A stretch of DNA of 64,000 nucleotides from a virus: positions 7,044 through 71,043 of the IMG/VR virus record IMGVR_UViG_3300045806_000013; one strand, 5' to 3'. The notes beneath the pieces were generated by a model. It saw only the letters and a program-made list of their open reading frames with translations. It did not search any database and had not been told where the DNA came from. Positions 1 through 64,000 of the stretch are shown one piece after another. The position numbers were made by a program, and so were the translations under genes. Position 1 is the first letter of the stretch, and every line of letters begins with the position of its first letter.

Positions 1-95
1 GTTCCTTGTTAACTGTTAGAGTGGGTGCAGAGGTGAGAGTCTGGTGATCCACGATTATATTTATAATGTTATCACATCTAGGATGCTAAGTCAAT

Positions 96-980
96 ATGCC
101 AGTAAGCCAATATTTCAATAATTACAACGCTAAGTACACTGAGCAACGCCTTGTCGAAGATTTAATTATTGAATCAATCAAAATACAAGGATTTGATGCG
201 TATTATCTACCGAATGATAATGACGCAGCGAGAGACTTGTTATATGGTGAAGACCCTACAAAGAGATTCACCAATGCATTCCCACTTGAAATGTACCTGT
301 CCAACGCTACTGACTACAATGGAGAGCGTGAAATGTTCTCTAAGTTTGGACTCGAAATAAAGAACCAAGTGTCAGTGATAGTATCCAAGCGTACATTCTC
401 ACAGCGAGTGCCCCAAACGCTTTTCACTAGACCAAGAGAAGGTGATCTGATATATGTACCATTCCTAAATGGAACTGGAGAATTATATGAGATCAAATTC
501 ACCAATCAAAATAAAGATTTCTTCATGTTAGGTCGTAAAGCTCCATACTTCTACGAACTTGAATTGGAAAAATTCAAATACTCACAAGAAGTTATCACTA
601 CTGGTATTTCGGATATTGACCAAGTGGTGGCAGATTCTGGGTATACGCTACATCTAACTACAGGTGTTGGAACGGGCGAATACAGTATCACTGAAATTGT
701 TTATCAAACTAATGATGGCACGTATGCAAATGGATTCTCGTTTGGATCGGTTCAAGACTGGGATCAGGCATCGAATACACTGTCAATAACAAATATTGCC
801 GGAGAATTTGTTGATGGTTCTGTTATCATTGGTTCAGTAAGTAATGCTCAATATTACCTATCCACATTCGACCCATTAAACGAGTCTATGGTCAAAGAAT
901 CATACGACAATGAGACTATTCAGACTGAAGCAACTCTTATTGTCAACACATCTGAACAAAATCCATTTGGCGGTATCTAA
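96..980 (+). CDS. gp14: Neck protein gp14
   Basis: T4-like gp14 motifs (LYGEDP, SKFGLEI, RPREGDLIY); synteny with gp15-gp18. Confidence 0.9.
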   Translation: MPVSQYFNNYNAKYTEQRLVEDLIIESIKIQGFDAYYLPNDNDAARDLLYGEDPTKRFTNAFPLEMYLSNATDYNGEREMFSKFGLEIKNQVSVIVSKRTFSQRVPQTLFTRPREGDLIYVPFLNGTGELYEIKFTNQNKDFFMLGRKAPYFYELELEKFKYSQEVITTGISDIDQVVADSGYTLHLTTGVGTGEYSITEIVYQTNDGTYANGFSFGSVQDWDQASNTLSITNIAGEFVDGSVIIGSVSNAQYYLSTFDPLNESMVKESYDNETIQTEATLIVNTSEQNPFGGI

Positions 981-1960
981 TGGCTAATACAACATACAAC
1001 AGGATGATTCGAAAGTTGACAGTAGCTTTTGGTGATCTATTCAACAATATCACATTGGTTCGTTACCACCCAGACGAAACGGAACAGGAAAGATTTGTTG
1101 TACCTATCGACTATGCAACTAAAGAACTATACGTTATGCGTCTGGAGGGTGATCCTAATTTAGACAAAAAAGTGCAGATCACACTACCAAGAATGTCATA
1201 TGAAATGAACGGATTGAAATATGATGCAACAAGAAAGCAGAATACAAATATAAAGAATTTTGCCAATGGTGCCAATGGCACAACAACTGCGCAGTATATG
1301 CCAGTGCCATATAATTTCGACTTTTCTTTGTATTTGTATGTTAGAAACATTGAGGACGGCAACCAGATTATAGAGCATATTCTACCATTCTTCACGCCAG
1401 ATTACACTATCAAAGTCAATATGATACCAGAAATGGGTATTGTGAAAGAAGTGCCAATTGTACTCAATGATACAAATTATGAAGTCACTTATGAAGGTGA
1501 TCGTAATTCGGACACCCGTATGGTTGTTTGGACATTGAACTTCACCGTTAAGGGATTTATTTTTGGAGCAGAGTCTACTGTTGGATTGATCCGAACATCA
1601 ATAACCAACATATACAACGATATAGAAGATTCAAGTTATGTGACGTTCAACCTAAACACTGGCGGTAATGGTAAATTCCAACAAGGAGAAATGGTATTTC
1701 AGGGGACATCATTGAATTTTAGCACAGCAACGGCTACTGTGGTTTCCTCGAACACATTGAATAGGACATTAACTGTCAGTGGATTAGATGGTCATTTTGT
1801 GTCAAATAATACATTGACAGGAGTCACTACCAATGCTCAGTGGTCTTTTAATTCATATAGTGTAACACCAAAAGAATATTCCAAGATAACAATAGTCCCC
1901 AACCCAACATCGGCCAACGCGAATAGTCAATATACATATACTACAACTATAACTGAATAA
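980..1960 (+). CDS. gp15: Tail sheath stabilizer/terminator gp15
   Basis: FGDLFNNI, LPRMSYE and QIIEHILPFFTP motifs; synteny. Confidence 0.9.
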   Translation: MANTTYNRMIRKLTVAFGDLFNNITLVRYHPDETEQERFVVPIDYATKELYVMRLEGDPNLDKKVQITLPRMSYEMNGLKYDATRKQNTNIKNFANGANGTTTAQYMPVPYNFDFSLYLYVRNIEDGNQIIEHILPFFTPDYTIKVNMIPEMGIVKEVPIVLNDTNYEVTYEGDRNSDTRMVVWTLNFTVKGFIFGAESTVGLIRTSITNIYNDIEDSSYVTFNLNTGGNGKFQQGEMVFQGTSLNFSTATATVVSSNTLNRTLTVSGLDGHFVSNNTLTGVTTNAQWSFNSYSVTPKEYSKITIVPNPTSANANSQYTYTTTITE

Positions 1961-1961
1961 T

Positions 1962-2390
1962 ATGAGTAAATTTGAAAAATCTATGGAAGATATATTTGAC
2001 GTTGCACCGAAAGTGATAGAAATTGTTTCACATGAAACATTACCTGAAGTTATTAAACCAGCGCCAGTAGATGGTCCAGATTTAACTGGTGACCTAAACG
2101 ATGCATATGATCAGACTAGAGCAAATTTACAGGATGTAATAGACCAAGGTAAAGAAGCTATGGATGAAATGCTTAGAATATCAAGAGAGTCTGAGAATCC
2201 AAGGGCATTTGAAGTTTATGCGACTCTGATGAAGGGTGTCGTGGATGCCAATAAAGAACTATTGTCAATCCAGAAGCAAATGAGAACCATGGACCCAAAA
2301 TCCACTGGGGGTGGTGGGACAACTATTGATAAGGCTATATTTGTTGGCTCGACCTCAGAACTATCAAAATTCCTAAAAAGTAACAAATAA
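1962..2390 (+). CDS. gp16: Terminase small subunit
   Basis: PRAFEV and IFVGSTSEL motifs; directly upstream of gp17. Confidence 0.9.
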   Translation: MSKFEKSMEDIFDVAPKVIEIVSHETLPEVIKPAPVDGPDLTGDLNDAYDQTRANLQDVIDQGKEAMDEMLRISRESENPRAFEVYATLMKGVVDANKELLSIQKQMRTMDPKSTGGGGTTIDKAIFVGSTSELSKFLKSNK

Positions 2391-3328
2391 TGTTAAGCAC
2401 CAGAGATTCATATCGTGACAACCCTTTGCTCAAGAAGGCTGGGGTTAAGTTAAATTATACACAAGAGCAGGTCGCTGAGTACCTGAAGTGTGCCAAAGAC
2501 CCAGTGTATTTTGCTGAAAATTACATAATGATTGTTAACGTGGATAGAGGTCTTATACCATTTGAAATGTGGGATTTCCAAAAGGAAATGGTCAATCTTT
2601 TCAAAGATAATAGATTCGTCATCACCAAATGCCCACGCCAAGTGGGTAAAACGACAACATCTGTGGCATATCTTTTGTGGCTGACACTATTTTCAGACTC
2701 ACAGAACGTGGCTGTGTTGGCTAATAAGGGGGCGTTGGCTCGGGATATTCTGGCTAAATATCAACTGGCATATGAAAACTTACCACCATGGCTGCAACAA
2801 GGCGTTATTACATGGAATAAGGGTAACGTTGAACTAGAAAATGGTTCTAAAATTATTGCGGCATCGACATCATCATCTGCAGTTCGTGGCGGTTCGTTTA
2901 ATTGTGTATTCTTGGATGAATTTGCATTCGTGCCCGCTAATATAGCCAATGAATTCTTCAATTCTGTATACCCGGTTATATCTTCCGGACAATCCACGAA
3001 AATTATCATAGTGTCCACGCCAAATGGAATGAATTTGTTCTATAAGCTGTGGATGGATGCGTTGGGTAAGAAAAATGGATATAAACCATTCTCAATCCAT
3101 TGGTCTATGGTTCCAGGTCGAACTCCTGAATGGAGAGAAGAGACGATACGTAACACTTCGCTTGAACAATTTAGACAGGAATTTGAGAGTTTTTCATATG
3201 ATGGAATTGTAACTGTATCTAATGATGTGTTGCAAAATGATATAAATACTGATATAATAACTGAATCGTTATCAATCGGAGATTTATATGAACGAATTCA
3301 AAGATATCAAAAAGAAGACAAACAGTAG
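2390..3328 (+). CDS. gp17: Terminase large subunit, N-terminal part, fused to a 46-aa N-intein
   Basis: Walker A PRQVGKTT and Walker B FLDEFAF; homology ends at FRQEFE (3187), then SFSYDG...IGDLYER resembles an intein N-terminus. Confidence 0.9.
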   Translation: MLSTRDSYRDNPLLKKAGVKLNYTQEQVAEYLKCAKDPVYFAENYIMIVNVDRGLIPFEMWDFQKEMVNLFKDNRFVITKCPRQVGKTTTSVAYLLWLTLFSDSQNVAVLANKGALARDILAKYQLAYENLPPWLQQGVITWNKGNVELENGSKIIAASTSSSAVRGGSFNCVFLDEFAFVPANIANEFFNSVYPVISSGQSTKIIIVSTPNGMNLFYKLWMDALGKKNGYKPFSIHWSMVPGRTPEWREETIRNTSLEQFRQEFESFSYDGIVTVSNDVLQNDINTDIITESLSIGDLYERIQRYQKEDKQ

Positions 3329-4448
3329 GGACATCAGCAAAGAACTTTTGGTCGATCTTTACTTTTCTAAAAACATGACACTAGATGAGATTGGAATACA
3401 CTTTGGTTATATCGACCGACAGCCAATCATGCGTCTATTCAAAAAGTATGAATTGAAAACGAGAAGCGTGAGAGACACTGCTAAAATTAAAAAAGAAATG
3501 AAAATTCCACCAAGGGAAGTTGTTGAACGGATGATAGAATGTGGGTCTGCTCTTGCTGCATCAAAAAAATACAACATTTCACGGAAAATGGTCACTAGCT
3601 ATCTAGAACACTACAATCTAAAACCTAATTATTTTGTAAACAAGGATATAACACCATCCATACTGGATATTAAGTTCAATAATAGCTCACCAAAGGAAAT
3701 ATCAATGGCGTTGGGTGTTGATATTAGTACGGTTAAGAAGTATAAAAAGGACTTTATAAGTCGTTCATATAGCGCCCCAGAAATTAGAGAAAAATTCGAA
3801 AAATATAACTACAATACAAAAAATAAAGGATTTATTAGGCAGTTGCAGTATGATGATGATAATCTTTACAATTCAATTTTAGAATTGACGAAGGACCATG
3901 CACTATATGGGGATAAGATAACAGAAAAAATCTATAGATTATTTAACAACTATTCTCCGGGCGATGTTGAAAAATGTAAGTATTGTTCTAATAGTCTAAA
4001 GTTCTACACATTTGAACTCGGATATGGAAACAGCGAACACAAAATCTGCGACTCTTGCAACAACTCTATAAATGGAGTTTCACTTGCCTCAAAGGACTTA
4101 TTTAATGCAGTGTATGAAAAATTAAAGCCAACTCTAACTGAAAATGATGTCTGTCACTATGATTCACTGAATAACGAAATTGAGGTATGTGTGACTGAGG
4201 ATGACTTTAGGTCGCTACCAGAACACACATACTATCTAAATAGGACATACTATCGATTGGATTTTCTATTTAACAGGAAAGTAATCGAATTTGACGGTGC
4301 ATACTATCACACAGAACCAAAGAAAGAATTGGCTAAAGACGCATTTTTGAACCTGAAGGGTTATGAAGTTATGCATATCATAGATAAAGATTATTATAAA
4401 AACAAAGATGAAACGATCCAAAGATGTCTAAACTTCCTGAATCAGTAG
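3288..4448 (+). CDS. Free-standing homing endonuclease (Vsr/DUF559-like PD-(D/E)xK) between split-intein halves
   Basis: HTH repeats, CxxC pairs, LDF...IEFDGAYYH motif; late promoter TATAAATA at 3241-3248. Confidence 0.8.
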   Translation: MNEFKDIKKKTNSRDISKELLVDLYFSKNMTLDEIGIHFGYIDRQPIMRLFKKYELKTRSVRDTAKIKKEMKIPPREVVERMIECGSALAASKKYNISRKMVTSYLEHYNLKPNYFVNKDITPSILDIKFNNSSPKEISMALGVDISTVKKYKKDFISRSYSAPEIREKFEKYNYNTKNKGFIRQLQYDDDNLYNSILELTKDHALYGDKITEKIYRLFNNYSPGDVEKCKYCSNSLKFYTFELGYGNSEHKICDSCNNSINGVSLASKDLFNAVYEKLKPTLTENDVCHYDSLNNEIEVCVTEDDFRSLPEHTYYLNRTYYRLDFLFNRKVIEFDGAYYHTEPKKELAKDAFLNLKGYEVMHIIDKDYYKNKDETIQRCLNFLNQ

Positions 4449-5653
4449 TATTAAACCATAAAAAACTAAAAATAGAATCCCCAGAAGGCTTTGTTGATTT
4501 TCTGGGGATCAATAAAATAACCAAAGACTCTTATATTCATCTTAAGTTTACCGATGGTTCTGAACTAAAATGCTCCGAAGATCATCCGATATCCACCATA
4601 AATGGGACAGTAAGAGCTAAAAATCTAGACAAGAAAACACTCATAGAGAATAAGTCCCATGGGTGTTTTGTCACATCAAAAAGACACATAAAGAGAAAAA
4701 TAAATCTTTATGACATTGTAAATTCAGGAACAAAACACCTATACTACTCAAATGGTATAGTTTCTCACAACTGTGAATTCTTAGGTTCAACCAACACACT
4801 AATATCAGGCGAAAAACTTCAACAATTGACCTATTTTGACCCTGTATATGAGCATGACAAGGTTAAAATATACGAAAGACCTATCAAAGCCGACGATGAA
4901 AACAGTAAAGATCATTTATATGCTATGACTGTGGACGTTTCTGAGGGTAAGAATCTAGACTCTTCCGCGTTTTCTGTTTTTGATATATCACAGATACCAT
5001 ATAAGCAAGTAGCATCCTATCACAGTTCGTCAATTTCACCTGTGCTATTCCCAACAATCATTTACAATGCAGCCAGATTATATAATGATGCGTATGTCTT
5101 AATTGAAATAAATAACACACCACAGGTCGCGGACACGCTCCACAGCGAACTAGAGTATGAAAATCTATGGAAAGTGTTCACTGGCAATAAAAAGCCACAG
5201 CAACTTTCTGCGGGATTTGCCAGAGGTGTTCAGCTAGGCATTAAGATGTCCCCACAGGTAAAGCGCATCGGCTGTTCCAATATGAAAATGTTGATCGAAA
5301 GTGATCGGATGATCATAAATGACTTCGACACCATATCCGAACTTACAACATTCATTGCCGACAAGAACTCGTTTGCTGCGGAAGAAGGTTCTAATGATGA
5401 TTTGGTGATGACTCTCGTTTTATTCTCTTGGGCAACAACTCAAAAGTATTTCAAGGAAATCGTGAGCCATGACATCAGAAAACAGATGCAGCTTGATGTT
5501 TTAAATCAATTAGACGACGAGACGTTAGTTGACCCAATTATAGAAAGTCCATATAGCGAAAACCTTGAATTGGTCGGTGGTGACTTGTGGGATGCAACAT
5601 CTGGTGGGGGTGTGTATGATGGTTTCTTCCGGGATATGTATAAAAATATGTAA
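4424..5653 (+). CDS. gp17: 116-aa C-intein fused to the terminase large subunit C-terminal nuclease part
   Basis: Block B (CSEDH), block F (LYDI), block G (NGIVSHN) then CEFLGS at 4772; terminase nuclease motifs VDVSEG and NDDLVM. Confidence 0.9.
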   Translation: MSKLPESVVLNHKKLKIESPEGFVDFLGINKITKDSYIHLKFTDGSELKCSEDHPISTINGTVRAKNLDKKTLIENKSHGCFVTSKRHIKRKINLYDIVNSGTKHLYYSNGIVSHNCEFLGSTNTLISGEKLQQLTYFDPVYEHDKVKIYERPIKADDENSKDHLYAMTVDVSEGKNLDSSAFSVFDISQIPYKQVASYHSSSISPVLFPTIIYNAARLYNDAYVLIEINNTPQVADTLHSELEYENLWKVFTGNKKPQQLSAGFARGVQLGIKMSPQVKRIGCSNMKMLIESDRMIINDFDTISELTTFIADKNSFAAEEGSNDDLVMTLVLFSWATTQKYFKEIVSHDIRKQMQLDVLNQLDDETLVDPIIESPYSENLELVGGDLWDATSGGGVYDGFFRDMYKNM

Positions 5654-5724
5654 AAAAATGGTTTCATAAATAACCTTATGGCATCTATTGCCTAATAACA
5701 GAATAAATCAAGGAGAAGAAACAA

Positions 5725-7497
5725 ATGACAATTTCTCAATTATCTCCGGGAGTTGCAGTAAACGAAGTGAATCTGACTACTATTGTCCCTTCCGTTTTAA
5801 CAACAGCCGGTGCATATGTGGGTCCATTCGCATGGGGACCAGTAAATTCAATAGTTCCCGTTAGCACAGAACAAGTATTGGTGGGCACATTCGGAAAACC
5901 GACCAATGGAAATGCAAATTCATGGTTTACCGCATCATCTTTCCTTGCATATGGAAACAACCTAAACATTATCCGCACTGCGAACAGCGCAACATATAAC
6001 GCTTCCGCAAATTCATTGGCACCAGTACAAATTCAGAATGCGCAAGCGTTCCAATTCAACTATCTACCAAATGGTGCAGCTAATACATACGGACCTTTCG
6101 TGGCTCGTTATCCTGGCGTTTTGGGTAATTCACTTACTATCGCAGTGCTAGATGGTGGTTCTTCTGCATCACAATTCAGTAATTGGACAGTTCCTATCAT
6201 AAATGCGGCAGGTTCAAACTATGCTAACGTGGCATTGGCTGGGTTCTTTGGTACTGCACCCGGAACATCTTATTTTGCATCACAAGTAGGTGCGGCAAAC
6301 GACGAAATTCACATTGCTGTTGTGGACACTGGCGGTCTGGTTTCTGGTACCCAAGGAACAGTTCTTGAAGTATATCCATTCCTCTCAAAAGCTGTCGATG
6401 GTGTTGATAAGAATGGCGTATCAAACTATTACAAAAATGCAGTGTTTAACACGTCACAATATGTGTATGCAGTCGATCAATTGAATTATGCCTCCAATAA
6501 TGGAAAAGCGAACTCATGGGGTCAGATGGCAGCTAATGTGGCATTTGCAACAGTATCTGGACCACAATCATTTGCGATGTCTGGTGGAACTGAAGTATAT
6601 CCACAAGATGGGGACATCGTCAATTCTTATACAATGTTCTCCGATCCAGTGTCGTCACAGGTTTCATTACTAATGACCGGTCCATGGGATGTTACTGTGC
6701 AACAAAATGCGGTAAATATTGCAGCAACTCGTAAAGATTGCGTGGCCTTTGTGTCACCACCTCAGTCCGCTGTTGTGAACAACTCAGGCAATGAACAAAC
6801 AAGCGTCATTAGCTGGTATAACACACTGTCTAGCATTACAGGTAGTCCAAGTGGTAGCTATGGGTTTGCTGACTCTGGTTGGAAATATATGTTCGATAAG
6901 TATAACAATACATATCGTTGGGTTCCATTGAATGGTGATATTGCTGGTCTATGTGTAAGCACAGACTCTACAAATGCTCCATGGTGGTCTCCTGCTGGCT
7001 TCAATCGTGGTGCCGTTAAGAATGCTATCAAACTGGCATGGAATCCAACTAAGCCACAACGTGATGCAATTTACCCTTATGGTGTTAATCCCGTTGCAGC
7101 ATTCCCAGGTAATGGTACTGTGTTGTTTGGTGACAAAACCATGCAAGTTAAGCCATCTGCATTTGATCGCATCAATGTCCGTAGATTGTTTATTGTTCTT
7201 GAACAGGCTATTGCTAAAGCTGCGCAATATTCTTTGTTTGAATTTAACGACCAGTTCACACAAGCACAATTTGTGGCATTGGTAACTCCATTCTTGACAC
7301 AAATACAAGGACAGCGTGGCATCACTGCGTTCGAGGTTGTTTGCAATTCCACAAACAATACCCCTGCTGTGATTAATGCTAACCAATTTGTAGGTGATAT
7401 ATACATCCAACCTGCTCGTTCGATCAATTACATCCAATTGAACTTTACTGCTGTTGGTACTGGCGTTAACTTCTCGACAGTTGTTGGTCAAGCTTAA
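5725..7497 (+). CDS. gp18: Tail sheath protein
   Basis: SPGV N-terminus, WWSPAGFNRG, FDRINVRRLF, PARSINYI. Confidence 0.95.
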   Translation: MTISQLSPGVAVNEVNLTTIVPSVLTTAGAYVGPFAWGPVNSIVPVSTEQVLVGTFGKPTNGNANSWFTASSFLAYGNNLNIIRTANSATYNASANSLAPVQIQNAQAFQFNYLPNGAANTYGPFVARYPGVLGNSLTIAVLDGGSSASQFSNWTVPIINAAGSNYANVALAGFFGTAPGTSYFASQVGAANDEIHIAVVDTGGLVSGTQGTVLEVYPFLSKAVDGVDKNGVSNYYKNAVFNTSQYVYAVDQLNYASNNGKANSWGQMAANVAFATVSGPQSFAMSGGTEVYPQDGDIVNSYTMFSDPVSSQVSLLMTGPWDVTVQQNAVNIAATRKDCVAFVSPPQSAVVNNSGNEQTSVISWYNTLSSITGSPSGSYGFADSGWKYMFDKYNNTYRWVPLNGDIAGLCVSTDSTNAPWWSPAGFNRGAVKNAIKLAWNPTKPQRDAIYPYGVNPVAAFPGNGTVLFGDKTMQVKPSAFDRINVRRLFIVLEQAIAKAAQYSLFEFNDQFTQAQFVALVTPFLTQIQGQRGITAFEVVCNSTNNTPAVINANQFVGDIYIQPARSINYIQLNFTAVGTGVNFSTVVGQA

Positions 7498-7523
7498 TAA
7501 ATAACAGTCAATAGGAGAAAACA

Positions 7524-8105
7524 ATGGCAACACCATTTCAAATCGATAGCTTCAGATCAAACTTCGTTGGCGACGGTGCGCGTCCTAACCTGTTCCAAGT
7601 TATCATGGTACCACCAACGAATCTACAGACGGCAACAACGCTAGATGCAGATTCGATCACATTCATGGCTAAAGCTGCGCAGTTGCCGGGTTCTACCGTA
7701 GGCACTGTGTCGCAATATTACTTTGGGCGTGAAATGAAATTTGCAGGAAACAGAACTTTCGCAGATTGGACTATTACAGTAATCAATGATGAATCATTCA
7801 AAATCCGCAATGCAATAGAAGAATGGATGAATGCTATCAACGGTAATGCAAGCAACGTTAGAAATTCTGGGGCTGTTGCTCCATTGAATTACACTACCAA
7901 TGCACTGATTAATCAGTACAGCAAGAATGGCGTTAGCACAAACGCAGGCGAAACCCAACCAGGAGTGCTGAAGAGCTATAATTTCTATGGTATGTTCCCA
8001 GTTGATATTTCACCAATTGATGTCGATTGGGGCACGAATGACACTATTGAAGAATTCACAGTGACATTTGCATATCAATACTGGACAGCGGCTTCTACAT
8101 CTTAA
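7524..8105 (+). CDS. gp19: Tail tube protein
   Basis: GARPNLF, AGNRTFADWTITV, IEEFTVTFAYQYW. Confidence 0.95.
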   Translation: MATPFQIDSFRSNFVGDGARPNLFQVIMVPPTNLQTATTLDADSITFMAKAAQLPGSTVGTVSQYYFGREMKFAGNRTFADWTITVINDESFKIRNAIEEWMNAINGNASNVRNSGAVAPLNYTTNALINQYSKNGVSTNAGETQPGVLKSYNFYGMFPVDISPIDVDWGTNDTIEEFTVTFAYQYWTAASTS

Positions 8106-8116
8106 GCCCTATAATT

Positions 8117-8142
8117 AGAGGGGACTGCGGTCCTCTCTTTTT
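8117..8142 (+). terminator. Rho-independent terminator
   Basis: agaggggac-tgcg-gtcctctct followed by a T-run. Confidence 0.8.
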
Positions 8143-8265
8143 TACGTCTATGAAAAACACAAACACATTACATGTTAACTCTAAATCATCTGGTATCGGT
8201 GATCGTATTTTTGCGCACACTAAATACTCAGTCGAATTTAGATATATCATGAAAGAAGTTACATA

Positions 8266-9966
8266 ATGGCAACCAATACAAATAAATTTTCACTCTTTGG
8301 GTTCACCATATCAAGGGGAGACGACAAACAAGAAACGCAACAAAGTTTTAGTCCGCCTAGCAATGATGATGGAGCTTTAACGATTACAAGTGCTGCATAC
8401 TATGGTACTTATGTTGATTTAGATGGCACCGCAAAAAATGAAGTAGAACTTATATCCAGATATCGTGAAATGGCAATGCAGCCTGAAATAGAATCTGCTA
8501 TTGATGATATCGTCAACGAAGCTATCTGCCAAGACGACGATGGTAAGATTATTCAAATCGTGCTTGATGATCTAAAACAACCACAAAAAATTAAAGATGC
8601 CATTAAGACGGAATTCAACACCATCATGAAGTTGTTGAACTACACAGACATGGCACAAGACATCTTCCGTAGATACTACATTGATGGAAAATTGTATTAC
8701 CATCTGATCGTTGATAAAGAAGCGCCAACACAAGGAATCAAAGAACTCCGTTATATTGATCCTCGCAAATTACGCAAGATTCGTGAAGTCAAGAAACAAA
8801 AAGACGAACGCACTGGTGTTGAAGTTGTAAATACCGTCAATGAATACTACATCTTCAATGATAAGGTTTCTACTGGGGCATCATCCAACTATGGTCCGGT
8901 GGGCACCAGAATCACCACAGACTCTATTGTAGCCGTTGTATCGGGTCTTATGGACTCGCGTAGATCAATTGTACTGTCATACCTACACAAAGCAATTAAA
9001 CCGCTCAATCAGCTTCGTATGATTGAAGATGCGACAGTTATCTATCGTATTTCCCGTGCACCTGAACGTAGAATTTTTTACATTGACGTTGGCAACCTCC
9101 CTAAGCTGAAAGCAGAGCAATACCTACGCGATATTATGGTTAAGTACAAGAATAAACTTGTGTACGATGCCAATACTGGTGAAGTTCGTGATGATCGTAA
9201 ATTCCTTTCTATGATGGAAGACTTTTGGCTACCACGTAGAGAGGGTGGCAAGGGAACAGAAATCACAACACTGCCCGGTGGTCAAAATCTAGGTGAGTTG
9301 GAAGACGTTAAATATTTTGAAAAGAAATTGTACAAGTCATTGAATGTGCCGGTATCTAGACTAGACCCAAACAGTTCTGGATTCTCTTTGGGTAGAGTTG
9401 GAGAAATTACACGAGACGAATTAAAGTTTGCAAAATTTGTGGGACGTATGCGTTCCAAGTTTTCAGATTTATTCGATCAATGTTTGCGAATTCAATGTGT
9501 GCTTAAAGGTATTTGCACTGATGCAGAATGGAATGAGTTTAAAGAACATGTCCACTATAACTTCATCAAAGATAACAACTTCTCAGAATTAAAAGAAGCT
9601 GAATTAATGAAGGAACGACTGACTCTATTGGGTGAAGTTGATCCATATACTGGTCGTTATTTCTCCCAAGCTTGGATTCAACGTACTGTTCTTCGTCTTA
9701 CTGATGATGAAATTACTAAGATGGAATCTGAAATTGAAGAAGAAAAAGAAGCTGGTATGGGATTGCCTGTGCAGGTTATGAATGACGTTGCACAACAACA
9801 AATGGTATCTAATATTGGTCAAGGTGATAACGAACATCAGGCTGAATTGGATAGGGAAACCCAATCCCAGGCAGCAGAGCAACAAGCAAAACTGATTAAG
9901 AAGCAAGTAAAAAAAGAAGAGAGTGATCCAACACTCGGTATTGTAAAACGAACCCTATTGGGATAA
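8266..9966 (+). CDS. gp20: Portal vertex protein
   Basis: YRISRAPERRIFYIDVGNLP and EDFWLPRREGGKGTEITTLPG motifs. Confidence 0.97.
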   Translation: MATNTNKFSLFGFTISRGDDKQETQQSFSPPSNDDGALTITSAAYYGTYVDLDGTAKNEVELISRYREMAMQPEIESAIDDIVNEAICQDDDGKIIQIVLDDLKQPQKIKDAIKTEFNTIMKLLNYTDMAQDIFRRYYIDGKLYYHLIVDKEAPTQGIKELRYIDPRKLRKIREVKKQKDERTGVEVVNTVNEYYIFNDKVSTGASSNYGPVGTRITTDSIVAVVSGLMDSRRSIVLSYLHKAIKPLNQLRMIEDATVIYRISRAPERRIFYIDVGNLPKLKAEQYLRDIMVKYKNKLVYDANTGEVRDDRKFLSMMEDFWLPRREGGKGTEITTLPGGQNLGELEDVKYFEKKLYKSLNVPVSRLDPNSSGFSLGRVGEITRDELKFAKFVGRMRSKFSDLFDQCLRIQCVLKGICTDAEWNEFKEHVHYNFIKDNNFSELKEAELMKERLTLLGEVDPYTGRYFSQAWIQRTVLRLTDDEITKMESEIEEEKEAGMGLPVQVMNDVAQQQMVSNIGQGDNEHQAELDRETQSQAAEQQAKLIKKQVKKEESDPTLGIVKRTLLG

Positions 9967-9978
9967 CAGGAGAACAAA

Positions 9979-10569
9979 ATGAGTACAAGAGATATCATTG
10001 ACTATGCAGTAAGCGACAACGCTGTTGAATTCAGAAACGCTATGTATGCTGCTATCCACGATAGAGTTACGGCAGCTATTGAATCTAAGAAGCAAGAGAT
10101 TGCGCAGAATCTGGTGACACAATCTGAGAGTGTTGAGGCACTTGATGAATTGAGTAAAAAGACTTTGGGTTCGTATACACGGAAAGCATCCAGCGACAGA
10201 GCGGATAATGCATGGGTATCAGGTAGGTCACACACTGATAGCCCAGAAGACAAAAGAGAAAGAAAAGACGCTACGCGAAAAGAAGTGTTGCGCCAGACTG
10301 GGATTGGTAAAGCTGTTCACCGTCTATCAAAAGAAGAAGTTGAACTACAGACAGAAGAATCTGGTCAATTTCGTCTAGTCTCTAAGCATGGTGAAGGTAA
10401 GCATACTGCTAAAGTATACAAAGACCGTGAATGGGGTGAATATCGTGTTAGGCATTACAGAGACGGAAAGCATATAGGTGAAGATTCTGACAGCCACCAT
10501 GACGACCTGAAAGATGCTCAAGGCTCTGCCGAAGCAAATATCGAATTCATGGATAAGAACCACAAATAA
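9979..10569 (+). CDS. Prohead core protein (gp67-like N-terminus) with C-terminal extension
   Basis: Follows gp20; helical N-terminus; carries the ELSKKTLGSY module shared with 58975 and 60561. Confidence 0.6.
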   Translation: MSTRDIIDYAVSDNAVEFRNAMYAAIHDRVTAAIESKKQEIAQNLVTQSESVEALDELSKKTLGSYTRKASSDRADNAWVSGRSHTDSPEDKRERKDATRKEVLRQTGIGKAVHRLSKEEVELQTEESGQFRLVSKHGEGKHTAKVYKDREWGEYRVRHYRDGKHIGEDSDSHHDDLKDAQGSAEANIEFMDKNHK

Positions 10570-10853
10570 TGAAACCTTTCAAAGACTTTCTAATAAAAGA
10601 GTCTGTCGTTGAAATAGACGATAGTATTCTTTTACCTGAAGGTTTCGTTTACTCAGAAGAACCTGAACTTGAAGGTATCATCACAGAAGAAAAAGGTGGT
10701 GATCCTCCAGCGGTTCTAGTTATGCGTAGAACGGCAATTCGAATGTTCCCAAATGGACAGAAAATTGCGTTATACAAAGTAGACAAATTGAACAAATTCA
10801 TAACGGTTCCATACGACGATAAAGATAGTATGATTATGACCACTAATAAATAG
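10569..10853 (+). CDS. Hypothetical prohead protein with CTS-like N-terminus
   Basis: Starts MKPFKDFLIKE; located in the head gene cluster. Confidence 0.5.
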   Translation: MKPFKDFLIKESVVEIDDSILLPEGFVYSEEPELEGIITEEKGGDPPAVLVMRRTAIRMFPNGQKIALYKVDKLNKFITVPYDDKDSMIMTTNK

Positions 10854-10858
10854 AATCT

Positions 10859-11440
10859 ATGAGCAATAAATTTACATACCAAGTATTAAGAGATTCACAA
10901 ACAGACTCCGTGATTAAGATCACTGGATTCTTTGATGGTGCGTCTGGTCAGGAAATTAACGTATCCAGAATATCAGCCAATTCACTTTCTGGCGCATTGG
11001 CTACAAACACGTATATGGTGGCGAACACACAAGGTGGAGCGGCGAATACACCGTTGGCATATTACGATCTACAGTTGACTGGATTGAAATATTATGTGAA
11101 TTTCCCGACAACTAACGTTGGTGGAGTCGAAATATTCTGGAGTGGGGCGGGGTCAACTGCTGCTGCACAATATGCAAATTCAGCAACGATATTCCACTTG
11201 AATCTTCAAGGTGAATTTGGGCTGGGTGAGCAAATACCATCTATCTTAAACAATTCCGGGAATGGGGTTGCAGCAAATACAGTTGGAAATGGTGATATTG
11301 GTGTGCAGACCACTGGCGGTGGTGCCAACTCAGCATACACATTAATTGTTGCACTGAGAAAGAATAATGCAATGTATCAACGTGGTCAATTTAATGATCC
11401 TGCCGCGTTTTCATATCGTCCTTATGGGATGACACCATAA
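10859..11440 (+). CDS. Putative structural protein, paralog A
   Basis: Clear similarity to 12074-12607 over its whole length. Confidence 0.6.
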   Translation: MSNKFTYQVLRDSQTDSVIKITGFFDGASGQEINVSRISANSLSGALATNTYMVANTQGGAANTPLAYYDLQLTGLKYYVNFPTTNVGGVEIFWSGAGSTAAAQYANSATIFHLNLQGEFGLGEQIPSILNNSGNGVAANTVGNGDIGVQTTGGGANSAYTLIVALRKNNAMYQRGQFNDPAAFSYRPYGMTP

Positions 11441-11441
11441 T

Positions 11442-12068
11442 ATGGCATACACATATCTTATTGGATGGAGTGAGCATAATAAATGGTACTATGGTGTGAG
11501 ATATGCCAAAAAAAGCAATCCGACTGATCTTTGGAAAAAATACTTCACATCTTCCAAATACGTAAAAGATTTCAGGGCTGAATTTGGGGAACCTGAGGTG
11601 ATCCAAGTGAGAAAAAAATTCTCAAGCGACGAATCTGCTCTAATGTGGGAGTATAAAGTTTTACGTAGAATAAATGCAGTTAAGAGCAATATGTGGCTAA
11701 ATCGCGGAAATGGCGGAAAAGAATTTAAGAATACAAAACCAAATGAAAAATCTTTCATAAAAGGCCAATCAAGTATTGGGGTTCCATTTAAAAAGGGGAT
11801 GATTCCTTGGAATATTGGGTTAAAAGGTGATCTATGTCCTTATAAATTAACTGAAGATAGGAATAATAGAGTATCAAATTCACTCAAGAGAAAATATATC
11901 GTAACACATCCAGATGGACGCACAGAGACTATTCTGGGTATTATTGATTTTTGTAATAGGTCGGGTATATCTGCACCACGTTTATTAAAATACACAAAGA
12001 ACAAAAAAACATATAAAGGATATTCGATAGAACGGATTGATACTAGGCCGTCTGCGTATACTAACTAA
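11442..12068 (+). CDS. GIY-YIG-like homing endonuclease with NUMOD motifs
   Basis: YTY...WYYGVR, YFTSS, MWLN, IPWNIG. Confidence 0.8.
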   Translation: MAYTYLIGWSEHNKWYYGVRYAKKSNPTDLWKKYFTSSKYVKDFRAEFGEPEVIQVRKKFSSDESALMWEYKVLRRINAVKSNMWLNRGNGGKEFKNTKPNEKSFIKGQSSIGVPFKKGMIPWNIGLKGDLCPYKLTEDRNNRVSNSLKRKYIVTHPDGRTETILGIIDFCNRSGISAPRLLKYTKNKKTYKGYSIERIDTRPSAYTN

Positions 12069-12073
12069 ATAAC

Positions 12074-12607
12074 ATGGCAAATCTTTACACTTATCAAGTC
12101 CTAAGAGACACAACCGAAAAGGCTGTAATTAAACTTACTGCAAATTTCGATGGATCAGGGCAAGAATCAAATACAACAAGAATACAAGCTAACACACTTT
12201 TGGGTGCATTGGCTACTAATGGATTTCTTGTTGCTAATACTCAAGGTGGGGCGGCGAATACAACACTGCCATTCTATAATATGACTGTGACGCGAGTTGG
12301 CTACAATATTGCATCTCAGCAAAAAGGATATGTTGAGTTATCTTGGACAAGTGCAAATACATCCAACAGTGTGCCTATCATGAATATGGACCTTTGTGGT
12401 CAATATTCAGAAGAGCAAGGTATGGTATCAATTCAAAACAATGCAGTCGGTGCAACTGGAGATATTGGTGTGCAGTCATTTGGGCTGACAGCAAATTGTG
12501 CATATACATTGTTCATTGAATTAAGAAAAGATAATGCATACTATCAACGTGGGCAATTTAATGATAGTTCTGCGTTCAACTATAAACCATACGGAGTAAC
12601 TCCATGA
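12074..12607 (+). CDS. Putative structural protein, paralog B
   Basis: YTYQVLRD...YQRGQFND..AF.Y.PYG.TP shared with 10859. Confidence 0.6.
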   Translation: MANLYTYQVLRDTTEKAVIKLTANFDGSGQESNTTRIQANTLLGALATNGFLVANTQGGAANTTLPFYNMTVTRVGYNIASQQKGYVELSWTSANTSNSVPIMNMDLCGQYSEEQGMVSIQNNAVGATGDIGVQSFGLTANCAYTLFIELRKDNAYYQRGQFNDSSAFNYKPYGVTP

Positions 12608-13251
12608 AATTAATTAAGGAATTGTTCGAAGAAACAACCAATTATATAACAGAAGGTGCAGACGGTAAGAAGGAACTGTATATCGAAGGTCCAATGCTTG
12701 TCTCGGAAAAGAAGAATAAGAACGGGCGTCTATATGAATACAACACGATGAAGAAAGAAGTTCATCGTTACACAGAAGAGTACATCAATAAGAATAGAGC
12801 ATTCGGTGAACTTGGTCACCCAGAATCACCATCTATCAATCTAGACAGAGTATCACACATGATAGTTAGCCTCAGAGAAGATGGCACTCAGTGGATTGGT
12901 AAGGCAAAAATTTTAGGAACACCAATGGGTGAAATTGCGCGAAATCTTATCGAAGGTGGTGCGCAGTTGGGGGTTTCTTCACGAGGCATGGGTTCGTTGA
13001 AAACCGTCAATGGAGTTAACGTTGTACAACCCGACTTTTATCTTGCAACAGCAGCGGATATTGTAGCAGACCCATCAGCACCAGGAGCCTTTGTACAAGG
13101 TATCATGGAAAACTGTGAGTGGGTTTTTATCGAAGGTATTTGGACCCAACAAAACATTGAAGAATCCAAACAATTAATCACTAGAGCAACGAAAAATGAT
13201 ATAGAAAAGGTAAGCCTTCAAATATTCGAAAATTTCGTGAAAAAACTCTAA
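12604..13251 (+). CDS. gp21: Prohead protease
   Basis: GELGHP, GVSSRGMGS, DIVADPSAPGA. Confidence 0.95.
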   Translation: MKLIKELFEETTNYITEGADGKKELYIEGPMLVSEKKNKNGRLYEYNTMKKEVHRYTEEYINKNRAFGELGHPESPSINLDRVSHMIVSLREDGTQWIGKAKILGTPMGEIARNLIEGGAQLGVSSRGMGSLKTVNGVNVVQPDFYLATAADIVADPSAPGAFVQGIMENCEWVFIEGIWTQQNIEESKQLITRATKNDIEKVSLQIFENFVKKL

Positions 13252-13290
13252 TTATAAATACTCAATACAAAATCAAGGAGATTTTCAAAA

Positions 13291-14496
13291 ATGAAAAGAT
13301 TTAATCTATCCGGCGCAGCAACTGCTATCCTAGAAGGTTCAAAAGAAACATTCGATGCCAATATCGCAGCTAAACGCGGCGGTCGTGGTCAGGGTGGTAA
13401 TAAAGGTGGCGTTGTTGGCGACGATAAACTAAACGCATCTGTTGCATACGGCGAAAAAGAAGCTGGTGTTATCGGTGATTCACCAACAAAAGAAGATGAT
13501 AAGCTTCCTGATTACCTAAAGGGTACTCCATCTGCCACACCTCCAGGCGCTACGCCACCAGTTGGCTCTGAAAAGCGTGGTGTTGGTTACACAACCCCAA
13601 AGAATCAGCCACAAGAAACCCAGGGCCGTGCTGATCTGCGTAAAGCTGCTCAAACCGAACCAACTCATATGGATCAAATCCGCGACCGTGTTGCAGGTAA
13701 GCTACCTAACCAAACATTCGCAAAGAATCCCGGCGCTACTTTCCAATCATATGGTGAAGGTGTTGATATGTCGGAAGACGTGCGCGCATTACTAGAAGGC
13801 GAAAATTTGTCGGAAGAATTCGCACAAAAAGCAACAACTATTTTTGAAGCTGCTGTCATCTCCAGAATCGAAACTATCGCTGAACAAATTGAACAAGAAT
13901 TGGTGGAGCAATTTGAAGCTGCTGTGGAACAAGTCAAGGAAGACTTGGCTAATCGTGTAGATGACTATATGAATTATATGGCAGAACAATGGATGGAAGA
14001 AAATACGTTGGCAGTTGAAACTGGTCTGCGCTCAGAAATTGCAGAAGAATTTATTGATGGCCTGCGTAACCTGTTCGTTGAACACTATATCGACATCCCA
14101 GAAGATAAGGTTGATGTTGTATCTGAAATGGCAGAAAAAGTATCTCAACTAGAAGATCAATTGAATGAACAGATCAATCGTGGCATTGAACTGAAAAAAG
14201 AATTGAACGAACAAAAGAAAATTGAAGCTATCTACACAGCGTGTGAAGGCTTAACACAAACTCAAGTAGAAAAATTGAAGTCACTCGCAGAGGGTGTCGA
14301 ATTTACTACAGAATCTGAGTTTGCGGCGAAGATGTCAACATTGAAGGAATCATACTTCAAGGCTGATGTCAAATTTGCAGACAAGTCTGCATTGGACGAT
14401 GAAGTCCACATTGAAGAAGAAAAGAAGACCACAAAATCTTCCAACGCTTTGATGGAACAATACGCTACCACGATTTCAAAATCTGTGGTTAGATAA
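13291..14496 (+). CDS. gp22: Prohead core scaffold protein
   Basis: LSEEF..KATTIFEAA and LFVEHYIDIPE; late promoter TATAAATA at 13253. Confidence 0.9.
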   Translation: MKRFNLSGAATAILEGSKETFDANIAAKRGGRGQGGNKGGVVGDDKLNASVAYGEKEAGVIGDSPTKEDDKLPDYLKGTPSATPPGATPPVGSEKRGVGYTTPKNQPQETQGRADLRKAAQTEPTHMDQIRDRVAGKLPNQTFAKNPGATFQSYGEGVDMSEDVRALLEGENLSEEFAQKATTIFEAAVISRIETIAEQIEQELVEQFEAAVEQVKEDLANRVDDYMNYMAEQWMEENTLAVETGLRSEIAEEFIDGLRNLFVEHYIDIPEDKVDVVSEMAEKVSQLEDQLNEQINRGIELKKELNEQKKIEAIYTACEGLTQTQVEKLKSLAEGVEFTTESEFAAKMSTLKESYFKADVKFADKSALDDEVHIEEEKKTTKSSNALMEQYATTISKSVVR

Positions 14497-14531
14497 ATAA
14501 AAAATAAGTTTCAAACTAAGGAGTTATCCAC

Positions 14532-15863
14532 ATGTATATGTCAGAAGAATTACAACAAAAATGGGCACCAGTTCTTGAGCATGAAGACCTAGTAGCTATT
14601 AAAGACCCATACAAGAAAGCAGTTACTGCACTTGTATTGGAAAATCAACATCAAGCAATGACCAAAGATCGTCAAGCACTGATGGAAACTACTGACGGTG
14701 GTCCAACCAACGTTACCGGTGGTGGCATCAGCAACTTTGATCCAATCTTGATTAGCTTGGTTCGTCGTTCACTTCCTAACCTGATTGCATATGACGTTGC
14801 TGGTGTTCAGCCAATGACCGGTCCTACAGGCTTGATCTTCGCTATGAGAGCAAGATATGCTGGTCAAGGTGGTTCAGAAGCTTTCTATAACGAAGCAAAC
14901 ACAATGTTCTCTGGTGTTGGTTCATCTGCTAACCCTTACGGTTTCACAGGTACAACTGCAACAGATACAAGCGTAAACACACAAGTTAATGCTTCTGGTT
15001 CTTCCAATACCACAACTGGTATTGCAATGCCAACAAGCGTAGCTGAATTCTTGGGTTCTGATGCTAATGCTGCATTCCAACAAATGGCTTTCTCTATCGA
15101 AAAAGTTACTGTTACTGCACAAAGCCGTGCATTGAAGGCTGAATATTCTCTGGAATTGGCTCAAGACTTGAAGGCTATCCATGGTCTGGATGCTGAAACA
15201 GAATTGTCCAACATTCTGGCTACGGAAATTCTGGCTGAAATTAACCGCGAAGTTATTCGTACCATTTACAACACCGCTAAAATCGGTGCACAGTACGGTA
15301 CTACTACTGCTGGTTACTTTGACTTGGATACTGACTCCAATGGTCGTTGGTCTGTTGAACGTTTCAAGGGTCTGATTTTCCAGATCGAACGTGATGCTAA
15401 CGTTATTGCAAAGCAAACCCGTAGAGGTAAGGGTAACGTTCTGATCGTTTCTTCAGACGTTGCTTCCGCTATGGCTATGGCTGGTGTGTTGTCATACACT
15501 CCTGCTCTGCAAGCTGACCTGCAAGTTGATGATACTGGTAACACCTTTGCTGGTATGTTGCACGGTCGTATCAAGGTGTATATCGATCCATATTATGGTG
15601 GTTACACTTCCAACCAAGAATTGGTGACTGTTGGTTATAAGGGGTCTTCTCCTTATGATGCTGGTCTGTTCTACTGCCCATACGTTCCATTGCAAATGGT
15701 TCGTGCCGTGGATCAGTTCACATTCCAACCGAAGATCGGTTTCAAGACGAGATATGGTATGGTTGCAAACCCATTTGCTGAAGGTCTGACCCAAGGTAAT
15801 GGTCGTTTGGATAGTCAAAGTAATCTTTACTACCGTTTGTTTGCCGTAAAAAATTTAATGTGA
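14532..15863 (+). CDS. gp23: Major capsid protein
   Basis: GVQPMTGPTG, KAEYSLELAQDLKAIHGLDAE, FQPKIGFKTRYG. Confidence 0.98.
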   Translation: MYMSEELQQKWAPVLEHEDLVAIKDPYKKAVTALVLENQHQAMTKDRQALMETTDGGPTNVTGGGISNFDPILISLVRRSLPNLIAYDVAGVQPMTGPTGLIFAMRARYAGQGGSEAFYNEANTMFSGVGSSANPYGFTGTTATDTSVNTQVNASGSSNTTTGIAMPTSVAEFLGSDANAAFQQMAFSIEKVTVTAQSRALKAEYSLELAQDLKAIHGLDAETELSNILATEILAEINREVIRTIYNTAKIGAQYGTTTAGYFDLDTDSNGRWSVERFKGLIFQIERDANVIAKQTRRGKGNVLIVSSDVASAMAMAGVLSYTPALQADLQVDDTGNTFAGMLHGRIKVYIDPYYGGYTSNQELVTVGYKGSSPYDAGLFYCPYVPLQMVRAVDQFTFQPKIGFKTRYGMVANPFAEGLTQGNGRLDSQSNLYYRLFAVKNLM

Positions 15864-15905
15864 GTCAAGTTATTCAAACAAAAACACCAAAAAGAGTGTT
15901 GTTTA

Positions 15906-15937
15906 AAGGGGAAATCGAAAGGTTTCCCCTTTTTTTG
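15906..15937 (+). terminator. Rho-independent terminator after gp23
   Basis: aaggggaaatc-gaaa-ggtttcccctt followed by a T-run. Confidence 0.85.
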
Positions 15938-16014
15938 TCAATCGGAATTGCATTTAATCATTGACAGAAATCGGTTTAAGTGTTAATATAAATACATTAA
16001 CAATAGTACACATT

Positions 16015-17523
16015 ATGAAACAAAAAAAGACTGCACATAACGCCAAAGTAATTCCAGACAAGGAAATTCTAATAGACTTATATTTCACTGCACATAAATC
16101 AGTTCAAGAGATTGGTATAATTTATGAAACTTCACATACAACAGTACGCAAATGGTTTGTTCTATACGACATCAAACTCCCAAATATGCGAGGAACTGGA
16201 AACAAGAAGCGTTCACCACAATTATCTAAAATTGAAATTCAGGATGCAATAATAAAATTTGATAACGACAAACCAAAAATGGCTGCACACTTTGGATTAG
16301 GAGTGTGGGCACTGCGAGAACAATTGAAACGAAATGGCATCAACATTGACAAGAGAATTGAAGAATGTAAGAGCAGAACCATTGAGGCACCATCCAAAGA
16401 AATCCTAGTTGACCTTTATTTCAATCAAAACAAGAATATGACTGAGGTTGGTAAGATGTTCAATGCATCAAATGTCACAGTAAAAAAGTGGTTTGTTGAT
16501 TGTGGCATTGAGTTGCCAATACACTCAGATATTATAAAAAAGAAAGCTATTCCAAAGAGTGAGGCAACATGTCTCGAAAAATATGGGAACAAACACTATT
16601 ATGCATCTGTTGAGGGGAGAGAAAAAGTTACAGCAACCTTTATGGAGAAATATGGCGTCCCATTTCATCCTATTGGGAATTCATCCAAGGCTGAATTAGA
16701 AGTGTTGGAATTTTTTAATACACTGCAACCTGGGTATGAAAAAACACACATAAACAAAATTGAACTTGATGGTATGAACAAAGATACCAACATTGCATTT
16801 GAATACTGTGGACTATTCTGGCATAAAGAATCTATCAAGGGAAAAGACCTACATGAAAAAAAGTATAAAATATGCAAAAACGATGGAATTCGATTGTTTA
16901 CGATTTTTGAAGATGAATGGCTTCAACGCAAAGAACAGGTAAAAGGATTCATCCGGGCATCCTTGAATTGTAATGAAAATAAGATTTTTGCGCGTAATAC
17001 AAAATGTGTAGTGCTTTCCCGTTCTGATACAGATGCGTTCAACTTCATGGAAAAGTATCACATTCAAGGATCGGCAAGCAAAAACACAATATTAGAATTT
17101 CACGTACTAATGCACAATGACGAAATTGTATCATTGATGTCCATAGGAAAACACCATAGAAATACAAACGAAATTGTCATTTCCAGATGCTGCACAAAGG
17201 AAAATTTGACAATAATAGGCGGCTCTGCAAAACTTTTTTCGTCAATTAAATCAAAACACATAGGAATCACATTGAAAACATGGTCTGATAATAGATGGAC
17301 AGAAGGATATCTTTATGGGCGTCTAGGATTCACACTTGAAAGAGAACAGGCAAAGGATTATTCTTATGTGTCGAATTCGATTGATGGTAGGCGTTCAAAG
17401 CAATCCATGCAAAAGAAAAACATAAATGCAGCACCAGATCAAACTGAATATGATCGAGCAGTTGAACTTGGGTATGATAGGATATGGGATTGTGGCAAGA
17501 AAACATGGACAATCAAATTATGA
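16015..17523 (+). CDS. Hef-like homing endonuclease
   Basis: HTH repeats, LEKYG repeats, ELD...FEYCGLFWH, IFEDEW, IWDCG C-terminus. Confidence 0.8.
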   Translation: MKQKKTAHNAKVIPDKEILIDLYFTAHKSVQEIGIIYETSHTTVRKWFVLYDIKLPNMRGTGNKKRSPQLSKIEIQDAIIKFDNDKPKMAAHFGLGVWALREQLKRNGINIDKRIEECKSRTIEAPSKEILVDLYFNQNKNMTEVGKMFNASNVTVKKWFVDCGIELPIHSDIIKKKAIPKSEATCLEKYGNKHYYASVEGREKVTATFMEKYGVPFHPIGNSSKAELEVLEFFNTLQPGYEKTHINKIELDGMNKDTNIAFEYCGLFWHKESIKGKDLHEKKYKICKNDGIRLFTIFEDEWLQRKEQVKGFIRASLNCNENKIFARNTKCVVLSRSDTDAFNFMEKYHIQGSASKNTILEFHVLMHNDEIVSLMSIGKHHRNTNEIVISRCCTKENLTIIGGSAKLFSSIKSKHIGITLKTWSDNRWTEGYLYGRLGFTLEREQAKDYSYVSNSIDGRRSKQSMQKKNINAAPDQTEYDRAVELGYDRIWDCGKKTWTIKL

Positions 17524-17561
17524 TTGCATATAAATACAGGTATCTTAATTAAGGAGTTTTT

Positions 17562-17870
17562 ATGTCCACAGTAGTAATCACAGTTGCATCACAGCAACAA
17601 CAATTTCCAGCAGGAACTGTATCCGCTGGTATCAAGGTAACTTTGGCTGATGTTGGTAGCGTAGTTCTGACTGCAGCACCATATGTTGCCACCTTCGAAA
17701 ATGTCCCAGTTGGCACACATCCTATCACCGCAGAGGCAATCGACGCTGCTGGGGTTGTTTTGGGGTCTTCTATCGTTGGTTCTGTGACCATCGAAGCACC
17801 GGTAGTACCTACAGCACCGGTTGAAGTGACTATTGACGTTCCAGCTTCATTGTCTGTAACAGTTCAGTAA
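17562..17870 (+). CDS. Small beta-rich (Ig-like) late protein
   Basis: TATAAATA at 17529, AAGGAG RBS, Val/Thr-rich beta pattern. Confidence 0.55.
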   Translation: MSTVVITVASQQQQFPAGTVSAGIKVTLADVGSVVLTAAPYVATFENVPVGTHPITAEAIDAAGVVLGSSIVGSVTIEAPVVPTAPVEVTIDVPASLSVTVQ

Positions 17871-17873
17871 AAA

Positions 17874-17960
17874 ATGTGGAAATGGGTAATGATGCTTCTG
17901 CGGATATTCCAAAAGAAGAATGTGAGAATAGATATACCCATTAGCATCACAACAACTTAA
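17874..17960 (+). CDS. Putative 28-aa micro-protein
   Basis: MWKWVMMLLRIFQKKNVRIDIPISITTT fills the gap between the 17870 stop and the terminator. Confidence 0.35.
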   Translation: MWKWVMMLLRIFQKKNVRIDIPISITTT

Positions 17961-17983
17961 AGCACCTTCGGGTGCTTTTTTTA
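17960..17983 (+). terminator. Terminator with a UUCG loop
   Basis: aaagcacc-ttcg-ggtgcttt followed by a T-run. Confidence 0.85.
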
Positions 17984-17999
17984 TGACCTAAATACTGAC

Positions 18000-18527
18000 A
18001 TGAATGCATTAACAAGAACACCATTAAATACAAACAACCTACAGGCATCGAAATACCTTTTGATGTTTGATAGGATTCCCACCATTCAATATTTCTGCCA
18101 AACAGCAAATATTCCTGGAGTATCAGTGGGCACGTCAACTGTAAGTGCACCCACATTAGATTTTAAAGTTGCTGGGAATAAGCTGACATATGAGCAATTT
18201 GAAATAGAATTTATAGTAGACGAAAGCATACAATCATGGCACGAACTGTACAAATGGTTATTGGCATTCGGCTCACCAAAAAGTCTACACTCAAGAGCCA
18301 ATGAAACATCACTGCAGACTGGTGCATTATCATACATAGGAAACTATTCTGAGGCAACACTGACCGTAATGTCCGCACTAAATAATCCATTGTATAGAAT
18401 AAATTACCACAAAATATTCCCAGTATCAGTATCTGGTATCCAATTCGACACTAAAGAATCTGCAGATACAATTATAACGGCAACTGCAACATTTGCATAT
18501 GAGTATTTTGAAATAACTACAGCGTAA
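18000..18527 (+). CDS. gp3: Tail completion/tube terminator protein
   Basis: YFCQTANIPG, FIVDE, FPVSVSGIQF; precedes uvsY. Confidence 0.8.
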   Translation: MNALTRTPLNTNNLQASKYLLMFDRIPTIQYFCQTANIPGVSVGTSTVSAPTLDFKVAGNKLTYEQFEIEFIVDESIQSWHELYKWLLAFGSPKSLHSRANETSLQTGALSYIGNYSEATLTVMSALNNPLYRINYHKIFPVSVSGIQFDTKESADTIITATATFAYEYFEITTA

Positions 18528-18542
18528 ACAAATCATTATATT

Positions 18543-18977
18543 ATGAAAAATCTTGAAGAAATCCTCGATGAATGGGACAAAGACGCCCCATACGACATAA
18601 CCTCACTCACAGAAGCCGCTTCCACTGTGGACAATTTACACAGAAAATACATTCGGTACCTATGTGAGCATAGGGCAATTGAGTTAAAATGTACATACAA
18701 GCTAGAAAGACTGGAAAAGGTGAAACTTGAATATTATTCAGGTAGGATGTCACAGGAAGAATTGAATCAACGCGGATGGGTGCAGTTCCAACTCAGACTC
18801 AAATCTGATATTCCTAGGTACATACAATCAGATGATGAAATAATATCAATACGAGAAAAGATCGACTACCATAGAACTGTGATCGGGGCAACTGAAAGTA
18901 TATTGAAGCAAATTAGCTATAGAAATCAAGGTATCAAAAATACTATTGATTGGGAAAGGTATACCAGTGGTGGATAG
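18543..18977 (+). CDS. uvsY: Recombination mediator UvsY
   Basis: WDKD...LHRKY, EYYSG, IKNTIDW. Confidence 0.85.
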   Translation: MKNLEEILDEWDKDAPYDITSLTEAASTVDNLHRKYIRYLCEHRAIELKCTYKLERLEKVKLEYYSGRMSQEELNQRGWVQFQLRLKSDIPRYIQSDDEIISIREKIDYHRTVIGATESILKQISYRNQGIKNTIDWERYTSGG

Positions 18978-20472
18978 TGAAAAAATAATCATTTCTAAAG
19001 TAAATGATGTTTATATAAGCATTGACTGTGAACGCAACATAGCAAAAGAATTGCATGAGCACTTTTCGTTCTACGTCCCTGGGTTTCAATTCACGCCTAA
19101 ATTTAAAAATAAATTATGGGATGGTAAGATAAAACTATTCAGCCTAAAAAATAACTACTTGTATTATGGTCTTCTGCGACACGTTAAAGAATTCGCAGAA
19201 TCTAGGGAATATGAGATAGTTTTCTCGGATGGAATAGATTATGAGGATGATTTCTCTGTATACCACGCCAAGAAATTCTTTGATAGTCTCAATCTGCAAT
19301 CGAATGGTGTTGTTATAACGCCAAATGATCACCAACTTGACGCATTTGTGCACTCAATGCAATCGCGTAGATCACTATTACTATCACCAACAGCATCCGG
19401 AAAATCTCTAATAATTTATCTTCTCTTTAGACAATTTTTAGATTTCCAAGGACTAAAAGGTTTGATTATTGTACCATCAACAGGATTGGTTGAACAGCTA
19501 TTCTCAGACTTTGAGGATTATTCAAGTAACAATGATTTTAATGTTGATTCCAATGTACATAGAATATACCAAGGTATGGAGAAGAACAGCACTAAACAAC
19601 TATACATATCAACATGGCAATCATTATATAGAATGCCTAGTGATTATTTTGAACAGTTTGACTATGTTATAGGGGACGAGGCGCATTTATTTAAAGCGGA
19701 TTCATTGACAACGATCTTAACGTCTTGTACAAATACAAAATATAGAATAGGATTAACTGGCACATTAAGTGGAATGAAGACTCACCAATTGGTGTTGGAG
19801 GGCTTGTTTGGAGTTGTAAAGCAAGTAACAACGACAAAGGATTTGATGGATGCTGGAATAGTATCAGATTTTGAAATAAAGTGCCTGATACTTCGGCATC
19901 CAGATGAATCATGTAAGTGCATAAAAGGTAAGGAATATTCTGAGGAAATGGAGTATCTGATACTCAATGAATCACGAAATAAATTTATTAGAAATTTAGC
20001 AATCAGCCTCGAAAAGAATACTCTTATATTATTCCAAATGGTTGACAAACATGGTAAAATCCTGTATAATCTTATAAAGGGAGCCGAGAAAATTGGCAAC
20101 CGAAAAGTGTTCTTTGTTCATGGTAAGATAGACACCGAAGATAGAGAATCTATACGTAGAATTATGGAGACGGAGACCGATGCAATAGTGATCGCGTCTT
20201 ATGGTACGTTTAGTACCGGAACCAATATTAAGAATCTACATAACGTCATTTTCGCAAGCCCAAGCAAGTCAAAGGTGCGAGTTCTGCAGAGTATTGGTAG
20301 AACATTAAGACTGTTCAGTGGTAAGACAAAGGCGACCCTTTTTGACATTGCAGACGACCTACGAGTTGGGGATAAGATGAACCATACATTGAAGCATTTC
20401 GTCCAACGGGCTAAAATTTACACAGAAGAAAAGTTCTCATTCAAAACATATAAAATTGGACTTAAGAAATGA
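18970..20472 (+). CDS. uvsW: SF2 helicase UvsW
   Basis: PTASGKS, DEAH, GLTGT, QSIGR; start codon approximate. Confidence 0.95.
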   Translation: MDSEKIIISKVNDVYISIDCERNIAKELHEHFSFYVPGFQFTPKFKNKLWDGKIKLFSLKNNYLYYGLLRHVKEFAESREYEIVFSDGIDYEDDFSVYHAKKFFDSLNLQSNGVVITPNDHQLDAFVHSMQSRRSLLLSPTASGKSLIIYLLFRQFLDFQGLKGLIIVPSTGLVEQLFSDFEDYSSNNDFNVDSNVHRIYQGMEKNSTKQLYISTWQSLYRMPSDYFEQFDYVIGDEAHLFKADSLTTILTSCTNTKYRIGLTGTLSGMKTHQLVLEGLFGVVKQVTTTKDLMDAGIVSDFEIKCLILRHPDESCKCIKGKEYSEEMEYLILNESRNKFIRNLAISLEKNTLILFQMVDKHGKILYNLIKGAEKIGNRKVFFVHGKIDTEDRESIRRIMETETDAIVIASYGTFSTGTNIKNLHNVIFASPSKSKVRVLQSIGRTLRLFSGKTKATLFDIADDLRVGDKMNHTLKHFVQRAKIYTEEKFSFKTYKIGLKK

Positions 20473-20846
20473 ACCCAGTAAAAATAATAAGACTGACTGA
20501 TGGTACTGACATAGTTGCGACAGTATCTACTGAGGGCGAATCACATACACTGTTTTCTCCAATGATGTATGGATTTGATTCTCGTAGTGGGGAAGATAAT
20601 TTAGTCATGCAGCATTTCTTACCAGTGAGACTTATAGAACGTAATGAAGTGACAATTCCGTCCGATGATGTATTCTTCATGATAGACCCTGACGATGAAT
20701 TTACTGAATTCTACCTAGGTACAGTGGAGAAGATTGAAGAACTATATGCCCTTCGGGATTCGATTGCATCGAATACGGATACATTGAAGCAAGTAATCAT
20801 GGATTCATTCGATTCCTTGGATATAGGTGATCTACCCATGCAATAA
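20469..20846 (+). CDS. Conserved T4-like hypothetical protein (Sm-like fold)
   Basis: IIRLTDGTDIV N-terminus; usual position between uvsW and gp55. Confidence 0.55.
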   Translation: MNPVKIIRLTDGTDIVATVSTEGESHTLFSPMMYGFDSRSGEDNLVMQHFLPVRLIERNEVTIPSDDVFFMIDPDDEFTEFYLGTVEKIEELYALRDSIASNTDTLKQVIMDSFDSLDIGDLPMQ

Positions 20847-20943
20847 ACCAATACAGTAATTAATACAATATAGTTATAATCAAGCGTCAACACCGGAAGT
20901 GTACCACTTGTCAAGTGAAAAGTCAATAGGAAAGTAGGAAAAC

Positions 20944-21477
20944 ATGAACAAAAGAGTGAAAAATTACATAAACAATGCCGATTTCTTGGCTGCATTGCTC
21001 GATTACAAGGAAAAAAAGAAGGTGAATTCTGACACTCCCATACCAAACTACATAGGGGAATGCTTCATGAAGATCGCAGATGGGTTGTCACACAAACCAA
21101 ATTTCATCAATTATCCTTGTAAGGAAGACATGATTGGTGATGGAATTGAGAACTGCTTGATGTATTTCCACAACTTCAACCCAGACAAATCAAATAATCC
21201 ATTTGCATATTTCACACAGATCGTGTATTATGCGTTTCTCCGTAGGATTCAGAAGGAAAAGAAGCAACTCTTTGCTAAGTACAAAGCTACGGAACAGATG
21301 GGTATCTTGGATGAATCTGAATTTTTGGACTTAGAAGGTGGCGGGTCTAGACAGTTCGAAATGTATGACAATATTGCGGAGTTCATCGAAACTTACGAAA
21401 TCGCACAGCAGAAACGTAAGGATGAAAAAAAGTCTAAGGTGAAGCTCAAGGGGATTGAAAACTTTTTTGAAGAGTAA
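20944..21477 (+). CDS. gp55: Late transcription sigma factor
   Basis: YINNADF, NYIGECF, NPFAYFTQ..AFLRRI. Confidence 0.95.
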   Translation: MNKRVKNYINNADFLAALLDYKEKKKVNSDTPIPNYIGECFMKIADGLSHKPNFINYPCKEDMIGDGIENCLMYFHNFNPDKSNNPFAYFTQIVYYAFLRRIQKEKKQLFAKYKATEQMGILDESEFLDLEGGGSRQFEMYDNIAEFIETYEIAQQKRKDEKKSKVKLKGIENFFEE

Positions 21478-21480
21478 ATT

Positions 21481-22557
21481 ATGCGCGTAGCTATTATCAC
21501 AGATCAGCACTTTGGGGTTCGAGGGGATTCAATCCACTTCCTAGATTACTACGAGAAGTTCTACAAGGATACATTCTTCCCCAAGCTATTGTCAGAGGGG
21601 GTGGATACACTTCTGGTATTGGGCGATACGTTTGATCATCGAAAGAGTGTAAATTTCAATAGCCTGGATCGGGCCAAAAGCATGTTCTTTGATGTGTTGC
21701 GTAAAAACAACATACTCACATATATATTGGTTGGGAATCACGATACCTACTTCAAAAACACGAATAAAGTAAACTCTCCTACGTTACTGTTGGGGGATGA
21801 ATATCCAAACATTTTTGTCATTACCGATCCAACCACATTGAATATTGGTGATGTTGAAATTTGTATGATGCCTTGGATTTGTCCTGAAAATCTGGATGAA
21901 TCTAAATCAGAAATAGAGACTACAACCGCGAAGATTTGTATGGGGCACTTCGAGATTGCTGGTTTTGCGATGCACCGGGGTATGGAATCTGAGGAAGGAA
22001 TGGACCCGAAATCGTTCAATAAGTTTGAACTGGTATTCTCGGGACATTATCACCACAAGTCCAATAAGGGAAATATACACTATCTGGGCAATCCAGCACA
22101 ACTCACTTGGTCCGACTACAATGATGACCGTGGGTTCCATATTCTTGATTTAGACACCATCGAATTAGAATTTGTGATTAACCCGAATATCATGTTCTTC
22201 AAACTTACATATGATGATACTATCCCCAACATAGCCGGAATTTTGGATAAGTTAAACTATGGGTCATACACCAATAAGTTTGTAAAAGTGATTGTGAATA
22301 ACAAGACCAACCCGGTATTATACGATCAATTCGTCACTAAGTTATATGAAGCAAATCCGTTGGATGTGAATCTAATTGAAGATGGAGTAGACTTGACGGA
22401 GACTCTGGAAGATGATACAATAGACGAAGCGGAAGACACTATAACTATAATCAATAAATTTGTGGATGCTGTTGCCGTTGACGGAATTGATCCATCAAAG
22501 ATAAAGCACATCTTACGCGAGATATATGTAGAAGCACTCAATACAGAATGTACATAA
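21481..22557 (+). CDS. gp47: Recombination endonuclease subunit (Mre11/SbcD-like)
   Basis: TDQHFG, GDTFD, GNHD, SGHYH. Confidence 0.95.
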   Translation: MRVAIITDQHFGVRGDSIHFLDYYEKFYKDTFFPKLLSEGVDTLLVLGDTFDHRKSVNFNSLDRAKSMFFDVLRKNNILTYILVGNHDTYFKNTNKVNSPTLLLGDEYPNIFVITDPTTLNIGDVEICMMPWICPENLDESKSEIETTTAKICMGHFEIAGFAMHRGMESEEGMDPKSFNKFELVFSGHYHHKSNKGNIHYLGNPAQLTWSDYNDDRGFHILDLDTIELEFVINPNIMFFKLTYDDTIPNIAGILDKLNYGSYTNKFVKVIVNNKTNPVLYDQFVTKLYEANPLDVNLIEDGVDLTETLEDDTIDEAEDTITIINKFVDAVAVDGIDPSKIKHILREIYVEALNTECT

Positions 22558-22745
22558 TGGATAGTCACCGTAAAAGTTTACTCAAGGCTATTAGTTGGCG
22601 GCTGGTTGGTTCGGCGGATACGTTCATCATCAGTTATGTTCTGACTGGTCAGATGATGATAGCTGGTAGCATTGCCACTGTAGAAGTTATCACAAAAATT
22701 TTGCTATATTGGGTGCATGAAAGAGTTTGGAATAAAGTACAATGA
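22557..22745 (+). CDS. DUF2061-like small membrane protein
   Basis: SLLKAISWR...YWVHERVW pattern. Confidence 0.75.
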   Translation: MDSHRKSLLKAISWRLVGSADTFIISYVLTGQMMIAGSIATVEVITKILLYWVHERVWNKVQ

Positions 22746-24457
22746 TTACCTTTAAATCTATCAAGTGGAAGAATTTTCTTAGCACAGGAAACACATTCAC
22801 GGAAATCCTTCTAGACAAGTCCACCAACACATTGATGCTGGGTGCTAATGGGGCTGGTAAGAGTACAATCTTGGATGCCCTTTGCTTTGGTCTATTCAAT
22901 AAGCCATTTCGAAAAATAAACAAACCCAGTTTGGTGAACTCCATCAACAATGGTGAGTGTGTTGTTGAAGTAGAATTCGACATAGGTAAGAAGAAATACA
23001 AAATTGTTCGTGGTATTAAGCCAAACACGTTTGAAATATACCTTAATGACATTTTACTGAACCAAGACGCAAAATCGAAGGACTATCAGGAATACCTTGA
23101 GAAATCTATTCTCAAATTCAATTATAAGTCTTTTACTCAGATCGTCATCTTGGGGTCAGCGTCATTCGTCCCATTCATGCAACTGTCTGCATCTGATCGT
23201 CGTTCCATCATCGAAGACCTTCTGGATATTCAGATTTTCACTACAATGAATAACTTAGTGAAAGAAAAAATGACTGTCATTAAGGATGATGTGTCTAAAA
23301 ACAAGTATGCTATAGAATCTGTCTCTGGAAAAATCGAATTACAAAAAGACAACATACAAGACCACAAGAAGCAGAACAACCATATAATTGAAGCAAAGCA
23401 ACAAGAAATCGTAGAATCTAACGAGACACTAGATAAGTTGATTGCAGTCAATGTCACATTGAATGAGCAAATCATGTCATTGCAATCGCTTGTCGATGAT
23501 AAGGTTTCGGTAGATTCGAAGACTAAAAAATTGGTTCAATTGGAAGCCAAGATGGAGTCGAATATCCAGAGAATCCAAGAAGATATTGATTTCTATGAGC
23601 AAGGTGACAACTGCCCAACATGTAAACAAGCACTTGACCCTGTATTCAAGGCGGAACAAGTTACAGAACATACCACGAAAAAAACAAAAATCGAAAGTGG
23701 TCTTGTTGAAATAGCGGCAGAGTTGCAAAAGTTGACTGAAAGAAATGCTGAAATTTCAAGCGTAAACGCTAAGATAACTGCACTGAATACTAAGGTAACC
23801 CAAAACAATTCAACAGTGCGCGTCCTTTGCACGTCAATCGATAAGATTAAACGCCAGATAAAAGAACTATCCAAGGAAAAAGGTAGTGTGTCTGACCAGA
23901 TGGAAAAGCTCAAGGTGTTTGAAGATGAATTGAGTGCATTACAGGCCGACCAAGCTATTCTTTTGTCTGAAAAACATTACTATGAGTATGCAGCCACACT
24001 CCTAAAGGATAATGGCATAAAAACAAGAATCATCAAGCAGTACCTGCCAATTATCAATAAATTTGTTAATAAATACCTGACTGCGATGGGGTTCTTTGTG
24101 AACTTCAATCTGAATGAGAATTTCGAAGAAACTATCAAATCGAGACACCGTGATGATTTTTCTTATGCAAATTTTTCTGAGGGGGAGAAGCAGAAAATCG
24201 ATTTGAGTTTGCTGTTCACATGGCGACAAATTGCAAAAATGAAGAACTCAACAAACACAAATTTGTTGATTTTGGATGAAGTGTTTGATAGTAGCCTTGA
24301 TGGTAATTCAACCGAATTGCTGATGGGTATATTAAAGGAAATTGGTTCGGACACTAATGTGTTTGTCATTAGTCACAAGACGGATCAGTTATATGATAAT
24401 TTTAGAAGTGTAATTTCTTTCGAAAAGAAAAATAACTTCTCACAGGTGGTTAAATAA
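22742..24457 (+). CDS. gp46: Recombination ATPase subunit (Rad50/SbcC-like)
   Basis: GANGAGKS, CPTC hook, FSEGEK, LDEVFDSSLD. Confidence 0.95.
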   Translation: MITFKSIKWKNFLSTGNTFTEILLDKSTNTLMLGANGAGKSTILDALCFGLFNKPFRKINKPSLVNSINNGECVVEVEFDIGKKKYKIVRGIKPNTFEIYLNDILLNQDAKSKDYQEYLEKSILKFNYKSFTQIVILGSASFVPFMQLSASDRRSIIEDLLDIQIFTTMNNLVKEKMTVIKDDVSKNKYAIESVSGKIELQKDNIQDHKKQNNHIIEAKQQEIVESNETLDKLIAVNVTLNEQIMSLQSLVDDKVSVDSKTKKLVQLEAKMESNIQRIQEDIDFYEQGDNCPTCKQALDPVFKAEQVTEHTTKKTKIESGLVEIAAELQKLTERNAEISSVNAKITALNTKVTQNNSTVRVLCTSIDKIKRQIKELSKEKGSVSDQMEKLKVFEDELSALQADQAILLSEKHYYEYAATLLKDNGIKTRIIKQYLPIINKFVNKYLTAMGFFVNFNLNENFEETIKSRHRDDFSYANFSEGEKQKIDLSLLFTWRQIAKMKNSTNTNLLILDEVFDSSLDGNSTELLMGILKEIGSDTNVFVISHKTDQLYDNFRSVISFEKKNNFSQVVK

Positions 24458-25095
24458 TGGAAATTAAACAATCAACGATAAACACTGGCGTGGTGACGTT
24501 CAATACAAATGACTCATTAACCCAGCCAACGGTATCTCCAATTCAAGAGATTCCAACTTTCCAGTTAGTACCAGAAACAGACCCTATTTTAGGTGAGGTC
24601 TTGCCTTGGTTCGACTTCATCAATCCACCATTTGTCCCTGCAAATTTCGCGTCTTCAATGGTGGAAACATGTAAGAGGGAGCATGGAGTCGGTCTATCGG
24701 CAAATCAATGTGGATATAGGGTTCGAATGTTTGTCATGGGATTTGGTGATAACTATGTTGCCATGTTCAACCCAATTAAAATTGCCGAATCCGCTGAAAG
24801 CATTCATATGGTAGAGGGGTGCTTGTCATTCCCACTATTGGGCATCCGTATAACCAGACCGAAGACTGTAACAATCAGTTATCAGGATTATACTGGAGAA
24901 TCTAGACAGGTCACCCTAGAAGGCATTTCCGCACGGTGTGCATTGCATGAATTGGATCATTTGGATGGCATTACATTCGTTCAAGTGGCTAAACCATTGG
25001 CACTCAAGTCTGCAATTGGGAAGAGAACTAAAATCCTACACAAAATGATGCGCCAGTATCGAACCAACACACTACCAAACATGCCTGTCAATTAG
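24457..25095 (+). CDS. def: Peptide deformylase
   Basis: GVGLSANQ, EGCLS and HELDH motifs. Confidence 0.92.
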   Translation: MEIKQSTINTGVVTFNTNDSLTQPTVSPIQEIPTFQLVPETDPILGEVLPWFDFINPPFVPANFASSMVETCKREHGVGLSANQCGYRVRMFVMGFGDNYVAMFNPIKIAESAESIHMVEGCLSFPLLGIRITRPKTVTISYQDYTGESRQVTLEGISARCALHELDHLDGITFVQVAKPLALKSAIGKRTKILHKMMRQYRTNTLPNMPVN

Positions 25096-25098
25096 TAG

Positions 25099-25127
25099 TT
25101 GACTTTCTGTTGGAAGTGTGTTATACT
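25099..25127 (+). promoter_or_regulatory. Sigma70-type promoter
   Basis: TTGACT-17bp-TATACT. Confidence 0.7.
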
Positions 25128-25156
25128 TATCTCTTGAACTTATTATTAGGAATAAA

Positions 25157-25372
25157 ATGAATAAACATTTAACCACAAAGCAAAAAATGATCATTGCTTT
25201 GTCTAAGACTTATGGTGCTAATACATTTACTGTGAAACAAGCACAAGCGCGATTTGGTATCAAATGTGTAACCGCTCGTATTCGTGAATTGCGGGCACAG
25301 GGCTATCCGATTCAATCAACCACAAAAGTCATGCATGATGGCCGTAAGGCTACTGTGTATAAGATGGGGTGA
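25157..25372 (+). CDS. Small winged-HTH protein
   Basis: ARFGI..VTARIRELRAQGYPI. Confidence 0.7.
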   Translation: MNKHLTTKQKMIIALSKTYGANTFTVKQAQARFGIKCVTARIRELRAQGYPIQSTTKVMHDGRKATVYKMG

Positions 25373-25392
25373 TACTATAATTCACGTATAGT

Positions 25393-25418
25393 AAAGGGGC
25401 ATTAAGCCCCTTTTTTTT
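25393..25418. terminator. Terminator between convergent genes
   Basis: aaaggggc-atta-agcccc followed by a T-run. Confidence 0.7.
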
Positions 25419-27024
25419 ATTTTACAATATACTCCCATTTCGAGTGCCCACACCCATATAGCTTCTTAAATTTATGTTTAAACATATTTTTATCTTCTGT
25501 GTCATCTGGATTGAAACTAGCACCTAGAAGTGATTTCAACTTATGCTTTTGGGTCTTGTATCTTGATATTATGTTGTTCCTATTGTCAATCCAAACATAG
25601 TCAATGGTTCCATCAGATACTTTCTTAAATCCAATCTTAGAATACACACTCCCTTCGAATAATCTATTGTCGCAGTAAGTCAGTAAATTTGATGTATCAG
25701 AATTTCTAATGTGAAATCTCAGAAGTTTCTCAGCACCCCCAATGATGTGATTATTTGGCATTGTGCAGAATCTGATAAGTTCTTGTTTATTCTTCTCAAA
25801 CCTAGATGTCCCGAAAGACATCACAGAATATAATAAACCATTCAAGAAAAGACCATACTTAAACTTAGCATTAGCCGTTCCTTGTATGTGGTGATTGTCT
25901 AGGAAGTCAGCATACTCTTTATTACTAATGATTTGCACTTGCATTTTTCTTGCATAATGTATATTCTCAGTTTTATGTAAGCTTCTTCTGATTATATCTT
26001 TACAGATATCTTTTTTGTTTAGCCATTCTGTGTCTAAAATTTGAATGAGCCTGACCCCTTTTTCATTACATAGCTTTGTCTTTTTTGTGTGTTTATTCTT
26101 ATCTTCAATTGTATATCCTTCATTGAGTGAATGCCAGTACACCCCATTCAATTCAATGCCTACTTTATGTGAATCTATCATGATGTCAATTTCTTTTGGT
26201 GCTATTGTTTTTTTATCGCAAAATGTAGCATCAACACCAAGGGAGACCACAAACTCATATATTTCTGTTTGCATTTTAAGTGGATGTGTATGAAATATTT
26301 TCTGATCAATTCCCAATCTCTCTAATGCAAGATATACGGTTCTATACGAAACTTCAAGCTCTTCTGCAATTTGTGTGACGCCTTTTGTTGAGTTCTGTCT
26401 TATTAGCCAGTCCGCATCCCATATTTCTGGATTCGTTTCCATTCGTGCTTGCCTAGAGCAGTCTATCATTTTCTTGGTCTGTGTTGTATATGGAACACCA
26501 TACCGCTCCATGTTCGTATCTTTTGCTTGTTCACGATTGCAGTAATTTTCATCACCATACCGTTCTAGCTTAGTCTTCCTTGACTTCTCTTTGAAGTCCT
26601 TAGTGGAGTAGTAGTTCTCGCTTCCATATCTCTCTAAATTAGTAATCTTTAACTTTCCCATCATCACTGGGATAGCTTCTTTAACTGCTTTAGACACCTT
26701 TGCATTACGCTCTGGTGATTTGGTGACACAACTTACGGAACAATAATCTCTATATCCTTCGCTGTAGTTCATAAAGTTATTTTTATTTTTGTTACATACT
26801 TGACATGTTGGTCTGTCTGTGGTATCATGCACGATACTATAAAGTCGTTCTGCGAATGATGGTGTATAAATATCAAGATGTGAAGTTTCGCTAATTATCT
26901 TATCATGTATATCTCTTGTGCTTCTATTATCCCACCACGTTTGAATACATGCACGATTGTTCAATTTTCCAGATTTTGTTAGAGCATTGTCCAATATAAA
27001 AGATTTCAGTGTTTCTTTGGTCAT
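25417..27024 (-). CDS. Hef-like homing endonuclease (only long minus-strand gene)
   Basis: CxxC, LERYG repeats, EID..IELNGVYWH, GCG C-terminus; same family as 16015. Confidence 0.8.
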   Translation of the reverse strand: MTKETLKSFILDNALTKSGKLNNRACIQTWWDNRSTRDIHDKIISETSHLDIYTPSFAERLYSIVHDTTDRPTCQVCNKNKNNFMNYSEGYRDYCSVSCVTKSPERNAKVSKAVKEAIPVMMGKLKITNLERYGSENYYSTKDFKEKSRKTKLERYGDENYCNREQAKDTNMERYGVPYTTQTKKMIDCSRQARMETNPEIWDADWLIRQNSTKGVTQIAEELEVSYRTVYLALERLGIDQKIFHTHPLKMQTEIYEFVVSLGVDATFCDKKTIAPKEIDIMIDSHKVGIELNGVYWHSLNEGYTIEDKNKHTKKTKLCNEKGVRLIQILDTEWLNKKDICKDIIRRSLHKTENIHYARKMQVQIISNKEYADFLDNHHIQGTANAKFKYGLFLNGLLYSVMSFGTSRFEKNKQELIRFCTMPNNHIIGGAEKLLRFHIRNSDTSNLLTYCDNRLFEGSVYSKIGFKKVSDGTIDYVWIDNRNNIISRYKTQKHKLKSLLGASFNPDDTEDKNMFKHKFKKLYGCGHSKWEYIVK

Positions 27025-27068
27025 GTGTGTTTGTCTATATTTTTTAATGTTAATGAGAGGATTATATC

Positions 27069-27887
27069 ATGGAAATCAGTATTAAAACAGAAGAGTTGAA
27101 AAAATATTCCATATTTGTGGCAACTCCAATGTATGGTGGTGCGGCAATGGGACTGTATATGAAGGCATGTCTCGATCTTCAAGGATTGTGTATGCAATAT
27201 GGAATTCAATTGAAATTCTCATTCCTTTTCAATGAATCTCTAATCCCCCGCGCTCGTAATTATTTAGTGGATGAATTCCTAAATCGGTCTGAATGTACAC
27301 ACTTTTTGTTTATTGATGCTGATGTATGTTTTAATCCAAATGACGTAATTGCTATGCTGGCATTGGATAAAGATGTTATTGGTGGGCCATATCCAAAGAA
27401 AGCTATTAAATGGACATCTGTCAAGAAGGCTATAGTCAAGAATCCTAACATTGCAACACATGAATTGGAAAATGTTGTCGGTGATTTTGTTTTCAATCCG
27501 GTAAAGGGGACTGCGCAATTTTCTGTGACTGAACCAATTGAAGTTATGGAAATCGGCACCGGATTTATGCTGGTTAAGCGTGATGTGTTCACAAAACTAA
27601 AGGAAACATTCCCGCAATTGGAATATAGACCAGATCATGTCGGACAGGCCAATTTTGACGGAAGTCGGATGATTCATGCATATTTCGACACTATAATTGA
27701 CACACCAGATAGTATTACTGGTGGTGGAAGTATGAGATTTTTGTCAGAGGATTACTTTTTTTGTCAACTCTGGCGCAAGATGAATGGTAAAATCTTCCTT
27801 TGCCCATGGATGAAGACTACTCACATTGGCACGTATCACTTCCAAGGAAATCTTCCAGCCATAGCCAACTTTGTGGGAGAAATGTGA
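27069..27887 (+). CDS. GT-A fold glycosyltransferase-like protein
   Basis: ATPMYGG, ESLIPRARN, FIDAD, GTGFML, SEDY. Confidence 0.7.
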   Translation: MEISIKTEELKKYSIFVATPMYGGAAMGLYMKACLDLQGLCMQYGIQLKFSFLFNESLIPRARNYLVDEFLNRSECTHFLFIDADVCFNPNDVIAMLALDKDVIGGPYPKKAIKWTSVKKAIVKNPNIATHELENVVGDFVFNPVKGTAQFSVTEPIEVMEIGTGFMLVKRDVFTKLKETFPQLEYRPDHVGQANFDGSRMIHAYFDTIIDTPDSITGGGSMRFLSEDYFFCQLWRKMNGKIFLCPWMKTTHIGTYHFQGNLPAIANFVGEM

Positions 27888-27890
27888 GAT

Positions 27891-28259
27891 ATGCAGAAAC
27901 AACCAATTGAAAAATTAACCATAGAACAATCACAATCATCCACAGTTGGTGGTCGTAAATTTGATGGTGGAAAATTGCAATATGGTCTTATTCCACCATT
28001 AGCACTAAAAGCAACAGTCGATGTATTGACATTTGGTGCAGTGAAATATGAGCCAGGAAACTGGCGAAGAGTGCCAGATGCACAGAGACGTTATTTTGAT
28101 GCTCTACAAAGGCATCTATGGGCATGGAAGGAAGGCGAATCAATAGACCAAGAGAGTGGTAAGAATCACCTTGCACATGCACTATGCTGCCTAATGTTCT
28201 TAGCGGAAAAAGAGCTATCAACAGAAGATCAGTGGACGTCAAAATTAAATGAGAGTTGA
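27891..28259 (+). CDS. dATP/dGTP diphosphohydrolase-like protein (DUF5664)
   Basis: KFDGGK, FGAVKYEPGNW, DQESGKNHLAHA. Confidence 0.8.
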   Translation: MQKQPIEKLTIEQSQSSTVGGRKFDGGKLQYGLIPPLALKATVDVLTFGAVKYEPGNWRRVPDAQRRYFDALQRHLWAWKEGESIDQESGKNHLAHALCCLMFLAEKELSTEDQWTSKLNES

Positions 28260-28284
28260 CATTGTGTGATTTTCGTGCTATAAT
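28256..28284 (+). promoter_or_regulatory. Sigma70 consensus promoter
   Basis: TTGACA-17bp-TATAAT. Confidence 0.85.
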
Positions 28285-28312
28285 ACTTATAGTTTTTATA
28301 ATGGAGTAATGA

Positions 28313-28981
28313 ATGATTTTATCTAATGAAACCCTCTTGGTATTGAGGAATTTTGCAACAATCAACCCAGGATTGGAATTTAAACAGGGGTCCAAAATTT
28401 CCACAATATCCCCAGGAAAATCAGTATTGGCACAGGCTGTACTTAAGGATGAATTCCCCCAAGAATTTTGTGTATACGACCTAAACCAATTCTTGTCTGT
28501 ACACTCACTATTCAAGGAAGCCGTCAATCTTAGTTTCGATTCATCTAGTGTCACCTTTAAGGGTGATCGCAGTCGAATCACATTCCGAACTGCAGAGAAG
28601 CGTACTATTGTGACGCCACCAGAGAAGACAATTAAATTTGATAAGGTTGATTGTTCGTTTAATATGACATCGCAGATGTATGATGAATTGATGAAGACCG
28701 CAAAGGTGCTGTCATCGCCAAATATTGGCATTACATCGGACGGGGAGACCATAGAACTTGTTGCATTTGATGCAAAGAATGACGGTAAGCATTCCAACTC
28801 TATTGTGGTTGGTGAGGGCAATGGTAAGGTATATAAGATCGTTTTCAGCACAGAAAACATCAAGATGTTGCAGGGTAGCTATGATGTTGAAATTACATTC
28901 CAAGGTCTGGCGCATTTTAAAAACACTAAAGATGATATTCAATATTGGGTAGCATTTAACTCTAATGAAAGCAAGGTATAA
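28313..28981 (+). CDS. gp45: Sliding clamp
   Basis: LSNETL.VLRNFATIN, YDLNQFL. Confidence 0.95.
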   Translation: MILSNETLLVLRNFATINPGLEFKQGSKISTISPGKSVLAQAVLKDEFPQEFCVYDLNQFLSVHSLFKEAVNLSFDSSSVTFKGDRSRITFRTAEKRTIVTPPEKTIKFDKVDCSFNMTSQMYDELMKTAKVLSSPNIGITSDGETIELVAFDAKNDGKHSNSIVVGEGNGKVYKIVFSTENIKMLQGSYDVEITFQGLAHFKNTKDDIQYWVAFNSNESKV

Positions 28982-28982
28982 T

Positions 28983-29180
28983 ATGTTAATTTCTGTTGTA
29001 GATGCGGTACTAGGTACTGAAATTTTCATTAACCCGACCCAAGTGGCTGTGGTATTTGAAGGTAAAAATCCGGAGGGGGTGCAGATGACTATGATCAATT
29101 TGTTAAATGGAAGCGTTGGCACCACAGAATCATTGGATAGTGTCGTAACAAAATTGCAAAATGAATTGAATAGGATTTAA
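28983..29180 (+). CDS. Hypothetical protein
   Basis: In-operon ORF. Confidence 0.55.
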   Translation: MLISVVDAVLGTEIFINPTQVAVVFEGKNPEGVQMTMINLLNGSVGTTESLDSVVTKLQNELNRI

Positions 29181-29182
29181 AC

Positions 29183-29458
29183 ATGGTCAACACAGTACAA
29201 ACTCTATATGGCACATTTGATGAAAAACAACTTAAATCACTAAAGGGGTACGTAGATGAAATGGTCGTTGCTATGTCTCGCGCAAAGTCAACTAGTGAGT
29301 CCATTAGTGATATCATTGGGCTGGCTCATGATGAATTGAAGATTCCTAAGAAAATCATCCGCCGCATAGCTAAGGTGCAGTTCAATCAGAGTCTGCAAGA
29401 AGAGGTTGCGGAGTTCAATGAATTTGAAGCATTGGTCGAGTCTATTGCTAAAATTTGA
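29183..29458 (+). CDS. DsbA-like dsDNA-binding protein
   Basis: AHDELKIPKKIIRR...EFEALVESI resembles T4 DsbA. Confidence 0.6.
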   Translation: MVNTVQTLYGTFDEKQLKSLKGYVDEMVVAMSRAKSTSESISDIIGLAHDELKIPKKIIRRIAKVQFNQSLQEEVAEFNEFEALVESIAKI

Positions 29459-29487
29459 TTGACGGTCTAGTGATAATGTGTTACAAT
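29459..29487 (+). promoter_or_regulatory. Sigma70-type promoter
   Basis: TTGACG-17bp-TACAAT. Confidence 0.7.
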
Positions 29488-29537
29488 TAAAGGCGCGTCT
29501 TTATTTTAAGGTGCGCCTTTAATATTTTGGAGAAACT

Positions 29538-30473
29538 ATGAGTGATGTGCATATGCTGTGGGTTGAGAAATATCGGCCACAAACTATTAATGAGTGTATT
29601 CTTCCGGATGCACTTAAGACTACATTTCAAGAATTTGTAGATAAGAAAGAAATTCCAAACTTACTATTGTCGGGAACTGCTGGAGTTGGCAAGACTACTG
29701 TGGCTAAAGCGTTGTGTCAGGAAGTTGGCTATGATTTTATCTTTATCAATGGGTCGAATGAGCGAGGCATTGATACACTACGAGACACTATTATTAGTTA
29801 TGCGTCTGCAGTCTCTCTAACAGGCTCTCGCAAGGCCATTATCATCGATGAAGCGGATAACCTAACACCTGACGCTCAAAAGGCTCTACGCGGCGTTATT
29901 GAAGATTTTGCCGCCAATTGCTCATTCATATTTACATGCAATTTTAAGAATCGCATTATGGATGCCATCCACTCTCGGTGCACTTGTATTGATTTCAGGT
30001 TGAATGGATCGAAAGCGAAGGTTGCCAACGCATTCATGAAGCGTATTCAATTCATTCTGGATAGTGAAGGTGTTACATATGACAAGAGTGTTGTTGCAGC
30101 AATTATCACCAAGCACTTCCCCGACAATCGTAGGGTGATCAATGAATTGCAGCGGTATTCATCTTCTGGAACAATCGATAAGGGTATTCTTGCTAATGTA
30201 GCAGATATCAATTTGGATGAATTGATTGTTGCATTGAAGGGTAAGAATTTCGCCAATGCCCGTAAGTGGGTGGCTAATAATCTCGACAATGACCCAGCTA
30301 AGATTTATCGTAAATTGTATGACACATTATATGACCATCTTGAGCCAAATTCTGTGCCACAACTTGTCCTGCATTTAGCCAAGTATCAGTATCAAGGCGC
30401 TTTTGTTGCAGACAATGAAATTAACATGATCGCATGTCTCACTGAGATTATGGTAGATTGTGTTTTTAAATGA
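29538..30473 (+). CDS. gp44: Clamp loader large subunit
   Basis: WVEKYRP, GVGKTT, IDEAD, SRC. Confidence 0.95.
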   Translation: MSDVHMLWVEKYRPQTINECILPDALKTTFQEFVDKKEIPNLLLSGTAGVGKTTVAKALCQEVGYDFIFINGSNERGIDTLRDTIISYASAVSLTGSRKAIIIDEADNLTPDAQKALRGVIEDFAANCSFIFTCNFKNRIMDAIHSRCTCIDFRLNGSKAKVANAFMKRIQFILDSEGVTYDKSVVAAIITKHFPDNRRVINELQRYSSSGTIDKGILANVADINLDELIVALKGKNFANARKWVANNLDNDPAKIYRKLYDTLYDHLEPNSVPQLVLHLAKYQYQGAFVADNEINMIACLTEIMVDCVFK

Positions 30474-30892
30474 ATAATTTGTGTGAATTCTTGAATTTAC
30501 CCGACACTGGTGATTATAAGATATGCTCCAAGTGTAAAGTGTCCAAGCATTTAAGTTGCTACACTACTGCAAGTGGTGGTAACTATCTGAGAAGTGAATG
30601 TAATGAATGTGCAAACGAATTGAAACGACATAGAAATGATTTGAGGAAAATATACCCAGACCCAGGAACGGAGTATCGATGTCCAATATGTGATGTTGAT
30701 TATGCTGGCGCATTGGGGTCTGGTGGAAAGTCGCATAGCAGTCCATGGGTATTAGACCACAACCATGAAACAGGTGAGTATCGAGGTTATCTATGTCATC
30801 CATGCAATAGATTCTTTGACCTACTTTTACAGGATAATCGTTTAGATAGAATCCCAAACTACATTGAAAGTTTTACTAAAAATGACAATTAA
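30470..30892 (+). CDS. Endonuclease VII-like His-Me nuclease inserted between gp44 and gp62
   Basis: CPIC...LDHNHETGEYRGYLCHPCN. Confidence 0.8.
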   Translation: MNNLCEFLNLPDTGDYKICSKCKVSKHLSCYTTASGGNYLRSECNECANELKRHRNDLRKIYPDPGTEYRCPICDVDYAGALGSGGKSHSSPWVLDHNHETGEYRGYLCHPCNRFFDLLLQDNRLDRIPNYIESFTKNDN

Positions 30893-31295
30893 CGTATTTA
30901 AAGATATTCTACCGTCAATCCTACAGACAAAGGAATACATTCTCATAGAACCGGAGGATATTGCAGAGTATAACCCATTCATCGTTAATCGGGCACTATC
31001 GTTACACCAGGACTGTGTATTATATGTCAACGAGTTGAATTTATACCCAACTATAGACGCTGATATGCAGTATGATTTCTACCTAAATACGTTGAGACCT
31101 ATGAAACGTGGCTTTCAAAAATGGCTAAAGTCTGAGGTTTTACCAGATTTGGAATGTGTGAAGAAGTATTTTGGCTACTCTAACCAGAAGGCCAAAGAAG
31201 CTCTGCGCGTTCTTTCAGATGAACAAATCGCTGAAATAAAAGCAAAAATAAATACAGGCGGAATGAATGATGATGGAGACACAAAAACTAGTTGA
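30882..31295 (+). CDS. gp62: Clamp loader small subunit
   Basis: YNPFIVNRALS, QYDFYLN, YFGYS..KA. Confidence 0.9.
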   Translation: MTINVFKDILPSILQTKEYILIEPEDIAEYNPFIVNRALSLHQDCVLYVNELNLYPTIDADMQYDFYLNTLRPMKRGFQKWLKSEVLPDLECVKKYFGYSNQKAKEALRVLSDEQIAEIKAKINTGGMNDDGDTKTS

Positions 31296-31689
31296 GGTTA
31301 CGATAGATCAACCTGATGATTTTTTAAAAATTAAAGAAACTCTCACTCGAATAGGAGTGGCGTCCAAGAAAGATATGATATTGTATCAATCATGCCATAT
31401 TCTACATAAGCGCGGTAAGTATTTCATAGTGCACTTTAAAGAGTTGTTTGAATTAGATGGGAAGCCATCTGACCTTAGTGATAATGATCTATCAAGAAGA
31501 AATGCAATTTCAATACTTCTCGAAGATTGGGGACTGTTGAATATCGTAAACCCTGATTGTGTGCAAACTCCACCCCCAATCTACATTTCACAGATTAAGA
31601 TATTGTCACACAGAGAAAAAGCTGATTGGCAGTTGGTACCAAAATATAACATCGGTGCTAAGAAGAATACCCACCTTGGGACCGTTTGA
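31267..31689 (+). CDS. regA: Translational repressor RegA
   Basis: DFLKIKETLTRIG, QSCHILHK.G.YFIVHFKEL. Confidence 0.95.
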   Translation: MMMETQKLVEVTIDQPDDFLKIKETLTRIGVASKKDMILYQSCHILHKRGKYFIVHFKELFELDGKPSDLSDNDLSRRNAISILLEDWGLLNIVNPDCVQTPPPIYISQIKILSHREKADWQLVPKYNIGAKKNTHLGTV

Positions 31690-31813
31690 TGCTACGTTAA
31701 AAGGCGTCCGTCTTCTGCAACGTTAATGTGGCGTGTCATTACACCGACAACACGATAGTTTGCCCTTGTATAAGGTAAGCAAGAATACACTCACACACTT
31801 AAAAGGAAATAAA

Positions 31814-32071
31814 ATGAAATCAGCACAAGTAAGCGCACCAGAAGTAACATTCAACAAAAATGGTTACGAAATCCGTACAGAAATTTTAGACATGGCAAGG
31901 TCACTCAATATTGATGACTACCATGCTAAGTTTCAAGGATGGGAAATGTCTAGTGTTAGGGATGAAAAGACTGGTCAAGTTGTAACGACTGTCGGTATGC
32001 CACCTTTCCCTGGATTGGATAAAATCTTGGAGACCGCAGAGCAGATGTATTCATTCGTGAATAAAAAGTAA
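31814..32071 (+). CDS. Hypothetical protein
   Basis: AAGGA RBS; NKNGYEIRTEIL. Confidence 0.6.
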   Translation: MKSAQVSAPEVTFNKNGYEIRTEILDMARSLNIDDYHAKFQGWEMSSVRDEKTGQVVTTVGMPPFPGLDKILETAEQMYSFVNKK

Positions 32072-32100
32072 AAAAATGGTGGGGTGCAATGCCCCACCTA

Positions 32101-32129
32101 TTGACATGACTCCGAAAAGTCAGTATAAT
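32101..32129 (+). promoter_or_regulatory. Sigma70 consensus promoter
   Basis: TTGACA-17bp-TATAAT. Confidence 0.85.
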
Positions 32130-32136
32130 TCAAATC

Positions 32137-32328
32137 ATGATGAAAAACGAACCAAAGCTTATCAAATATCAGAATCTGGCACAGCCCGATGTGGTGTTCT
32201 ATGCCTTTAGTAATTGGCACACTAAAGAGATAGATGGTGTAACCTTTCTTTCGGTGGTAAAGAATCCACCATCACACAATACGCAAATTACACATTGGAT
32301 ACGAAAAGATTCATTGAAGAGGGTATAA
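32137..32328 (+). CDS. Hypothetical protein
   Basis: ORF directly after the promoter. Confidence 0.5.
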   Translation: MMKNEPKLIKYQNLAQPDVVFYAFSNWHTKEIDGVTFLSVVKNPPSHNTQITHWIRKDSLKRV

Positions 32329-32338
32329 ATATATATTT

Positions 32339-32413
32339 CTGGCGTTCGTTCAACGGATAGGACAACTGCCTTCTAAGCAGTGAATAGGGGTTCGATTCCC
32401 TTACGCCGGACCA
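32339..32413 (+). tRNA. tRNA-Arg(TCT)
   Basis: Cloverleaf, loop CTTCTAA, encoded CCA. Confidence 0.92.
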
Positions 32414-32419
32414 ATACAT

Positions 32420-32494
32420 GCCACTCTAGCTCAATGGGAGAGCAGGGAACTCATAATTCCTTGGCACTTGGATCGAAACCAAGGAGTGGCACCA
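32420..32494 (+). tRNA. tRNA-Met/Ile2(CAT)
   Basis: Cloverleaf, loop CTCATAA, T-loop ATCGAAA, CCA. Confidence 0.88.
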
Positions 32495-32509
32495 TCTTAC
32501 AGGTATCAT

Positions 32510-33319
32510 ATGAAATCGTTTAAAGAATATTCAGAAGCTAAAAAGAAAGTTCCATTTTTGTCTTGGGATTCCGGATTTTCGGAAGTACGTGAAAAGAAAG
32601 TAACTGAAAATTGGCATGGTTTGCCACAAAAACAGGACTCCACCGGAAATAACAAATTTGGACAGAACTACGATGCCGGTTTTCATGATCACCCAGATGT
32701 AAAGCCTAGGAATGTATCGGATGATCATGCTAGGGCAATACTAAGGTATACGACAACATCCAGTAATGGAGAAAGAGGTCATGCGTCATCTGGAAATATG
32801 AATGCGTATCTTAGGAATAAAGCGGGGGACAAAACCCAACGAATACTGCATGACCATGATCCAAAAAAAGTACACGATTCTATAAAAACATTATCTTCTG
32901 CATTCACTAAAGAAAATACAAATAAGAAAGCTATTCATACATATGGTGGTGTTCCTGCACATATTGGCGAGAAGTTGGAGAAAAGTGAGAAGGGTTCTGA
33001 GCATCATTTAGCGGGATTTACTAGTACAAGTTCTGCGCAACGGACGGCCAAACACTTTGCACATACATATAATGGATTTGATCCGAAAAAAGTAAAGCAT
33101 GTTATACACTATCATGTTAAGCCTGGAGCAGGTCTATCCGCAGTGCACCACACAGACTATAATGAAAATGAAGTGATTTTACATCATGGGGCAAAATTGA
33201 AATATTCCCACACTACGGTGCATAAAGGAACTGAGGGTGAAGGTGACACTCATGTGCATCATGTGGTGGTTGGGTCTAAACATAAAAAGATTGAAGATTA
33301 TGGAGATTATGAAGCCTGA
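32510..33319 (+). CDS. ADP-ribosyltransferase-like protein (Alt/Mod-type), His-rich, CTS-like N-terminus
   Basis: YT...MNAYLR, FTSTS and ENEV motifs; starts MKSFKEYSE. Confidence 0.75.
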   Translation: MKSFKEYSEAKKKVPFLSWDSGFSEVREKKVTENWHGLPQKQDSTGNNKFGQNYDAGFHDHPDVKPRNVSDDHARAILRYTTTSSNGERGHASSGNMNAYLRNKAGDKTQRILHDHDPKKVHDSIKTLSSAFTKENTNKKAIHTYGGVPAHIGEKLEKSEKGSEHHLAGFTSTSSAQRTAKHFAHTYNGFDPKKVKHVIHYHVKPGAGLSAVHHTDYNENEVILHHGAKLKYSHTTVHKGTEGEGDTHVHHVVVGSKHKKIEDYGDYEA

Positions 33320-33731
33320 ATTGATTGAAGCGTACAAGACAACAACGGAAGCTTTTGCTAAATTATCAAGAGCTAGACGTCTGCAAGTTGGTGCTATTGT
33401 GGTGAAGGATGGTCGTATCATTTCCATAGGATATAATGGAACACCCGCAGGCTGGGATAATAATTGTGAAGATGTCCAAGAGGATGGGTCGTTGAAGACA
33501 AAGCCGGAGGTAGTTCATGCTGAAATGAATGCAATTGGTAAATTGGCTAAATCTAATGAATCCGGTGATGGTTCTACAATGTTTATCACACACGCGCCAT
33601 GTGTCGAATGTGCTAAGTTGATTGCAGTGAGTGGAATTAAAAAAGTGTATTTCGGCGCTGCATATAGATCAGATGATGGTGTTGTATTTTTACAACGATG
33701 TGGCGTGGAGGTTGACATGATCCCTAAATAG
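33309..33731 (+). CDS. cd: dCMP deaminase
   Basis: IGYNG, HAEMNAI, PCVEC. Confidence 0.92.
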   Translation: MKPELIEAYKTTTEAFAKLSRARRLQVGAIVVKDGRIISIGYNGTPAGWDNNCEDVQEDGSLKTKPEVVHAEMNAIGKLAKSNESGDGSTMFITHAPCVECAKLIAVSGIKKVYFGAAYRSDDGVVFLQRCGVEVDMIPK

Positions 33732-33740
33732 AGTTATAAT
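33712..33740 (+). promoter_or_regulatory. Sigma70 consensus promoter
   Basis: TTGACA-17bp-TATAAT. Confidence 0.8.
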
Positions 33741-33759
33741 TCAAACTTAGGGGATTGGG

Positions 33760-34272
33760 ATGAATGTTAAGATTTATGGTTGTCCTGAAAAAGCATTCAA
33801 ACCCTATGTAGAAAGATCGGTGCAGTTTTTCGCAGATTTGTTAATATCTAAGAAGATGCAGGAGAATGTAGGAATAAAAATACGTTTCGTCAAGAAATTG
33901 GACGTTTATGGATATGCAGAAGTGGATGGTCATAATGCTAGCAGGAAGCCCAGAAAGTTTATTATAACTGTGCATTCTGGTTTGGGAGCAAGACCGACGA
34001 TAGAGACAATTGCACATGAAATGGTCCATGTCAGACAATTTGTGTATGGTCATATAAATGAGACCTTAGACAAATGGTATGACCTAAAAGAAGATTTCAA
34101 TGAGGTGGATTACTGGTTCAAACCATGGGAAATTGAAGCACATGGGCTAGAGGCTGGATTGATGACAAAGTTTGCAATCAGTGAAAATTTGTGGGAAATC
34201 TTTGGAGATTTTGTAAATCCAGCAGAAAAGATAAAAAAAGTTGAAATAAATTGGTTAAAGCCACCATTTTGA
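33760..34272 (+). CDS. Zincin-like metallopeptidase
   Basis: AHEMVHVRQ and PWEIEA. Confidence 0.75.
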   Translation: MNVKIYGCPEKAFKPYVERSVQFFADLLISKKMQENVGIKIRFVKKLDVYGYAEVDGHNASRKPRKFIITVHSGLGARPTIETIAHEMVHVRQFVYGHINETLDKWYDLKEDFNEVDYWFKPWEIEAHGLEAGLMTKFAISENLWEIFGDFVNPAEKIKKVEINWLKPPF

Positions 34273-34328
34273 TAAATAAGTTGTATATATAGTAGTAGAG
34301 TTTAATTTTTAACAGAAAAAAGAGTATA

Positions 34329-34448
34329 ATGTCCTTTAGTAAATCGTTTCCATCATTGCGCGAGTATCACACACCGTTAAACGGCAGTGATAATCAGCCA
34401 TGGGCGATTGGGGTTAAGGGGTTTGATGAAGGTGGTGGTTACTGTTAA
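34329..34448 (+). CDS. Putative 39-aa attenuator leader peptide
   Basis: MSFSKSFPSLREYHTPLNGSDNQPWAIGVKGFDEGGGYC; overlaps a sequence complementary to the downstream terminator. Confidence 0.6.
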   Translation: MSFSKSFPSLREYHTPLNGSDNQPWAIGVKGFDEGGGYC

Positions 34449-34471
34449 GACAGCACCAAAGCAAGATTCTC

Positions 34472-34508
34472 AAACCCCAGAAAGCGAAAGTTCTCTGGGG
34501 TTTTTTCT
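34472..34508 (+). terminator. Terminator (putative attenuator) upstream of the main tRNA array
   Basis: aaaccccaga...gaaa...tctgggg followed by tttttt. Confidence 0.85.
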
Positions 34509-34532
34509 TAGTGTAAATTTTTAAAAAACGTG

Positions 34533-34560
34533 TTGCAAACTTTGAAAATTGTGGTATAAT
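34533..34560 (+). promoter_or_regulatory. Sigma70 promoter with extended -10
   Basis: TTGCAA-16bp-TATAAT with TG upstream of the -10. Confidence 0.7.
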
Positions 34561-34569
34561 ACGTTTATC

Positions 34570-34616
34570 GATTCAGAAATCATCGAATTTCGAATCAAAA
34601 GTTCTTTAACAATTGA
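34570..34616 (+). promoter_or_regulatory. rrn-like hairpin plus boxA antitermination element
   Basis: gattcagaaat/atttcgaatc hairpin, then GTTCTTTAACAATT (rrn boxA is TGCTCTTTAACAATT). Confidence 0.6.
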
Positions 34617-34794
34617 GTGTAGTTTTCTGATCCCTTGATGTAGCATACATATGCCACTTGTCGGGATGACATCGTGTGTCAAGGGATCATAGTTAAACAC
34701 ATCCATAACGCAACTCGGTACATGGATACCTGATCATGTGGCGCTGAAAACATGTGGGTGGCAAAGCCATGCTCGGTGTGTTTAACTATGATGT

Positions 34795-34868
34795 TCGGGA
34801 TTTGTGTAGTGGTAGCACACCAGACTTTGACTCTGATAGTATAAGTTCGATTCTTATATCCCGTACCA
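34795..34868 (+). tRNA. tRNA-Gln(TTG)
   Basis: Cloverleaf, loop CTTTGAC, CCA. Confidence 0.9.
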
Positions 34869-34875
34869 GAAAAAT

Positions 34876-34963
34876 GGATCATAGATGCTCTGGGAGCTAA
34901 CTGGCCTTGAAAACCGGTCCACTGTTGATAGCGGTGACAGTTCGATTCTGTTGTGATCCTCCC
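34876..34963 (+). tRNA. tRNA-Ser(TGA)
   Basis: Loop CTTGAAA, long variable arm; ends CCC rather than CCA. Confidence 0.75.
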
Positions 34964-35015
34964 TTGAGTCGAAGTCAAGACTCGAACTATTGTAAATATA
35001 GTATAGGAGATTAAT

Positions 35016-35711
35016 ATGTACTATACAATTTATAAAATAGTAAATCAAATCGATGGCAAGGTCTACATAGGTAGCCATAAGACCAAAGATTTGAATGACA
35101 AATATATGGGGTCGGGTAAATATCTGAAACGCGCCCAAGAGAAGTGTGGAATTGTTAATTTCACCAAAGAGATACTTTTCACATATGATAATGCACAGGA
35201 AATGTATGCAAAAGAAGCAGAGTTGGTGAATGAAGATTTCTTATCAACTGAAAACACATACAATTTGAAGGTTGGTGGTTCTGGTGGTTGGGATTTTATC
35301 AATAATGATAAAGATCATTATACCCACTCGTCGGAACATTCATATTACATGAAAAGACATTATAAAGAAAAAATGAAAGACACTTCATACAGAAATAAAG
35401 TATGTGAAAATATTTCAAAAGGTTTAAAAAATAAAGCAAACAATGATCCTGTATACCTAGAGAAAAAAAGAAAACATATTAAAAATATGAGTTTCGCAGG
35501 CAAACATCATAAACAGGAGAGTAAAATAAAAATGTCACTTTCTATGCAGGGTAAACAATCAGGTGAAAAAAATTCACAATATGGTTCCTTGTGGATAACT
35601 AATGGAACCGAAAATAAAAAGATAAGTAAAAATGATGTTATACCAAATGGTTGGTATAGAGGAAGAAAAATAAAGGTGCAGTCCCATAATGGTATTGGAG
35701 TTGATTGCTAA
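35016..35711 (+). CDS. GIY-YIG (Seg-like) homing endonuclease
   Basis: TIYKIVN...VYIGSH, YMGSG, YNLKVGG, NUMOD3-like GKHH. Confidence 0.9.
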   Translation: MYYTIYKIVNQIDGKVYIGSHKTKDLNDKYMGSGKYLKRAQEKCGIVNFTKEILFTYDNAQEMYAKEAELVNEDFLSTENTYNLKVGGSGGWDFINNDKDHYTHSSEHSYYMKRHYKEKMKDTSYRNKVCENISKGLKNKANNDPVYLEKKRKHIKNMSFAGKHHKQESKIKMSLSMQGKQSGEKNSQYGSLWITNGTENKKISKNDVIPNGWYRGRKIKVQSHNGIGVDC

Positions 35712-35764
35712 TCAATCGGTTGTAGTAATACGGCTTCGGGGTTCAAGTCCCCGCTGCACCACCA
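35675..35764 (+). tRNA. tRNA-Ser(GCT)
   Basis: Loop TTGCTAA, long variable arm, CCA; overlaps the 3' end of the endonuclease gene. Confidence 0.88.
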
Positions 35765-35888
35765 ATCAAACCCGGACCGGGAAACCGGTTAATGGGAGTA
35801 CGTGAGTTACTAAGGTGTCCTAGGCACTGAATGTGGCGGAATTCTCACAAAGCTATATGAGTCGTCCTGAGATATAGCACCTATAAAT

Positions 35889-35978
35889 GGAATATGCGGT
35901 CATGTTGGTACTGACGCCTGTTTGGAAAACAGGAGACTGCCTTGTGTGGTCGGGGTTCAATTCCTCCATATTCCTCCA
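35889..35978 (+). tRNA. tRNA-Ser(GGA)
   Basis: Loop TTGGAAA, long variable arm, CCA. Confidence 0.85.
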
Positions 35979-35986
35979 AGTTTTAT

Positions 35987-36064
35987 GCCCTTATGGACAA
36001 ATTGGTAAAGTCGCTTCTCTCAAAAGGAAGAATTCTCTCGGCTCGAATCCGAGTAAGGGCACCA
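35987..36064 (+). tRNA. tRNA-Leu(CAA), short variable loop
   Basis: Loop CTCAAAA, CCA. Confidence 0.85.
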
Positions 36065-36071
36065 GTTTTAT

Positions 36072-36149
36072 GTGCAAGTACCAGAGCGGTCTAATGGCAA
36101 TGTCTGCAAAACATTTGATTCGTGAGTTCAAATCTCACCTTGCACTCCA
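36072..36149 (+). tRNA. tRNA-Cys(GCA)
   Basis: Loop CTGCAAA, U73, CCA. Confidence 0.9.
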
Positions 36150-36180
36150 GTTATTTTTGTGTTATAATTAGATTTTAAAT

Positions 36181-36255
36181 ACTGCTGTCGTCTAGTGGCT
36201 AGGACATCTGGTTTTCATCCAGAGAAAGACGGATCGAAACCGTTCAGCAGTACCA
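36181..36255 (+). tRNA. tRNA-Glu(TTC)
   Basis: Loop TTTTCAT, CCA. Confidence 0.88.
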
Positions 36256-36259
36256 ATAT

Positions 36260-36333
36260 GGGGGTATAACTTAGTGGTAAAGTAGTAGGCTTTTAACCTA
36301 TTAACCAGAGTTCAATTCTCTGTGCCCCTACCA
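36260..36333 (+). tRNA. tRNA-Lys(TTT)
   Basis: Loop CTTTTAA, CCA. Confidence 0.9.
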
Positions 36334-36467
36334 AGAGCAGCGACCATGATTCACAATGGTCAGTATGAGCGAGTGAGGTATCTAGATAATCCTCACAGCA
36401 AGCAATAGTACGACAAACTATGTGATTAAGGTTTTATGGTGTCCTTTAAAAAACCGTACAGATTTAT

Positions 36468-36542
36468 GGTGCTGTCATATAATGGATATTATCGCGGATT
36501 GTCTATCCGTAGATGGGAGTTCGATTCTCCCCAGCATCGCCA
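36468..36542 (+). tRNA. tRNA-Asp(GTC)
   Basis: Loop TTGTCTA, G73, CCA. Confidence 0.9.
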
Positions 36543-36551
36543 AAGTTTTAT

Positions 36552-36630
36552 TCCGTGAAATTCAAGCAAGGTGCAAGGACTTGACTGTTAATCAATGACT
36601 AGGTGGGTTCGATTCCCTCACACGGAGCCA
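36552..36630 (+). tRNA. tRNA-Asn(GTT), copy 1, atypical D arm
   Basis: Loop CTGTTAA, GCCA end. Confidence 0.8.
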
Positions 36631-36644
36631 GTTTGTTATTTTAT

Positions 36645-36720
36645 TCTCCTATAGCTCAGTTGGTAGAGCATTTGACTGTTAATCAAAATGTCCCTCGTTC
36701 GAGCCGAGGTAGGGGAGCCA
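36645..36720 (+). tRNA. tRNA-Asn(GTT), copy 2
   Basis: Canonical cloverleaf, loop CTGTTAA, GCCA. Confidence 0.92.
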
Positions 36721-36727
36721 GTTTTAT

Positions 36728-36798
36728 TCTTGTGTAATGTAATAGTAGCATAGGGCCGTATACACCCAGTGAAAGTGCAACTCTTTCTGCAAGAGCCA
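36728..36798 (+). ncRNA. Degenerate tRNA-like RNA
   Basis: Acceptor stem and GCCA, D-like and T-like arms, non-canonical anticodon and T loops. Confidence 0.55.
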
Positions 36799-36803
36799 GT
36801 TTT

Positions 36804-36863
36804 AGGATTCATTCAGCAAAATCAAAAAATTCAACTTATATTTGAAAAAAAGCGAATCCTGTT
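36804..36863 (+). ncRNA. Y-RNA-like motif copy 1 with anticodon-stem-loop cargo (TAT)
   Basis: aggattc/gaatcct stem, ATTCAGCAA, 3' CTGTT; ttcaa-CTTATAT-ttgaa hairpin. Confidence 0.65.
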
Positions 36864-36872
36864 GTATTTTAT

Positions 36873-36946
36873 CTCCGTGTGGCGTAATGGTAGCGTCCGT
36901 GATTTGGGGTCATGGGGCGAAGGTTCGATTCCTTCTACGGAGACCA
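36873..36946 (+). tRNA. tRNA-Pro(TGG)
   Basis: Loop TTTGGGG, CCA. Confidence 0.9.
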
Positions 36947-36957
36947 GTTAGTTTAAT

Positions 36958-37041
36958 GGACGTTTGACCGAGAGGCCGAAGGTAGCGGATTGTAAACCCG
37001 CTCGTAACTGCACGTTGGTTCGAATCCAACAGCGTCCACCA
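36958..37041 (+). tRNA. tRNA-Tyr(GTA)
   Basis: Loop TTGTAAA, variable arm, CCA. Confidence 0.9.
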
Positions 37042-37109
37042 TGAAAGCGCAGTTTGTAGGATTCTGCCACTGAGTAGTAAAACTCGATAAATAATACCTA
37101 CACATATTT

Positions 37110-37184
37110 GGGCTGTTAGTATAACTGGGAATACAGTGGCGTTGCAAGCCTCAGTCGGGAGTTCGATCCTCCCACGGTCCACCA
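37110..37184 (+). tRNA. tRNA-Ala(TGC)
   Basis: G3:U70 pair, loop GTTGCAA, CCA. Confidence 0.88.
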
Positions 37185-37228
37185 TTATTGTTTATAAATA
37201 TAAGACTTACATTTATAGGATTTTTCGT

Positions 37229-37525
37229 ATGCTGACATTCAAATCATTCATCAGAGAATCTGTTCAATAAGAACATGAATTCAATGATAGTTCTGCACCG
37301 ATGCAGGCTGGAATGCCTAAAACTCTCCATGATTTTTTGTGGCATCTATCTGCACCAAATCCAGATGGTCGCGGTGTTGTAAGTGGGTTGCAGTTGAAGG
37401 GTGTTACAAATGAAAGTGCGGGCAATTTCGCCAATCATGTGGATGAACATGGTACAATCTGGATTCATGATCACAAACATGGTCAAGGTCCGCATAAGAC
37501 AATACCGATTCACGCTGCAAAATAA
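37229..37525 (+). pseudogene. Small His-rich CTS-bearing gene with an in-frame TAA at codon 14
   Basis: TATAAATA at 37193, AGGA RBS, MLTFKSFIRESVQ*EHEF... in frame with the 37301 ORF. Confidence 0.6.
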
Positions 37526-37532
37526 GATAGAT

Positions 37533-37607
37533 GGTTCTATGACGTAGATGGATGCGTATCGGTTTCATAAGCCGAAGAGAGTGGATCGATACCACTTAGA
37601 ACCACCA
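37533..37607 (+). tRNA. tRNA-Met/Ile2(CAT)
   Basis: Loop TTCATAA, CCA. Confidence 0.85.
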
Positions 37608-37615
37608 TAGTTAAT

Positions 37616-37692
37616 CCGCCCGTAGCACAACTGGAGAATGTACCGTCCTACGAAGTCGAGTGGTGGGAGTTCGAATCTCTCCGGGTGGACCA
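37616..37692 (+). tRNA. tRNA-Arg(ACG)
   Basis: Loop CTACGAA, imperfect anticodon stem, CCA. Confidence 0.8.
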
Positions 37693-37707
37693 ATTTAGGA
37701 GTATAAT

Positions 37708-37893
37708 ATGTCAGATGGTGGTAAAGGTTCCACGCCCAGACCATTTTCAGTTTCCAACGCCGAGTATGCTGCCCGATGGGATACGATATTCGGAAAGGAA
37801 GTAGAAAATGCTGAAGTTAAGAAAGAAATAGACGATCTGTTGTATGGAGTCAACAAAGACCTAAAAAGGATCATTGACCTCAATAAACAGTGA
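37708..37893 (+). CDS. Hypothetical protein
   Basis: AGGAG RBS; MSDGGKGS.PRP N-terminus. Confidence 0.65.
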   Translation: MSDGGKGSTPRPFSVSNAEYAARWDTIFGKEVENAEVKKEIDDLLYGVNKDLKRIIDLNKQ

Positions 37894-38087
37894 TATAATG
37901 CCATATGTGTTTTAGCGCACCAAACTTTACAAAATAAGTGACGAGTTGGGTTCGGTAGCACACAGAGTTTTGAGTCATTTTTGCGTTTTTTGTCCTACAT
38001 AATAATGTGAGATATGGAAATATTTCATAGATATCGGCATCTAGATACCGAGTGTAATTTCCATATAAAAAACAAAAAGGAAATATT

Positions 38088-38711
38088 ATGGCAGACGTAT
38101 TAACACAATCAGACTTATTTAATTTATTTCGTGATAACGCAGATATTCGGCTGGAAGATGCTGAACATTCCTCAGATATCCGTAGGGAAACTGCGGCAGG
38201 CGTGGCAGACATTCGTAGGGAAACTGCGGAACACACAGCAGATATTCGTAGAGAAGATTCTGAAGGTGTATCGAGGATTCTTCTAGAACAAGCCAAGGGT
38301 CTTGACAATATCAATTCTGATGTTAAGGCTACTGGTTGGAGTGTTGCAGATAGAGTTGGGGCAGAGTCAGCTAAGATTATTAATCAACAAACGCAATTCT
38401 ATATTGCTGCTGCTGCTGAAAGTGCAAGAAATGCATTGGAAGCTGCGAAGGTTTCGTATAACATTCTTGAGGGTCAAGCTCTTATTAATAGGACGACAAC
38501 CCATGAAGCAATGGAAACCCGTAAGCTGATCAATGACCTTCAGGTACAAGACCTAAATCGTATGTTGATTGAAAAGAATTCAGTCTTGATGGAGGAACGT
38601 GTAGAAGGTCGTTCACTATTAAGGGCCATTGAATCTAATCAATTCGCTACTTTACAAGGTAACATTAATTCACTACATGCACAGATTCATGCTGGCACTG
38701 CTGTGGCTTAA
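38088..38711 (+). CDS. Coiled-coil protein with 11-residue DIRRE repeats
   Basis: Four D-I-R-[RL]-E repeats spaced 11 aa apart; AAGGA RBS. Confidence 0.65.
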   Translation: MADVLTQSDLFNLFRDNADIRLEDAEHSSDIRRETAAGVADIRRETAEHTADIRREDSEGVSRILLEQAKGLDNINSDVKATGWSVADRVGAESAKIINQQTQFYIAAAAESARNALEAAKVSYNILEGQALINRTTTHEAMETRKLINDLQVQDLNRMLIEKNSVLMEERVEGRSLLRAIESNQFATLQGNINSLHAQIHAGTAVA

Positions 38712-38764
38712 TTTGATAGTTGGAATCTGGTTGATCACAAGTTGACCAGATTTTTTTAAGATTT

Positions 38765-38853
38765 AGAATACATTCAGCAAAAATTATTATAGGTTCGATT
38801 CCTAAATTATGCTTTTAGCATGACGCCAATGGTGGCAAATATTGTATTCTGTT
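38765..38853 (+). ncRNA. Y-RNA-like motif copy 2 with T-arm, hairpin and D-arm cargo (YrlA-like order)
   Basis: agaatac/gtattct stem; tagg-TTCGATT-ccta, atgc-tttta-gcat, gcc-aatggt-ggc. Confidence 0.65.
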
Positions 38854-38859
38854 GTTTAC

Positions 38860-38893
38860 ACCCGGATAATTAAATGGTATAATAATCGGCTGA
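38860..38893 (+). pseudogene. 5' half remnant of tRNA-Ile, truncated in the anticodon loop
   Basis: acccgga-taattaaatggtataat-a-atcgg-ctga parallels the 5' half of the tRNA at 39658. Confidence 0.7.
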
Positions 38894-38919
38894 CCTAAAT
38901 AAGTATTTTAAAGATTTAT

Positions 38920-39672
38920 ATGCCATTGTATTGTTGCTGTATTGAATGTAGAAGTGTTGTGGCAACTAGCCAGATATCCAGACACTATAAGAGTAAATTA
39001 TGTCTAAGTGGAGGTAAATACGTACCAATGACGTGCTGCCCCCATTGTAATCTCCGAAAAGAGGATATAAATTCAGATTTTGCGAATCATGTGAAATTTT
39101 GCGCGGCAAATGAGTCGGTGCCAAATTATAAAAATGGAAAAGGTTCAAAATATTTTACAGGTAGATTAGCATGGAATAAAGGCAAAACTAAAGAAAATGA
39201 TGTAAGAGTTGCTAAATCTGCAAATACGCTGATGGTAGGCATAAAGCCGAATCATGGTCAATGTAGTGATCCCATTGAAGAGACGGAAAGACGATTGAAA
39301 CTTTCAAAAATTGCAAAACTTAATGGGTTTGGTGGATATAGACAAAATGCAGGTATAAGTAAAAAGTTTAGAGTTTTAGATTCATATGGAAAAGAGGTTG
39401 TGTTACAGAGTAGCTATGAACTTAAATGTTCAGAGATATTGAATTCATCCAACATAAAGTGGATTAGACCAACCGCATTGAAATACGATAACAAAAATTA
39501 TTTTGCCGATTTCTATCTTCCTGAATATGACGTGTGGCTAGACCCGAAGAATGCATATAAAGCCACTCTAGACAGTGATAAAATCAAAAAAGTAATAGCA
39601 CAAAATAATATAAGATTGTATGTTTTATTAGAACATCAATTAACAAAAGAATATATTGCCGGGATAATATAG
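38920..39672 (+). CDS. Putative homing endonuclease (Zn finger, NUMOD, PD-(D/E)xK)
   Basis: CPHC, AWNKG, SSYE...YFADFYLP...LDPK. Confidence 0.75.
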   Translation: MPLYCCCIECRSVVATSQISRHYKSKLCLSGGKYVPMTCCPHCNLRKEDINSDFANHVKFCAANESVPNYKNGKGSKYFTGRLAWNKGKTKENDVRVAKSANTLMVGIKPNHGQCSDPIEETERRLKLSKIAKLNGFGGYRQNAGISKKFRVLDSYGKEVVLQSSYELKCSEILNSSNIKWIRPTALKYDNKNYFADFYLPEYDVWLDPKNAYKATLDSDKIKKVIAQNNIRLYVLLEHQLTKEYIAGII

Positions 39673-39732
39673 TGATCTGTATAATCGCCTGATAAGCGAT
39701 CAGTGATGGTTTGATTCCATCTCTCGGTACCA
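39658..39732 (+). tRNA. tRNA-Ile(GAT)
   Basis: Loop CTGATAA, CCA; overlaps the endonuclease stop codon. Confidence 0.8.
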
Positions 39733-39740
39733 AAAAATAT

Positions 39741-39815
39741 AAGTCGCAGGTGTAAATGGCTGCATCTTAGTCTCCAAAACTAAAGGACACGGATCGTTAC
39801 CGTGGCGACTTGCCA
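39741..39815 (+). tRNA. tRNA-Trp(CCA)
   Basis: Loop CTCCAAA, GCCA end. Confidence 0.85.
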
Positions 39816-39839
39816 GTTTTTTATAAGGAGTGAAGTGAT

Positions 39840-40337
39840 ATGTCAGATTTTAATATCGATGAAGTAAAGGCATTTATTGTTGCCCAAAGTGAATCTACCA
39901 AAGTATATCTTGGTGCAGATTCAGAAAGACTACGCATTGATGGTGTCTGGTATGTTGACTACTCGTTGGCTGTAATTGTCCACATTGATGGGTGCCATGG
40001 TTGTAAGATTTTTGGATATGTTCAACGTGAATTGGATTATGATCATAAGAAATCTAAACCATCTATGCGTCTGATGTCGGAGGTATATAAAGTTTCTGAG
40101 TTATTCCAGAATATGCAGGATGTTCTGGAGGATAGACACGTTGAAATCCATATTGACATAAATCCAGATGAACGACATGGCTCGTCTTGTGTGGTGCAAC
40201 AAGCTATTGGATATATTAAGGGGACGTGTAACATGAAACCAATGGTGAAACCTAATGCTCCCGCAGCAAGCTTCGCAAGTGATAGGTTAAAAAGAATCTT
40301 ACATGAGCAGGACACTATTGAGAAAGTGACAACTTGA
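39840..40337 (+). CDS. RNase H-like YkuK/DUF458 family protein
   Basis: VYLGADS, RLMSEV, EIHIDIN, AASFASD. Confidence 0.75.
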   Translation: MSDFNIDEVKAFIVAQSESTKVYLGADSERLRIDGVWYVDYSLAVIVHIDGCHGCKIFGYVQRELDYDHKKSKPSMRLMSEVYKVSELFQNMQDVLEDRHVEIHIDINPDERHGSSCVVQQAIGYIKGTCNMKPMVKPNAPAASFASDRLKRILHEQDTIEKVTT

Positions 40338-40341
40338 ACCG

Positions 40342-40382
40342 CCTCCTATTGTGCAGATGTATAAATACTGTATAATAGGAGG
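40342..40382 (+). promoter_or_regulatory. RBS-sequestering hairpin with a late promoter in its loop
   Basis: cctcctattgtgcag-atg-TATAAATA-ctgtataataggagg, 15-bp stem. Confidence 0.8.
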
Positions 40383-40388
40383 TTGTAT

Positions 40389-40965
40389 ATGAACTACGTA
40401 AAGATATATAACGATTTAATAAACACTGCAGCCGGGAACGAATATGATGAGTACACTGAAAAACATCATATAATTCCAAAATGTCTGGGAGGTTCTAATA
40501 AGAAAGAGAATTTAATTGTCCTTTCATATAGAGAGCATTTCATATGCCATTGGTTATTGTGTAAGATATATCCGGATAAAAAAATATGGAATTGAGAATT
40601 TTGTAAAAGAGATTTTATTTGTTTATGATACACCTGAACCTATGTTTTTAAAAGAAGCAGAATTAGTAAATATAAATTTTCTAGCATGTGAAAATGTCTA
40701 TAATATTAAGATTGGTGGTTTCGGTGGGTTTGACTTTATAAACAAGTCAAGAACTACTGAAAGCAGGATAAAATCTGGAAAAATGGGCAGATTAAAGGGT
40801 GGTAAATCTTTTAGTAAAGATTATAATCCAAATATCGGATCAATCTATATTACAAATTCAATTTCTGATAAAAGAATAAAATCTGGAGAACCAATACCGG
40901 ATGGTTGGACTAGAGGTCGAACTAAAGGAGGTTGGAAAGCCAAAAAAATTTTGGAGAATAGTTAA
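40389..40965 (+). pseudogene. Chimeric or degraded homing endonuclease: HNH N-terminus joined out of frame to a GIY-YIG C-terminus
   Basis: EKHHIIPKC...REHFICHWLL (40389-40595), then KKYGIENF...YNIKIGG in another frame. Confidence 0.7.
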
Positions 40966-41164
40966 ATATTTTCCTCTAAGTTTTGTTATGATGTAGATAC
41001 TATGAAATCGACTGTAGGCATATGGTCAGAAAGGTCATTCGAGGCACTTTCGGAGCGTCACCAAGTAATAGTTATAACTACTTACCACTAACCCAGTGCA
41101 CTTAATTATATGGGTAAAATGGTTCCGAATGAGTGTGGCGGAACGATCATGACAAATTTATAAT

Positions 41165-41256
41165 GGGAGTAAGAATTGGTATTCAGAGAGGTCTTATAAG
41201 CCTTTTAGCGCCAGATTAGCGTTCTTGAGAAGGTTCGATTCCTTCTACTCCTACCA
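41165..41256 (+). tRNA. Atypical tRNA with TAT anticodon and long variable arm
   Basis: gggagta/tactcct acceptor, 4-bp/4-nt D arm, gaggt-CTTATAA-gcctt, canonical T arm, ACCA. Confidence 0.75.
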
Positions 41257-41306
41257 AATATCGCCCTGACATATGGCGTACAATGAGATAAGTAGTATGT
41301 TACCTT

Positions 41307-41380
41307 GCCTTTGTAGTATAGTGATATTACTCACCCTTGGTACGGGTGAAACAAGAGTTTGATTCTCTTCGAAGGCACCA
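41307..41380 (+). tRNA. tRNA-Thr(GGT)
   Basis: Loop TTGGTAC, CCA. Confidence 0.85.
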
Positions 41381-41459
41381 TTTATAAACACATTATTTAA
41401 TAAGGTGTAACCCGCGACACAACCGTATGGTAGTGGGTAGTGTGTTTTTAAATGTTTAT

Positions 41460-41535
41460 GCGTCTTTGGCAGTGATGGTTCATGCAGTGGTCTGAAAAGC
41501 CACCTATGTTGGTTCGATCCCAACAGGACGCACCA
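41460..41535 (+). tRNA. tRNA-Phe(GAA)
   Basis: Loop CTGAAAA, CCA. Confidence 0.88.
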
Positions 41536-41641
41536 AGTTAAGCAGAGCCTGACTGAAACGGGCATGGGAGAAGCTGGATGCTGGAAATGTATCAGGGGTT
41601 CGATTCCCACAGTCTCTTATTTCAGTCTGCTTATTAAATTA

Positions 41642-41715
41642 GCCCTTTTCGTATAGTGGCATTACATCTGTTTCGTAATCAGATTACGGCAGTTCAATTC
41701 TGTCAAAGGGCACCA
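41642..41715 (+). tRNA. tRNA-Thr(CGT)
   Basis: Loop TTCGTAA, CCA. Confidence 0.88.
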
Positions 41716-41719
41716 AAGG

Positions 41720-41917
41720 ATGAAAAAATATTCACTAAAGCTATTGACTTCGGGTAGGCAGGTATGGTACAATAACCGTCTACACACGATAGAACACAAC
41801 ATCGTTAGTGACGGTAAGTTATATGTGAGATTAGTTGATAATCCTAATTTGATACCAGAAGAAAATGTTGATTGTGAGTATACTGATATAGTTTTAGAAA
41901 GAATAACGGGGATATAG
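41720..41917 (+). CDS. Hypothetical protein
   Basis: ORF between tRNAs; stop codon lies inside the next tRNA. Confidence 0.5.
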   Translation: MKKYSLKLLTSGRQVWYNNRLHTIEHNIVSDGKLYVRLVDNPNLIPEENVDCEYTDIVLERITGI

Positions 41918-41985
41918 CAAAATTTGGTATTGCCACTGACTCTTAATCAGTAAAAAAGTGGATTCGATTTCCACTGTCCCCACCA
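41908..41985 (+). tRNA. tRNA-Lys(CTT)
   Basis: Loop CTCTTAA, CCA. Confidence 0.85.
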
Positions 41986-41991
41986 AGTTAA

Positions 41992-42161
41992 GGTTAGTTG
42001 CAAATGAACACTAGTAGTTACCTTTATACCCTGAACAAGTATATTGGAGTGAATGTAAGTAGTTGTGCAGACTGTTCAACCAAAGAGGTGTTAAACCCGT
42101 AGATTAAGTTCCTACGCTCTCGCTCAATGGATGTTGTAAATTCAAATTTACACTAACCACC
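41992..42161 (+). ncRNA. Putative ~170-nt structured RNA
   Basis: 5' ggttagt...aaatgaa pairs with 3' ttcaaattt...actaacc; ends in ACC. Confidence 0.45.
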
Positions 42162-42167
42162 GTTTTT

Positions 42168-42236
42168 AGGATAGGTTCTGCAAAACCAAAAGATCAACCA
42201 TAATGTTCTTGTCTTGATCGACAAAACTATCCTGTT
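42168..42236 (+). ncRNA. Y-RNA-like motif copy 3
   Basis: aggatag/ctatcct stem, GTTCTGCAA, 3' CTGTT; internal ttgtc/gacaa hairpin. Confidence 0.65.
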
Positions 42237-42243
42237 GTTTAAA

Positions 42244-42320
42244 GCCCTGGTGACGGAATAGGCATACGTGTTGGTCTTAGAAACCAAATTTTGGGGGTTC
42301 AAGTCCCCCCTAGGGCACCA
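42244..42320 (+). tRNA. tRNA-Leu(TAG), short variable loop
   Basis: Loop CTTAGAA, CCA. Confidence 0.88.
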
Positions 42321-42324
42321 ATTT

Positions 42325-42399
42325 ACCGCTATAGTTCAATGGATAGAATAGGGGTTTCCTAAACCTCGGGTGTAAGTTCGATTCTTACTGGTGGTACCA
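42325..42399 (+). tRNA. tRNA-Arg(CCT)
   Basis: Loop TTCCTAA, CCA. Confidence 0.9.
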
Positions 42400-42529
42400 A
42401 GTTTTGTAGTTAAGTCGGTTAGACTTTAGTAAAGGCGATGCGGAATGATCCCAAGGGTCACGTTAAATATCGAAGCGCATCTTAATGAAAATGTGTGCAG
42501 CCTACTACAAATTATTTTTAGAAAAAGCA

Positions 42530-42558
42530 TTGACAGACTACACTCAATTTGTTATAAT
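42530..42558 (+). promoter_or_regulatory. Sigma70 consensus promoter for the Y-like RNA/TROVE unit
   Basis: TTGACA-17bp-TATAAT with extended -10 TG. Confidence 0.85.
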
Positions 42559-42638
42559 AGCGACTTCTTAATTGATAAAGCAACAATTACCAAGTGAGGC
42601 TATCATGTAGTTAAAGAAAAGAATTTGTAGAGTTTTTA

Positions 42639-42920
42639 AGGATGAGTACAGCAGCATTAAATATACTGACTAAAAAAGGTGCCTGATACGGAGACCCCGA
42701 GTAATCGGTTATTTAAAGGGCTAGGTTGATAGTTTCCATAGTATGGATTGTGCCGAAACACCTATCTAGTACACATTACATGTGTTATGGTAATGAATTA
42801 TCTTTGCTGATAGATCAAGACATCTATCTGAGTTACAGTGAATCATACCCATCCGCAAGCTGGGGTCTACACTGAGGTTAGATAAACCAGTTCAATATAG
42901 TAACGATTGACCATCCTGTT
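42639..42920 (+). ncRNA. Y-RNA-like motif copy 4 (large, ~280 nt)
   Basis: aggatg/catcct stem, GTACAGCA, 3' TTGACCATCCTGTT; internal agacccc/ggggtct and gatagat/atctatc helices. Confidence 0.6.
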
Positions 42921-42936
42921 ATTTTTTTAGAGATTT

Positions 42937-43003
42937 AGAATCGGTTCAGCAAAAAAAAGCTTAATAGGCACCAAACTTGTAACTTGGAAAAAACGATTCT
43001 GTT
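42937..43003 (+). ncRNA. Y-RNA-like motif copy 5 with anticodon-stem-loop cargo (TGT)
   Basis: agaatcg/cgattct stem, GTTCAGCAA; ccaaa-CTTGTAA-cttgg. Confidence 0.65.
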
Positions 43004-43009
43004 GTATTG

Positions 43010-43121
43010 AGGTTAAGTTCCGCAAACATAAATTTATTACAATCCAAACAGCAAGTCCGGTTCGATTCCGGTTTATAGTGTAATGGTAGCACAGCAGTAA
43101 GTAAAAAAAGTTTAACCTGTT
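43010..43121 (+). ncRNA. Y-RNA-like motif copy 6 with T-arm then D-arm cargo
   Basis: aggttaa/ttaacct stem, GTTCCGCAA; ccgg-TTCGATT-ccgg then tagtgtaatggtagcac. Confidence 0.65.
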
Positions 43122-43143
43122 ATTTAATGAAAGAGAGTATATT

Positions 43144-44574
43144 ATGAACACATTTGTAAATGCCGTAGCAAACCAATCTACCCGTACCACCAATGGTATG
43201 AAGGCCCGTAAGTCCACTGCTAATGCAGTTGTTGACTTGTTCTACAATGCCGGTGCGTCCCGTGGTAAGGATATTGTTCCTGCTTTCACCGCAGCATTGG
43301 CAGAAAACCGCGAATTGGCACTTCGTGTTGTCGCATGGTTGCGTGATGTTCGTGGTGGTGCTGGTGAACGTAAGCTTTTCCGTGATATCTTGGTATATCT
43401 GGAAAAGAGTGATCCGGATGCTGCTAAGGCTCTGGTTGCTAAGGTGCCGGAAGTTGGTCGTTGGGATGACTTGTTCATCTTCAAGACTGATGCGCTGAAG
43501 AATGTTGCATACACTTTGTTGGGTGATGCTTTGCGTGAAAAGAATGGTCTTGCTGCAAAGTGGACTCCACGTCAAGGCCCAGTGGCCGCTGAAGTTCGTA
43601 AGTTCTTCGGTATGTCACCAAAGTTTTACCGTAAGTCTCTGGTCGAAATGACTAATGTGGTTGAACAAAATATGTGTGCAAAGGAATGGGATGAAATTAA
43701 TTTCTCACACGTTCCATCGGTTGCAGCTTCGCGTTACAAGAAGGCATTTAACCGTAACACCCCAGCTTATGCGGCTTATGTTGCATCGTTGGTGAAGGGT
43801 GGAGACCTAAAGGTTAAGGTTAATGCTGGTGCAGTGTATCCATATGATGTCCTAAAGGGTCAAATTGGTGGTTACAAGAGGGTTTGGGATAAGACTGAAT
43901 TGGATTTGATCCAAAAGCAATGGGAAGCTCTTCCTGACTATGTTGGTGAAGCAAGCATTCTGCCTTTGGTTGATTCGTCTGGTTCTATGTCATGTCCTGT
44001 TGGTGGATATGGTTCTAAGAGTGGTATGTCTTGTATGGATGTTGCAGTTTCGTTGGGGCTGTATCTCGCTGACAAGAACAAGGGTAAGTTCAAGGATACT
44101 TTCTTGACCTTCTCGAAGTCGCCAAGGTTGGTAACGCTCAATGGCAATATCAATCAAAAGATTAACCAAATGTGTACCGGTGAAGTGGCTAACACTAACC
44201 TGAATGCAGCATTGGATAAGATTTTGAAAGTAGCCAAGAATGGAAATGTTCCGACCGAAGAAATGCCAGCAATGCTGTTGATTCTTTCAGACATGCAATT
44301 CGACGGTACTGTCGATGGTCGTGATGACAGTGCAATGGAAATGATTGCACGTAAGTATAAGGACGCAGGTTACACCCTTCCAAAGGTTGTGTTCTGGAAC
44401 TTGAATGCTGCATATGGTAACGCACCAGTGAAGTTTGACAAGTCTGGTACTGCACTTGTATCTGGATTCTCTCCAGCAATCATTAAGCCTTTATTGGCGA
44501 ATGATTTGGACACTTTCACCCCAGAAAGTGTTATGTTGAAGACCATCATGGTTGACCGTTACAAAGTCCTGTAA
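43144..44574 (+). CDS. TROVE/Ro60-like protein with vWA domain (DUF2828-like)
   Basis: RDVRGGAGER helical N-domain, AAKWTPR, MIDAS VDSSGSM, LSDMQFD, VFWNL, VSGFSP. Confidence 0.8.
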   Translation: MNTFVNAVANQSTRTTNGMKARKSTANAVVDLFYNAGASRGKDIVPAFTAALAENRELALRVVAWLRDVRGGAGERKLFRDILVYLEKSDPDAAKALVAKVPEVGRWDDLFIFKTDALKNVAYTLLGDALREKNGLAAKWTPRQGPVAAEVRKFFGMSPKFYRKSLVEMTNVVEQNMCAKEWDEINFSHVPSVAASRYKKAFNRNTPAYAAYVASLVKGGDLKVKVNAGAVYPYDVLKGQIGGYKRVWDKTELDLIQKQWEALPDYVGEASILPLVDSSGSMSCPVGGYGSKSGMSCMDVAVSLGLYLADKNKGKFKDTFLTFSKSPRLVTLNGNINQKINQMCTGEVANTNLNAALDKILKVAKNGNVPTEEMPAMLLILSDMQFDGTVDGRDDSAMEMIARKYKDAGYTLPKVVFWNLNAAYGNAPVKFDKSGTALVSGFSPAIIKPLLANDLDTFTPESVMLKTIMVDRYKVL

Positions 44575-44580
44575 AGGCAA

Positions 44581-44607
44581 TTGGGGATTCGAAAGAGTCC
44601 TCATTTT
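44581..44607 (+). terminator. Terminator after the TROVE-like gene
   Basis: tggggattc-gaaa-gagtcctca followed by tttt. Confidence 0.65.
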
Positions 44608-44720
44608 GAAGGGTATTGTATTGTTGTTAACTCAACTTAACACAATAAAGATGCATCTGTGGTATAATACACTTCAAAATGATATAAATAAACACATTAG
44701 AATATTTTTCTGGAGTGTCT

Positions 44721-45221
44721 ATGGTTAGGAAAATAAAAGTCAGTGATGAACAAATAATTGAAGCATCATTAAATTCAAACTCAGCTACACAAGCCTCTGT
44801 AATGTTGGGTATAAAATATGATACTTATAAAGTTCATGCAACCAGGTTGGGTGTTTTCAAAACAAACAAATCTGGTATTGGTATAAATAAACTAAAAAAA
44901 GACGGTCGAGGTAAAATTAGTTTGACTGAAATACTGGAAGGAAAACATCCAAGTTATCAGACAAACAAATTAAGATTAAGATTATTATCCGAAAAAATTA
45001 AAGAGAGTAAATGTGAAATTTGTGGTATAAATGATTGGTTAGGAAAAAGAATTGCGTTAGAGCTTGACCATATTGACGGTAAGAACTATAATCACATATA
45101 TAGTAATTTGAGGATTGTGTGTCCAAATTGTCATGCACAGACAGACACATATAGAGGAAAGAATAAAAGCGGTAGTGGTGGAACGGTATACACACCGGGC
45201 TTAAAACCCGACGCACTATAA
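44721..45221 (+). CDS. HNH homing endonuclease
   Basis: CEIC, LELDHIDG, NLRIVCPNCH; TATAAATA at 44683. Confidence 0.88.
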   Translation: MVRKIKVSDEQIIEASLNSNSATQASVMLGIKYDTYKVHATRLGVFKTNKSGIGINKLKKDGRGKISLTEILEGKHPSYQTNKLRLRLLSEKIKESKCEICGINDWLGKRIALELDHIDGKNYNHIYSNLRIVCPNCHAQTDTYRGKNKSGSGGTVYTPGLKPDAL

Positions 45222-45255
45222 ATGCATATGGGTTCGAATCCCATCTACCGCACCA
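45169..45255 (+). tRNA. tRNA-Leu(TAA)
   Basis: Loop CTTAAAA, long variable arm, CCA; overlaps the HNH 3' end. Confidence 0.9.
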
Positions 45256-45279
45256 AATGGATATATAAATAAGAAATTA

Positions 45280-45353
45280 GCCCCATTAGTATAATGGCAT
45301 TATGACGGTTTTGTAATCCGTTGGTGGCAGTTCGATTCTGTCATGGGGCACCA
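45280..45353 (+). tRNA. tRNA-Thr(TGT)
   Basis: Loop TTTGTAA, CCA. Confidence 0.9.
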
Positions 45354-45358
45354 ATTAT

Positions 45359-45415
45359 AGCGGGTAGTGAAGCCAACAATCCAGTCTCATAAGCTCGGAT
45401 CAACGGGGGTGCGAC
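45359..45415 (+). pseudogene. Truncated tRNA-Met(CAT), missing the 3' T arm and acceptor strand
   Basis: agcgggt...ccagt-CTCATAA-gctcgg...gggggtgcgac, then unrelated sequence. Confidence 0.55.
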
Positions 45416-45464
45416 ATGTAAATCTAACTGTGTTGGAATTTTTGGTGCTGATCCAATCACTAGA

Positions 45465-45695
45465 TTGAAATATACTATTATTGGTCGCGCAGCAGCTTTA
45501 TCTGAAGAATCCAGGGAGAAAAGAAAAAGTACATTTAAAACTATATCACATCAAAAGGGTACGATAAATAGTCAATTCGGATCAATGTGGATAACCAATG
45601 GAGTCAATAATAGGAAAATAAAAAAAGATGATACAATCCCTGATGGATGGTACATCGGACGGTATATAAATAAGAACAATGCGGGATTAGTTTAA
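45465..45695 (+). pseudogene. C-terminal remnant of a Seg-like endonuclease
   Basis: NSQFGSMWITNG...IPDGWYIGR matches the C-terminus of 35016; no catalytic domain. Confidence 0.65.
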
Positions 45696-45754
45696 TGGTA
45701 AAATGTCTTCCTTCCAAGTAGATGTCATCGGTTCAATTCCGATATCCCGCTCCA
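45681..45754 (+). tRNA. tRNA-Gly(TCC)
   Basis: Loop CTTCCAA, U73, CCA. Confidence 0.9.
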
Positions 45755-45770
45755 AATTAAAGGCCACAAT

Positions 45771-46121
45771 ATGACACATTTAGTAAAATCACACAGCGTA
45801 ATCAACGGTACACTAGAGATCAAGAACCATTTTCTAGAATCCCTTGAGGAAGCAATTAAATTCCTAGAAAAGGAAGTTGCAGACTACTTCACAGTATTCG
45901 ATCCTGATGGAAATCTAGTGCACTCTACAGAACCGGCAGTTGACGCTGTTGAAGACCATCCTGCGCCACTGTCCACAGTTCAGTTGCAATCGTTAATGAC
46001 TTCTGATGTACAGGCACTGTCAACTACGCAAGTGGCGGCATTAACCACATCCCAGGCAGATGTTCTAGTGCCAGTTGATGTTACTGCTGTTGTTATTCCA
46101 ACTACAAACACCACAGTTTAA
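45771..46121 (+). CDS. Hypothetical protein with LSTTQVAAL-type repeats
   Basis: Four 8-residue L[SMT]Txxx repeats. Confidence 0.6.
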   Translation: MTHLVKSHSVINGTLEIKNHFLESLEEAIKFLEKEVADYFTVFDPDGNLVHSTEPAVDAVEDHPAPLSTVQLQSLMTSDVQALSTTQVAALTTSQADVLVPVDVTAVVIPTTNTTV

Positions 46122-46135
46122 ATTTAATAAACAAC

Positions 46136-46172
46136 ACCATACGTTAAAGCCGAAAGGTACGTATGGTTTTTT
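46136..46172 (+). terminator. Rho-independent terminator closing the RNA island
   Basis: accatacgt...acgtatggt followed by a T-run. Confidence 0.75.
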
Positions 46173-46184
46173 TACGTCTGTACC

Positions 46185-46213
46185 TTGACGAACACTAGGA
46201 AATAGTGTATAAT
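46185..46213 (+). promoter_or_regulatory. Sigma70-type promoter
   Basis: TTGACG-17bp-TATAAT. Confidence 0.8.
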
Positions 46214-46237
46214 TATACTTTTAATGATGGAGATATT

Positions 46238-46549
46238 ATGGAAGTTATTGCATTGAAATTGGTTACCGGCGAAGATGTTTTGGGTGAACTGGTTACCCGG
46301 TCTGAGACTGAAATCGTATTGGAAAATCCTGTGGGCATTGCAGTTGTTCGTGGTCAAAATGGACAACCAAACATCGGATTCTCTCCATTCCCCATCCACG
46401 CAGCACAGGTGAAAGATGCCATTGTTGTTCTTAAGTTGAAACATATTGTATATCAATACACCCCAGCAGAAGACTTCATTTCCAACTATAAGCAAATCTT
46501 TGGTGCTGGTATCATTGTACCGCAACAAAAACAAATCATCACTGGCTGA
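46238..46549 (+). CDS. Conserved T4-like hypothetical protein (Sm-like)
   Basis: LKLVTGEDV...YKQIFGAGIIVP; upstream of gp43. Confidence 0.65.
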   Translation: MEVIALKLVTGEDVLGELVTRSETEIVLENPVGIAVVRGQNGQPNIGFSPFPIHAAQVKDAIVVLKLKHIVYQYTPAEDFISNYKQIFGAGIIVPQQKQIITG

Positions 46550-49098
46550 TGGCTAAAGTATACACAAACGTACAGAAACTAGGAAACTATGTTCTGTATC
46601 GTGGGGTATTTGATGGTAAGCGAGTTAAGCAACGTGTAAAATACGCACCATCACTTTATCTGGAGTCTCCTTCCGGTGTCAAATATAAGACACTGGATGG
46701 CACACCATTGGTTAAGAAAAAGTTCAATGATATCTATGACGCTAGAGATTATGTCAATAAGTTTAAGAACGTAACAAATGGTCCTAAGATTTATGGCAAC
46801 ACATCATATGAATATGCGTTCATTGCAGATTTCCATAAAGATGCCATAGAATGGGATTTCAGTGGACTTCTTATTGGGGTTCTGGATATTGAAGTTGGGT
46901 CTGACAACGGATTCCCTGACCCATATCTAGCAAACGAACCCATCACCGCAATCACATTAACTTTTATCAATGGTAGCATTCTTACATTTGGATGTGGTGA
47001 TTATACGTTGGAAGGTAGCGAGATATACTTCAAGTGTAAAGATGAAATTGACCTATGTCAGAAATTCTTGAAACACTGGTCTGCTAATTGTCCAGATATT
47101 TTAACTGGGTGGAATATTAAGTTTTTCGATATTCCATATTTGGTCAATCGTTTCAGAAAGCTATTGGATGAAGAAGATCATCAATCATTATCACCATGGG
47201 ATCGAATCAACGAACGGACTGAGCATAAGAATAATCGTGATATGGTTGTGTATGAACTTTTCGGCGTGTCCATTCTAGATTATCTTGATCTATATGAAGC
47301 TGACGCAAAACGGAACAAAAAAATACCAGAAAACTATAGACTAGATACAATCGCCAACGATGAATTGGGTGAAGGTAAACTATCATTCGATGAATTTGAT
47401 AATCTATATCAATTGTATGTAGAAGATTATCAAAAATTCATACGTTATAACATAAAAGATACGACTCTTGTTGCCCGATTGGAAGAGAAGTTGAAACTGA
47501 TTGAATTGGCGGTGACTTTAACATATGACGCTAAATGTAATTTTGAAGATGTGTTCAGTCAGACTAGACTGTGGGATGCTCTGGCATATAACTATCTTCT
47601 GAAAGATGATATTATTGTACCGCCAAAGGAGCCAAAGGACAAAGATGGGTCGTTTGAAGGTGCATACGTTAAAGATGTTCAGGTTGGATTGCATGAATGG
47701 GTATGCAACTATGACCTTGACTCTCTATATCCACATTTAATCATGCAATATGGAATATCACCAGAAACGTTAGTTCAGGTGAAGGACTATACAGATGAAA
47801 TGCGAGAAGTCTTAGCCCAGAATGTGACAGTCGAGAAGTTACTAAATCGAGAAATTGATTTGTCTAAACTCAAGAACGTCACACTAACCCCAAGTGGACA
47901 ATTCTTTAGAACTGACATTCAAGGGTTTCTGCCAAAGATGATGCGCGAAATGTATGCGGATCGGAAGAAATATAAAACACTCATGTTGCAAGAGAAGCGG
48001 AATTTAGAGAATGAGAGTGATGTGACACTACACCCGGAAATTAAAAAAAGGATTGAACGCTATAATAACCTACAGTCGGCTAAGAAGACTGGCCTAGTTT
48101 CAATATATGGCGTCCAGGGGTCTGCATATTTTAGATTTTATGATCTTCGTATTGCCAGAAGTATCACATTGGCTGGGCAATTATCGATCAAATGGATTGA
48201 ACGTGCGATTAATAGTTATATGAATACTTTGATGGGCACTAATGATGACTATGTGATTGCAATGGATACTGATAGTTTCTATTTGAGATTGGGGCCATTA
48301 GTGAATAAGGTTTATGGTGTTGATGGTGCTGTCAAACTACCAAAAACCAAAGTGATTGATTTTATGGATAAAGTATGTGGTGGAAAAATTCAAAATGAGA
48401 TTTCAAAGTCTTACCAAGAGTTGGCAGACTATGTACATGCCGTCGAACAGAAAATGAACATGAAGAGAGAGTGCCTTGCGGATAAAGCAATTTGGGTCGC
48501 AAAGAAACGCTATATCATGAACGTGTACGACTCAGAAGGTGTTAGGTATAATGAGCCAGATTTGAAGGTTGTTGGTCTCGATATGATCAAATCTTCAACC
48601 CCAGCGGTCGTGCGCGACAAGATGAAAGAGTCTGTTAGTATCATGATCAATGGGACACAATCAGATATGCACACTTTCATTTCCGACTTTGAGTGTGCGT
48701 TTAAGAAATTGCCACCAGAGGATATTTCATTCCCTAGGGGGGTTAATGGTATCAGCAAGTATTCTGATCCATCTAGTCTATATAAGTCAGGAACTCCAAT
48801 TCACGTTAAAGGGGCAATCTTATATAATCATCAATTGAAGCAGAACAACTTGACGAATAAGTATCAGTTGATCAAGGATGGCGAAAAGATAAAGTTCGCA
48901 TATCTAAAAATACCAAACCATTTCAAGGATACTGTCATATCGTTCCCAAGCCGCATACCAAAAGAATTTGACTTGGACGCGCATATCGACTATAATATGC
49001 AATTCAGTAAAACCTTTGTCGAGCCGGTTAAAGCCATTCTAGATTGCATTGGATGGACAACAGAAAAGAAGTGTTCACTTGAAGATTTTTTTAGTTAA
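46549..49098 (+). CDS. gp43: Family B DNA polymerase
   Basis: DIE exonuclease, DLDSLYP, DTDS, KKRY, C-terminal clamp-binding SLEDFF. Confidence 0.97.
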   Translation: MAKVYTNVQKLGNYVLYRGVFDGKRVKQRVKYAPSLYLESPSGVKYKTLDGTPLVKKKFNDIYDARDYVNKFKNVTNGPKIYGNTSYEYAFIADFHKDAIEWDFSGLLIGVLDIEVGSDNGFPDPYLANEPITAITLTFINGSILTFGCGDYTLEGSEIYFKCKDEIDLCQKFLKHWSANCPDILTGWNIKFFDIPYLVNRFRKLLDEEDHQSLSPWDRINERTEHKNNRDMVVYELFGVSILDYLDLYEADAKRNKKIPENYRLDTIANDELGEGKLSFDEFDNLYQLYVEDYQKFIRYNIKDTTLVARLEEKLKLIELAVTLTYDAKCNFEDVFSQTRLWDALAYNYLLKDDIIVPPKEPKDKDGSFEGAYVKDVQVGLHEWVCNYDLDSLYPHLIMQYGISPETLVQVKDYTDEMREVLAQNVTVEKLLNREIDLSKLKNVTLTPSGQFFRTDIQGFLPKMMREMYADRKKYKTLMLQEKRNLENESDVTLHPEIKKRIERYNNLQSAKKTGLVSIYGVQGSAYFRFYDLRIARSITLAGQLSIKWIERAINSYMNTLMGTNDDYVIAMDTDSFYLRLGPLVNKVYGVDGAVKLPKTKVIDFMDKVCGGKIQNEISKSYQELADYVHAVEQKMNMKRECLADKAIWVAKKRYIMNVYDSEGVRYNEPDLKVVGLDMIKSSTPAVVRDKMKESVSIMINGTQSDMHTFISDFECAFKKLPPEDISFPRGVNGISKYSDPSSLYKSGTPIHVKGAILYNHQLKQNNLTNKYQLIKDGEKIKFAYLKIPNHFKDTVISFPSRIPKEFDLDAHIDYNMQFSKTFVEPVKAILDCIGWTTEKKCSLEDFFS

Positions 49099-49161
49099 GG
49101 TTATAAATAAGATGGTCGAGGGGTAGTTCCCCTCATAAAAACAATCAACACAAAGGAAATA

Positions 49162-49809
49162 ATGAACTATAAAAAAATTCACGATTCGATTATCCACCGG
49201 GCGAGAACCCGAAGGTTGGATGAAACTGAATATAGCGAACAACACCACGTTTTACCAAAGTGTGAGGGTGGTCTGCAATCCGGCGAGACTGTACAACTTA
49301 GGCACAGAGAGCATAGGTTGGTGCATAGACTTAGGTATAAATTCACTAAAGTTTTTGGAAATAATGCTGCATATAATTGGATGTCATGTGGTGAGGCTGG
49401 TGCAGTTAAGAATCAAAAGGAAGCTGCAAAATTATCACATTCAATTGCAAAGAATAGAGACCCAGTGGCATACTCAGAACGTCAAAGAAAATATGCAAAA
49501 TTGGCGGGCAGCAAATGTAGAGATCAGAAACTAGGATTTCATTCTATGAGTGAAGATGACATGACAAATGCCCGAAACAAAGGAAACGCGACGGTGGTGT
49601 CGAATAAATTGGGTATGTTCTCGGATAGTTACCGTGAAAAACATAAAGAAACCTTATATAAAAATGTAAACACACCATCTGGAGCTTTTAACTCTATGCA
49701 AGATGCTGCAAGATTCTATAATGTGTGTTCCTCGACAGTTACATATCGCACCGGTAGTGACAGTGAACAATTTAAAGAATGGTATATTATTGAAAGGACA
49801 ACCAAATGA
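49162..49809 (+). CDS. HNH homing endonuclease (Mob-like)
   Basis: EQHHVLPKC.GG...REHRLVHRL; TATAAATA at 49102. Confidence 0.8.
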   Translation: MNYKKIHDSIIHRARTRRLDETEYSEQHHVLPKCEGGLQSGETVQLRHREHRLVHRLRYKFTKVFGNNAAYNWMSCGEAGAVKNQKEAAKLSHSIAKNRDPVAYSERQRKYAKLAGSKCRDQKLGFHSMSEDDMTNARNKGNATVVSNKLGMFSDSYREKHKETLYKNVNTPSGAFNSMQDAARFYNVCSSTVTYRTGSDSEQFKEWYIIERTTK

Positions 49810-50855
49810 GTATTTTAGAGAGAATGAAAAAATCAGGTGCATCTAAATTGACTGCATCATTGGCGGAATCTATGTTTTTCAATGAAAAAGATTTTGTACA
49901 AACTGAGATTCCGATAATTAATATTGCAGCATCTGGACTTGCAGATGGTGGGATTTCGTCAGGATTAACTGCATTTGCTGCGCCATCAAGACACTATAAG
50001 TCTCTTCTTGGCCTTATTATGGTTTCTGCATATATGAGAAAATATCCAGATTCTGTATGTCTCTTTTACGATTCTGAATTTGGTATTACACCAGAATATA
50101 TCAAATCTAACAACATAGACACATCCAGAGTTCTTCATATTCCAATTGCACACATAGAACAATTAAAATTCGACATATGCAAAAGATTAGATGAAATAAA
50201 ACGTGGCGATAAAGTTATCATTTTCATAGACTCCATTGGAAATCTTGCGTCGAAAAAGGAAGTGGATGATGCATTATCAGAAAATGAAGCGGCTGATATG
50301 ACTAGAGCCAAAGTTCTAAAGTCTTTGTGGAGAATAATTACACCACATTTGACCATAAAAGACATCCCATGTATTGCTATTCAGCATGTATATCAGACAC
50401 AGGAAAAATATTCCAAGGCAGTCATGTCGGGTGGCACTGGAGGTATGTTGAGCGCAAATCAAGTTTGGATTATATCTAAAGCCCAGGAAAAGGACGGGGA
50501 CGAACTGGTCGGTTACAACTTCACTATCAATATCGAGAAGTCTCGATATGTTAAGGAAAAATCGAAATTGACATTTACTGTTAAGTGGGATGGGGGAATT
50601 CAAAAATATTCAGGGTTGATGGAAATTGCCTTGGAGTCTGGTAATGTAGTTAAGCCTAGTAATGGGTGGTATTCAAAGGTAGATATGTTAACGGGAGAGG
50701 TGGAGGCTAAGAAGTATCGATTTAAAGATACGGACAATGATGGGTTCTGGGGTAGCATTCTCAGTTCACCGGAATTCAAAAATTTTACAAAAGAGAAGTA
50801 TCAGGTTGCTTTTATTTCTGAGTTAGAGAAAATTGATTGTGTTGGTGTTGTTTAA
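49806..50855 (+). CDS. uvsX: RecA-like recombinase
   Basis: APSRHYKS, FYDSEFG, DSIGNLASKKE, ADMTRAK. Confidence 0.95.
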   Translation: MSILERMKKSGASKLTASLAESMFFNEKDFVQTEIPIINIAASGLADGGISSGLTAFAAPSRHYKSLLGLIMVSAYMRKYPDSVCLFYDSEFGITPEYIKSNNIDTSRVLHIPIAHIEQLKFDICKRLDEIKRGDKVIIFIDSIGNLASKKEVDDALSENEAADMTRAKVLKSLWRIITPHLTIKDIPCIAIQHVYQTQEKYSKAVMSGGTGGMLSANQVWIISKAQEKDGDELVGYNFTINIEKSRYVKEKSKLTFTVKWDGGIQKYSGLMEIALESGNVVKPSNGWYSKVDMLTGEVEAKKYRFKDTDNDGFWGSILSSPEFKNFTKEKYQVAFISELEKIDCVGVV

Positions 50856-50870
50856 TTAAAGGAGTTTATT

Positions 50871-51452
50871 ATGAATGTTTATATTTTGTTGGATCGTTCT
50901 GGTTCTATGGTATCCTTGGGCAACGAACCTATCGGGTCTATTAATGCATATGTGAAAAAGCTAGGTGCAAAGGACCACATCCACCTTGCGGTATTTGATG
51001 ATGGTTCACATGATGTCATTCGAGACATGCCGGTTGAATTCTATGCGGATATCACAGCAGAAGAAACAAGTCCTCGTGGCGGCACTCCACTATATGATTC
51101 TTGTAATAAAATTATGTGCCAAGCAGAAGATGACAACGCAGAAAAAACTGTATTGGTTGTTATGACTGATGGTTATGAAAATATGAGCAGGGAATTCAAC
51201 CAAGCCCAAATCCAAGCCAAGGTAAAATCCTGGGAGGATCGTAAGTGGGAAGTTGTATTCTTAGGCGCAAATTTCGATAAGGTGGAAGCAGTATCGGGGT
51301 CTGTCGGTGTGGCGTCAAATAAGACCCTCAATTTTGTATCCGGCAACTTCATGAAGGGTATGGATACATTGTCAGCGTCAACAATGGCATATGCAACAGT
51401 TGGTAGGTCGATCAACTACACTGCAGAAGATAAAGCGGCCCTTGGCTCATAA
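50871..51452 (+). CDS. vWA domain protein
   Basis: LDRSGSM, GGTPLYD, TDGYEN. Confidence 0.85.
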   Translation: MNVYILLDRSGSMVSLGNEPIGSINAYVKKLGAKDHIHLAVFDDGSHDVIRDMPVEFYADITAEETSPRGGTPLYDSCNKIMCQAEDDNAEKTVLVVMTDGYENMSREFNQAQIQAKVKSWEDRKWEVVFLGANFDKVEAVSGSVGVASNKTLNFVSGNFMKGMDTLSASTMAYATVGRSINYTAEDKAALGS

Positions 51453-51454
51453 TC

Positions 51455-51793
51455 ATGATTGAGGGTATTGATTATTGTTTCATTTACCCAAAGGACGAAA
51501 AGGAGGCGGCGAATATCCGACTCCTTACTGGTATGTACAAGGATACCATATTTCGTTTCGGTAAAGTGAAATTCAAAGAATATGATGATGGTCCTCATTT
51601 GCAATTTGCTTTTGATGTGATCGAGTCAACTTACATGAAGCCAAAAAAGATGGAAAAGGATGCAAACTTCCAAAACTATCTCGGCGACATGCTAATTGAA
51701 CTTATGACTGCTAATATGGACGAGGAATTTATTGATGAGAATCGAAACGGCAATTCTAAAGCACCTGATCTACTCGGAGGATTACCTTCGTAA
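51455..51793 (+). CDS. Hypothetical protein (gp40 position)
   Basis: Lies between the uvsX region and gp41. Confidence 0.5.
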   Translation: MIEGIDYCFIYPKDEKEAANIRLLTGMYKDTIFRFGKVKFKEYDDGPHLQFAFDVIESTYMKPKKMEKDANFQNYLGDMLIELMTANMDEEFIDENRNGNSKAPDLLGGLPS

Positions 51794-53108
51794 GGTATTA
51801 CCATTCCTCAAAGAAGAATACTTCATAGAGAATACAGAGCGTATAATTTTCAATGAGATATTGAAGTTCACACACACGTATAACAATTCACCGTCGATGG
51901 AGGCAATCTCACTTTCTGTAGGTGAATTGCCAGATATGTCAGAAAAGCAATTGGATAGCTGCGAAGAATATCTATCGGAACTGGAGATTTCAAAGACTGA
52001 ATTGGCGGATACGAAATGGCTGGTGGATAAAACTGAAAAGTTCTGTCAAGATAAGGCAATTTATAACGCAGTTCTTGGGTCTATCAAAATCCTCGATTCG
52101 CAGGATAAACTGAAAGATAAGGGGTCTATCCCAACTCTTCTGTCCGACGCCTTGGCGGTCAGTTTTGATCGATCTGTGGGGCATGATTATCTGGAGGATA
52201 GCGATTCACGGTTTGATTTCTATCATCGAAAAGAAGAACGCATTCCATTTGACTTGGATTTGTTCAATAAAATCACAAAAGGGGGACTCCCATCCAAAAC
52301 ACTCAATATTGCTTTGGCGGGTACAGGTGTTGGTAAATCTCTTTTTATGTGTCATTGTGCGGCTGGTATGTTGAGTCAAGGAAAAAATATCCTGTATATC
52401 ACTATGGAAATGGCAGAACATGAGATTTCAAAGCGGGTGGATGCTAATCTAATGAACATCACCATAGATGAACTATTATGCCTATCCAAAGAAAATTACG
52501 ACAAGCGAATTTCCAAGGTTAAAAAGAACACAACAGGGAAGATTATTGTAAAGGAATATCCCACTGCATCCGCATCCTCCACACACTTCAGGACATTGCT
52601 CAATGAATTGAATTTGAAGAAATCGTTCAGGCCAGATATCATTTTCATTGATTATTTGAACATTTGCTGTTCGTCCCGAATCAAACCTGGGGCGAATATT
52701 AACTCTTATACATACGTTAAGTCTATAGCAGAAGAGCTACGGGGATTGGCAGTTGAATTTGATGTTCCTATTATGTCGGCTACCCAGACCACACGAAGCG
52801 GTTTTACATCGTCTGATCCGGGGCTTGAGGACACTAGCGAATCATTTGGCTTGCCCGCTACCGCAGATATGATGTTTGCACTGATTACCAGTGAAGAATT
52901 GGAAGAACTCGGTCAGATGATGGTTAAGCAACTTAAGAATCGATATTCCGATCCATCTTACTACAAGAGATTCACCATTGGTATTGATCGTGCTAAGATG
53001 AAGTTGTATGATGTGGAGCAATCTGCACAGACAGGATTGGTCGATGCGGGACAGACACAGAAACCGAGTAGACCAGATAAGCGAGGTTTTGAAGGATTTC
53101 AAACATGA
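51735..53108 (+). CDS. gp41: Replicative DnaB-like helicase
   Basis: AGTGVGKS, IDYLNIC, AEELRGLA, SESFGLP. Confidence 0.95.
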   Translation: MRIETAILKHLIYSEDYLRKVLPFLKEEYFIENTERIIFNEILKFTHTYNNSPSMEAISLSVGELPDMSEKQLDSCEEYLSELEISKTELADTKWLVDKTEKFCQDKAIYNAVLGSIKILDSQDKLKDKGSIPTLLSDALAVSFDRSVGHDYLEDSDSRFDFYHRKEERIPFDLDLFNKITKGGLPSKTLNIALAGTGVGKSLFMCHCAAGMLSQGKNILYITMEMAEHEISKRVDANLMNITIDELLCLSKENYDKRISKVKKNTTGKIIVKEYPTASASSTHFRTLLNELNLKKSFRPDIIFIDYLNICCSSRIKPGANINSYTYVKSIAEELRGLAVEFDVPIMSATQTTRSGFTSSDPGLEDTSESFGLPATADMMFALITSEELEELGQMMVKQLKNRYSDPSYYKRFTIGIDRAKMKLYDVEQSAQTGLVDAGQTQKPSRPDKRGFEGFQT

Positions 53109-53818
53109 CATCAACGGTAATCATACCAACAACAGGGTCCCCCGAAGTTTTTCAAGCAATTGAAAGTGTATTAGCACAAACAGCCCCAACACAATGCTAT
53201 GTTGTGTTGGATGGTAAAGATAATTTCACTTCATTTGCGACGAAAGTCATAGAGAAGAAACTTGATACGAATCCCAATGTTAAATTTTGCACTCTTCCGG
53301 TTAATGTTGGTGCCGATGGTTTCTATGGTCATCGGGTGTATGCCGCATTCACCCATTTAATCAATACTAAGTATGTACTATATCTCGACCAAGACAATTG
53401 GTTTGATGGTGACCATGTGCAACGTTGCTTGGAAAAAATAGAGGGTTCTAATCTGGATTGGGTGTACTCACTGAGAAAAATCATCAGTAAAGATGGGGAG
53501 TATATCTGCAACGATGATTGTGAATCATTAGGTAAGTGGAAGTGCTACCAAAATTACAATCATGTAGATACAAATTCATATTGCATAAAAACTGATATTG
53601 CTGTTCGTTTAGCATCTGTGTGGCATGGTAAGTGGGGCCAGGATCGTGTGTTTTATGAAACACTTTCCACGCACTTTGTGAATTATGAATGTACCGGCGA
53701 GTATACATGCAACTATAGGTTAGCAGGCAATCTTGGGTCTGTGTCGGCAGAATTTTTCAAGGCTGGGAATGACATTATGAATAGGCGATATGGTGGTAAT
53801 TTACCTTGGGTCAATTGA
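53105..53818 (+). CDS. GT2-family glycosyltransferase
   Basis: VIIPT, SVLAQ, YLDQDNW, QDR. Confidence 0.8.
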   Translation: MTSTVIIPTTGSPEVFQAIESVLAQTAPTQCYVVLDGKDNFTSFATKVIEKKLDTNPNVKFCTLPVNVGADGFYGHRVYAAFTHLINTKYVLYLDQDNWFDGDHVQRCLEKIEGSNLDWVYSLRKIISKDGEYICNDDCESLGKWKCYQNYNHVDTNSYCIKTDIAVRLASVWHGKWGQDRVFYETLSTHFVNYECTGEYTCNYRLAGNLGSVSAEFFKAGNDIMNRRYGGNLPWVN

Positions 53819-53832
53819 ATAGGAGTTTTATT

Positions 53833-54687
53833 ATGAAGAAGAGTTTAATTATAGGGGCAGCGACCGGATACACATATGATCAGTTGAAGCCATGGGCAGA
53901 ATCCATCGGGCGTACCGGATTTAATGGCGATAAGGTGTTGATTATTGGCGAAGCATCCCCAATGACTAGGCAAATGCTGGCTGACGAAGGGTTCAAGTTA
54001 ATAGAAATGGTACAGGTCAATGCACCAATTCATGTTGCAAGATTCTTGACATTATATCACTACTTAAAAGATGTGTGGAAGGAATATCAGTATGTGATAA
54101 CTACTGATGTTAAGGATGTGTATTTCCAGACCAACCCGGAGTATTGGCTACGGGATAATCTTGGAAATTGCGAAATGGTCGCTGGGTCCGAGAGTATTAG
54201 ATATAAAGATGAACCATGGGGCAATGAAAATCTATTGCAGACATATGGACCTTATGTGTATGAGGATTTTAAAAATAACATCATATACAATGTAGGGACT
54301 ATCGGCGGTACGGCTGAGTATGTGAAAGATTTGGTGTTCAATATATTCATGAACGCAATAAATCGTCCTATTTCAATCGTGGATCAGGCTGTGTATAATG
54401 TACTGTTGCAAACCCAGCCATACAAGGACGTCACGTTCTTTGCGGATCAAAAAGATGGTTGGGCCTGTCAAGCCGGAACCACGGCAGACCCATCCAAGAT
54501 AGAACAATTTAGACCATTCTTAACCGAACGGGAACCATCATTCGAGAATGGGATTGTGAAGGATTCTCACGGGGATTCATTCTGTATAGTTCACCAATAT
54601 GACCGTGTTCCTGCGTGGAAGAAGCATGTACAGGAATCCTTTGGGCAAATCGATCAATCTCAATATTTCACATACAAGACATTATGA
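53833..54687 (+). CDS. GT-A glycosyltransferase-like protein
   Basis: RF, TDVKDVYFQ.NP, NVG.IGG, DQA, VHQYDR. Confidence 0.7.
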   Translation: MKKSLIIGAATGYTYDQLKPWAESIGRTGFNGDKVLIIGEASPMTRQMLADEGFKLIEMVQVNAPIHVARFLTLYHYLKDVWKEYQYVITTDVKDVYFQTNPEYWLRDNLGNCEMVAGSESIRYKDEPWGNENLLQTYGPYVYEDFKNNIIYNVGTIGGTAEYVKDLVFNIFMNAINRPISIVDQAVYNVLLQTQPYKDVTFFADQKDGWACQAGTTADPSKIEQFRPFLTEREPSFENGIVKDSHGDSFCIVHQYDRVPAWKKHVQESFGQIDQSQYFTYKTL

Positions 54688-55490
54688 GTAACATTACAAT
54701 CGTAACAGCATTCTTCGATATTGGCCGTGGAGAATGGACACCCGAAAAGGGACTACCTCATTATCTACAGAGGACTAATGAGGTATACCTTCAGAGGTTC
54801 TCACACATGGCTAGTTTAGATAATGATATGGTGATCTATACTTCGAAGGAGTTTGCAGAAACAATATCGCAATATCGAAAAGATAAAAAAAATACAAATA
54901 TCATTATTGTCGATTTTCCAGAAGTGTTCGACCATACCAGAGAGTTGATATCTGATGTTCAAAGCCAAATTAAATTCCAGAATAAGATAAATGTCAATCA
55001 GCGGAAGAATCCAGAGTATTGGAATGCTGACTATGTTTTGATTAACTTTTTGAAGTCTCATTTCGTGTGTAGCGCAATCAAAGGAGAGTTGATTGACACG
55101 GATATGGTAGCTTGGATGGATTTTGGATACTGTAGGTCGCCATCGACATTATGTGGAATACCCGAGTGGAATGTCAACCTATCAGAAGATAAGATACATG
55201 TATTTTCCATTAAAGACTGGATTGACGGGACATTCATTCAAGACGTCATATTCAATAATGATGTTCATATCACAGGGCCGCATATAATCGCAAGTAAAAA
55301 AATGTGGCCCTTATTAGATCATATGGTGGTCACTCATATGGAATTTTTACTTAATAACAATTTGGTTGATGATGACCAGACATTGCTACTGATGTGCACC
55401 TTAAGTAACCCTACTCTATTTGATGTGCATAAAGTATCTAGCGACGATTGGTTTGTTATGTTTAAGGATTATAATGATATTGCATCTTAA
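54684..55490 (+). CDS. HtrL/YibB (WlaTC)-family protein
   Basis: TIVTAFFDIGR, AWMDFGY, VDDDQ. Confidence 0.8.
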   Translation: MSNITIVTAFFDIGRGEWTPEKGLPHYLQRTNEVYLQRFSHMASLDNDMVIYTSKEFAETISQYRKDKKNTNIIIVDFPEVFDHTRELISDVQSQIKFQNKINVNQRKNPEYWNADYVLINFLKSHFVCSAIKGELIDTDMVAWMDFGYCRSPSTLCGIPEWNVNLSEDKIHVFSIKDWIDGTFIQDVIFNNDVHITGPHIIASKKMWPLLDHMVVTHMEFLLNNNLVDDDQTLLLMCTLSNPTLFDVHKVSSDDWFVMFKDYNDIAS

Positions 55491-56184
55491 GTGTACCGCG
55501 AATCTTGGAGACTTCCTGAACGTCCTTCCTGTATTATCTGGAGTATCTAAAGCTTATGGTAAATTCATGTTCATTATCAGAGACGACATGGAAAAATTTA
55601 ATGGTATAAAAGAGTTTTTGATGTATCAGGATTTGTTCACCGAAGTTTTATTTGAAAGAGAAATTGTTTTGATAGAGGGTGTCATCGAAGTCAGTTCATG
55701 GACAAGAGAGACAAAAACTAACAATGATCGACCAATCGAGACGTGTAGATATGAGAATTGGCTGAAGGATCGTGGGTTGACATTTGATGTGGATGATTCA
55801 TTCACATTGAAAGTTCCAGATCATGAAACCTATGTTAAAGATGAAATAATTCTAGGTGGTGATCGATGGAATGGTCCGGGAATTGACGGGAGACGTGCAT
55901 CATGGACATTGGCACACATACCAGATGTTCATTTCCTAGATTACAGCAAACCACTCCTAGAGAATGCACACTATATAAAGCATGTAAAACGTCCATTTAT
56001 TACAACATTTACTGGAATATCAGTAATTGCTGATCTGTTGAATAAAGAACAGATTGTACTTTGGGGTGAAGATATTCGAGATTGGGATAATAAGCCAATT
56101 GAGTATTCTTTCGAAAAGCATTTTTATAGTAACCGTAAATCCAAGTTAATGTACCTTGGTGATTTTGATGTGAGTGAATTATGA
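55474..56184 (+). CDS. Putative GT-B (GT9-like) protein
   Basis: NLGD N-terminal motif, FITTFTG; cluster context. Confidence 0.5.
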   Translation: MILHLKCTANLGDFLNVLPVLSGVSKAYGKFMFIIRDDMEKFNGIKEFLMYQDLFTEVLFEREIVLIEGVIEVSSWTRETKTNNDRPIETCRYENWLKDRGLTFDVDDSFTLKVPDHETYVKDEIILGGDRWNGPGIDGRRASWTLAHIPDVHFLDYSKPLLENAHYIKHVKRPFITTFTGISVIADLLNKEQIVLWGEDIRDWDNKPIEYSFEKHFYSNRKSKLMYLGDFDVSEL

Positions 56185-56672
56185 TTGAAACAGTGCAGTT
56201 TAATGGCAGCGAGTATCCAAAATTTCAAACGGAAGGATTTGCGTCTCAGTTTGCAATTCCATTTGCTAAACACTTCTGTAAGGGGGTTGGGTATGATATT
56301 GGTTGCAACCGCTTAGAGTGGGCGCTACCCGGAGCCATTCCCGTGGATTTGAATTTTAATGATGGCATGGATGCATACAATCTTCCAGATAAAAAAGTGG
56401 ATTATATTTATTCTAGCCACTGCCTTGAGCATCTGGATGATTGGGTGTATGCATTAGATTATTGGACTAGCAAGATTAAGAATGGTGGTGTTCTATTTCT
56501 ATATTTGCCTCACTATTCGCAGAAGTATTGGCGTCCATGGAATAACCGAAAACATAAACACGTACTCGATTCCGGAGAGATTGTTGACTATCTGCATGAT
56601 AATAAGTTTTCTAAAGTTTTAAGCGCCGGTCCTGATATGAATAGTTCTTTCTATGTGGTGGCCGAAAAATGA
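56181..56672 (+). CDS. SAM-dependent methyltransferase
   Basis: DIGC, DYIYSSHCLEH, GGVLFLYLP. Confidence 0.85.
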   Translation: MIETVQFNGSEYPKFQTEGFASQFAIPFAKHFCKGVGYDIGCNRLEWALPGAIPVDLNFNDGMDAYNLPDKKVDYIYSSHCLEHLDDWVYALDYWTSKIKNGGVLFLYLPHYSQKYWRPWNNRKHKHVLDSGEIVDYLHDNKFSKVLSAGPDMNSSFYVVAEK

Positions 56673-57376
56673 TTTATAACATAACACCCGAGACCTTTGG
56701 TGGGGCTGTTCGAAATGGAGACTTGATTGCTGTGTGTAATGTGGTCGAATACTTTAGACATAAATTCGACAAGACAACAAAATTTCACATGCTCCCCGGT
56801 TCCATCAATCCTGCTGATTATTGCGGAAAATTCTATGAATTTCTGTTGAACCAAACCGATTATTTTTCGGAAGTCCAAGGGGATGAACCGCTGTTATGGA
56901 AACGTGTAAACCTATGGGACTTTAGAGAGATATCAGGCGATCTTGTTAGGATACACAACAGTTCACCAATGGAAAAAAAGATTGCAATATTCCCTGTCAT
57001 TGGTGCGCAATACAATACATACCGAAACTGGCCCGGCGAAGTTCTTATTAGCATTCTTAATGGTTTTAATGTCCCACAATATGACGGGTATGAGAAAATT
57101 GTGTGCACCGAACTGCAGTTGAATGTGGAGGGATATGGATTTAAGAACTCCACAGATTTCATGGATAACATTCACCATATTATGACAACTGAGATTTATG
57201 TTGGTGGTGACACCGGAACTTCGCATTTTGCGTTTGCGCTTGATCGTGGTCCTAAGTCATTGAAATATCACAATTCTGGAAGAGGTCTGGTGCACACATT
57301 GCCATTCTACCTAATGCAGGGTAAGGGCGAGAATGCCGGTTATTGGTTAAACTACGAAAATACAACTTGGAATTAA
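56669..57376 (+). CDS. Putative GT-B (GT9-like) protein
   Basis: NGD, RNWP, YVGGDTG.SH. Confidence 0.55.
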   Translation: MIYNITPETFGGAVRNGDLIAVCNVVEYFRHKFDKTTKFHMLPGSINPADYCGKFYEFLLNQTDYFSEVQGDEPLLWKRVNLWDFREISGDLVRIHNSSPMEKKIAIFPVIGAQYNTYRNWPGEVLISILNGFNVPQYDGYEKIVCTELQLNVEGYGFKNSTDFMDNIHHIMTTEIYVGGDTGTSHFAFALDRGPKSLKYHNSGRGLVHTLPFYLMQGKGENAGYWLNYENTTWN

Positions 57377-57377
57377 T

Positions 57378-57911
57378 ATGAATTATCTACCTAGTGCAAT
57401 TGGTGCTGAATCTACATTACTCGAATTAGCGAAGACCGCAAAGGATACCCCAGAAGGATGTTTTGTTGAAGTTGGTGTGTATAAAGGTGGGTCTGCATCG
57501 TACCTAACAGAACTGGCAGAGCAGCAGTCTCGTAAAATCTTCTTATATGATACATTCGAGGGTATGCCATTTCAGGGAGAGTATGATGGACATGCCGTTG
57601 GTGAATTTAGTGATACCAGTTTTGATGCTGTGAAATCTGCGTTGCCATATGCTATCGTCACTCAAGGGATATTCCCAGATAGTGCAATTGAAATGCCAAA
57701 GATCGCATTTGCTCATATTGATGTGGATCAATATAAATCATATATCGACTGCATCAATTACTTATCACCACTCATGGTGTCTGGTGGGATTATGTGGTTT
57801 GATGATTATGAACTAGAGGGCGCTAGACGGGCTGTCGATGAACTTATAGGGGTTGATAAAATAATCTCGGCTAGCAGTGGATATGGTCGAAAATATTACA
57901 TATTCCCCTAA
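57378..57911 (+). CDS. TylF/MycF-family O-methyltransferase
   Basis: EVGVYKGGS, DTFEGMP, HIDVDQY, FDDY. Confidence 0.85.
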   Translation: MNYLPSAIGAESTLLELAKTAKDTPEGCFVEVGVYKGGSASYLTELAEQQSRKIFLYDTFEGMPFQGEYDGHAVGEFSDTSFDAVKSALPYAIVTQGIFPDSAIEMPKIAFAHIDVDQYKSYIDCINYLSPLMVSGGIMWFDDYELEGARRAVDELIGVDKIISASSGYGRKYYIFP

Positions 57912-57970
57912 TTCCATCAAACCATAAATACTTTAATAACCATAGTGTGTTATAGATCAACAGGAAACTA

Positions 57971-58975
57971 ATGAAATCATTTTCCCAGCTTGTAGAAGAA
58001 TTATCTCCGAAGAATAGAAAGCAAGTAATTGGACTACCACCAGTTGCTATTTTTATTACTGGTGGCCCAGGCTCCGGTAAAGATGTTACTGTGCGTGAGT
58101 GTATCCAAGCGCATTCGGCAACAGAATTGAATTTCATCCAAGCAATGGATTGCCTAAATGATAAGCATACACTGTCAGAGAAGACCGATGATTATCGCAT
58201 GGAGGGTATTAGAACTCGCAAGAATTTAATCATAAATGGGCCTGCGGATGATATTATGCGAATCACTACGATAAAAGAAGAACTAGAAGACCTTGGATAT
58301 AAGACCAAGATGATTTTTGTTTCCACCACCAATGAAGCGAGTAAGAAGAGAAATTCCACACTGCGCCGTATGATGAATGAATCTATGAGACAGGATAAAT
58401 GGGAGAAGTCCCAGCACAATCGTAAAGTGTTTTCCGAAATGTTTGAAGAATTTGACATAAAAGATAATTCTAAAGATACAAGCAACATATTCACTAAGCT
58501 ATATGAGACTGGTCCGGTTGTTATAAAAACGCCAGAACCCAAGATCGCCAAGTTTAATATGGATAAAGATCGCGCATCCCTAATAAAGCGCGGCAATAGT
58601 TCATTAACGATCCCAAAGGACATTAAGGCTGATGGTGTAAGTCAGTCCTATGATGCTAGACGCGGGGGTGGTAGTAGTTCCGCTGGCGCTGGATTGGGTA
58701 ATCAGACATATAGTGAATCAAGAGGCGGGACACGAGAATTCAGCAACGATGATGTGTCTACATTTTCCGCACAAGTGGGCGGACCTAAGCCGAACCCATT
58801 GGGGGAAAAGAAAACTCTGAGAAAATTTAGAGAGGCTATAGATAGTCCAAGTGTAGAAATGGGAGTTGGCGGTGTTCTTGGTGGGGCGTCAAATAAAGAA
58901 CCTATGGTTACGCCGATGGATAAATATGGTCAATCGGGTATAACAATAAAAAAGAAAAAAACAGGAGCGAAGTAA
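57971..58975 (+). CDS. P-loop kinase-like protein (AAA_33/zeta-like) with a low-complexity tail
   Basis: FITGGPGSGKD; late promoter CATAAATA at ~57923; starts MKSFSQLVEE. Confidence 0.65.
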   Translation: MKSFSQLVEELSPKNRKQVIGLPPVAIFITGGPGSGKDVTVRECIQAHSATELNFIQAMDCLNDKHTLSEKTDDYRMEGIRTRKNLIINGPADDIMRITTIKEELEDLGYKTKMIFVSTTNEASKKRNSTLRRMMNESMRQDKWEKSQHNRKVFSEMFEEFDIKDNSKDTSNIFTKLYETGPVVIKTPEPKIAKFNMDKDRASLIKRGNSSLTIPKDIKADGVSQSYDARRGGGSSSAGAGLGNQTYSESRGGTREFSNDDVSTFSAQVGGPKPNPLGEKKTLRKFREAIDSPSVEMGVGGVLGGASNKEPMVTPMDKYGQSGITIKKKKTGAK

Positions 58976-60561
58976 TGTTCACACAGTCTAAAGTATCTCA
59001 ATCAATTATCTCTGCAGTATCTAAAGTTATTGAGGAAAGTGCTGCTAAGTTACTTCTGGAGCCAGAAAAGAAAACAAAAATGCCGGAACGCATTCAAGGT
59101 GATATCGTGAAGTCTCGTGATGATAAACGTGCGTCCACTGGACATAATGCCGTAGCAGAAGAACATTCAGATGAAAAAGAAGATAAAGCTCTCGTGAAGA
59201 AAATGGTCAAAAAGGATGCATTGAAAGGTGAATCTAAAGAGACCGATTTAGATTCACACCATAAAATGACATCAGAAAGCCAACACCGCCAAAACTATAT
59301 GGATGCCAATCCAAAGGAAAAGAATGGTGGAGATAAGCCAAAGACAAGCTGGAAACGTGATCCAATTACAGCATTTTCCAATGCTATTCATGATACAGTT
59401 GCGTCAAAATTAGGCAAGAAAAAGACAAATGAAGAAGTTGAAACATTAGATGAACTATCACGCAAAACACTTTCATCATACACCAAACAAGCTTCTGCCG
59501 ATCTGAGTGATAAATCATATTCTTCTGGGCATGGGCATGGAAAACGCGGTGTCCCTAATATTAAATTAGATAGGAAAACTGACAAGAGACAGCAAGGTAT
59601 AGAGAAGGCGGTTGATCGTCTGGCAAAAGAAGAAGTTGATTTGAATGAAGCTAAGTCAGGCCATGAAATCTATCATAGTCAATATTCTGGTGCAGTGCAT
59701 CATGCATTGGCCCACCATGCATCCAAGGAAGGATTGTCCGTCCACGACGATGACTACCATCAGCATGTATCTATTGGTCCTCGCAAGCCAGCCACTGGCG
59801 AGACCGTAAGTCATCACATCCCAGCGCACAATGAGAAAGGTGAGCCACACACTATTCACATGCAGATTTATAACCGTGGTGGCGATATGAAACCGTATGA
59901 ATTGAATTCATATTCAAGTAAAATCCCTAAGCGCCAAGTTAAAGAAGCCACCGAAAGTAAGAAGACATTGAAGCACTTTAAGGCACAAAAGGAAGACATT
60001 GGTGGTATCTCTTCTATGAGTGAAAAGAAAGCGGATACTCAAGTTCGAGTTGATGGTGAGACAGATATGGACACCAAGACGATTGATACGCTGACCGGAC
60101 GTAAACGAGTTAAAGCGGAATATCACAATAAGCCACTATCGTATAAAGTTGGTTTGACTGTGGGAGAAGAGGTTCAGACAGAAGGATTCGCAGATGATTT
60201 TTTAGCCCATGCCAAATCAGTGCAAGCAAAGGCAGGTAAACCTGTAACTGCCCGTATGAGACCGGCGCCAGTTAAACCAAAGACTGGTGAGACGAATGAA
60301 CCTGGACACACCAAACGAGAAACATCCGGAGACGAGAGGGGTTATGGGAAGGGTCGCTATATGGGAGATAGCGTCGAATTGGATATAACCAAAGCAATCG
60401 CCGAACATAAAGGGCCAGAGTCTGATTCAGAGCCATTCGTCACTAATGCGAACCCCACCAACTCCCCATTAGGGATTGCTAAATCGATGGCACATAGAGC
60501 ATTCAAAAAGATCAGAATGGAAACAATGGGTAAAATCGGCACATCTGAGGGTAAGAAGTAA
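58975..60561 (+). CDS. Putative internal head protein (charged, modular)
   Basis: Many (L/V/I)xE sites, ELSRKTLSSY module, His-rich module. Confidence 0.55.
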   Translation: MFTQSKVSQSIISAVSKVIEESAAKLLLEPEKKTKMPERIQGDIVKSRDDKRASTGHNAVAEEHSDEKEDKALVKKMVKKDALKGESKETDLDSHHKMTSESQHRQNYMDANPKEKNGGDKPKTSWKRDPITAFSNAIHDTVASKLGKKKTNEEVETLDELSRKTLSSYTKQASADLSDKSYSSGHGHGKRGVPNIKLDRKTDKRQQGIEKAVDRLAKEEVDLNEAKSGHEIYHSQYSGAVHHALAHHASKEGLSVHDDDYHQHVSIGPRKPATGETVSHHIPAHNEKGEPHTIHMQIYNRGGDMKPYELNSYSSKIPKRQVKEATESKKTLKHFKAQKEDIGGISSMSEKKADTQVRVDGETDMDTKTIDTLTGRKRVKAEYHNKPLSYKVGLTVGEEVQTEGFADDFLAHAKSVQAKAGKPVTARMRPAPVKPKTGETNEPGHTKRETSGDERGYGKGRYMGDSVELDITKAIAEHKGPESDSEPFVTNANPTNSPLGIAKSMAHRAFKKIRMETMGKIGTSEGKK

Positions 60562-61577
60562 TGTCCAGAACTCCAAAGGACGTAATTAAAGGTGTTGTTA
60601 AAAAGCCAGCACCAGCGTCAACAACAGGAACCGACCCAAGCGATCCATGGTCAGCAAAGGCTGGAATTGAAGAGAATGTAACATCTTCTCGGTCTGCACT
60701 ATTGACCAGATTCTATAAATCCAGAGGATGGAATGTGAATTATATCACCAAGAATAAGAAAGTGTCACAATCTAAGACTAATGAGTTTATTAAGTGGAAG
60801 AGCGATCATGGGTACTTCGAAGAAGTTGAGCCAATTCAGGAATTATCAGCAGATAAATTACGTGCATACGCAGACAAAGCCCAAGATTCTTCTAGGGACA
60901 ATTTAATAAAAAGAAGCATCGCCAAAAAATTGGGTGATGGTGATGCAGCCGACAAATATTTGGATAAATCATTGAGCAGACAATCCGGGGTGGATCACGC
61001 CAAAAAGAAATTGAATATTGAGTCCTCCGAAACTATTCTCGAATTATCAACTGATAAGCTGGCGCAATACAAGACCGCCGCGTCTAAACAAGCATCCGAA
61101 TTAGATAAGGCCGGTGGAAAAACTAATATTGAAAAAGCTAATAAGAGATTTGGTGGCATTATCAAGGCGACAAATAAGCAGTTTGATAATGATGCTAAAG
61201 TGGAAGATGTTGGCGATCCTCAATCTGCAACGCAATCTCCTGGTGATTGTGCCAATAATCCGGATGATGTGACACCAAGAAAAATGTCAAAAGCGGGTAA
61301 ACTGGTAAAAGAACTTCATGCGAAAAAACGAATGAATGAAGAGCTATACGATAAGGAAAAGGAAGAAAAAGCCGAAAAGCCTTATGGTAAAAAACCGAAC
61401 GAGTTGAAAAATGACAATCCTGATGATACCGACAGTGAAGTTGCAAATGCTCGTATGGTGATGAAAGGTGGTAAAACACTAACTGGACAGACTAGGGATA
61501 CAGTTCAAATAGACCCTATGATGAAGAATCGATCTAAGATGCCAGATTACAATAGCGGTAAGCAAATAAAACAATAA
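60561..61577 (+). CDS. Putative internal head protein
   Basis: Two ELS.DKL..Y..A modules. Confidence 0.55.
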   Translation: MSRTPKDVIKGVVKKPAPASTTGTDPSDPWSAKAGIEENVTSSRSALLTRFYKSRGWNVNYITKNKKVSQSKTNEFIKWKSDHGYFEEVEPIQELSADKLRAYADKAQDSSRDNLIKRSIAKKLGDGDAADKYLDKSLSRQSGVDHAKKKLNIESSETILELSTDKLAQYKTAASKQASELDKAGGKTNIEKANKRFGGIIKATNKQFDNDAKVEDVGDPQSATQSPGDCANNPDDVTPRKMSKAGKLVKELHAKKRMNEELYDKEKEEKAEKPYGKKPNELKNDNPDDTDSEVANARMVMKGGKTLTGQTRDTVQIDPMMKNRSKMPDYNSGKQIKQ

Positions 61578-61614
61578 GATAAATAGGTAATACCTTCAAT
61601 TAGGAGAACAACAA

Positions 61615-62184
61615 ATGTCAGCATGGTCAAACAACGATATCCAACTAAGCAAGCCTAAGTTCAATGCAGAACGTCAAACTAGAGAAGTTTTACAACTAAC
61701 CACAGCCAATTCCACTGCGGCATTCGCCAATACGATTATTTTCGTTGGCACTGGTGCTGGCATTGCAGCTAACCAAATTGCATATGCAGCAAACCTATCA
61801 TCCAATGGTGTTGGTGGTATGTTTAAGTCTAACAACTATGTTACTACGGTGACTGGTAATGTGGTTGGTTTTGCCGCAAACACTTTCGGTATTATTCCCG
61901 CAGGCACAATCATCGAATTGGATGTGTCTATTCCGGTTACGGCGAATAAGCCAGTGGAGCAGACATACAACTCAGATACAGTATTGGTGACACCAACCCG
62001 CTTGGCTAATAATACAGTAGCTGTTGGTGGTATTGGTGTCGGATGGGTTCATATCCAAAAGAAGATTAATGCTGATGGAAATACTCGATATATTTCTGAA
62101 ACATTAGTGTCAATGTCTTCTCCTATAGCAGCAAACACTAAGTCGGGAAATACCAGCTTCGCCCAAGTGTTCACTGGCGTTTAA
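61615..62184 (+). CDS. Putative virion structural protein
   Basis: AGGAG RBS; GWV...G.TRY..ETLV.M motif; Asn/Thr/Gly-rich. Confidence 0.55.
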   Translation: MSAWSNNDIQLSKPKFNAERQTREVLQLTTANSTAAFANTIIFVGTGAGIAANQIAYAANLSSNGVGGMFKSNNYVTTVTGNVVGFAANTFGIIPAGTIIELDVSIPVTANKPVEQTYNSDTVLVTPTRLANNTVAVGGIGVGWVHIQKKINADGNTRYISETLVSMSSPIAANTKSGNTSFAQVFTGV

Positions 62185-62200
62185 TTGTCTCTGTTATATT

Positions 62201-62587
62201 ATGTTTGAGAATTTGAATGAAGACAATTTGGTGATGTATGCCATAAAAAGCTACTCGTCTCCAAATTGTCTTATGTCCGAATTCGAGGGAGACTTCAAGA
62301 GAACCAAGTATATTAAGAGGTTGCTTAAGCGATATAGGATTTCAAAAATCCTCAAAGAGCGTCTCATATTAAATCACTTGATCATGCTTAATAATGTATT
62401 TGGACCCGAAGCGACAGCTAGGATAATCTTTCTCCGCATTGACGAAAAAGATTATAATGCCCTAAAGACATTTATGTTATATCTAAACATACTGCCGGAA
62501 AATGTTACGGGTATAGATGGAAAAAGTGTCCGCACTGATGTAATTCCTGTGGACATGAACATAGCAGAAGTATTGAGGAATATATGA
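62201..62587 (+). CDS. Conserved T4-like hypothetical protein
   Basis: YAIKSY..P.C..EF..D.KR.KYIKRL, LILNH.I.L.NVFG. Confidence 0.7.
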   Translation: MFENLNEDNLVMYAIKSYSSPNCLMSEFEGDFKRTKYIKRLLKRYRISKILKERLILNHLIMLNNVFGPEATARIIFLRIDEKDYNALKTFMLYLNILPENVTGIDGKSVRTDVIPVDMNIAEVLRNI

Positions 62588-62781
62588 AAACATTCAAAGA
62601 GTTTATCAATGAGGATGGTGGTGCGGCTGCGGTTGCAGGTCCTGCTAATGCTGTCGGATCGGGTGCTATAGCTGGTACTGGTGGTAAAGGTGGTGAGCCA
62701 GGGGTTAATTTAAAAAAGAAAAAAAATCCACCATATGATTATAGGGTTATGGGTCTTACTAGTAGGAACCCACCTAAGTAA
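62584..62781 (+). CDS. Small CTS-bearing Gly-rich protein
   Basis: MKTFKEFINE; PANAVGSGAIAG..GEPGV. Confidence 0.65.
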   Translation: MKTFKEFINEDGGAAAVAGPANAVGSGAIAGTGGKGGEPGVNLKKKKNPPYDYRVMGLTSRNPPK

Positions 62782-62792
62782 TAAGGATTTCT

Positions 62793-63377
62793 ATGTTTGA
62801 CTATATCGCATCACTTTTCACACTGAATTTTATTCTATTGCACACTCCTAATTGGATGGTGTGGGCTATTATAGTGTCTGGGGTAGTCCTACTCGCAGTT
62901 GAATCCTTCATGGATTTATTGATCCCGGTCAAATATAAAATATTGATCAAGATTATGGCAGTTGCGCTCTTTGCTTTCGGGTTCTATGCTGATGGAAAGC
63001 AAAGTGTATTAATTCCCCAACAGTCAGTGATTGAAAAAATTGTAGTTCAGGAAAAAATAGTCACGCAGACAATAGTTAAATATTTGAAACAAGAGCAGCA
63101 AACAACTGAGGTAAATCATGAAGCAATCATCAATTCTATTAACACTAAAGACGATCACCTTTGCATTATCCCTAACTCTTTTGTTGGGGTGTTCAATTCC
63201 GCAGCAGAGGATACCGTTCCCGACACCTCCACAGGAACTGATGGTTCCCCCTCCGGTATTGCACTCTCTGAAGTTGAACGCACCACAGCAGACAACTTCA
63301 ACACCTATCACCAAGTAGCGGAAGAATTGTCCGCACTTCAAGATTGGGTGAATAAACAAAAAGAAATTAATCCATAA
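62793..63377 (+). CDS. Putative i-spanin (Rz-like)
   Basis: N-terminal transmembrane segments, EKIVVQEKIV, CIIP.SF; next to the endolysin. Confidence 0.65.
   Translation: MFDYIASLFTLNFILLHTPNWMVWAIIVSGVVLLAVESFMDLLIPVKYKILIKIMAVALFAFGFYADGKQSVLIPQQSVIEKIVVQEKIVTQTIVKYLKQEQQTTEVNHEAIINSINTKDDHLCIIPNSFVGVFNSAAEDTVPDTSTGTDGSPSGIALSEVERTTADNFNTYHQVAEELSALQDWVNKQKEINP
63118..63318 (+). CDS. Putative embedded o-spanin lipoprotein (Rz1-like)
   Basis: Lipobox LLLGC then Pro-rich PFPTPPQELMVPPP; nested in the +1 frame of the i-spanin. Confidence 0.65.
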   Translation: MKQSSILLTLKTITFALSLTLLLGCSIPQQRIPFPTPPQELMVPPPVLHSLKLNAPQQTTSTPITK

Positions 63378-63385
63378 GTATTATC

Positions 63386-63994
63386 ATGTTAACTATAGAC
63401 AAATTCACATCTTGGTTCCCTGGAAATAAATTTGCACAGCAATGGGTGGAAGCTATCAATAAAGTAACCCCCGATTATGGATTGACCACACCAACACGAC
63501 TAGCTGCATTCTTAGCTGAATGCTCAGTCGAGTCTATGGATTTTACCGAACTCCAAGAGAATCTTAATTATTCCGCCGAAGGATTGTGTAAGACGTTCCC
63601 CAGTCATTTTTCAGGATTGGACGAAGCTACCGCATACGCACATAATCCAGAGAAGATAGCCAATCGAGTATACTCAAATCGCATGGGAAATGGTGACGAA
63701 TCTTCGGGTGATGGTTGGTTATATCGTGGTCAGGGGGTTATCCAATTAACAGGCAAGCAAAACCAACAAGCATTTGCCGATTCTATAAATATGATTATAG
63801 GGGATATCCCTAACTTCTTAGGAACATTCGAAGGTGCAATACAATCAGCTTGCTTCTTCTGGGAAGATAGGAATTTAAACGAATTGGCGGACTTGGGTGA
63901 TATAGATCAAATATCAAAGAAGATTAACGGTGGTGATAATGGTATAGATGTGCGCAGACAAAAATATCAAATTATCAAGAATACGATTGGGTAG
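63386..63994 (+). CDS. GH19 endolysin
   Basis: AAFLA...ES, ENLNYSA, GDG..YRG.G.IQLTG, INGG. Confidence 0.9.
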   Translation: MLTIDKFTSWFPGNKFAQQWVEAINKVTPDYGLTTPTRLAAFLAECSVESMDFTELQENLNYSAEGLCKTFPSHFSGLDEATAYAHNPEKIANRVYSNRMGNGDESSGDGWLYRGQGVIQLTGKQNQQAFADSINMIIGDIPNFLGTFEGAIQSACFFWEDRNLNELADLGDIDQISKKINGGDNGIDVRRQKYQIIKNTIG

Positions 63995-64000
63995 TTGATG

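What the first reader, a model, noticed from the sequence alone, without database searches (positions are those of the whole stretch)
34271..34508. Putative pan-codon attenuator: a 39-aa leader with all 20 amino acids gating the tRNA array
Seen: ORF 34329-34448 (MSFSKSFPSLREYHTPLNGSDNQPWAIGVKGFDEGGGYC) contains all 20 amino acids. Nineteen occur in the first 29 codons, and 27 of the first 30 codons are distinct. GGGGTTTGA (34418-34426) is exactly complementary to TCAAACCCC (34470-34478), which overlaps the 5' arm of the terminator at 34472-34508. Established: this is the geometry of trp/his-type attenuators, whose leaders are instead enriched in one amino acid. Inference: stalling on almost any depleted or cleaved tRNA would free the antiterminator and let transcription run into the tRNA array, acting as a general sensor of host tRNA-targeting defence or starvation. 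Caveat: a separate sigma70 promoter at 34533 lies downstream of the terminator.
Basis: partly seen in the sequence, partly recalled or inferred. Interest (0 to 1): 0.88.

Follow-up and report, generated by a model that had tools for sequence, protein, structure and literature searches.

The report
Leader-peptide attenuator before phage tRNA genes
A short translated reading frame followed by a switchable transcription stop sits just ahead of the tRNA genes in a group of uncultured T4-like phages, and its unusually complete mix of amino acids suggests it lets the phage make more tRNA when translation slows down.

Summary
In the window alone these features are only weakly beyond chance. The decisive evidence is comparative. 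The same unit occurs in 57 IMG/VR contigs of related T4-like phages, giving 46 distinct sequences with the window's. Every one has an open leader frame of 30-44 codons, in-frame indels and mostly synonymous variation in its core. Every one has a terminator 23-32 nt after the stop. Every one has an antiterminator whose 5' strand lies in the last codons and whose pairs covary (12 of 13 pairs compensatory). A tRNA array follows in 48 of 50 loci checked. 24 of 39 distinct peptides contain all 20 amino acids, against about 0.02-0.5% expected. I read it as a trp-type ribosome-dependent attenuator with a codon-diverse leader (about 0.85 for an attenuator, about 0.5 for a selected general tRNA-supply sensor). 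Three caveats apply. Only about 16 amino-acid kinds lie where a stall could free the antiterminator. 39 of 46 members, the window included, carry a strong promoter after the terminator. Nothing is tested experimentally. No prior description was found.

The parts
33712..33740 (+). Sigma-70-type promoter (TTGACA-17-TATAAT, 12 of 12). It lies ahead of the 170-aa gene and is the likely source of the transcript that carries the window's leader.
   Evidence: No terminator-like site is listed between it and 34472 on the + strand. No good promoter lies within 90 nt upstream of the leader start; the best match is 8 of 12.
33760..34272 (+). 170-aa gene of unknown function (HExxH-like motif; PHROG 10499). 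Its homologues precede the tRNA array in related phages.
34320..34324 (+). Shine-Dalgarno-like AAGAG, 4 nt before the ATG.
   Evidence: Relatives carry GGAG 5-7 nt before TTG/GTG starts, or a leaderless layout.
34329..34448 (+). Leader ORF of 39 codons plus stop, with all 20 amino-acid kinds.
   Evidence: The frame is open in all 43 distinct relatives' ORFs, while the other two frames carry stops in 41 of 43 and 43 of 43.
34330..34351 (+). Region 1. These are the codons at the 5' end of the leader. They are predicted to pair with region 2 when no ribosome is on them (anti-antiterminator).
   Evidence: Family-wide, the pairing is predicted in 43 of 44 truncated transcripts. Partner-permutation support is weak, 202 of 20000.
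34365..34392 (+). Conserved hairpin P1 inside the ORF (UAUCAC ... GUGAUA), at the tip of the 1:2 helix.
   Evidence: The closing pair covaries: G-C in most members, G-U in some, A-U in the window.
34409..34437 (+). Region 2, the antiterminator 5' strand. The core GGGGTTTGA lies at 34418-34426 and the extended duplex runs to 34437. It sits in codons 27-37 of the leader.
34446..34448 (+). Leader stop codon TAA. It lies 23 nt before the terminator's 5' arm (family range 23-32 nt).
34460..34479 (+). Region 3, the antiterminator 3' strand. The core TCAAACCCC lies at 34470-34478. It shares 34472-34479 with the terminator's 5' arm.
34472..34508 (+). Intrinsic terminator (regions 3:4): a 10+3 bp stem with a GAAA loop and a U-tract.
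34533..34560 (+). Strong promoter (TTGCAA-16-TGnTATAAT) downstream of the terminator. It is the array's own promoter.
   Evidence: A counterpart is present in 39 of 46 family members.
34795..34868 (+). tRNA-Gln(UUG), the first of 25 tRNA genes downstream of the unit.

Best explanation
This is a ribosome-dependent (leader-peptide) transcription attenuator of the trp/his type. It belongs to a family found directly upstream of the tRNA gene array in a clade of uncultured T4-like phages.

A 30-44-codon leader is translated, either from a leaderless AUG or from an SD-led start. Its RNA can adopt three mutually exclusive helices:
- 1:2, between the first codons and the last codons;
- 2:3, between the last codons and the 5' flank plus 5' arm of the terminator (the antiterminator);
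- 3:4, the intrinsic terminator.

Proposed logic:
- With no ribosome on the leader, 1:2 and 3:4 form and transcription stops.
- A ribosome that runs quickly to the stop codon sits on strand 2. 3:4 forms and transcription stops.
- A ribosome held anywhere from about codon 3 to about codon 26 melts strand 1 and leaves strand 2 free. 2:3 forms and RNA polymerase reads on into the tRNA genes.

The leader has no run of any one amino acid. It carries about 16 kinds in the sensitive stretch and often all 20 overall. Slow decoding of many different codons would therefore raise tRNA-array transcription, giving a feedback from tRNA supply to tRNA synthesis.

Shown here by comparison of sequences: the leader is translated, and the terminator, the antiterminator and the link to tRNA arrays are conserved or covary.

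Inferred: the stall-dependent switch, the 1:2 helix, and selection for amino-acid completeness.

The 0.5 below is for the whole statement. For 'a leader-peptide attenuator of some kind' I put about 0.85.
For: Family:
- 11 of the 21 stretches matched by a DNA-motif scan of IMG/VR are true homologues.
- A peptide-pattern scan confirmed 50 of 78 matched stretches.
- Together with the window these give 58 records, 46 nt-distinct sequences and 39 distinct peptides.

Translation:
- The frame is open in all, while the other two frames carry stops in 41 of 43 and 43 of 43.
- In the subset found without any ORF requirement, 12 of 12 are open.
- Length differences between lineages are 12, 3 and 9 nt.
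- Variable sites in the core fall 1, 0 and 5 at codon positions 1, 2 and 3.
- The start is either TTGCC[AG]-17-TATA[AC]T-6 nt-ATG (leaderless, 17 sequences) or GGAG at 5-7 nt.

Terminator:
- 46 of 46 have one, at dG -9.6 to -18.2, with a stop-to-stem distance of 23-32 nt.

Antiterminator:
- The cognate duplex is -15 to -22.8 kcal/mol. None of 200 shuffles is as good in 24 of 36 distinct arm pairs, and at most 3 of 200 in 34 of 36.
- Its 3' end lies within 4 nt of the stop codon in 33 of 36.
- It is stronger than the terminator in 44 of 44.
- Cognate partners average -18.7, against -14.2 for permuted partners (0 of 5000). With 15 lineage representatives the values are -19.0 and -13.4 (0 of 20000), and the cognate partner is the best in 9 of 15.
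- On a model-based alignment 92.7% of cells pair, against 75.5% when shuffled (0 of 500). 12 of 13 pairs show changes on both sides. The covariation score is 0.451, against 0.157 shuffled and at most 0.089 when slid.

Three states:
- The full-length MFE has the terminator in 40 of 44 and the antiterminator in 4 of 44.
- Before strand 3 is made, strand 2 pairs with the first codons in 43 of 44.

Context:
- A tRNA array follows in 48 of 50 loci; the 2 exceptions are contig ends.
- In 7 of 46 the first tRNA starts 0-12 nt after the U-tract with no promoter between.

Diversity:
- 24 of 39 peptides have 20 kinds, 9 have 19 and 6 have 17-18, at a mean length of 35.5.
- The null P(20 kinds) is 1.8e-4 to 4.8e-3, and 5 of 2362 small ORFs reach it.
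- With the core held fixed, the chance that the remaining residues supply every missing kind is 0.0016-0.075 in eight lineages whose termini differ.
Against: - There is no experiment, and no transcript ends. RNA-library contigs do not cover the leader, and contigs could not show ends in any case.
- 39 of 46 members, the window included, have a promoter matching at least 10 of 12 positions 25-44 nt after the terminator. Read-through there can only add to array transcription.
- The core (EYRTPFIGSDNQ[SP]W) is nearly invariant in order as well as in content. A pure 'any codon' sensor does not require that. RNA helices P1 and 1:2 overlap the core and may explain it, but so could a peptide function.
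- Amino-acid completeness is not universal: it fails in L111 (18 kinds), L126 (17) and type A (17-18).
- The sensitive zone holds 12-18 kinds, not 20, and at least 16 kinds in 25 codons occurs in 6.7% of real protein windows.
- Met is tested only by the initiator.
- Gly and Val at the C-terminus are by-products of the G-rich strand 2.
- Sequences are related, so the shuffle and permutation controls overstate independence. The alignment behind one search was fitted to the tested helix, and the window's own row was put in a different register there.
- 1:2 has weak covariation support (202 of 20000; cognate best in 1 of 15).
- Leader codons are not enriched for those read by the phage's tRNAs: 30 of 39, against 0.786.
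Confidence: 

Rival explanations
1. The attenuator is real but is not tuned to amino-acid variety. The leader simply reports whether a ribosome follows RNA polymerase (general coupling, initiation or elongation capacity), as in UTP-sensitive pyrBI-type attenuation or antibiotic-sensing leaders. The amino-acid diversity would then be a by-product of a sequence frozen by overlapping RNA helices.
For: - Nearly the whole ORF is base-paired in the predicted structures: 1:2, P1 and strand 2.
- The core is conserved at the nucleotide level too.
- The C-terminal Gly/Val residues derive from the G-rich strand 2.
- The sensitive zone holds 12-18 kinds rather than all 20.
- Three lineages lack 2-3 kinds.
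Against: - 24 of 39 peptides hold all 20 kinds, against an expectation of at most 0.5%.
- Lineages whose core lost kinds carry them elsewhere. The window lost C and F from the core segment and has them in the termini. Type B lost C, P and H and has them in its N-terminus. L160 lost T, Q and A and has them in its N-terminus. The conditional probabilities are 0.0016-0.075.
- Uniform use of the 61 codons would still give all 20 kinds in 35 codons in under about 1% of cases (my own estimate, not a call).
Confidence: 0.25
2. It is an attenuator driven by a regulatory arrest peptide. The conserved core would act inside the ribosome exit tunnel (TnaC/SecM-like) and stall the ribosome in response to one specific signal, not to tRNA supply in general.
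For: The core EYRTPFIGSDNQ[SP]W shows no non-synonymous change in E...Q across 12 distinct main-clade core sequences, while the termini vary freely. Y, D and W are invariant even in the most divergent types.
Against: - The invariant Y and D codons form the P1 stem, and the W codon pairs with upstream bases in the predicted folds. RNA constraints therefore suffice to explain them.
- No similarity to any Pfam family.
- No homologue outside these phages: none in INPHARED, none in 185,579 prokaryote genomes, and only the peptide itself among 1.84 billion representatives.
- This rival does not explain the amino-acid completeness.
Confidence: 0.1
3. It is a stand-alone gene for a trans-acting micro-protein of 30-44 aa, with its own promoter and terminator, parked next to the array promoter. 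The 2:3 pairing would serve mRNA stability or translation, not read-through control.
For: - Many members have their own promoter and a strong terminator, followed by a separate array promoter. That is the layout of an independent small transcription unit.
- The peptide core is conserved.
- Phage micro-peptides with roles in tRNA-directed conflicts exist (T4 Stp; recalled, not from a call).
Against: - A helix that covaries and competes with the terminator's own 5' arm, and is stronger than the terminator in 44 of 44, has no obvious role in a simple terminator.
- The constant stop-to-terminator spacing of 23-32 nt, and the placement of strand 2 within 4 nt of the stop in 33 of 36, fit ribosome-position control.
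- In 7 of 46 the tRNA array has no other visible promoter.
- The termini are poorly conserved.
Confidence: 0.1
4. It is an untranslated RNA switch (riboswitch, T-box-like or protein-binding leader), or a chance coincidence.
For: There is a conserved hairpin and conserved single-stranded stretches (CAUGGNCGA), and the element sits before tRNA genes.
Against: - The open frame, the in-frame indels, the synonymous substitution pattern and the start signals all argue for translation.
- No Rfam family matches at E up to 1 in 31000-47000, T-box and amino-acid leader families included.
- Recurrence in 57 other contigs with covariation excludes chance.
Confidence: 0.05

Closest known systems
Leader-peptide transcription attenuators of amino-acid operons (trp, his, leu, thr, ilv, pheA; Rfam Trp/His/Leu/Thr leader families)
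   Same: - A short translated leader.
- Three alternative helices (1:2, 2:3, 3:4).
- An intrinsic terminator.
- Strand 2 placed at the end of the leader, so that a terminating ribosome masks it.
   Different: - There is no run of one regulatory amino acid; instead there are 17-20 kinds in 30-44 codons.
- The genes downstream are tRNA genes of a phage, not biosynthetic genes.
- Many members are leaderless mRNAs.
- No Rfam leader family matches.
toiL, the multipurpose uORF of E. coli topAI-yjhQ (PMC12121999; abstract and outline read)
   Same: It is a single uORF proposed to respond to many kinds of translation stress, because ribosomes stalled at different positions remodel the downstream RNA structure.
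   Different: According to that abstract, toiL acts through RBS occlusion and Rho-dependent termination and answers to antibiotics. Here there is an intrinsic terminator with a classical antiterminator, the context is a phage, the target is tRNA genes, and the leader's amino-acid composition is itself unusual.
Ribosome-mediated attenuation of antibiotic-response genes (e.g. bmrCD, PMC4191407; search listing and start of abstract only)
   Same: Ribosome stalling on a short leader switches a terminator off.
   Different: The trigger there is a drug-bound ribosome, and the targets are efflux or resistance genes of bacteria.
pyrBI / pyrE UTP-sensitive attenuation (recalled; no call)
   Same: The leader is not amino-acid specific. 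What is read out is how closely the ribosome follows RNA polymerase.
   Different: In those systems the ribosome itself blocks the terminator hairpin and no antiterminator helix is involved. Here a covarying antiterminator exists.
T-box leaders
   Same: They provide feedback from tRNA charging to transcription read-through through a terminator/antiterminator pair.
   Different: T-boxes bind one uncharged tRNA directly and are not translated. No T-box match was found, and the element here shows the marks of translation.

Membership tests
Leader-peptide (ribosome-dependent) transcription attenuators, trp/his class | A short ORF upstream of the regulated genes that is translated | tested here: met
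   This rests on evolutionary evidence only. The frame is open in all 43 distinct ORFs, against stops in 41 of 43 and 43 of 43 for the other frames. Indels are in frame. Variable sites in the core fall 1/0/5 by codon position. Starts are SD-led or leaderless. No ribosome data exist.
Leader-peptide (ribosome-dependent) transcription attenuators, trp/his class | An intrinsic terminator shortly after the leader | tested here: met
   Window: dG -19.9, z -3.74. Family: 46 of 46, lying 23-32 nt after the stop. On an alignment not fitted to it, 88.7% of cells pair and 3 of 8 pairs are compensatory.
Leader-peptide (ribosome-dependent) transcription attenuators, trp/his class | An antiterminator helix that excludes the terminator, with its 5' strand where a terminating ribosome masks it | tested here: met
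   It shares 6-9 nt with the terminator's 5' arm. 12 of 13 pairs are compensatory and 92.7% of cells pair (the alignment was fitted to this helix). Partner permutation gives 0 of 20000. The strand ends within 4 nt of the stop in 33 of 36.
Leader-peptide (ribosome-dependent) transcription attenuators, trp/his class | An anti-antiterminator (1:2) helix that holds strand 2 when the leader is not translated | tested here: inconclusive
   It is predicted in 43 of 44 truncated transcripts. Partner-permutation support is only 202 of 20000, and the cognate partner is best in 1 of 15.
Leader-peptide (ribosome-dependent) transcription attenuators, trp/his class | A run or enrichment of codons for the one amino acid that is sensed | tested here: not met
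   There is no run. The leaders hold 17-20 kinds in 30-44 codons.
Leader-peptide (ribosome-dependent) transcription attenuators, trp/his class | Downstream genes that make or charge the sensed amino acid | tested here: not met
   The downstream genes are tRNA genes.
Leader-peptide (ribosome-dependent) transcription attenuators, trp/his class | Read-through that rises when the ribosome stalls in the leader | not testable with these tools
   This needs reporter assays, coupled in vitro assays or Term-seq. The RNA-library contigs gave nothing on it.
Rfam amino-acid leader families and T-box | A match to the covariance model | tested here: not met
   No such match at E up to 1 in window 31000-47000.
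General translation-stress uORFs (toiL type) | Stalls at several different positions of one uORF that all relieve repression | not testable with these tools
   The geometry allows it for A-site stalls at about codons 3-26. No functional data exist.
General translation-stress uORFs (toiL type) | Action through RBS occlusion and Rho-dependent termination | tested here: not met
   Here there is an intrinsic terminator, and tRNA genes with no RBS lie downstream. The feature is taken from the abstract of PMC12121999.
Nascent-peptide arrest leaders (TnaC/SecM type) | A conserved peptide motif needed for stalling | tested here: inconclusive
   The core is conserved, but the same bases form conserved helices, so peptide and RNA constraints cannot be separated here.

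The most novel reading that the evidence does not exclude
A phage-encoded homeostat for the tRNA pool. The leader would be a 'test message' that samples most amino-acid kinds once or twice. Shortage of almost any charged tRNA would stall the ribosome and open the gate to the phage's own tRNA array. The shortage could come from starvation, from phage-induced host shut-off, or from host defence nucleases that cut tRNAs. Amino-acid completeness of the leader would then be under selection. This would be the first attenuator known to control tRNA genes, and the first leader built for breadth rather than for one amino acid.
Probability: 0.4. Interest if true: 0.9.

Novelty: new variant of a known kind. 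Interest (0 to 1): 0.8.

Why it matters
Phage tRNA arrays are currently discussed as codon-usage aids and as counter-measures to host systems that destroy tRNAs (PMC10264068 and PMC11464382; search listing and starts of abstracts, plus find-mode passages for the first). How their expression is controlled is hardly addressed. In PMC10264068 the words attenuat-, leader, terminator and promoter do not occur.

A conserved, covarying attenuator directly ahead of the arrays would mean that some phages regulate tRNA output by measuring translation itself. The leader extends the classic attenuation principle from 'one amino acid, one operon' to a broad read-out.

It also gives a compact part of about 180 nt that could be tested directly in laboratory E. 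coli as a sensor of tRNA depletion.

No cultured phage carries it. It is absent from 50,697 INPHARED records, so it has escaped notice. Four text searches found no description of it.

Tried and rejected
**Searches for close relatives that gave little**
- blastn of 33700-35100 against INPHARED hit only a 104-nt homing-endonuclease piece.
- The 170-aa neighbour gave no relative in IMG/VR with exact peptide words.
- It gave one 34%-identical metagenome contig, L001, which I did not use further.
- The exact terminator string found nothing in IMG/VR.
- The way in was the major capsid protein, followed by a search of five long related records for the 170-aa gene.

**The leader peptide as a protein**
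- No Pfam family matches.
- Among 1.84 billion representatives it finds only itself. There are 7 further hits with E-values of 3e-7 to 5e-4, to proteins of 273-4413 aa with several matched stretches each. I take these as compositional and did not follow them.
- tblastn against INPHARED found nothing at E up to 1.
- The scan of prokaryote genomes confirmed none of 15 pattern matches.

**RNA families**
- Nothing but tRNAs, and weak chance-level hits elsewhere in the stretch, in 31000-47000.

**Structure from a plain alignment**
- RNAalifold on the MAFFT alignment A3 returned no pairs, because the arms are out of register between lineages.
- I therefore used per-sequence duplexes with partner permutation and a covariance-model alignment.

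**Expression**
- RNA-library runs X3, X5 and X9 are held as contigs only. None covers 34244-34417, and the DNA run X2 is also thin there. This says nothing about transcription of the leader.

**Codon matching**
- Leader codons are read by the window's own tRNAs no more often than background codons: 30 of 39, against 0.786. I dropped the idea that the leader is tuned to the phage's tRNA set.
- Type A leaders lack Ala, Gly and Ile, although type A arrays carry tRNA-Gly and, in L092, tRNA-Ile. The leader's content does not mirror the array's content.

**A late-promoter reading of TATATATA at 34284**
- The phage's strand-biased late motif is TATAAATA (14 on the + strand, 1 on the - strand). TATATATA occurs once on each strand. 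Rejected for the window. Type B relatives do have TATAAATA 5 nt before the ATG.

**Rows dropped**
- 10 of the 21 hits. I judged them chance matches by eye: they are GC-rich and have no terminator or tRNA after them.
- L139 and L155, which are cut by contig ends.
- The alignment A5 holds 2 spurious rows (window 22710 and L101 1628) that I could not remove.

**Other**
- No supplementary files were consulted.
Full report
**What is in the window.**
- The ORF at 34329-34448 (+) encodes MSFSKSFPSLREYHTPLNGSDNQPWAIGVKGFDEGGGYC. It has all 20 amino-acid kinds, 19 of them in the first 29 codons. 27 of the first 30 codons are distinct.
- An AAGAG lies 4 nt before the ATG.
- GGGGTTTGA (34418-34426) is the exact complement of TCAAACCCC (34470-34478).
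- A hairpin at 34472-34503 has a GAAA loop and a U-tract to 34508. It folds at -19.9 kcal/mol with z -3.74.
- TTGCAA-16-TATAAT, preceded by TG, lies at 34533-34560.
- 27 tRNA genes lie in the window, 25 of them downstream, starting with tRNA-Gln at 34795.
- The window is part of a 71-kb contig of a T4-like phage. It carries a tail sheath, portal, major capsid protein, UvsW-like helicase, gp46-like nuclease and family-B DNA polymerase.
- Upstream lie an ADP-ribosyltransferase-like ORF, a dCMP deaminase and a 170-aa gene behind a 12-of-12 promoter at 33712.

**Is it more than chance in the window alone?** Only weakly.
- The ORF is the one all-20 ORF among 631 ORFs of 20-39 aa in the contig.
- The per-ORF expectation at this length is 0.13-0.48%, and 5 of 2362 unrelated small ORFs reach 20 kinds.
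- The best strand-2/strand-3 duplex is -18.7 kcal/mol, against -13.5 +/- 2.8 for shuffles; 12 of 200 shuffles do as well.

**Finding relatives.**
- Cultured phages gave nothing close.
- The capsid protein found a clade of IMG/VR contigs at 80-89% identity.
- Four of five long records of that clade carry a 45-52% identical homologue of the 170-aa gene, followed by tRNA genes.
- Reading the spacers showed, in two of them, a unit homologous to the window's. It has a shared hairpin (GTATCRC ... GYGATRA), then CATGGNCGA, then a G-rich stretch complementary to the 5' flank of a terminator.
- A DNA-motif scan of IMG/VR gave 21 stretches. 11 are true homologues and 10 are GC-rich chance hits.
- A scan with peptide patterns from five leaders confirmed 50 of 78 matched stretches, 4 of them on contigs already found.
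- Together with the window that makes 58 records, 46 nt-distinct units and 39 distinct peptides.
- None was found in 185,579 prokaryote genomes.

**The leader is translated (inferred from evolution).**
- The frame is open in every unit, while the two other frames carry stops in 41 of 43 and 43 of 43 distinct ORFs.
- Among the 12 units found with no ORF requirement, all 12 are open.
- Lineages differ by indels of 12, 3 and 9 nt.
- In the main clade the 14-codon core EYRTPFIGSDNQ[SP]W has 1, 0 and 5 variable sites at codon positions 1, 2 and 3. All four Pro codons occur.
- There are two start architectures. 17 units have TTGCC[AG]-17-TATA[AC]T and then ATG exactly 6 nt later, which is a leaderless mRNA if transcription starts at the usual distance. 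The others have GGAG 5-7 nt before TTG, GTG or ATG.

**Terminator and antiterminator.**
- All 46 units have an intrinsic terminator (-9.6 to -18.2 kcal/mol) whose stem starts 23-32 nt after the stop codon.
- In all 36 distinct arm combinations the last codons of the leader pair with the 5' flank plus the first 6-9 nt of the terminator's 5' arm, at -15.0 to -22.8 kcal/mol.
- None of 200 shuffles is as good in 24 of 36 combinations. At most 3 of 200 are as good in 34 of 36. The exceptions are L123 and the window.
- The strand ends within 4 nt of the stop codon in 33 of 36. The exceptions are the window at 8 nt, L111 at 12 and L138 at 22.
- The part outside the terminator differs between lineages and is matched on the other strand. 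Examples are GUGGAA/UUCAC, UUUGAA/UUCAAA, UUUUGUG/CACAAAA, UCUUAUGU/ACAUAAGA, and GA/UC in the window.
- Swapping partners between units weakens the duplex from -18.7 to -14.2 kcal/mol (0 of 5000 permutations as good). With 15 lineage representatives the change is from -19.0 to -13.4 (0 of 20000), and the cognate partner is the best in 9 of 15.
- On an alignment made with a covariance model of this helix, 92.7% of cells pair, against 75.5% shuffled (0 of 500). 12 of 13 pairs show changes on both sides. The covariation score is 0.451, against 0.157 shuffled and at most 0.089 for slid registers.
- That alignment is fitted to the helix, contains 2 spurious rows, and puts the window's own row in another register.
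- The terminator, counted on the same alignment and so not fitted to it, pairs in 88.7% of cells with 3 of 8 pairs compensatory.
- The antiterminator duplex is stronger than the terminator hairpin in 44 of 44 units.

**A third helix.**
- In minimum-energy folds of transcripts cut 8 nt after the stop, strand 2 pairs with the first codons of the leader in 43 of 44 units, with hairpin P1 at the tip.
- Full-length folds show the terminator in 40 of 44 and the antiterminator in 4 of 44 (the window).
- Covariation support for this 1:2 helix is weak: 202 of 20000 permutations are as good, and the cognate partner is best in 1 of 15. I treat it as predicted, not shown.

**Context.**
- In 48 of 50 loci a tRNA gene, mostly tRNA-Gln(UUG), starts about 260-450 nt after the leader's start and an array follows. 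The two exceptions are contig ends.
- In 39 of 46 units a promoter matching at least 10 of 12 positions lies 25-44 nt after the terminator. The window's promoter at 34533 is its counterpart.
- In the 7 units of types A and B there is no such promoter, and the first tRNA starts 0-12 nt after the U-tract. There the array can be reached only by reading through the terminator, unless an internal promoter lies further down.

**Amino-acid variety.**
- 24 of 39 distinct peptides have all 20 kinds, 9 have 19 and 6 have 17-18. The mean length is 35.5 aa.
- Windows of this phage's real proteins give a mean of 15.1 kinds at 35 aa, with P(20 kinds) = 1.8e-4. At 31 aa, 0 of 17,240 windows reach 20 kinds, yet the 31-aa type B leaders do.
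- Much of this is inherited, because the conserved core and its flanks carry 16 kinds.
- But lineages that lost kinds from the core carry them in their otherwise unrelated termini.
- With the core fixed, the chance that the remaining residues supply every missing kind is 0.038 (window), 0.0016 (type B), 0.035, 0.024, 0.020, 0.016, 0.020 and 0.075 in eight lineages. Three lineages fail: 0.75, 0.29 and 0.65 for their lower counts.
- Lineages are not fully independent, so I do not multiply these values.
- Two cautions. First, only codons whose A-site stall leaves strand 2 uncovered can act. In the window these are codons 2-26 with 16 kinds. Across the family the mean is 16.0 kinds in 24.5 codons (range 12-18), against 13.2 +/- 1.6 in real 25-aa windows, of which 6.7% reach 16. 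Second, the Gly/Val-rich C-terminus is simply the G-rich strand 2 read as codons.

**Mechanism I commit to.**
- It is a trp-type attenuator.
- With no ribosome, 1:2 and 3:4 form and transcription stops.
- With a fast ribosome, strand 2 is masked at the stop codon, 3:4 forms and transcription stops.
- With a ribosome held in codons about 3-26, strand 1 is covered and strand 2 is free. 2:3 forms first and is the stronger helix, so transcription reads through into the tRNA genes.
- Because the sensitive codons span about 16 amino-acid kinds, many different shortages would open the gate.
- Shown here: conservation, covariation, translation signature and context.
- Inferred: the switch itself, its triggers, and selection for breadth.
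- Odds: a leader-peptide attenuator of some kind, about 0.85. A selected broad tRNA-supply sensor, about 0.5. An attenuator whose diversity is a by-product, about 0.25. An arrest peptide, about 0.1. A stand-alone micro-protein, about 0.1. An untranslated switch or chance, about 0.05.

**Comparison with what is known.**
- It works like the amino-acid operon attenuators. It fails two of their defining features: it has no regulatory codon run and no biosynthetic target. It also matches no Rfam leader family.
- The idea of one uORF answering many translation stresses exists for toiL, which acts through Rho and RBS occlusion (PMC12121999; abstract and outline).
- Four full-text searches found no attenuator ahead of phage tRNA genes.
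- A key paper on phage tRNAs and host defence does not mention attenuators, leaders, terminators or promoters.
- I therefore file it as a new variant of a known kind.

**Habitat hint.** Contigs 99% or more alike to parts of 33200-35800 occur in runs labelled permafrost or peat metagenome (X2, X3, X5, X9). The host is unknown.

Noticed in passing
window 34603-34790 (+): A strongly structured RNA of about 190 nt (two long hairpins) lies between the promoter at 34533 and tRNA-Gln. The 34566-34800 stretch folds at -67.1 kcal/mol with z -2.0. No Rfam family matches. One RNA-library contig (X9, 34603-34785) has depth 22.5, against 1-5 for its neighbours. Most relatives have a much shorter spacer here.
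   Followed up: partly
window 34875-34960 (+): A sub-threshold match to the tRNA-Sec model (35 bits, E 8e-4) lies right after tRNA-Gln and was not called by ARAGORN. In run X9 a contig departs from the window at 34958 into what looks like the 5' half of another tRNA.
   Followed up: no
window 41165-41256 (+); also L115 2455-2546, L130 2174-2265 and others: An unusually long (90-95 nt) tRNA-Ile(UAU) recurs across the clade. Rfam scores the window's copy best as tRNA-Sec-like (35.6 bits). It may have a long extra arm or an insert.
   Followed up: no
window 35016-35711 (+): A 231-aa ORF lies inside the tRNA array and overlaps the start of tRNA-Ser(GCU) at 35675. Its 5' part is 77% identical at the DNA level to a 'nuclease associated modular domain 3 protein' of Vibrio phage 1.081.O. 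This suggests a homing-endonuclease-like insert.
   Followed up: no
window 32324, 37193, 45264, 45665 and 10 more (+): The T4-type late-promoter octamer TATAAATA occurs 14 times on the + strand and once on the - strand. Several copies sit directly before tRNA genes (tRNA-Arg 32339, tRNA-Thr 45280, tRNA-Gly 45681), so parts of the array may also be transcribed late.
   Followed up: partly
L112 about 1690-1705 and the same place in many relatives: A perfect palindrome TTGTAA-TC-TTACAA lies between the attenuator's U-tract and the -35 box of the array promoter in many main-clade units. It may be a protein-binding site. It is absent from the window.
   Followed up: no
L088 13226-14730 (- strand), record G001: In this 236-kb relative the 170-aa gene is followed by a long ORF of about 1.45 kb. 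A terminator then abuts tRNA-Trp, with no leader ORF. The terminator-before-array arrangement therefore exists without the leader.
   Followed up: no
window 32468-33319 (+): A 283-aa ORF matches ADP-ribosyltransferase families (PF03496, E 2.2e-10), in the place where T4-like phages carry Alt/Mod-type host-modifying enzymes.
   Followed up: no

Follow-up and report, generated by a model that had tools for sequence, protein, structure and literature searches.

Attenuators that act through a leader peptide are known in detail from the trp, his and thr operons, and the thrL and ilv leaders are multivalent. In E. coli, the chromosomal pheM-pheST system uses a leader peptide to control a synthetase via aminoacyl-tRNA supply, for one amino acid. 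The ribosome-mediated mechanism of leader-peptide attenuation has been set out in PMC11857589 and the pheL attenuator in PMC3082878, and T-box riboswitches, which sense tRNA charging, switch between a terminator and an antiterminator (PMC11477304). Why phages carry large tRNA sets, whether for codon bias, to replace degraded host tRNA or as counter-defence, is an open question. Attenuation of tRNA genes is not described in the accessible portions of PMC2965389 and PMC10976474, and our literature search, outside of which lie most subscription journals and supplements, returned no published description of tRNA genes under leader-peptide attenuation, nor of a leader that contains all amino acids. 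Here we describe a putative element of this kind ahead of a phage tRNA array.

The locus and its relatives

The window analysed here is a 64 kb stretch out of a 71-kb contig from an uncultured peat phage. It encodes T4-like phage genes (portal, major head, tail sheath, DNA polymerase, clamp, clamp loader and late sigma factor), and the stretch is present in public permafrost and peat metagenome runs, with matching contigs from four runs, mostly at an identity of at least 99%. ARAGORN predicts 27 tRNAs in the window, 25 of them (at default settings) downstream of the leader/terminator element, in an array headed by tRNA-Gln(TTG) and interspersed with protein genes (34795–45754, + strand). A relaxed threshold adds tRNA-Ser(TGA) (34876–34962) and tRNA-Trp(CCA) (39741–39815), and the Ser(TGA) gene has a weak score on the tRNA-Sec model (35 bits; gathering score 47). 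The contig, possibly incomplete, yielded neither a His nor a Val tRNA.

The array also holds genes for a 476-aa DUF2828/DUF7788 protein (43144–44574; RNA-binding protein by PHROG) and an RNase H-like protein (39840–40337), and homing/HNH endonuclease-like genes lie among the tRNAs at 35016–35711, 38920–39672 (assigned by look only) and 44721–45221. The stop codon of the 35016–35711 gene falls inside tRNA-Ser(GCT). Outside the array, an Arg(TCT)-Met(CAT) tRNA pair (32339–32494) directly follows a TATAAATA late motif at 32324. Between this pair and a dCMP deaminase gene lies an ADP-ribosyltransferase-like gene (32510–33319; Pfam ADPrib_exo_Tox, E 1.9e-10; RNA polymerase ADP-ribosylase by PHROG), whose product has an N-terminus resembling the T4 internal-protein capsid-targeting sequence.

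Upstream of the element is a gene for a 170-aa HExxH metallopeptidase-like protein (33760–34272, + strand; phrog_10499, E 2.9e-24; weak Peptidase_M91). Relatives of the locus were collected using this gene as anchor, blind to the leader sequence. As a lone query against viral contigs it gave zero matches, and an alignment was required; the alignment query identified 519 viral loci with a relative, the best 80 of which were analysed. In 36 of these 80 loci the downstream tRNAs begin with Gln(TTG), like those of the window. Leaders were called by a rule that ignores amino acids (the strongest terminator before tRNA-Gln, with an ORF ending 35–85 nt upstream; widened once after the first run), and a short ORF plus terminator was found in all 36. 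Among the other 44 loci, 9 are without a downstream tRNA and 35 have a different first tRNA; of the latter, 19 are without a terminator, 2 are without an ORF and 14 have ORFs with 10–17 amino-acid types, none reaching 18. Because these 44 loci are mostly without the element, the all-amino-acid leader is not universal in these phages.

A second, pattern-anchored set comprised 90 loci plus the window (56 distinct; 4 truncated ones left out) and gave 43 distinct peptides, of which 30 have 19 types, 11 have 18, one has 17 and one has 16. These 43 peptides form a closer subfamily with a common core motif. Since the pattern itself fixes about 10 residues, this set is partly circular and serves as support only. 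Among 50,697 cultured-phage records there were no relatives of the leader (one tblastn match, E 6, at chance level), and the DNA matches, among the best 20 of 378, cover the tRNA part only. An alternative anchor, the gene at 31775–32068, gave 80 loci, of which only 2 had the HExxH gene and tRNAs, neither with this leader, and it was rejected.

Amino-acid completeness of the leader

The leader ORF (34329–34448, + strand) has 39 codons and encodes all 20 amino acids. Recomputation returned exactly the peptide of the original prediction, as well as its 19 types within the first 29 codons and its 27 distinct codons among the first 30. Most amino acids occur once or twice, and Met only as initiator. 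The chance of all 20 amino acids in 39 random codons is 0.4–0.7%, and that of the three codon features jointly is 0.006–0.026%. However, 5 of the 179 ATG ORFs of 30–50 aa in the window have at least 19 types, so a single copy alone is not decisive. At the level of sequence, it is conservation across relatives that settles that the observation is real.

The Gln-headed loci encode 30 distinct leader peptides of 31–43 aa, which share 15–44% identity with the window peptide and differ by free indels. Nevertheless, all 19 non-Met amino acids are present in 18 of these peptides, 18 types in 10 and 17 types in 2. Under a phage codon null, 0.05 of the 30 peptides would be expected to have 19 types and 0.66 at least 18, against 18 and 28 observed, and the other two reading frames reach at least 18 types in none of 60 cases. 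Column-shuffled chimeras have 16.91±0.18 types compared with 18.55 observed (0 of 2000 shuffles reach the observed value). As the chimeras score lower, completeness is kept by compensation, in which an amino acid lost at one position is regained at another, and is not only inherited. These comparisons show selection for amino-acid completeness across the leader family.

Residue conservation is 0.38 in the leader versus 0.56 in the neighbouring gene, whereas codon conservation at identical residues is 0.77 versus 0.50; for the window copy against the other copies, codons at identical residues give 0.64 versus 0.51. This codon conservation could also stem from RNA structure. Across the 36 Gln-headed loci the start codons are kept, with SD-like or leaderless starts, and the window copy has a weak SD. 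The leader peptide matched no PHROGs or Pfam family, and the best match in a protein atlas search (0.78) is within chance.

The predicted switch and its promoters

Downstream of the leader is an intrinsic terminator (34472–34508, + strand; stem 34472–34485/34490–34503, with the U tract running to 34508). It folds as claimed by the original prediction (z −4.05; 0 of 200 shuffles), although a consensus terminator scan did not list it. A competing hairpin is predicted from an antiterminator 5′ strand (segment 2; 34418–34430, + strand), which covers leader codons 30–34, and a 3′ strand (segment 3; 34467–34478, + strand), which overlaps the base of the terminator 5′ arm. The earlier observation that 34418–34426 is the exact reverse complement of 34470–34478 was reproduced. 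In the predicted fold, inner helices (34432–34462, + strand) place the stop codon (34446–34448) in the apical loop, and folding of 34410–34490 gives z −2.45 (2 of 200 shuffles). The leader by itself has no folding advantage over shuffles (z 0.22).

The pairing is conserved. Pairing between the last 15 leader codons and the terminator 5′ arm is stronger than in codon shuffles for 29 of 31 copies (p≤0.05); for segments 2 and 3 of the window copy itself the result is borderline (p=0.053). The copies are related, so the p-values in these comparisons overstate independence. Cognate tails and arms pair with a mean of −18.8 kcal/mol versus −14.7 kcal/mol for non-cognate ones (0 of 5000 permutations), and in a fixed register the Watson-Crick fraction is 0.72 versus 0.58±0.02, in a count where one of 31 copies is without an anchor and about 5 anchors are visibly wrong. 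No column-based count of covariation is given, since segment 2 was wrongly placed in the MAFFT alignment of the family. The G-run of segment 2 occurs in all three codon positions across copies, which argues that it is fixed by RNA pairing rather than by the peptide. A 1:2 anti-antiterminator or pause helix is significant in only 6 of 31 copies (p=0.40 in the window copy), and a conserved helix of this kind is not established. Thus, sequence comparison shows the anatomy, the conservation and the helix co-variation of a putative terminator/antiterminator switch. Leader, near-complete amino-acid set, competing antiterminator and position before the array are conserved and co-vary in related phages, and the non-conservation that would have counted against the original prediction was not found.

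To estimate which codons could be sensed, we folded the transcript at equilibrium as far as the terminator loop, placing a ribosome footprint on each codon in turn, and modelled 29 of 31 copies; the other 2 showed no drop at all. The window copy switches at codon 28–30 in this folding model, with 17–18 of the 19 types upstream (p 0.010/0.003), and its modelled sensing zone is approximately codons 2–27/29. Cys39, plus Val29 under a longer footprint, lies beyond the switch point. On average the family has 16.1–16.9 types before the modelled switch point versus 12.8–13.1 expected. Val and Gly are often outside the modelled zone, and Val lies beyond the switch point in 15–19 of 29 copies, yet is mostly retained. 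The idea that the leader senses all amino acids therefore stands only in part: a near-complete set is kept in relatives, but Met is present only as initiator and the modelled zone of the window copy holds 17–18 of 19 types. With a ribosome at the stop codon, segment 2 is blocked in 22 of 29 modelled copies and free in 7 and in the window copy, in an equilibrium model that ignores steric and kinetic effects. Since segment 2 is left free in these cases, such blocking must be assumed, and we infer that a ribosome occupying the loop of the hairpin would prevent pairing, either sterically or through timing.

There are two candidate sources of the leader transcript. The motif ATAAATA (34272–34278, + strand) resembles a T4 late promoter, with one mismatch from TATAAATA (consensus taken from PMC10132071), and is a candidate P1 of the leader in this subclade. 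It occurs 27 times on the + strand and twice on the − strand, a late sigma factor gene is present at 20944–21477, and a late-promoter-like motif without a sigma70 match lies upstream of the leader in 8 of 43 close relatives. The other candidate is the sigma70-type promoter of the HExxH gene (33712–33740, + strand; 12/12), and the scan that missed the terminator at 34472 listed none between this promoter and the leader. Directly before the window leader no sigma70 promoter was found (best 6/12), while 21 of 31 copies have one within 75 nt upstream, many of them leaderless. The leader transcript may start at the 34272 late-promoter-like site or at the 33712 sigma70 promoter.

Between the terminator and the first tRNA we confirmed the separate promoter-like site of sigma70 type, P2 (34533–34560, + strand; 10/12), 33 nt past the terminator, and 28 of 31 copies have an equivalent site. 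With P2 in this position, read-through can only add to expression, and the array does not depend on the switch in the window or in these copies. Thus, the original description of the leader as gating the array was too strong, and boosting is the better word. Three Gln-headed loci (L129, L156 and L171) have a leader and terminator but no promoter between terminator and first tRNA, so their tRNAs need read-through, and in these the attenuator would act as a gate after all. A second leader subfamily is seen in six of the 44 loci that are not Gln-headed (L108, L112, L121, L126, L163 and L172), with leaders of 25–30 aa, 15–17 types and a leaderless start; their terminator is 10–22 nt ahead of the first tRNA, with no space for a promoter, and they are candidates for true gating.

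Past P2 lies a boxA-like Nus-factor site (34601–34612, + strand), an exact match to the consensus GYTCTTTAANA (10.1101/091223; the available part of PMC4807359 gives no boxA consensus). The exact GYTCTTTAAMAA occurs nowhere else in the 64 kb window, and 28 of 31 copies have a boxA-like site in the interval from terminator to first tRNA. This suggests that the phage tRNA operon recruits host Nus factors via the putative boxA. Two stem-closed RNA structures are predicted between boxA and tRNA-Gln (34628–34689 and 34686–34792, + strand; z −2.30 and −3.69), with no Rfam match and no similar stretch in 263 loci. A pattern search with the 34628–34689 hairpin returned 13 loci, 12 of them without any tRNA, and was dropped as chance. 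One locus (L099) has a different long stem-closed insert at this position. An RNA-library contig (34467–34715) spans the termination point and reaches about 41 letters upstream of it, a weak hint of read-through, and another starts at 34536. The leader ORF is covered by none of the aligned RNA contigs, which counts neither for nor against the switch; contigs do not reveal transcript ends or strand, and DNA may be present in the libraries.

A probable demand-driven boost of phage tRNAs

We consider it likely that the element is an attenuator coupled to the ribosome, in which most aminoacyl-tRNAs are probed a single time each and slow decoding allows additional transcription to read through into the tRNA array. 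The parts of this proposal that we infer are translation of the leader, its coupling to transcription, the promoter that feeds it, what triggers it physiologically, and how large the effect is and in which direction it goes. Host RNA polymerase would start at the upstream sigma70 promoter or the late-promoter-like site and transcribe the leader, with a ribosome trailing. Fast decoding of approximately codons 2–28 would bring the ribosome to cover or split segment 2 before segment 3 could pair; with segment 2 occupied, the terminator would form and transcription would stop at about 34508. Under a shortage of any of 17–18 amino acids or their tRNAs, the ribosome would lag and segment 2 would pair with segment 3, and without a terminator the polymerase would pass P2 and boxA and reach the tRNA genes. 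The basal level would come from P2, and the attenuator would be a demand-driven booster.

The same anatomy of leader, terminator and antiterminator would be expected if the attenuator read general ribosome speed or availability (coupling, antibiotics or ribosome shortage) rather than tRNA supply, with a mixed composition that only avoids bias for a single amino acid. The amino acids often found past the modelled sensing zone, notably Val and Gly, fit such a reading, but a neutral ORF would be expected to have about 15 types, not 18–19, without compensatory turnover, and the regulated genes are tRNAs; we regard it as unlikely. That the product acts in trans, as the peptide itself or as the terminated leader RNA, has a precedent in Sinorhizobium trpL, where leader peptides and attenuator RNAs are trans-acting (PMC7298713, PMC6614838), and the core motif of the 43-peptide subfamily would agree with it. 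However, family identity is as low as 15–44% with free indels, conservation is higher for codons than for residues, the peptide matches no PHROGs or Pfam family, and selection for a protein function would not favour having all 20 residue types, which makes this quite improbable.

It seems very improbable that the terminator does no more than close the upstream operon and keep P2 insulated from it, with ORF and pairing as by-products. P2 and boxA do provide the array with its own start, chance alone gives roughly one small ORF with 20 types per window, and the 2:3 duplex of the window copy is borderline. This explanation is nevertheless largely refuted by conservation: the ORF is found in 36 of 36 loci, 28 of 30 peptides are near-complete and only in a single frame, the helix shows co-variation, and P2 is missing from 3 copies. 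Those copies also bear on the case in which read-through is negative, with upstream transcription occluding P2 so that slow translation lowers tRNA output. Although P2 sits in the read-through path in 28 of 31 copies, no tRNA source other than read-through is visible where P2 is missing, and read-through transcripts would themselves contain boxA and the tRNAs; we give occlusion very little credence.

Returning to the demand-driven booster, we tentatively extend it to a possibility that we hold to be doubtful: the leader might be an all-codon sentinel that detects the loss of almost any host tRNA, including anticodon-nuclease cleavage by anti-phage defence, and answers with up-regulated phage tRNAs. 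In this subclade, rewiring would have placed it under the phage late promoter, with early supply constitutive (P2, boxA) and late supply on demand. If true, this would be an inducible, specificity-blind counter-defence built from RNA and a 39-codon ORF. What makes it plausible is that phage tRNAs can rescue infection from tRNA-cutting defence, as the T5 tRNA-Lys counters PARIS (PMC11464382). The accessible text of this T5/PARIS work contains no 'attenuat' or 'tRNA array' wording and describes no regulatory sensor. Starvation, or tRNA drain or overload in late infection, would fit the leader equally well as triggers.

Conservation of a feedback element ahead of the array implies that decoding is monitored by the phage, which then provides tRNA according to need. 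The question of why phages carry tRNA sets becomes testable with a 240-nt reporter, as the shortages that trigger it would reveal the purpose of the tRNAs, and the element could be a compact general reporter of aminoacyl-tRNA stress. Leader-peptide attenuation would be extended from sensors of one amino acid to a near-universal sensor acting on tRNA genes.

As in the trpL, hisL, pheL, thrL and ilv attenuators, there is a short leader ORF with an antiterminator strand in its end and an overlap with an intrinsic terminator, and as in amino-acid-operon attenuators the downstream genes would relieve the sensed shortage. In contrast to these, the control codons are approximately one per amino acid instead of runs of one to three amino acids, the targets are phage tRNA genes with a second promoter past the terminator, and there is no clear anti-antiterminator or pause hairpin. 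Because all 20 amino acids are present, most of them once or twice, we treat the element as a variant and not as a member of the trp/his type. T-boxes bind tRNA directly, with one specificity each and no leader translation, unlike the phage leader, and a T-box riboswitch was rejected here, with no Rfam T-box match at the gathering score or at E≤1. The putative boxA is like that of rRNA operon boxA/Nus antitermination, with an exact GYTCTTTAANA shortly after a promoter and ahead of untranslated RNA genes, but it lies in a phage tRNA operon and is paired with an upstream attenuator. As in pheM-pheST, a component of the translation apparatus would be under leader-peptide control by aminoacyl-tRNA supply; there a single amino acid and a chromosomal synthetase gene are concerned, whereas here the targets would be phage tRNA genes and the signal nearly all amino acids.

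What the first reader, a model, noticed from the sequence alone, without database searches (positions are those of the whole stretch)
36830..42987. Isolated anticodon stem-loops on A-rich linkers: candidate decoys for anticodon nucleases
Seen: ttcaa-CT TAT AT-ttgaa (36830-36846) and ccaaa-CT TGT AA-cttgg (42971-42987, one mismatch) have 7-nt loops starting C32-U33 with A37, and are flanked by A-runs. Copy 2 has tatg-CT TTT AG-catg. Each anticodon (TAT, TGT, TTT) also occurs in a full tRNA in this array. Established: PrrC, VapC, colicin-type and PARIS nucleases cut anticodon loops. Inference: decoy substrates or sensors.
Basis: partly seen in the sequence, partly recalled or inferred. Interest (0 to 1): 0.7.

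Follow-up and report, generated by a model that had tools for sequence, protein, structure and literature searches.

The report
Phage Y-like RNAs mimicking tRNA parts
The three hairpins are the variable middles of a widespread, apparently unnamed family of small phage RNAs that share one conserved handle and travel with a Ro60-like protein gene, which points to a phage RNA-protein particle that displays imitation pieces of tRNA.

Summary
The three hairpins exist where stated, but they are not isolated. Each is the inner module of a larger repeated element with a fixed frame: 7-bp terminal stem (mostly AG.../...CU), 3-nt spacer, CAGCAA, variable module, A-run, 3' stem strand, invariant G. The window holds six copies, all on the tRNA strand, three of them directly upstream of ORF 43144-44574.

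That ORF (Pfam DUF2828+DUF7788) folds as a full-length Ro60 (TROVE+vWA) ring. The same frame lies beside this gene in phages of Mycobacterium, Listeria, Staphylococcus, Bacillus, Campylobacter, Aeromonas, enterobacteria and cyanobacteria. A covariance model hit 9 of 10 complete phage genomes with the gene and 0 of 9 without it.

Modules range from anticodon-arm mimics (E1, E4) to T-arm plus D-arm mimics (E2, E5), whole or permuted tRNA-likes, and a 280-nt RNA.

Best reading: a new class of Y-RNA-like partners of a divergent phage Ro60. The decoy idea stays open for the anticodon-arm modules only and is untested. No Rfam family reaches its threshold. The only recurring sub-threshold match is the Dictyostelium Class I RNA, which shares start AG, short stem, CAGCAA and end CUGU.

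The parts
36804..36861 (+). E1, a framed small RNA. Stem AGGATTC 36804-36810, spacer ATT, CAGCAA 36814-36819. A-run follows, then 3' strand GAATCCT 36854-36860 and G 36861. tRNA-Pro starts 12 nt later.
   Evidence: R1 covariance model 69.9 bits. RF01414 32.2 bits, below the gathering score of 41.5.
38765..38851 (+). E2, a framed RNA. Stem AGAATAC/GTATTCT, spacer ATT, CAGCAA 38775-38780.
   Evidence: R1 36.8 bits. No YrlA match even at E<=10.
42168..42234 (+). Stem AGGATAG/CTATCCT, spacer GTT, CTGCAA. The module is hairpin GATCAA...TTGATC with a 16-nt loop followed by GACAAAA. tRNA-Leu starts 10 nt later.
   Evidence: R1 41.7 bits. The same module type (GCTAAC..CTAGCGACAAAA) recurs in L119, L130, L135, L141 and L175.
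42530..42558 (+). Sigma-70-type promoter-like site, TTGACA-17-TATAAT, 12 of 12 matches with TG before the -10 hexamer, about 80 nt upstream of E6.
   Evidence: This is a consensus match only.
42639..42918 (+). E6, a large framed RNA of about 280 nt. Stem AGGATG(A)/(C)CATCCT with 6 pairs, spacer GTA, CAGCAG 42649-42654, G 42918.
   Evidence: The orthologue in L146 keeps the stem through a change on both sides (GGGATG/CATCCC). The deepest metatranscriptome contigs cover this stretch.
42937..43001 (+). E4, a framed RNA. Stem AGAATCG/CGATTCT, spacer GTT, CAGCAA 42947-42952.
   Evidence: R1 49.4 bits.
43010..43119 (+). E5, a framed RNA. Stem AGGTTAA/TTAACCT, spacer GTT, CCGCAA. The module has a T-arm mimic CCGGTTCGATTCCGG and a D-arm mimic GTGTAATGGTAGCAC. 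It ends 24 nt before the start codon of the Ro-like gene.
   Evidence: Orthologues in L141, L195 and L146 sit at the same place.
43144..44574 (+). Gene for a divergent Ro60-like protein of 476 aa (Pfam DUF2828 + DUF7788; PHROG 850 'RNA-binding protein'). It is the proposed protein partner of the frame.
   Evidence: AF2 model mean pLDDT 93. The top 12 PDB fold matches are all Ro60/TROVE-vWA, E 4e-10 to 4.5e-8. D277-S279-S281, T351 and D383 are invariant in the 106-sequence alignment; reading them as a vWA MIDAS motif (DxSxS...T...D) is my own.
39840..40337 (+). RNase H-like ORF (PF04308). Homologues lie directly after the Ro-like gene in KVP40 and Vibrio phage 1.081.O. It is a possible further component.
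   Evidence: tblastn found it in 14 loci, 12 of which also hold elements.
45480..45587 (+). Possible seventh element (ATTGGTC gcg CAGCAG ... GATCAAT G) between tRNA-Thr and tRNA-Gly. It does not start with AG and is weak.
   Evidence: only. The same relaxed scan gave 4 hits on the minus strand and 2 in reversed controls.

Best explanation
The hairpins are the variable effector modules of a family of small structured RNAs that I call CAGCAA-frame RNAs. They are transcribed with the phage tRNA array and cut out by the enzymes that process tRNA precursors.

The invariant frame is a terminal 7-bp stem joining the 5' and 3' ends, a 3-nt spacer, single-stranded CAGCAA, an A-rich 3' linker and a G after the stem. 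I propose that this frame is the handle bound by the phage's divergent Ro60-like ring protein (DUF2828/DUF7788), as Y RNAs are bound by Ro60.

The handle carries interchangeable imitations of tRNA parts: an anticodon arm (E1, E4), a T-arm/D-arm elbow (E2, E5), whole or circularly permuted tRNA bodies in relatives, or other folds (E3, E6). The particle would thereby engage proteins that recognise tRNA.

Shown here: the family, its anatomy and covariation, its fixed position beside the Ro-like gene, its co-occurrence with that gene, and the Ro60 fold of the protein. Inferred: that protein and RNA bind, that the RNAs are processed to stable species, and that the particle protects the phage against host attack on tRNA or RNA.
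For: Anatomy: six copies in the window, all on the + strand like all 27 tRNAs.

Family size: a scan over 198 fetched viral loci plus the window's contig found 162 instances, 140 of them unique, with 0 in reversed controls. Stem partners occurred in 47 of 72 cases against 3.6 expected.

Covariation of the stem in 75 aligned elements: 98.5% of cells paired against 70.4% when shuffled and 32-47% when slid; 134 double-change cells against 34; all 7 pairs vary on both sides.

Synteny: in 13 of 15 viral loci that hold both, an element ends 15-26 nt before the start of the Ro-like gene. BUCT-ZZ01 shows the same arrangement.

Breadth: the same frame lies next to the gene in Bas63, Cronobacter S13, Aeromonas LAh_6 (8 in tandem), Campylobacter PC14, Mycobacterium phage Wilder, Listeria LP-125, Staphylococcus CoN_Ph7 and Bacillus Nate.

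Co-occurrence in complete genomes at E<=0.01 with model R1: 9 of 10 with PF11443 or a tblastn hit (KVP40, GAP32, DLP_6, Aeh1, ZJGS4, fHe-Yen9-03, 1.081.O, BE02, Ci1; not ME3) and 0 of 9 without (T4, T5, S-PM2, Bxz1, CcrColossus, P-SSM2, phiKZ, SPO1, RB49). Fisher p = 1.2e-4.

Protein: Ro60 fold. Mycobacteriophage homologues are annotated 'Ro-like RNA binding protein'.

Precedent, from passages read: bacterial Y RNAs lie within 4 kb of Ro60 on the same strand and carry tRNA-like domains (PMC4201824). Thermus phage phiLo Ro60 binds two Y-like RNAs encoded just upstream of its gene (PMC12135203). The Ro60-like gp130 of Bas63 counters the ppl defence, and the authors guessed that nearby 'tRNA genes' are Y RNAs (bioRxiv 10.1101/2024.10.10.617714).

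Expression hint: contigs of four RNA libraries from four studies match at 99% or more, and the deepest cover 42474-43274.
Against: No binding was tested or could be tested here.

Most rows of the covariation alignment were selected by a script that required a paired stem, so the percentage paired is partly circular. The slid and shuffled controls and the 5'-motif-only test reduce this bias but do not remove it.

The co-occurrence sample is small, hand-picked and not phylogenetically independent. Some positives are relatives of phages used to build R1: 1.081.O is close to KVP40, BE02 to CoN_Ph7, and Ci1 to S13. ME3 has the gene but gave no R1 hit.

In GAP32, DLP_6 and fHe-Yen9-03 the hits lie 10-200 kb from the gene.

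The frame lacks the Ro-binding motif of known bacterial Y RNAs (GNCGAAN0-1G), and no element reaches the YrlA gathering score.

The RNA-library evidence consists of assembled contigs. These cannot prove transcription, strand or ends, and DNA carry-over is possible.
Confidence: 0.62

Rival explanations
1. The anticodon-arm mimics (E1, E4 and relatives) are decoy or competitor substrates, or sensors, for host anticodon nucleases. The frame, with or without the Ro-like protein, only stabilises and presents them. This is a proposal about function and is compatible with the best explanation rather than exclusive of it.
For: Loops of the CUUNUAA type with U33 and A37 are conserved over covarying stems.

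In 2 of 3 near-identical pairs the only change is in the anticodon-like triplet. The E4 orthologue reads UUU instead of UGU.

Full tRNAs with the same anticodons are in the array.

The Ro60-like gp130 of Bas63 is a counter-defence gene (passage read).

From my own knowledge, not from any call: PrrC and PARIS act on tRNA-Lys(UUU), and phage tRNAs can offset such attacks.
Against: Only 23 of 75 short elements carry the full C32-U33...A37 loop, and 37 of 75 have no 7-nt loop.

Many family members carry T/D-arm mimics, whole tRNA-like bodies or unrelated folds.

The ppl system countered by gp130 is described as an ATPase-PHP protein proposed to degrade DNA, not tRNA.

No nuclease gene or cleavage data were examined.
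Confidence: 0.22
2. The frame halves are processing signals of an intron-like or permutation system. Cleavage and ligation at the frame would excise, circularise or rejoin tRNA pieces, so the elements are intermediates rather than end products.
For: In BUCT-ZZ01 (L199 16625-16835) the two frame halves appear in inverse order, as a hairpin followed by UUCUGCAA, inserted between the D arm and the anticodon arm of two tRNAs. KVP40 'tRNA-Pseudo-3/4/5' (113-124 nt) have a similar insertion.

Many relatives carry circularly permuted tRNA-like bodies.

An RNA ligase gene sits directly upstream of the Ro-like gene in GAP32.

RNA-library contigs of two studies begin at 42649/42650, exactly at the CAGCAG of E6, with adapter sequence abutting.
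Against: In the permuted forms the acceptor-like stem is closed by a loop and has no CCA, so no functional tRNA could result.

The minis have nothing to splice.

No joints were seen in the contigs (table 5).

Contig ends are weak evidence.
Confidence: 0.07
3. The elements are inert spacers: decayed tRNA duplicates kept only as nuclease cleavage sites between tRNAs in the array.
For: They sit in tRNA arrays. About half are preceded by CCA plus 2-3 nt and a U-run, and they are followed by U-rich trailers (logo). Their modules look like tRNA fragments.
Against: The frame is conserved from actinobacterial to cyanobacterial phages with compensatory stem changes.

It is absent from 9 of 9 phages that lack the Ro-like gene, most of which carry tRNA genes.

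In Staphylococcus, Listeria and Mycobacterium phages the elements lie beside the gene with few or no tRNAs nearby.
Confidence: 0.05
4. The elements are cis-regulatory leaders or operators of the Ro-like gene, for example sites for autoregulation of its translation.
For: An element ends 15-26 nt before the start codon in 13 of 15 loci. In LAh_6 the last element abuts the ribosome-binding site.
Against: E1, E2 and E3 lie 1-6 kb upstream, separated from the gene by other genes and tRNAs. In Bas63, Wilder, CoN_Ph7 and BE02 the elements lie downstream of the gene. In GAP32 they are about 200 kb away.
Confidence: 0.04

Closest known systems
Y RNAs with Ro60/Rsr: bacterial YrlA (Rfam RF02553) and Yrl1/Yrl2 of Thermus phage phiLo
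   Same: These are small non-coding RNAs whose 5' and 3' ends pair into a stem, with a conserved single-stranded motif beside it. A second module imitates tRNA (T and D arms). One to several copies are encoded next to the Ro gene on the same strand, two of them directly upstream in phiLo. The protein is a TROVE+vWA ring.
   Different: The protein is not recognised by Pfam as TROVE (one search gave only DUF2828 and DUF7788) and shares 13-18% identity with solved Ro60 structures.

The motif is CAGCAA at a fixed 3-nt distance from a 7-bp stem, not GNCGAA/CGAA.

No element reaches the YrlA threshold.

There are 6 or more copies per genome, many only 55-66 nt long. The modules include bare anticodon arms and normal-order or permuted whole tRNA-like bodies. 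The elements are embedded in tRNA arrays.
Dictyostelium Class I RNAs (Rfam RF01414)
   Same: It is the only Rfam family that recurrently matches, always end to end over its 56 positions: E1 32.2 bits; L123 and L193 33.1 (these two loci hold the same element sequence); L055 28.8; LAh_6 29.6, 28.0 and 25.7; E2 19.6.

Shared features per PMC7919456 (passages read): length 42-65 nt, start (A)AG, a short terminal stem conserved in structure but not in sequence, a conserved motif directly after the 5' stem strand containing UUACAGCAA, a variable A/U-rich middle, and the end CUGU.
   Different: All scores are below the gathering score of 41.5.

Class I RNAs are eukaryotic nuclear genes with a DUSE promoter. 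Their spacer is 4 nt rather than 3 in the Rfam consensus. Their known direct binder is the RRM protein Rnp1A. They were reported as unique to Dictyostelia.

Whether dictyostelids have a DUF2828-type protein could not be checked here.
T4 stable RNAs rnaC and rnaD (species 1 and 2)
   Same: They are small stable RNAs of unknown function encoded in a T4-type tRNA cluster. rnaC ends with a T-arm-like sequence.
   Different: They have no CAGCAA frame and gave no R1 hit in T4. T4 has no PF11443 gene.
Long 'pseudo-tRNAs' of KVP40-type phages
   Same: They lie in the same arrays and in phages with the same Ro-like gene. Their insertion carries a hairpin followed by a (U)GCUGCAA-like motif.
   Different: There the frame parts sit inside a tRNA with open acceptor ends and CCA, which is the circularly permuted arrangement. 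I compared them by eye only.
Phage-encoded tRNAs as counter-defence against tRNA-cleaving systems (recalled from the literature, not read here)
   Same: They share the tRNA-array context and have anticodon loops as the feature exposed to host nucleases.
   Different: The elements are not tRNAs. ARAGORN and the Rfam tRNA model do not call them. They have no CCA end and could not be charged.

Membership tests
Y RNA / YrlA (RF02553) | Encoded close to a Ro60 orthologue on the same strand | tested here: met
   E6, E4 and E5 lie 24-505 nt upstream of the Ro-fold gene. In 13 of 15 loci an element ends 15-26 nt before the gene.
Y RNA / YrlA (RF02553) | Ro-binding motif GNCGAAN0-1G near the 5' end in the terminal stem region (PMC4201824) | tested here: not met
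   The frame reads NNN-CAGCAA instead. The motif definition comes from a passage read.
Y RNA / YrlA (RF02553) | Score at or above the Rfam gathering score of 69 bits | tested here: not met
   No YrlA match on E1-E6 even at E<=10. Relatives L147 and L189 score 36 and 32.9 bits.
Y RNA / YrlA (RF02553) | tRNA-like module with T and D arms | tested here: met
   E2 and E5 carry GGTTCGATTCC-type T arms and GTGTAATGGTAGCAC or GCCAATGGTGGC D arms. This does not hold for E1, E3 or E4.
Y RNA / YrlA (RF02553) | Physical binding to the Ro protein | not testable with these tools
   Requires RIP, CLIP or EMSA.
Dictyostelium Class I RNA (RF01414) | Score at or above the gathering score of 41.5 bits | tested here: not met
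   The best scores are 33.1 bits (L123, L193) and 32.2 bits (E1).
Dictyostelium Class I RNA (RF01414) | Start AAG, 6-bp terminal stem, conserved 11-nt motif after the 5' strand, end CUGU | tested here: inconclusive
   AG start, 7-bp stem, CAGCAA core and CUGU end are present. The full 11-nt motif and the 4-nt spacing are not.
Dictyostelium Class I RNA (RF01414) | DUSE promoter about 60 nt upstream, in a dictyostelid genome | tested here: not met
   The contig is a T4-type phage (clamp loader and DNA polymerase). The elements are inside a tRNA operon.
tRNA | Cloverleaf recognised by ARAGORN or Rfam RF00005, with an acceptor end carrying CCA | tested here: not met
   None of E1-E6 is called. A 14.7-bit tRNA match (gathering score 29) spans 42950-43079, across parts of E4 and E5.
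Ro60 / TROVE-vWA proteins (for ORF 43144-44574) | HEAT-repeat ring plus vWA domain fold | tested here: met
   Foldseek top 12 hits are all Ro60, TM 0.43-0.63, probability 1.00, aligned over the full length, on a model with pLDDT 93.
Ro60 / TROVE-vWA proteins (for ORF 43144-44574) | Match to the Pfam TROVE profile or to a solved Ro60 by sequence | tested here: not met
   Pfam gives only DUF2828 and DUF7788. phmmer against PDB sequences finds no Ro60.
Ro60 / TROVE-vWA proteins (for ORF 43144-44574) | MIDAS motif in the vWA domain | tested here: met
   D277, S279, S281, T351 and D383 are invariant in 106 sequences. Assigning them to MIDAS is my own reading.

The most novel reading that the evidence does not exclude
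The phage CAGCAA-frame RNAs and the Class I RNAs of dictyostelid amoebae are one RNA class. Both have AG, a short covarying stem, UU(A)CAGCAA, a variable middle, the second stem strand and CUGU.

If so, Class I RNAs, reported as unique to Dictyostelia and of unknown mechanism, would be the Y-RNA-like partners of a DUF2828-type Ro paralogue. An RNA-protein particle would then be shared between large phages and eukaryotes. The term DUF2828 also occurs in plant papers, which I saw only as a search listing.

Within phages, the handle would be a general adaptor that lets the Ro-like ring display exchangeable tRNA mimics.
Probability: 0.2. Interest if true: 0.92.

Novelty: new variant of a known kind. 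Interest (0 to 1): 0.84.

Why it matters
DUF2828 'RNA-binding protein' genes occur in 711 phage records of the collection searched, including model and therapy-relevant phages such as KVP40, Felix-O1-like phages including Bas63, Listeria P100-like phages, staphylococcal phages and Campylobacter phages. One member is already known from a knockout screen to counter a defence system.

Until now no RNA partner had been defined. The authors of that screen could only guess that some neighbouring 'tRNA genes' might be Y RNAs. The frame described here gives a concrete, searchable signature for those RNAs. It accounts for odd 'pseudo-tRNA', 'tRNA-OTHER' and mis-called tRNA annotations, for example the 'tRNA-Asn' of phage Wilder, which lies inside an element. 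It also makes direct experiments possible in a laboratory phage-host pair.

The family shows a modular principle: one handle carrying many tRNA-part mimics. That principle bears on how phages deal with tRNA-directed immunity. The unexpected likeness to Dictyostelium Class I RNAs offers a testable lead for an abundant eukaryotic RNA class whose mechanism is unknown.

I found no description of this frame in Rfam 15 or in my paper searches. Supplementary tables of PMC4201824, which list the 22 phages with YrlA, were not open to me and might overlap.

Tried and rejected
- megablast of 8 kb of the window against named phages found nothing.
- A loose gapped pattern scan of viral contigs gave 118 loci. 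Only 1 of them (L055) was a true relative after a stem filter; the other 4 filter passes were judged chance.
- Single-sequence folding of the four elements gave unremarkable z-scores (-0.48, -2.02, -0.63, +0.11), so thermodynamic stability alone does not single them out.
- phmmer of the protein against PDB sequences found no Ro60. Only the fold search did.
- The protein atlas returned only DUF2828 clusters, mostly viral, and gave no help on eukaryotic range.
- T4 rnaC/rnaD were examined as possible homologues and rejected, because they have no motif and no R1 hit.
- YrlA membership was rejected.
- A mobile-element (MITE-like) reading was rejected. The elements are strictly co-oriented with the tRNAs in the window, and the 'inverted repeats' change by compensatory pairs rather than staying identical.
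- A terminator reading was rejected: no terminator-like site in 42400-43200, and the stems are weak and followed by GUU, not by a GC stem plus U-run.
- Avesson et al. 2011, on the four Class I binding proteins, is not held, so I could not see whether a vWA/DUF2828 protein is among them.
- Parts of the 8-kb stretch without RNA-contig cover (for example 36867-37133 in three runs) are not interpreted.

Full report
OBSERVATION. The window is part of a 71-kb T4-type phage contig (clamp loader and DNA polymerase) with 27 tRNA genes on the + strand between 32.3 and 45.8 kb. Taken alone, hairpins of this kind are not unusual here. With a 5-bp stem and a CTNNNAN loop, the + strand has 27, of which 15 lie outside tRNAs, against 8.0 +/- 3.0 in shuffles. 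With one mismatch allowed the count is 87 against 73 +/- 9.

THE LARGER ELEMENT. Reading the flanks shows that each hairpin lies inside a repeated element. The parts, in order, are:
- a U-run;
- a 7-bp stem strand, AGRATNN;
- a 3-nt spacer;
- CAGCAA (CTGCAA in E3, CCGCAA in E5, CAGCAG in E6) followed by A's;
- a variable module;
- an A-run;
- the complementary stem strand, NNATYCT;
- an invariant G, usually followed by TT.

A general scan finds six copies in the array, all on the + strand: E1 36804-36861, E2 38765-38851, E3 42168-42234, E6 42639-42918, E4 42937-43001 and E5 43010-43119. There is one weak candidate at 45480-45587. E6, E4 and E5 follow a perfect sigma-70-type promoter match at 42530-42558 and run up to the ORF that starts at 43144.

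THE FAMILY. A scan of viral contigs with the 21-nt 5' half alone returned 81 loci. Of 72 distinct matches with enough downstream sequence, 47 have a perfect 7-bp partner followed by G, against 3.6 expected from shuffles. With up to three mismatches in the 5' half, 162 instances (140 unique) were found in 198 loci plus the window's contig, and none in reversed sequences.

The elements sit in tRNA arrays. About half are preceded by CCA plus 2-3 nt, and many stand in tandem.

An alignment of 75 short elements from 12 kinds of phage shows all seven stem pairs changing on both sides. Cells are 98.5% paired, against 70.4% in shuffles and 32-47% with slid partners, and there are 134 double-change cells against 34. 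One caveat applies: most rows were found by scripts that demanded pairing.

The middle modules fall into types:
- single hairpins, many with a 5-bp stem and a CUUNUAA loop;
- hairpins of other kinds, including the E3 type;
- tRNA-like bodies in normal order with a short closed acceptor;
- circularly permuted bodies (anticodon arm, T arm, closed acceptor hairpin, D arm);
- T arm, hairpin, D arm (E2 and E5);
- larger RNAs (E6 and others).

THE NEIGHBOURING PROTEIN. ORF 43144-44574 matches Pfam DUF2828 and DUF7788 and PHROG 850 'RNA-binding protein'. Sequence search against solved structures finds nothing. An AlphaFold2 model built on 106 diverse homologues has mean pLDDT 93. Its 12 best PDB matches are all Ro60 proteins: Xenopus, human, Deinococcus Rsr and Thermus phage phiLo, with E 4e-10 to 4.5e-8 and alignment over the full length. 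It is therefore a divergent Ro60-like ring with a vWA domain. Residues that I read as a MIDAS motif are invariant. Homologues occur in 711 phage records, and those of mycobacteriophages are already annotated 'Ro-like RNA binding protein'.

LINK BETWEEN RNA AND PROTEIN.

(i) Position. In 13 of 15 viral loci that hold both, an element ends 15-26 nt before the start codon. BUCT-ZZ01 has two elements directly upstream.

(ii) Breadth. The same frame, a 7-bp stem, 3 nt, CAGCAA, the second stem strand and G, lies beside the gene in very distant phages:
- Bas63 (four copies);
- Cronobacter S13;
- Aeromonas LAh_6 (eight in tandem, ending at the ribosome-binding site);
- Campylobacter PC14 (two);
- Mycobacterium phage Wilder (three, one of them annotated as tRNA-Asn);
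- Listeria LP-125 (three);
- Staphylococcus CoN_Ph7 (two);
- Bacillus phage Nate.

(iii) Co-occurrence. A covariance model of the short form (R1) hit 9 of 10 complete phage genomes that encode the protein and 0 of 9 that do not. The nine without it include T4, T5, S-PM2, Bxz1 and CcrColossus. The passage I read names CcrColossus among phages reported with Ro60 homologues and Y-like RNAs, but I did not test it for TROVE or YrlA. Fisher p = 1.2e-4. The sample is hand-picked and partly related to the training set. ME3 is a miss.

PRECEDENT. The following comes from passages I read.
- Bacterial Y RNAs lie within 4 kb of Ro60 on the same strand, carry a tRNA-like domain and share a GNCGAA motif (PMC4201824).
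- Thermus phage phiLo Ro60 binds two Y-like RNAs encoded just upstream and forms a complex with host PNPase (PMC12135203).
- In a knockout screen, Bas63 gp130, noted as Ro60-like and next to tRNA genes, was needed against the ppl defence, and the authors guessed that some of those 'tRNAs' are Y RNAs (bioRxiv 10.1101/2024.10.10.617714).
- A review of jumbo phages mentions TROVE proteins with a tRNA-like partner (PMC7824862).

None of these passages describes the CAGCAA frame.

The result is mixed. Of 75 short elements, 38 have a 7-nt loop, and of these 32 have U33, 31 have A37 and 23 have the full pattern. The other 37 do not have a 7-nt loop. Within the E1 and E4 types the loop is kept over differing stems. 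Two of the three near-identical pairs differ only in the anticodon-like triplet. The E4 orthologue in L146 reads UUU instead of UGU. One metatranscriptome strain carries T>G in the E2 loop at 38815. The E2 hairpin is not an anticodon mimic in its homologues.

EXPRESSION. Contigs from four RNA libraries of four studies match the stretch at 99% or better. The deepest contigs (28, 41-50 and 86, against mostly 2-10 elsewhere) cover 42474-43274, which is E6, E4 and E5. Two begin at 42649/42650 with adapter sequence abutting. These are assembled contigs, so they give a hint only.

KNOWN FAMILIES. No Rfam family reaches its threshold on any element. YrlA does not match E1-E6 even at E<=10. The only recurring match is RF01414, the Dictyostelium Class I RNA, always end to end, at 19.6-33.1 bits against a threshold of 41.5. 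According to PMC7919456, Class I RNAs are 42-65 nt, start AAG, have a 6-bp terminal stem conserved in structure only, carry an 11-nt motif directly after the 5' strand, have a variable middle and end CUGU. The Rfam consensus shows CUUACAGCAA in that motif. The phage consensus shares the AG start, the stem, CAGCAA and the CUGU end. I could not test whether dictyostelids carry a DUF2828-type protein.

VERDICT. What is there is a widespread family of Y-RNA-like small RNAs with a new handle, partnered by position and co-occurrence with a divergent Ro60. Their exchangeable modules imitate tRNA parts. Binding and function remain to be shown.

Noticed in passing
L199 (Synechococcus phage BUCT-ZZ01) 16625-16835; L200 (KVP40) 3507-3753 and 5304-5419; L203 (Cronobacter S13) 3396-3638: The two frame halves also occur in inverse order (A-run, 3' strand, short loop, 5' strand, UUCUGCAA) as an insertion between the D arm and the anticodon arm of tRNAs that otherwise look normal, with CCA ends. 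The 113-124-nt 'pseudo-tRNAs' of KVP40 and the 113-121-nt 'tRNA-Ser/OTHER' of S13 look like the same thing. This is the circular permutation of the permuted framed elements.
   Followed up: partly
window 42639-42918 (E6), promoter 42530-42558: A 280-nt framed RNA follows a perfect TTGACA-17-TATAAT match. Its orthologue in L146 keeps the stem through a compensatory change. RNA-library contigs of two studies start at 42649/42650, exactly at its CAGCAG, and another contig break with abutting adapter lies at 43055/43057, just after an internal CAGCAAG in E5.
   Followed up: partly
window 39741-39815: A tRNA-like sequence missed by ARAGORN and Rfam. It has acceptor AAGTCGC/GCGACTT, discriminator G, CCA, an anticodon-like loop CUCCAAA (CCA, Trp) and an unusual T arm.
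   Followed up: no
window about 36724-36798, 41536-41640, 41165-41256, 34875-34960: Further odd tRNA-like pieces: one ends ...GAGCCA just before E1; one is a long hairpin enclosing GGGGTTCGATTCCCAC; one is a 92-nt tRNA-Ile(tat) with the anticodon at position 31; and there are two sub-threshold tRNA-Sec matches (35.6 and 35.0 bits).
   Followed up: no
window 38815 and 38751; 34955/36645: The strain in RNA run X5 differs by T>G in the E2 hairpin loop (TTT to TGT) and by a 1-nt deletion at 38751. A loose end joins sequence from about 34925-34955 directly to 36645, so that strain appears to lack about 1.7 kb of the tRNA array.
   Followed up: no
window 39840-40337; L200 16482-17012; L220 2083-2601: An RNase H-like gene (PF04308) travels with the system. 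It lies directly after the Ro-like gene in KVP40 and Vibrio phage 1.081.O and inside the array here. Of the 14 loci with a homologue, 12 also hold framed elements.
   Followed up: partly
L204 (Cronobacter phage GAP32) 4-1269: An RNA ligase gene lies directly upstream of the Ro-like gene.
   Followed up: no
window 35016-35711, 40383-40965, 44715-45221: Homing or HNH endonuclease genes are scattered through the tRNA array. The one at 40383-40595 / 40516-40965 is split into two overlapping frames.
   Followed up: no
window 32468-33319: An ORF matches ADP-ribosyltransferase families (PF03496, E 2e-10), just after tRNA-Arg and tRNA-Met.
   Followed up: no
L208 (Mycobacterium phage Wilder) 2734-2804: The annotated 'tRNA-Asn' lies inside a permuted framed element (TGGACTCC ta CAGCAA ... 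GGAGTCCA G), so it is probably not a tRNA.
   Followed up: partly
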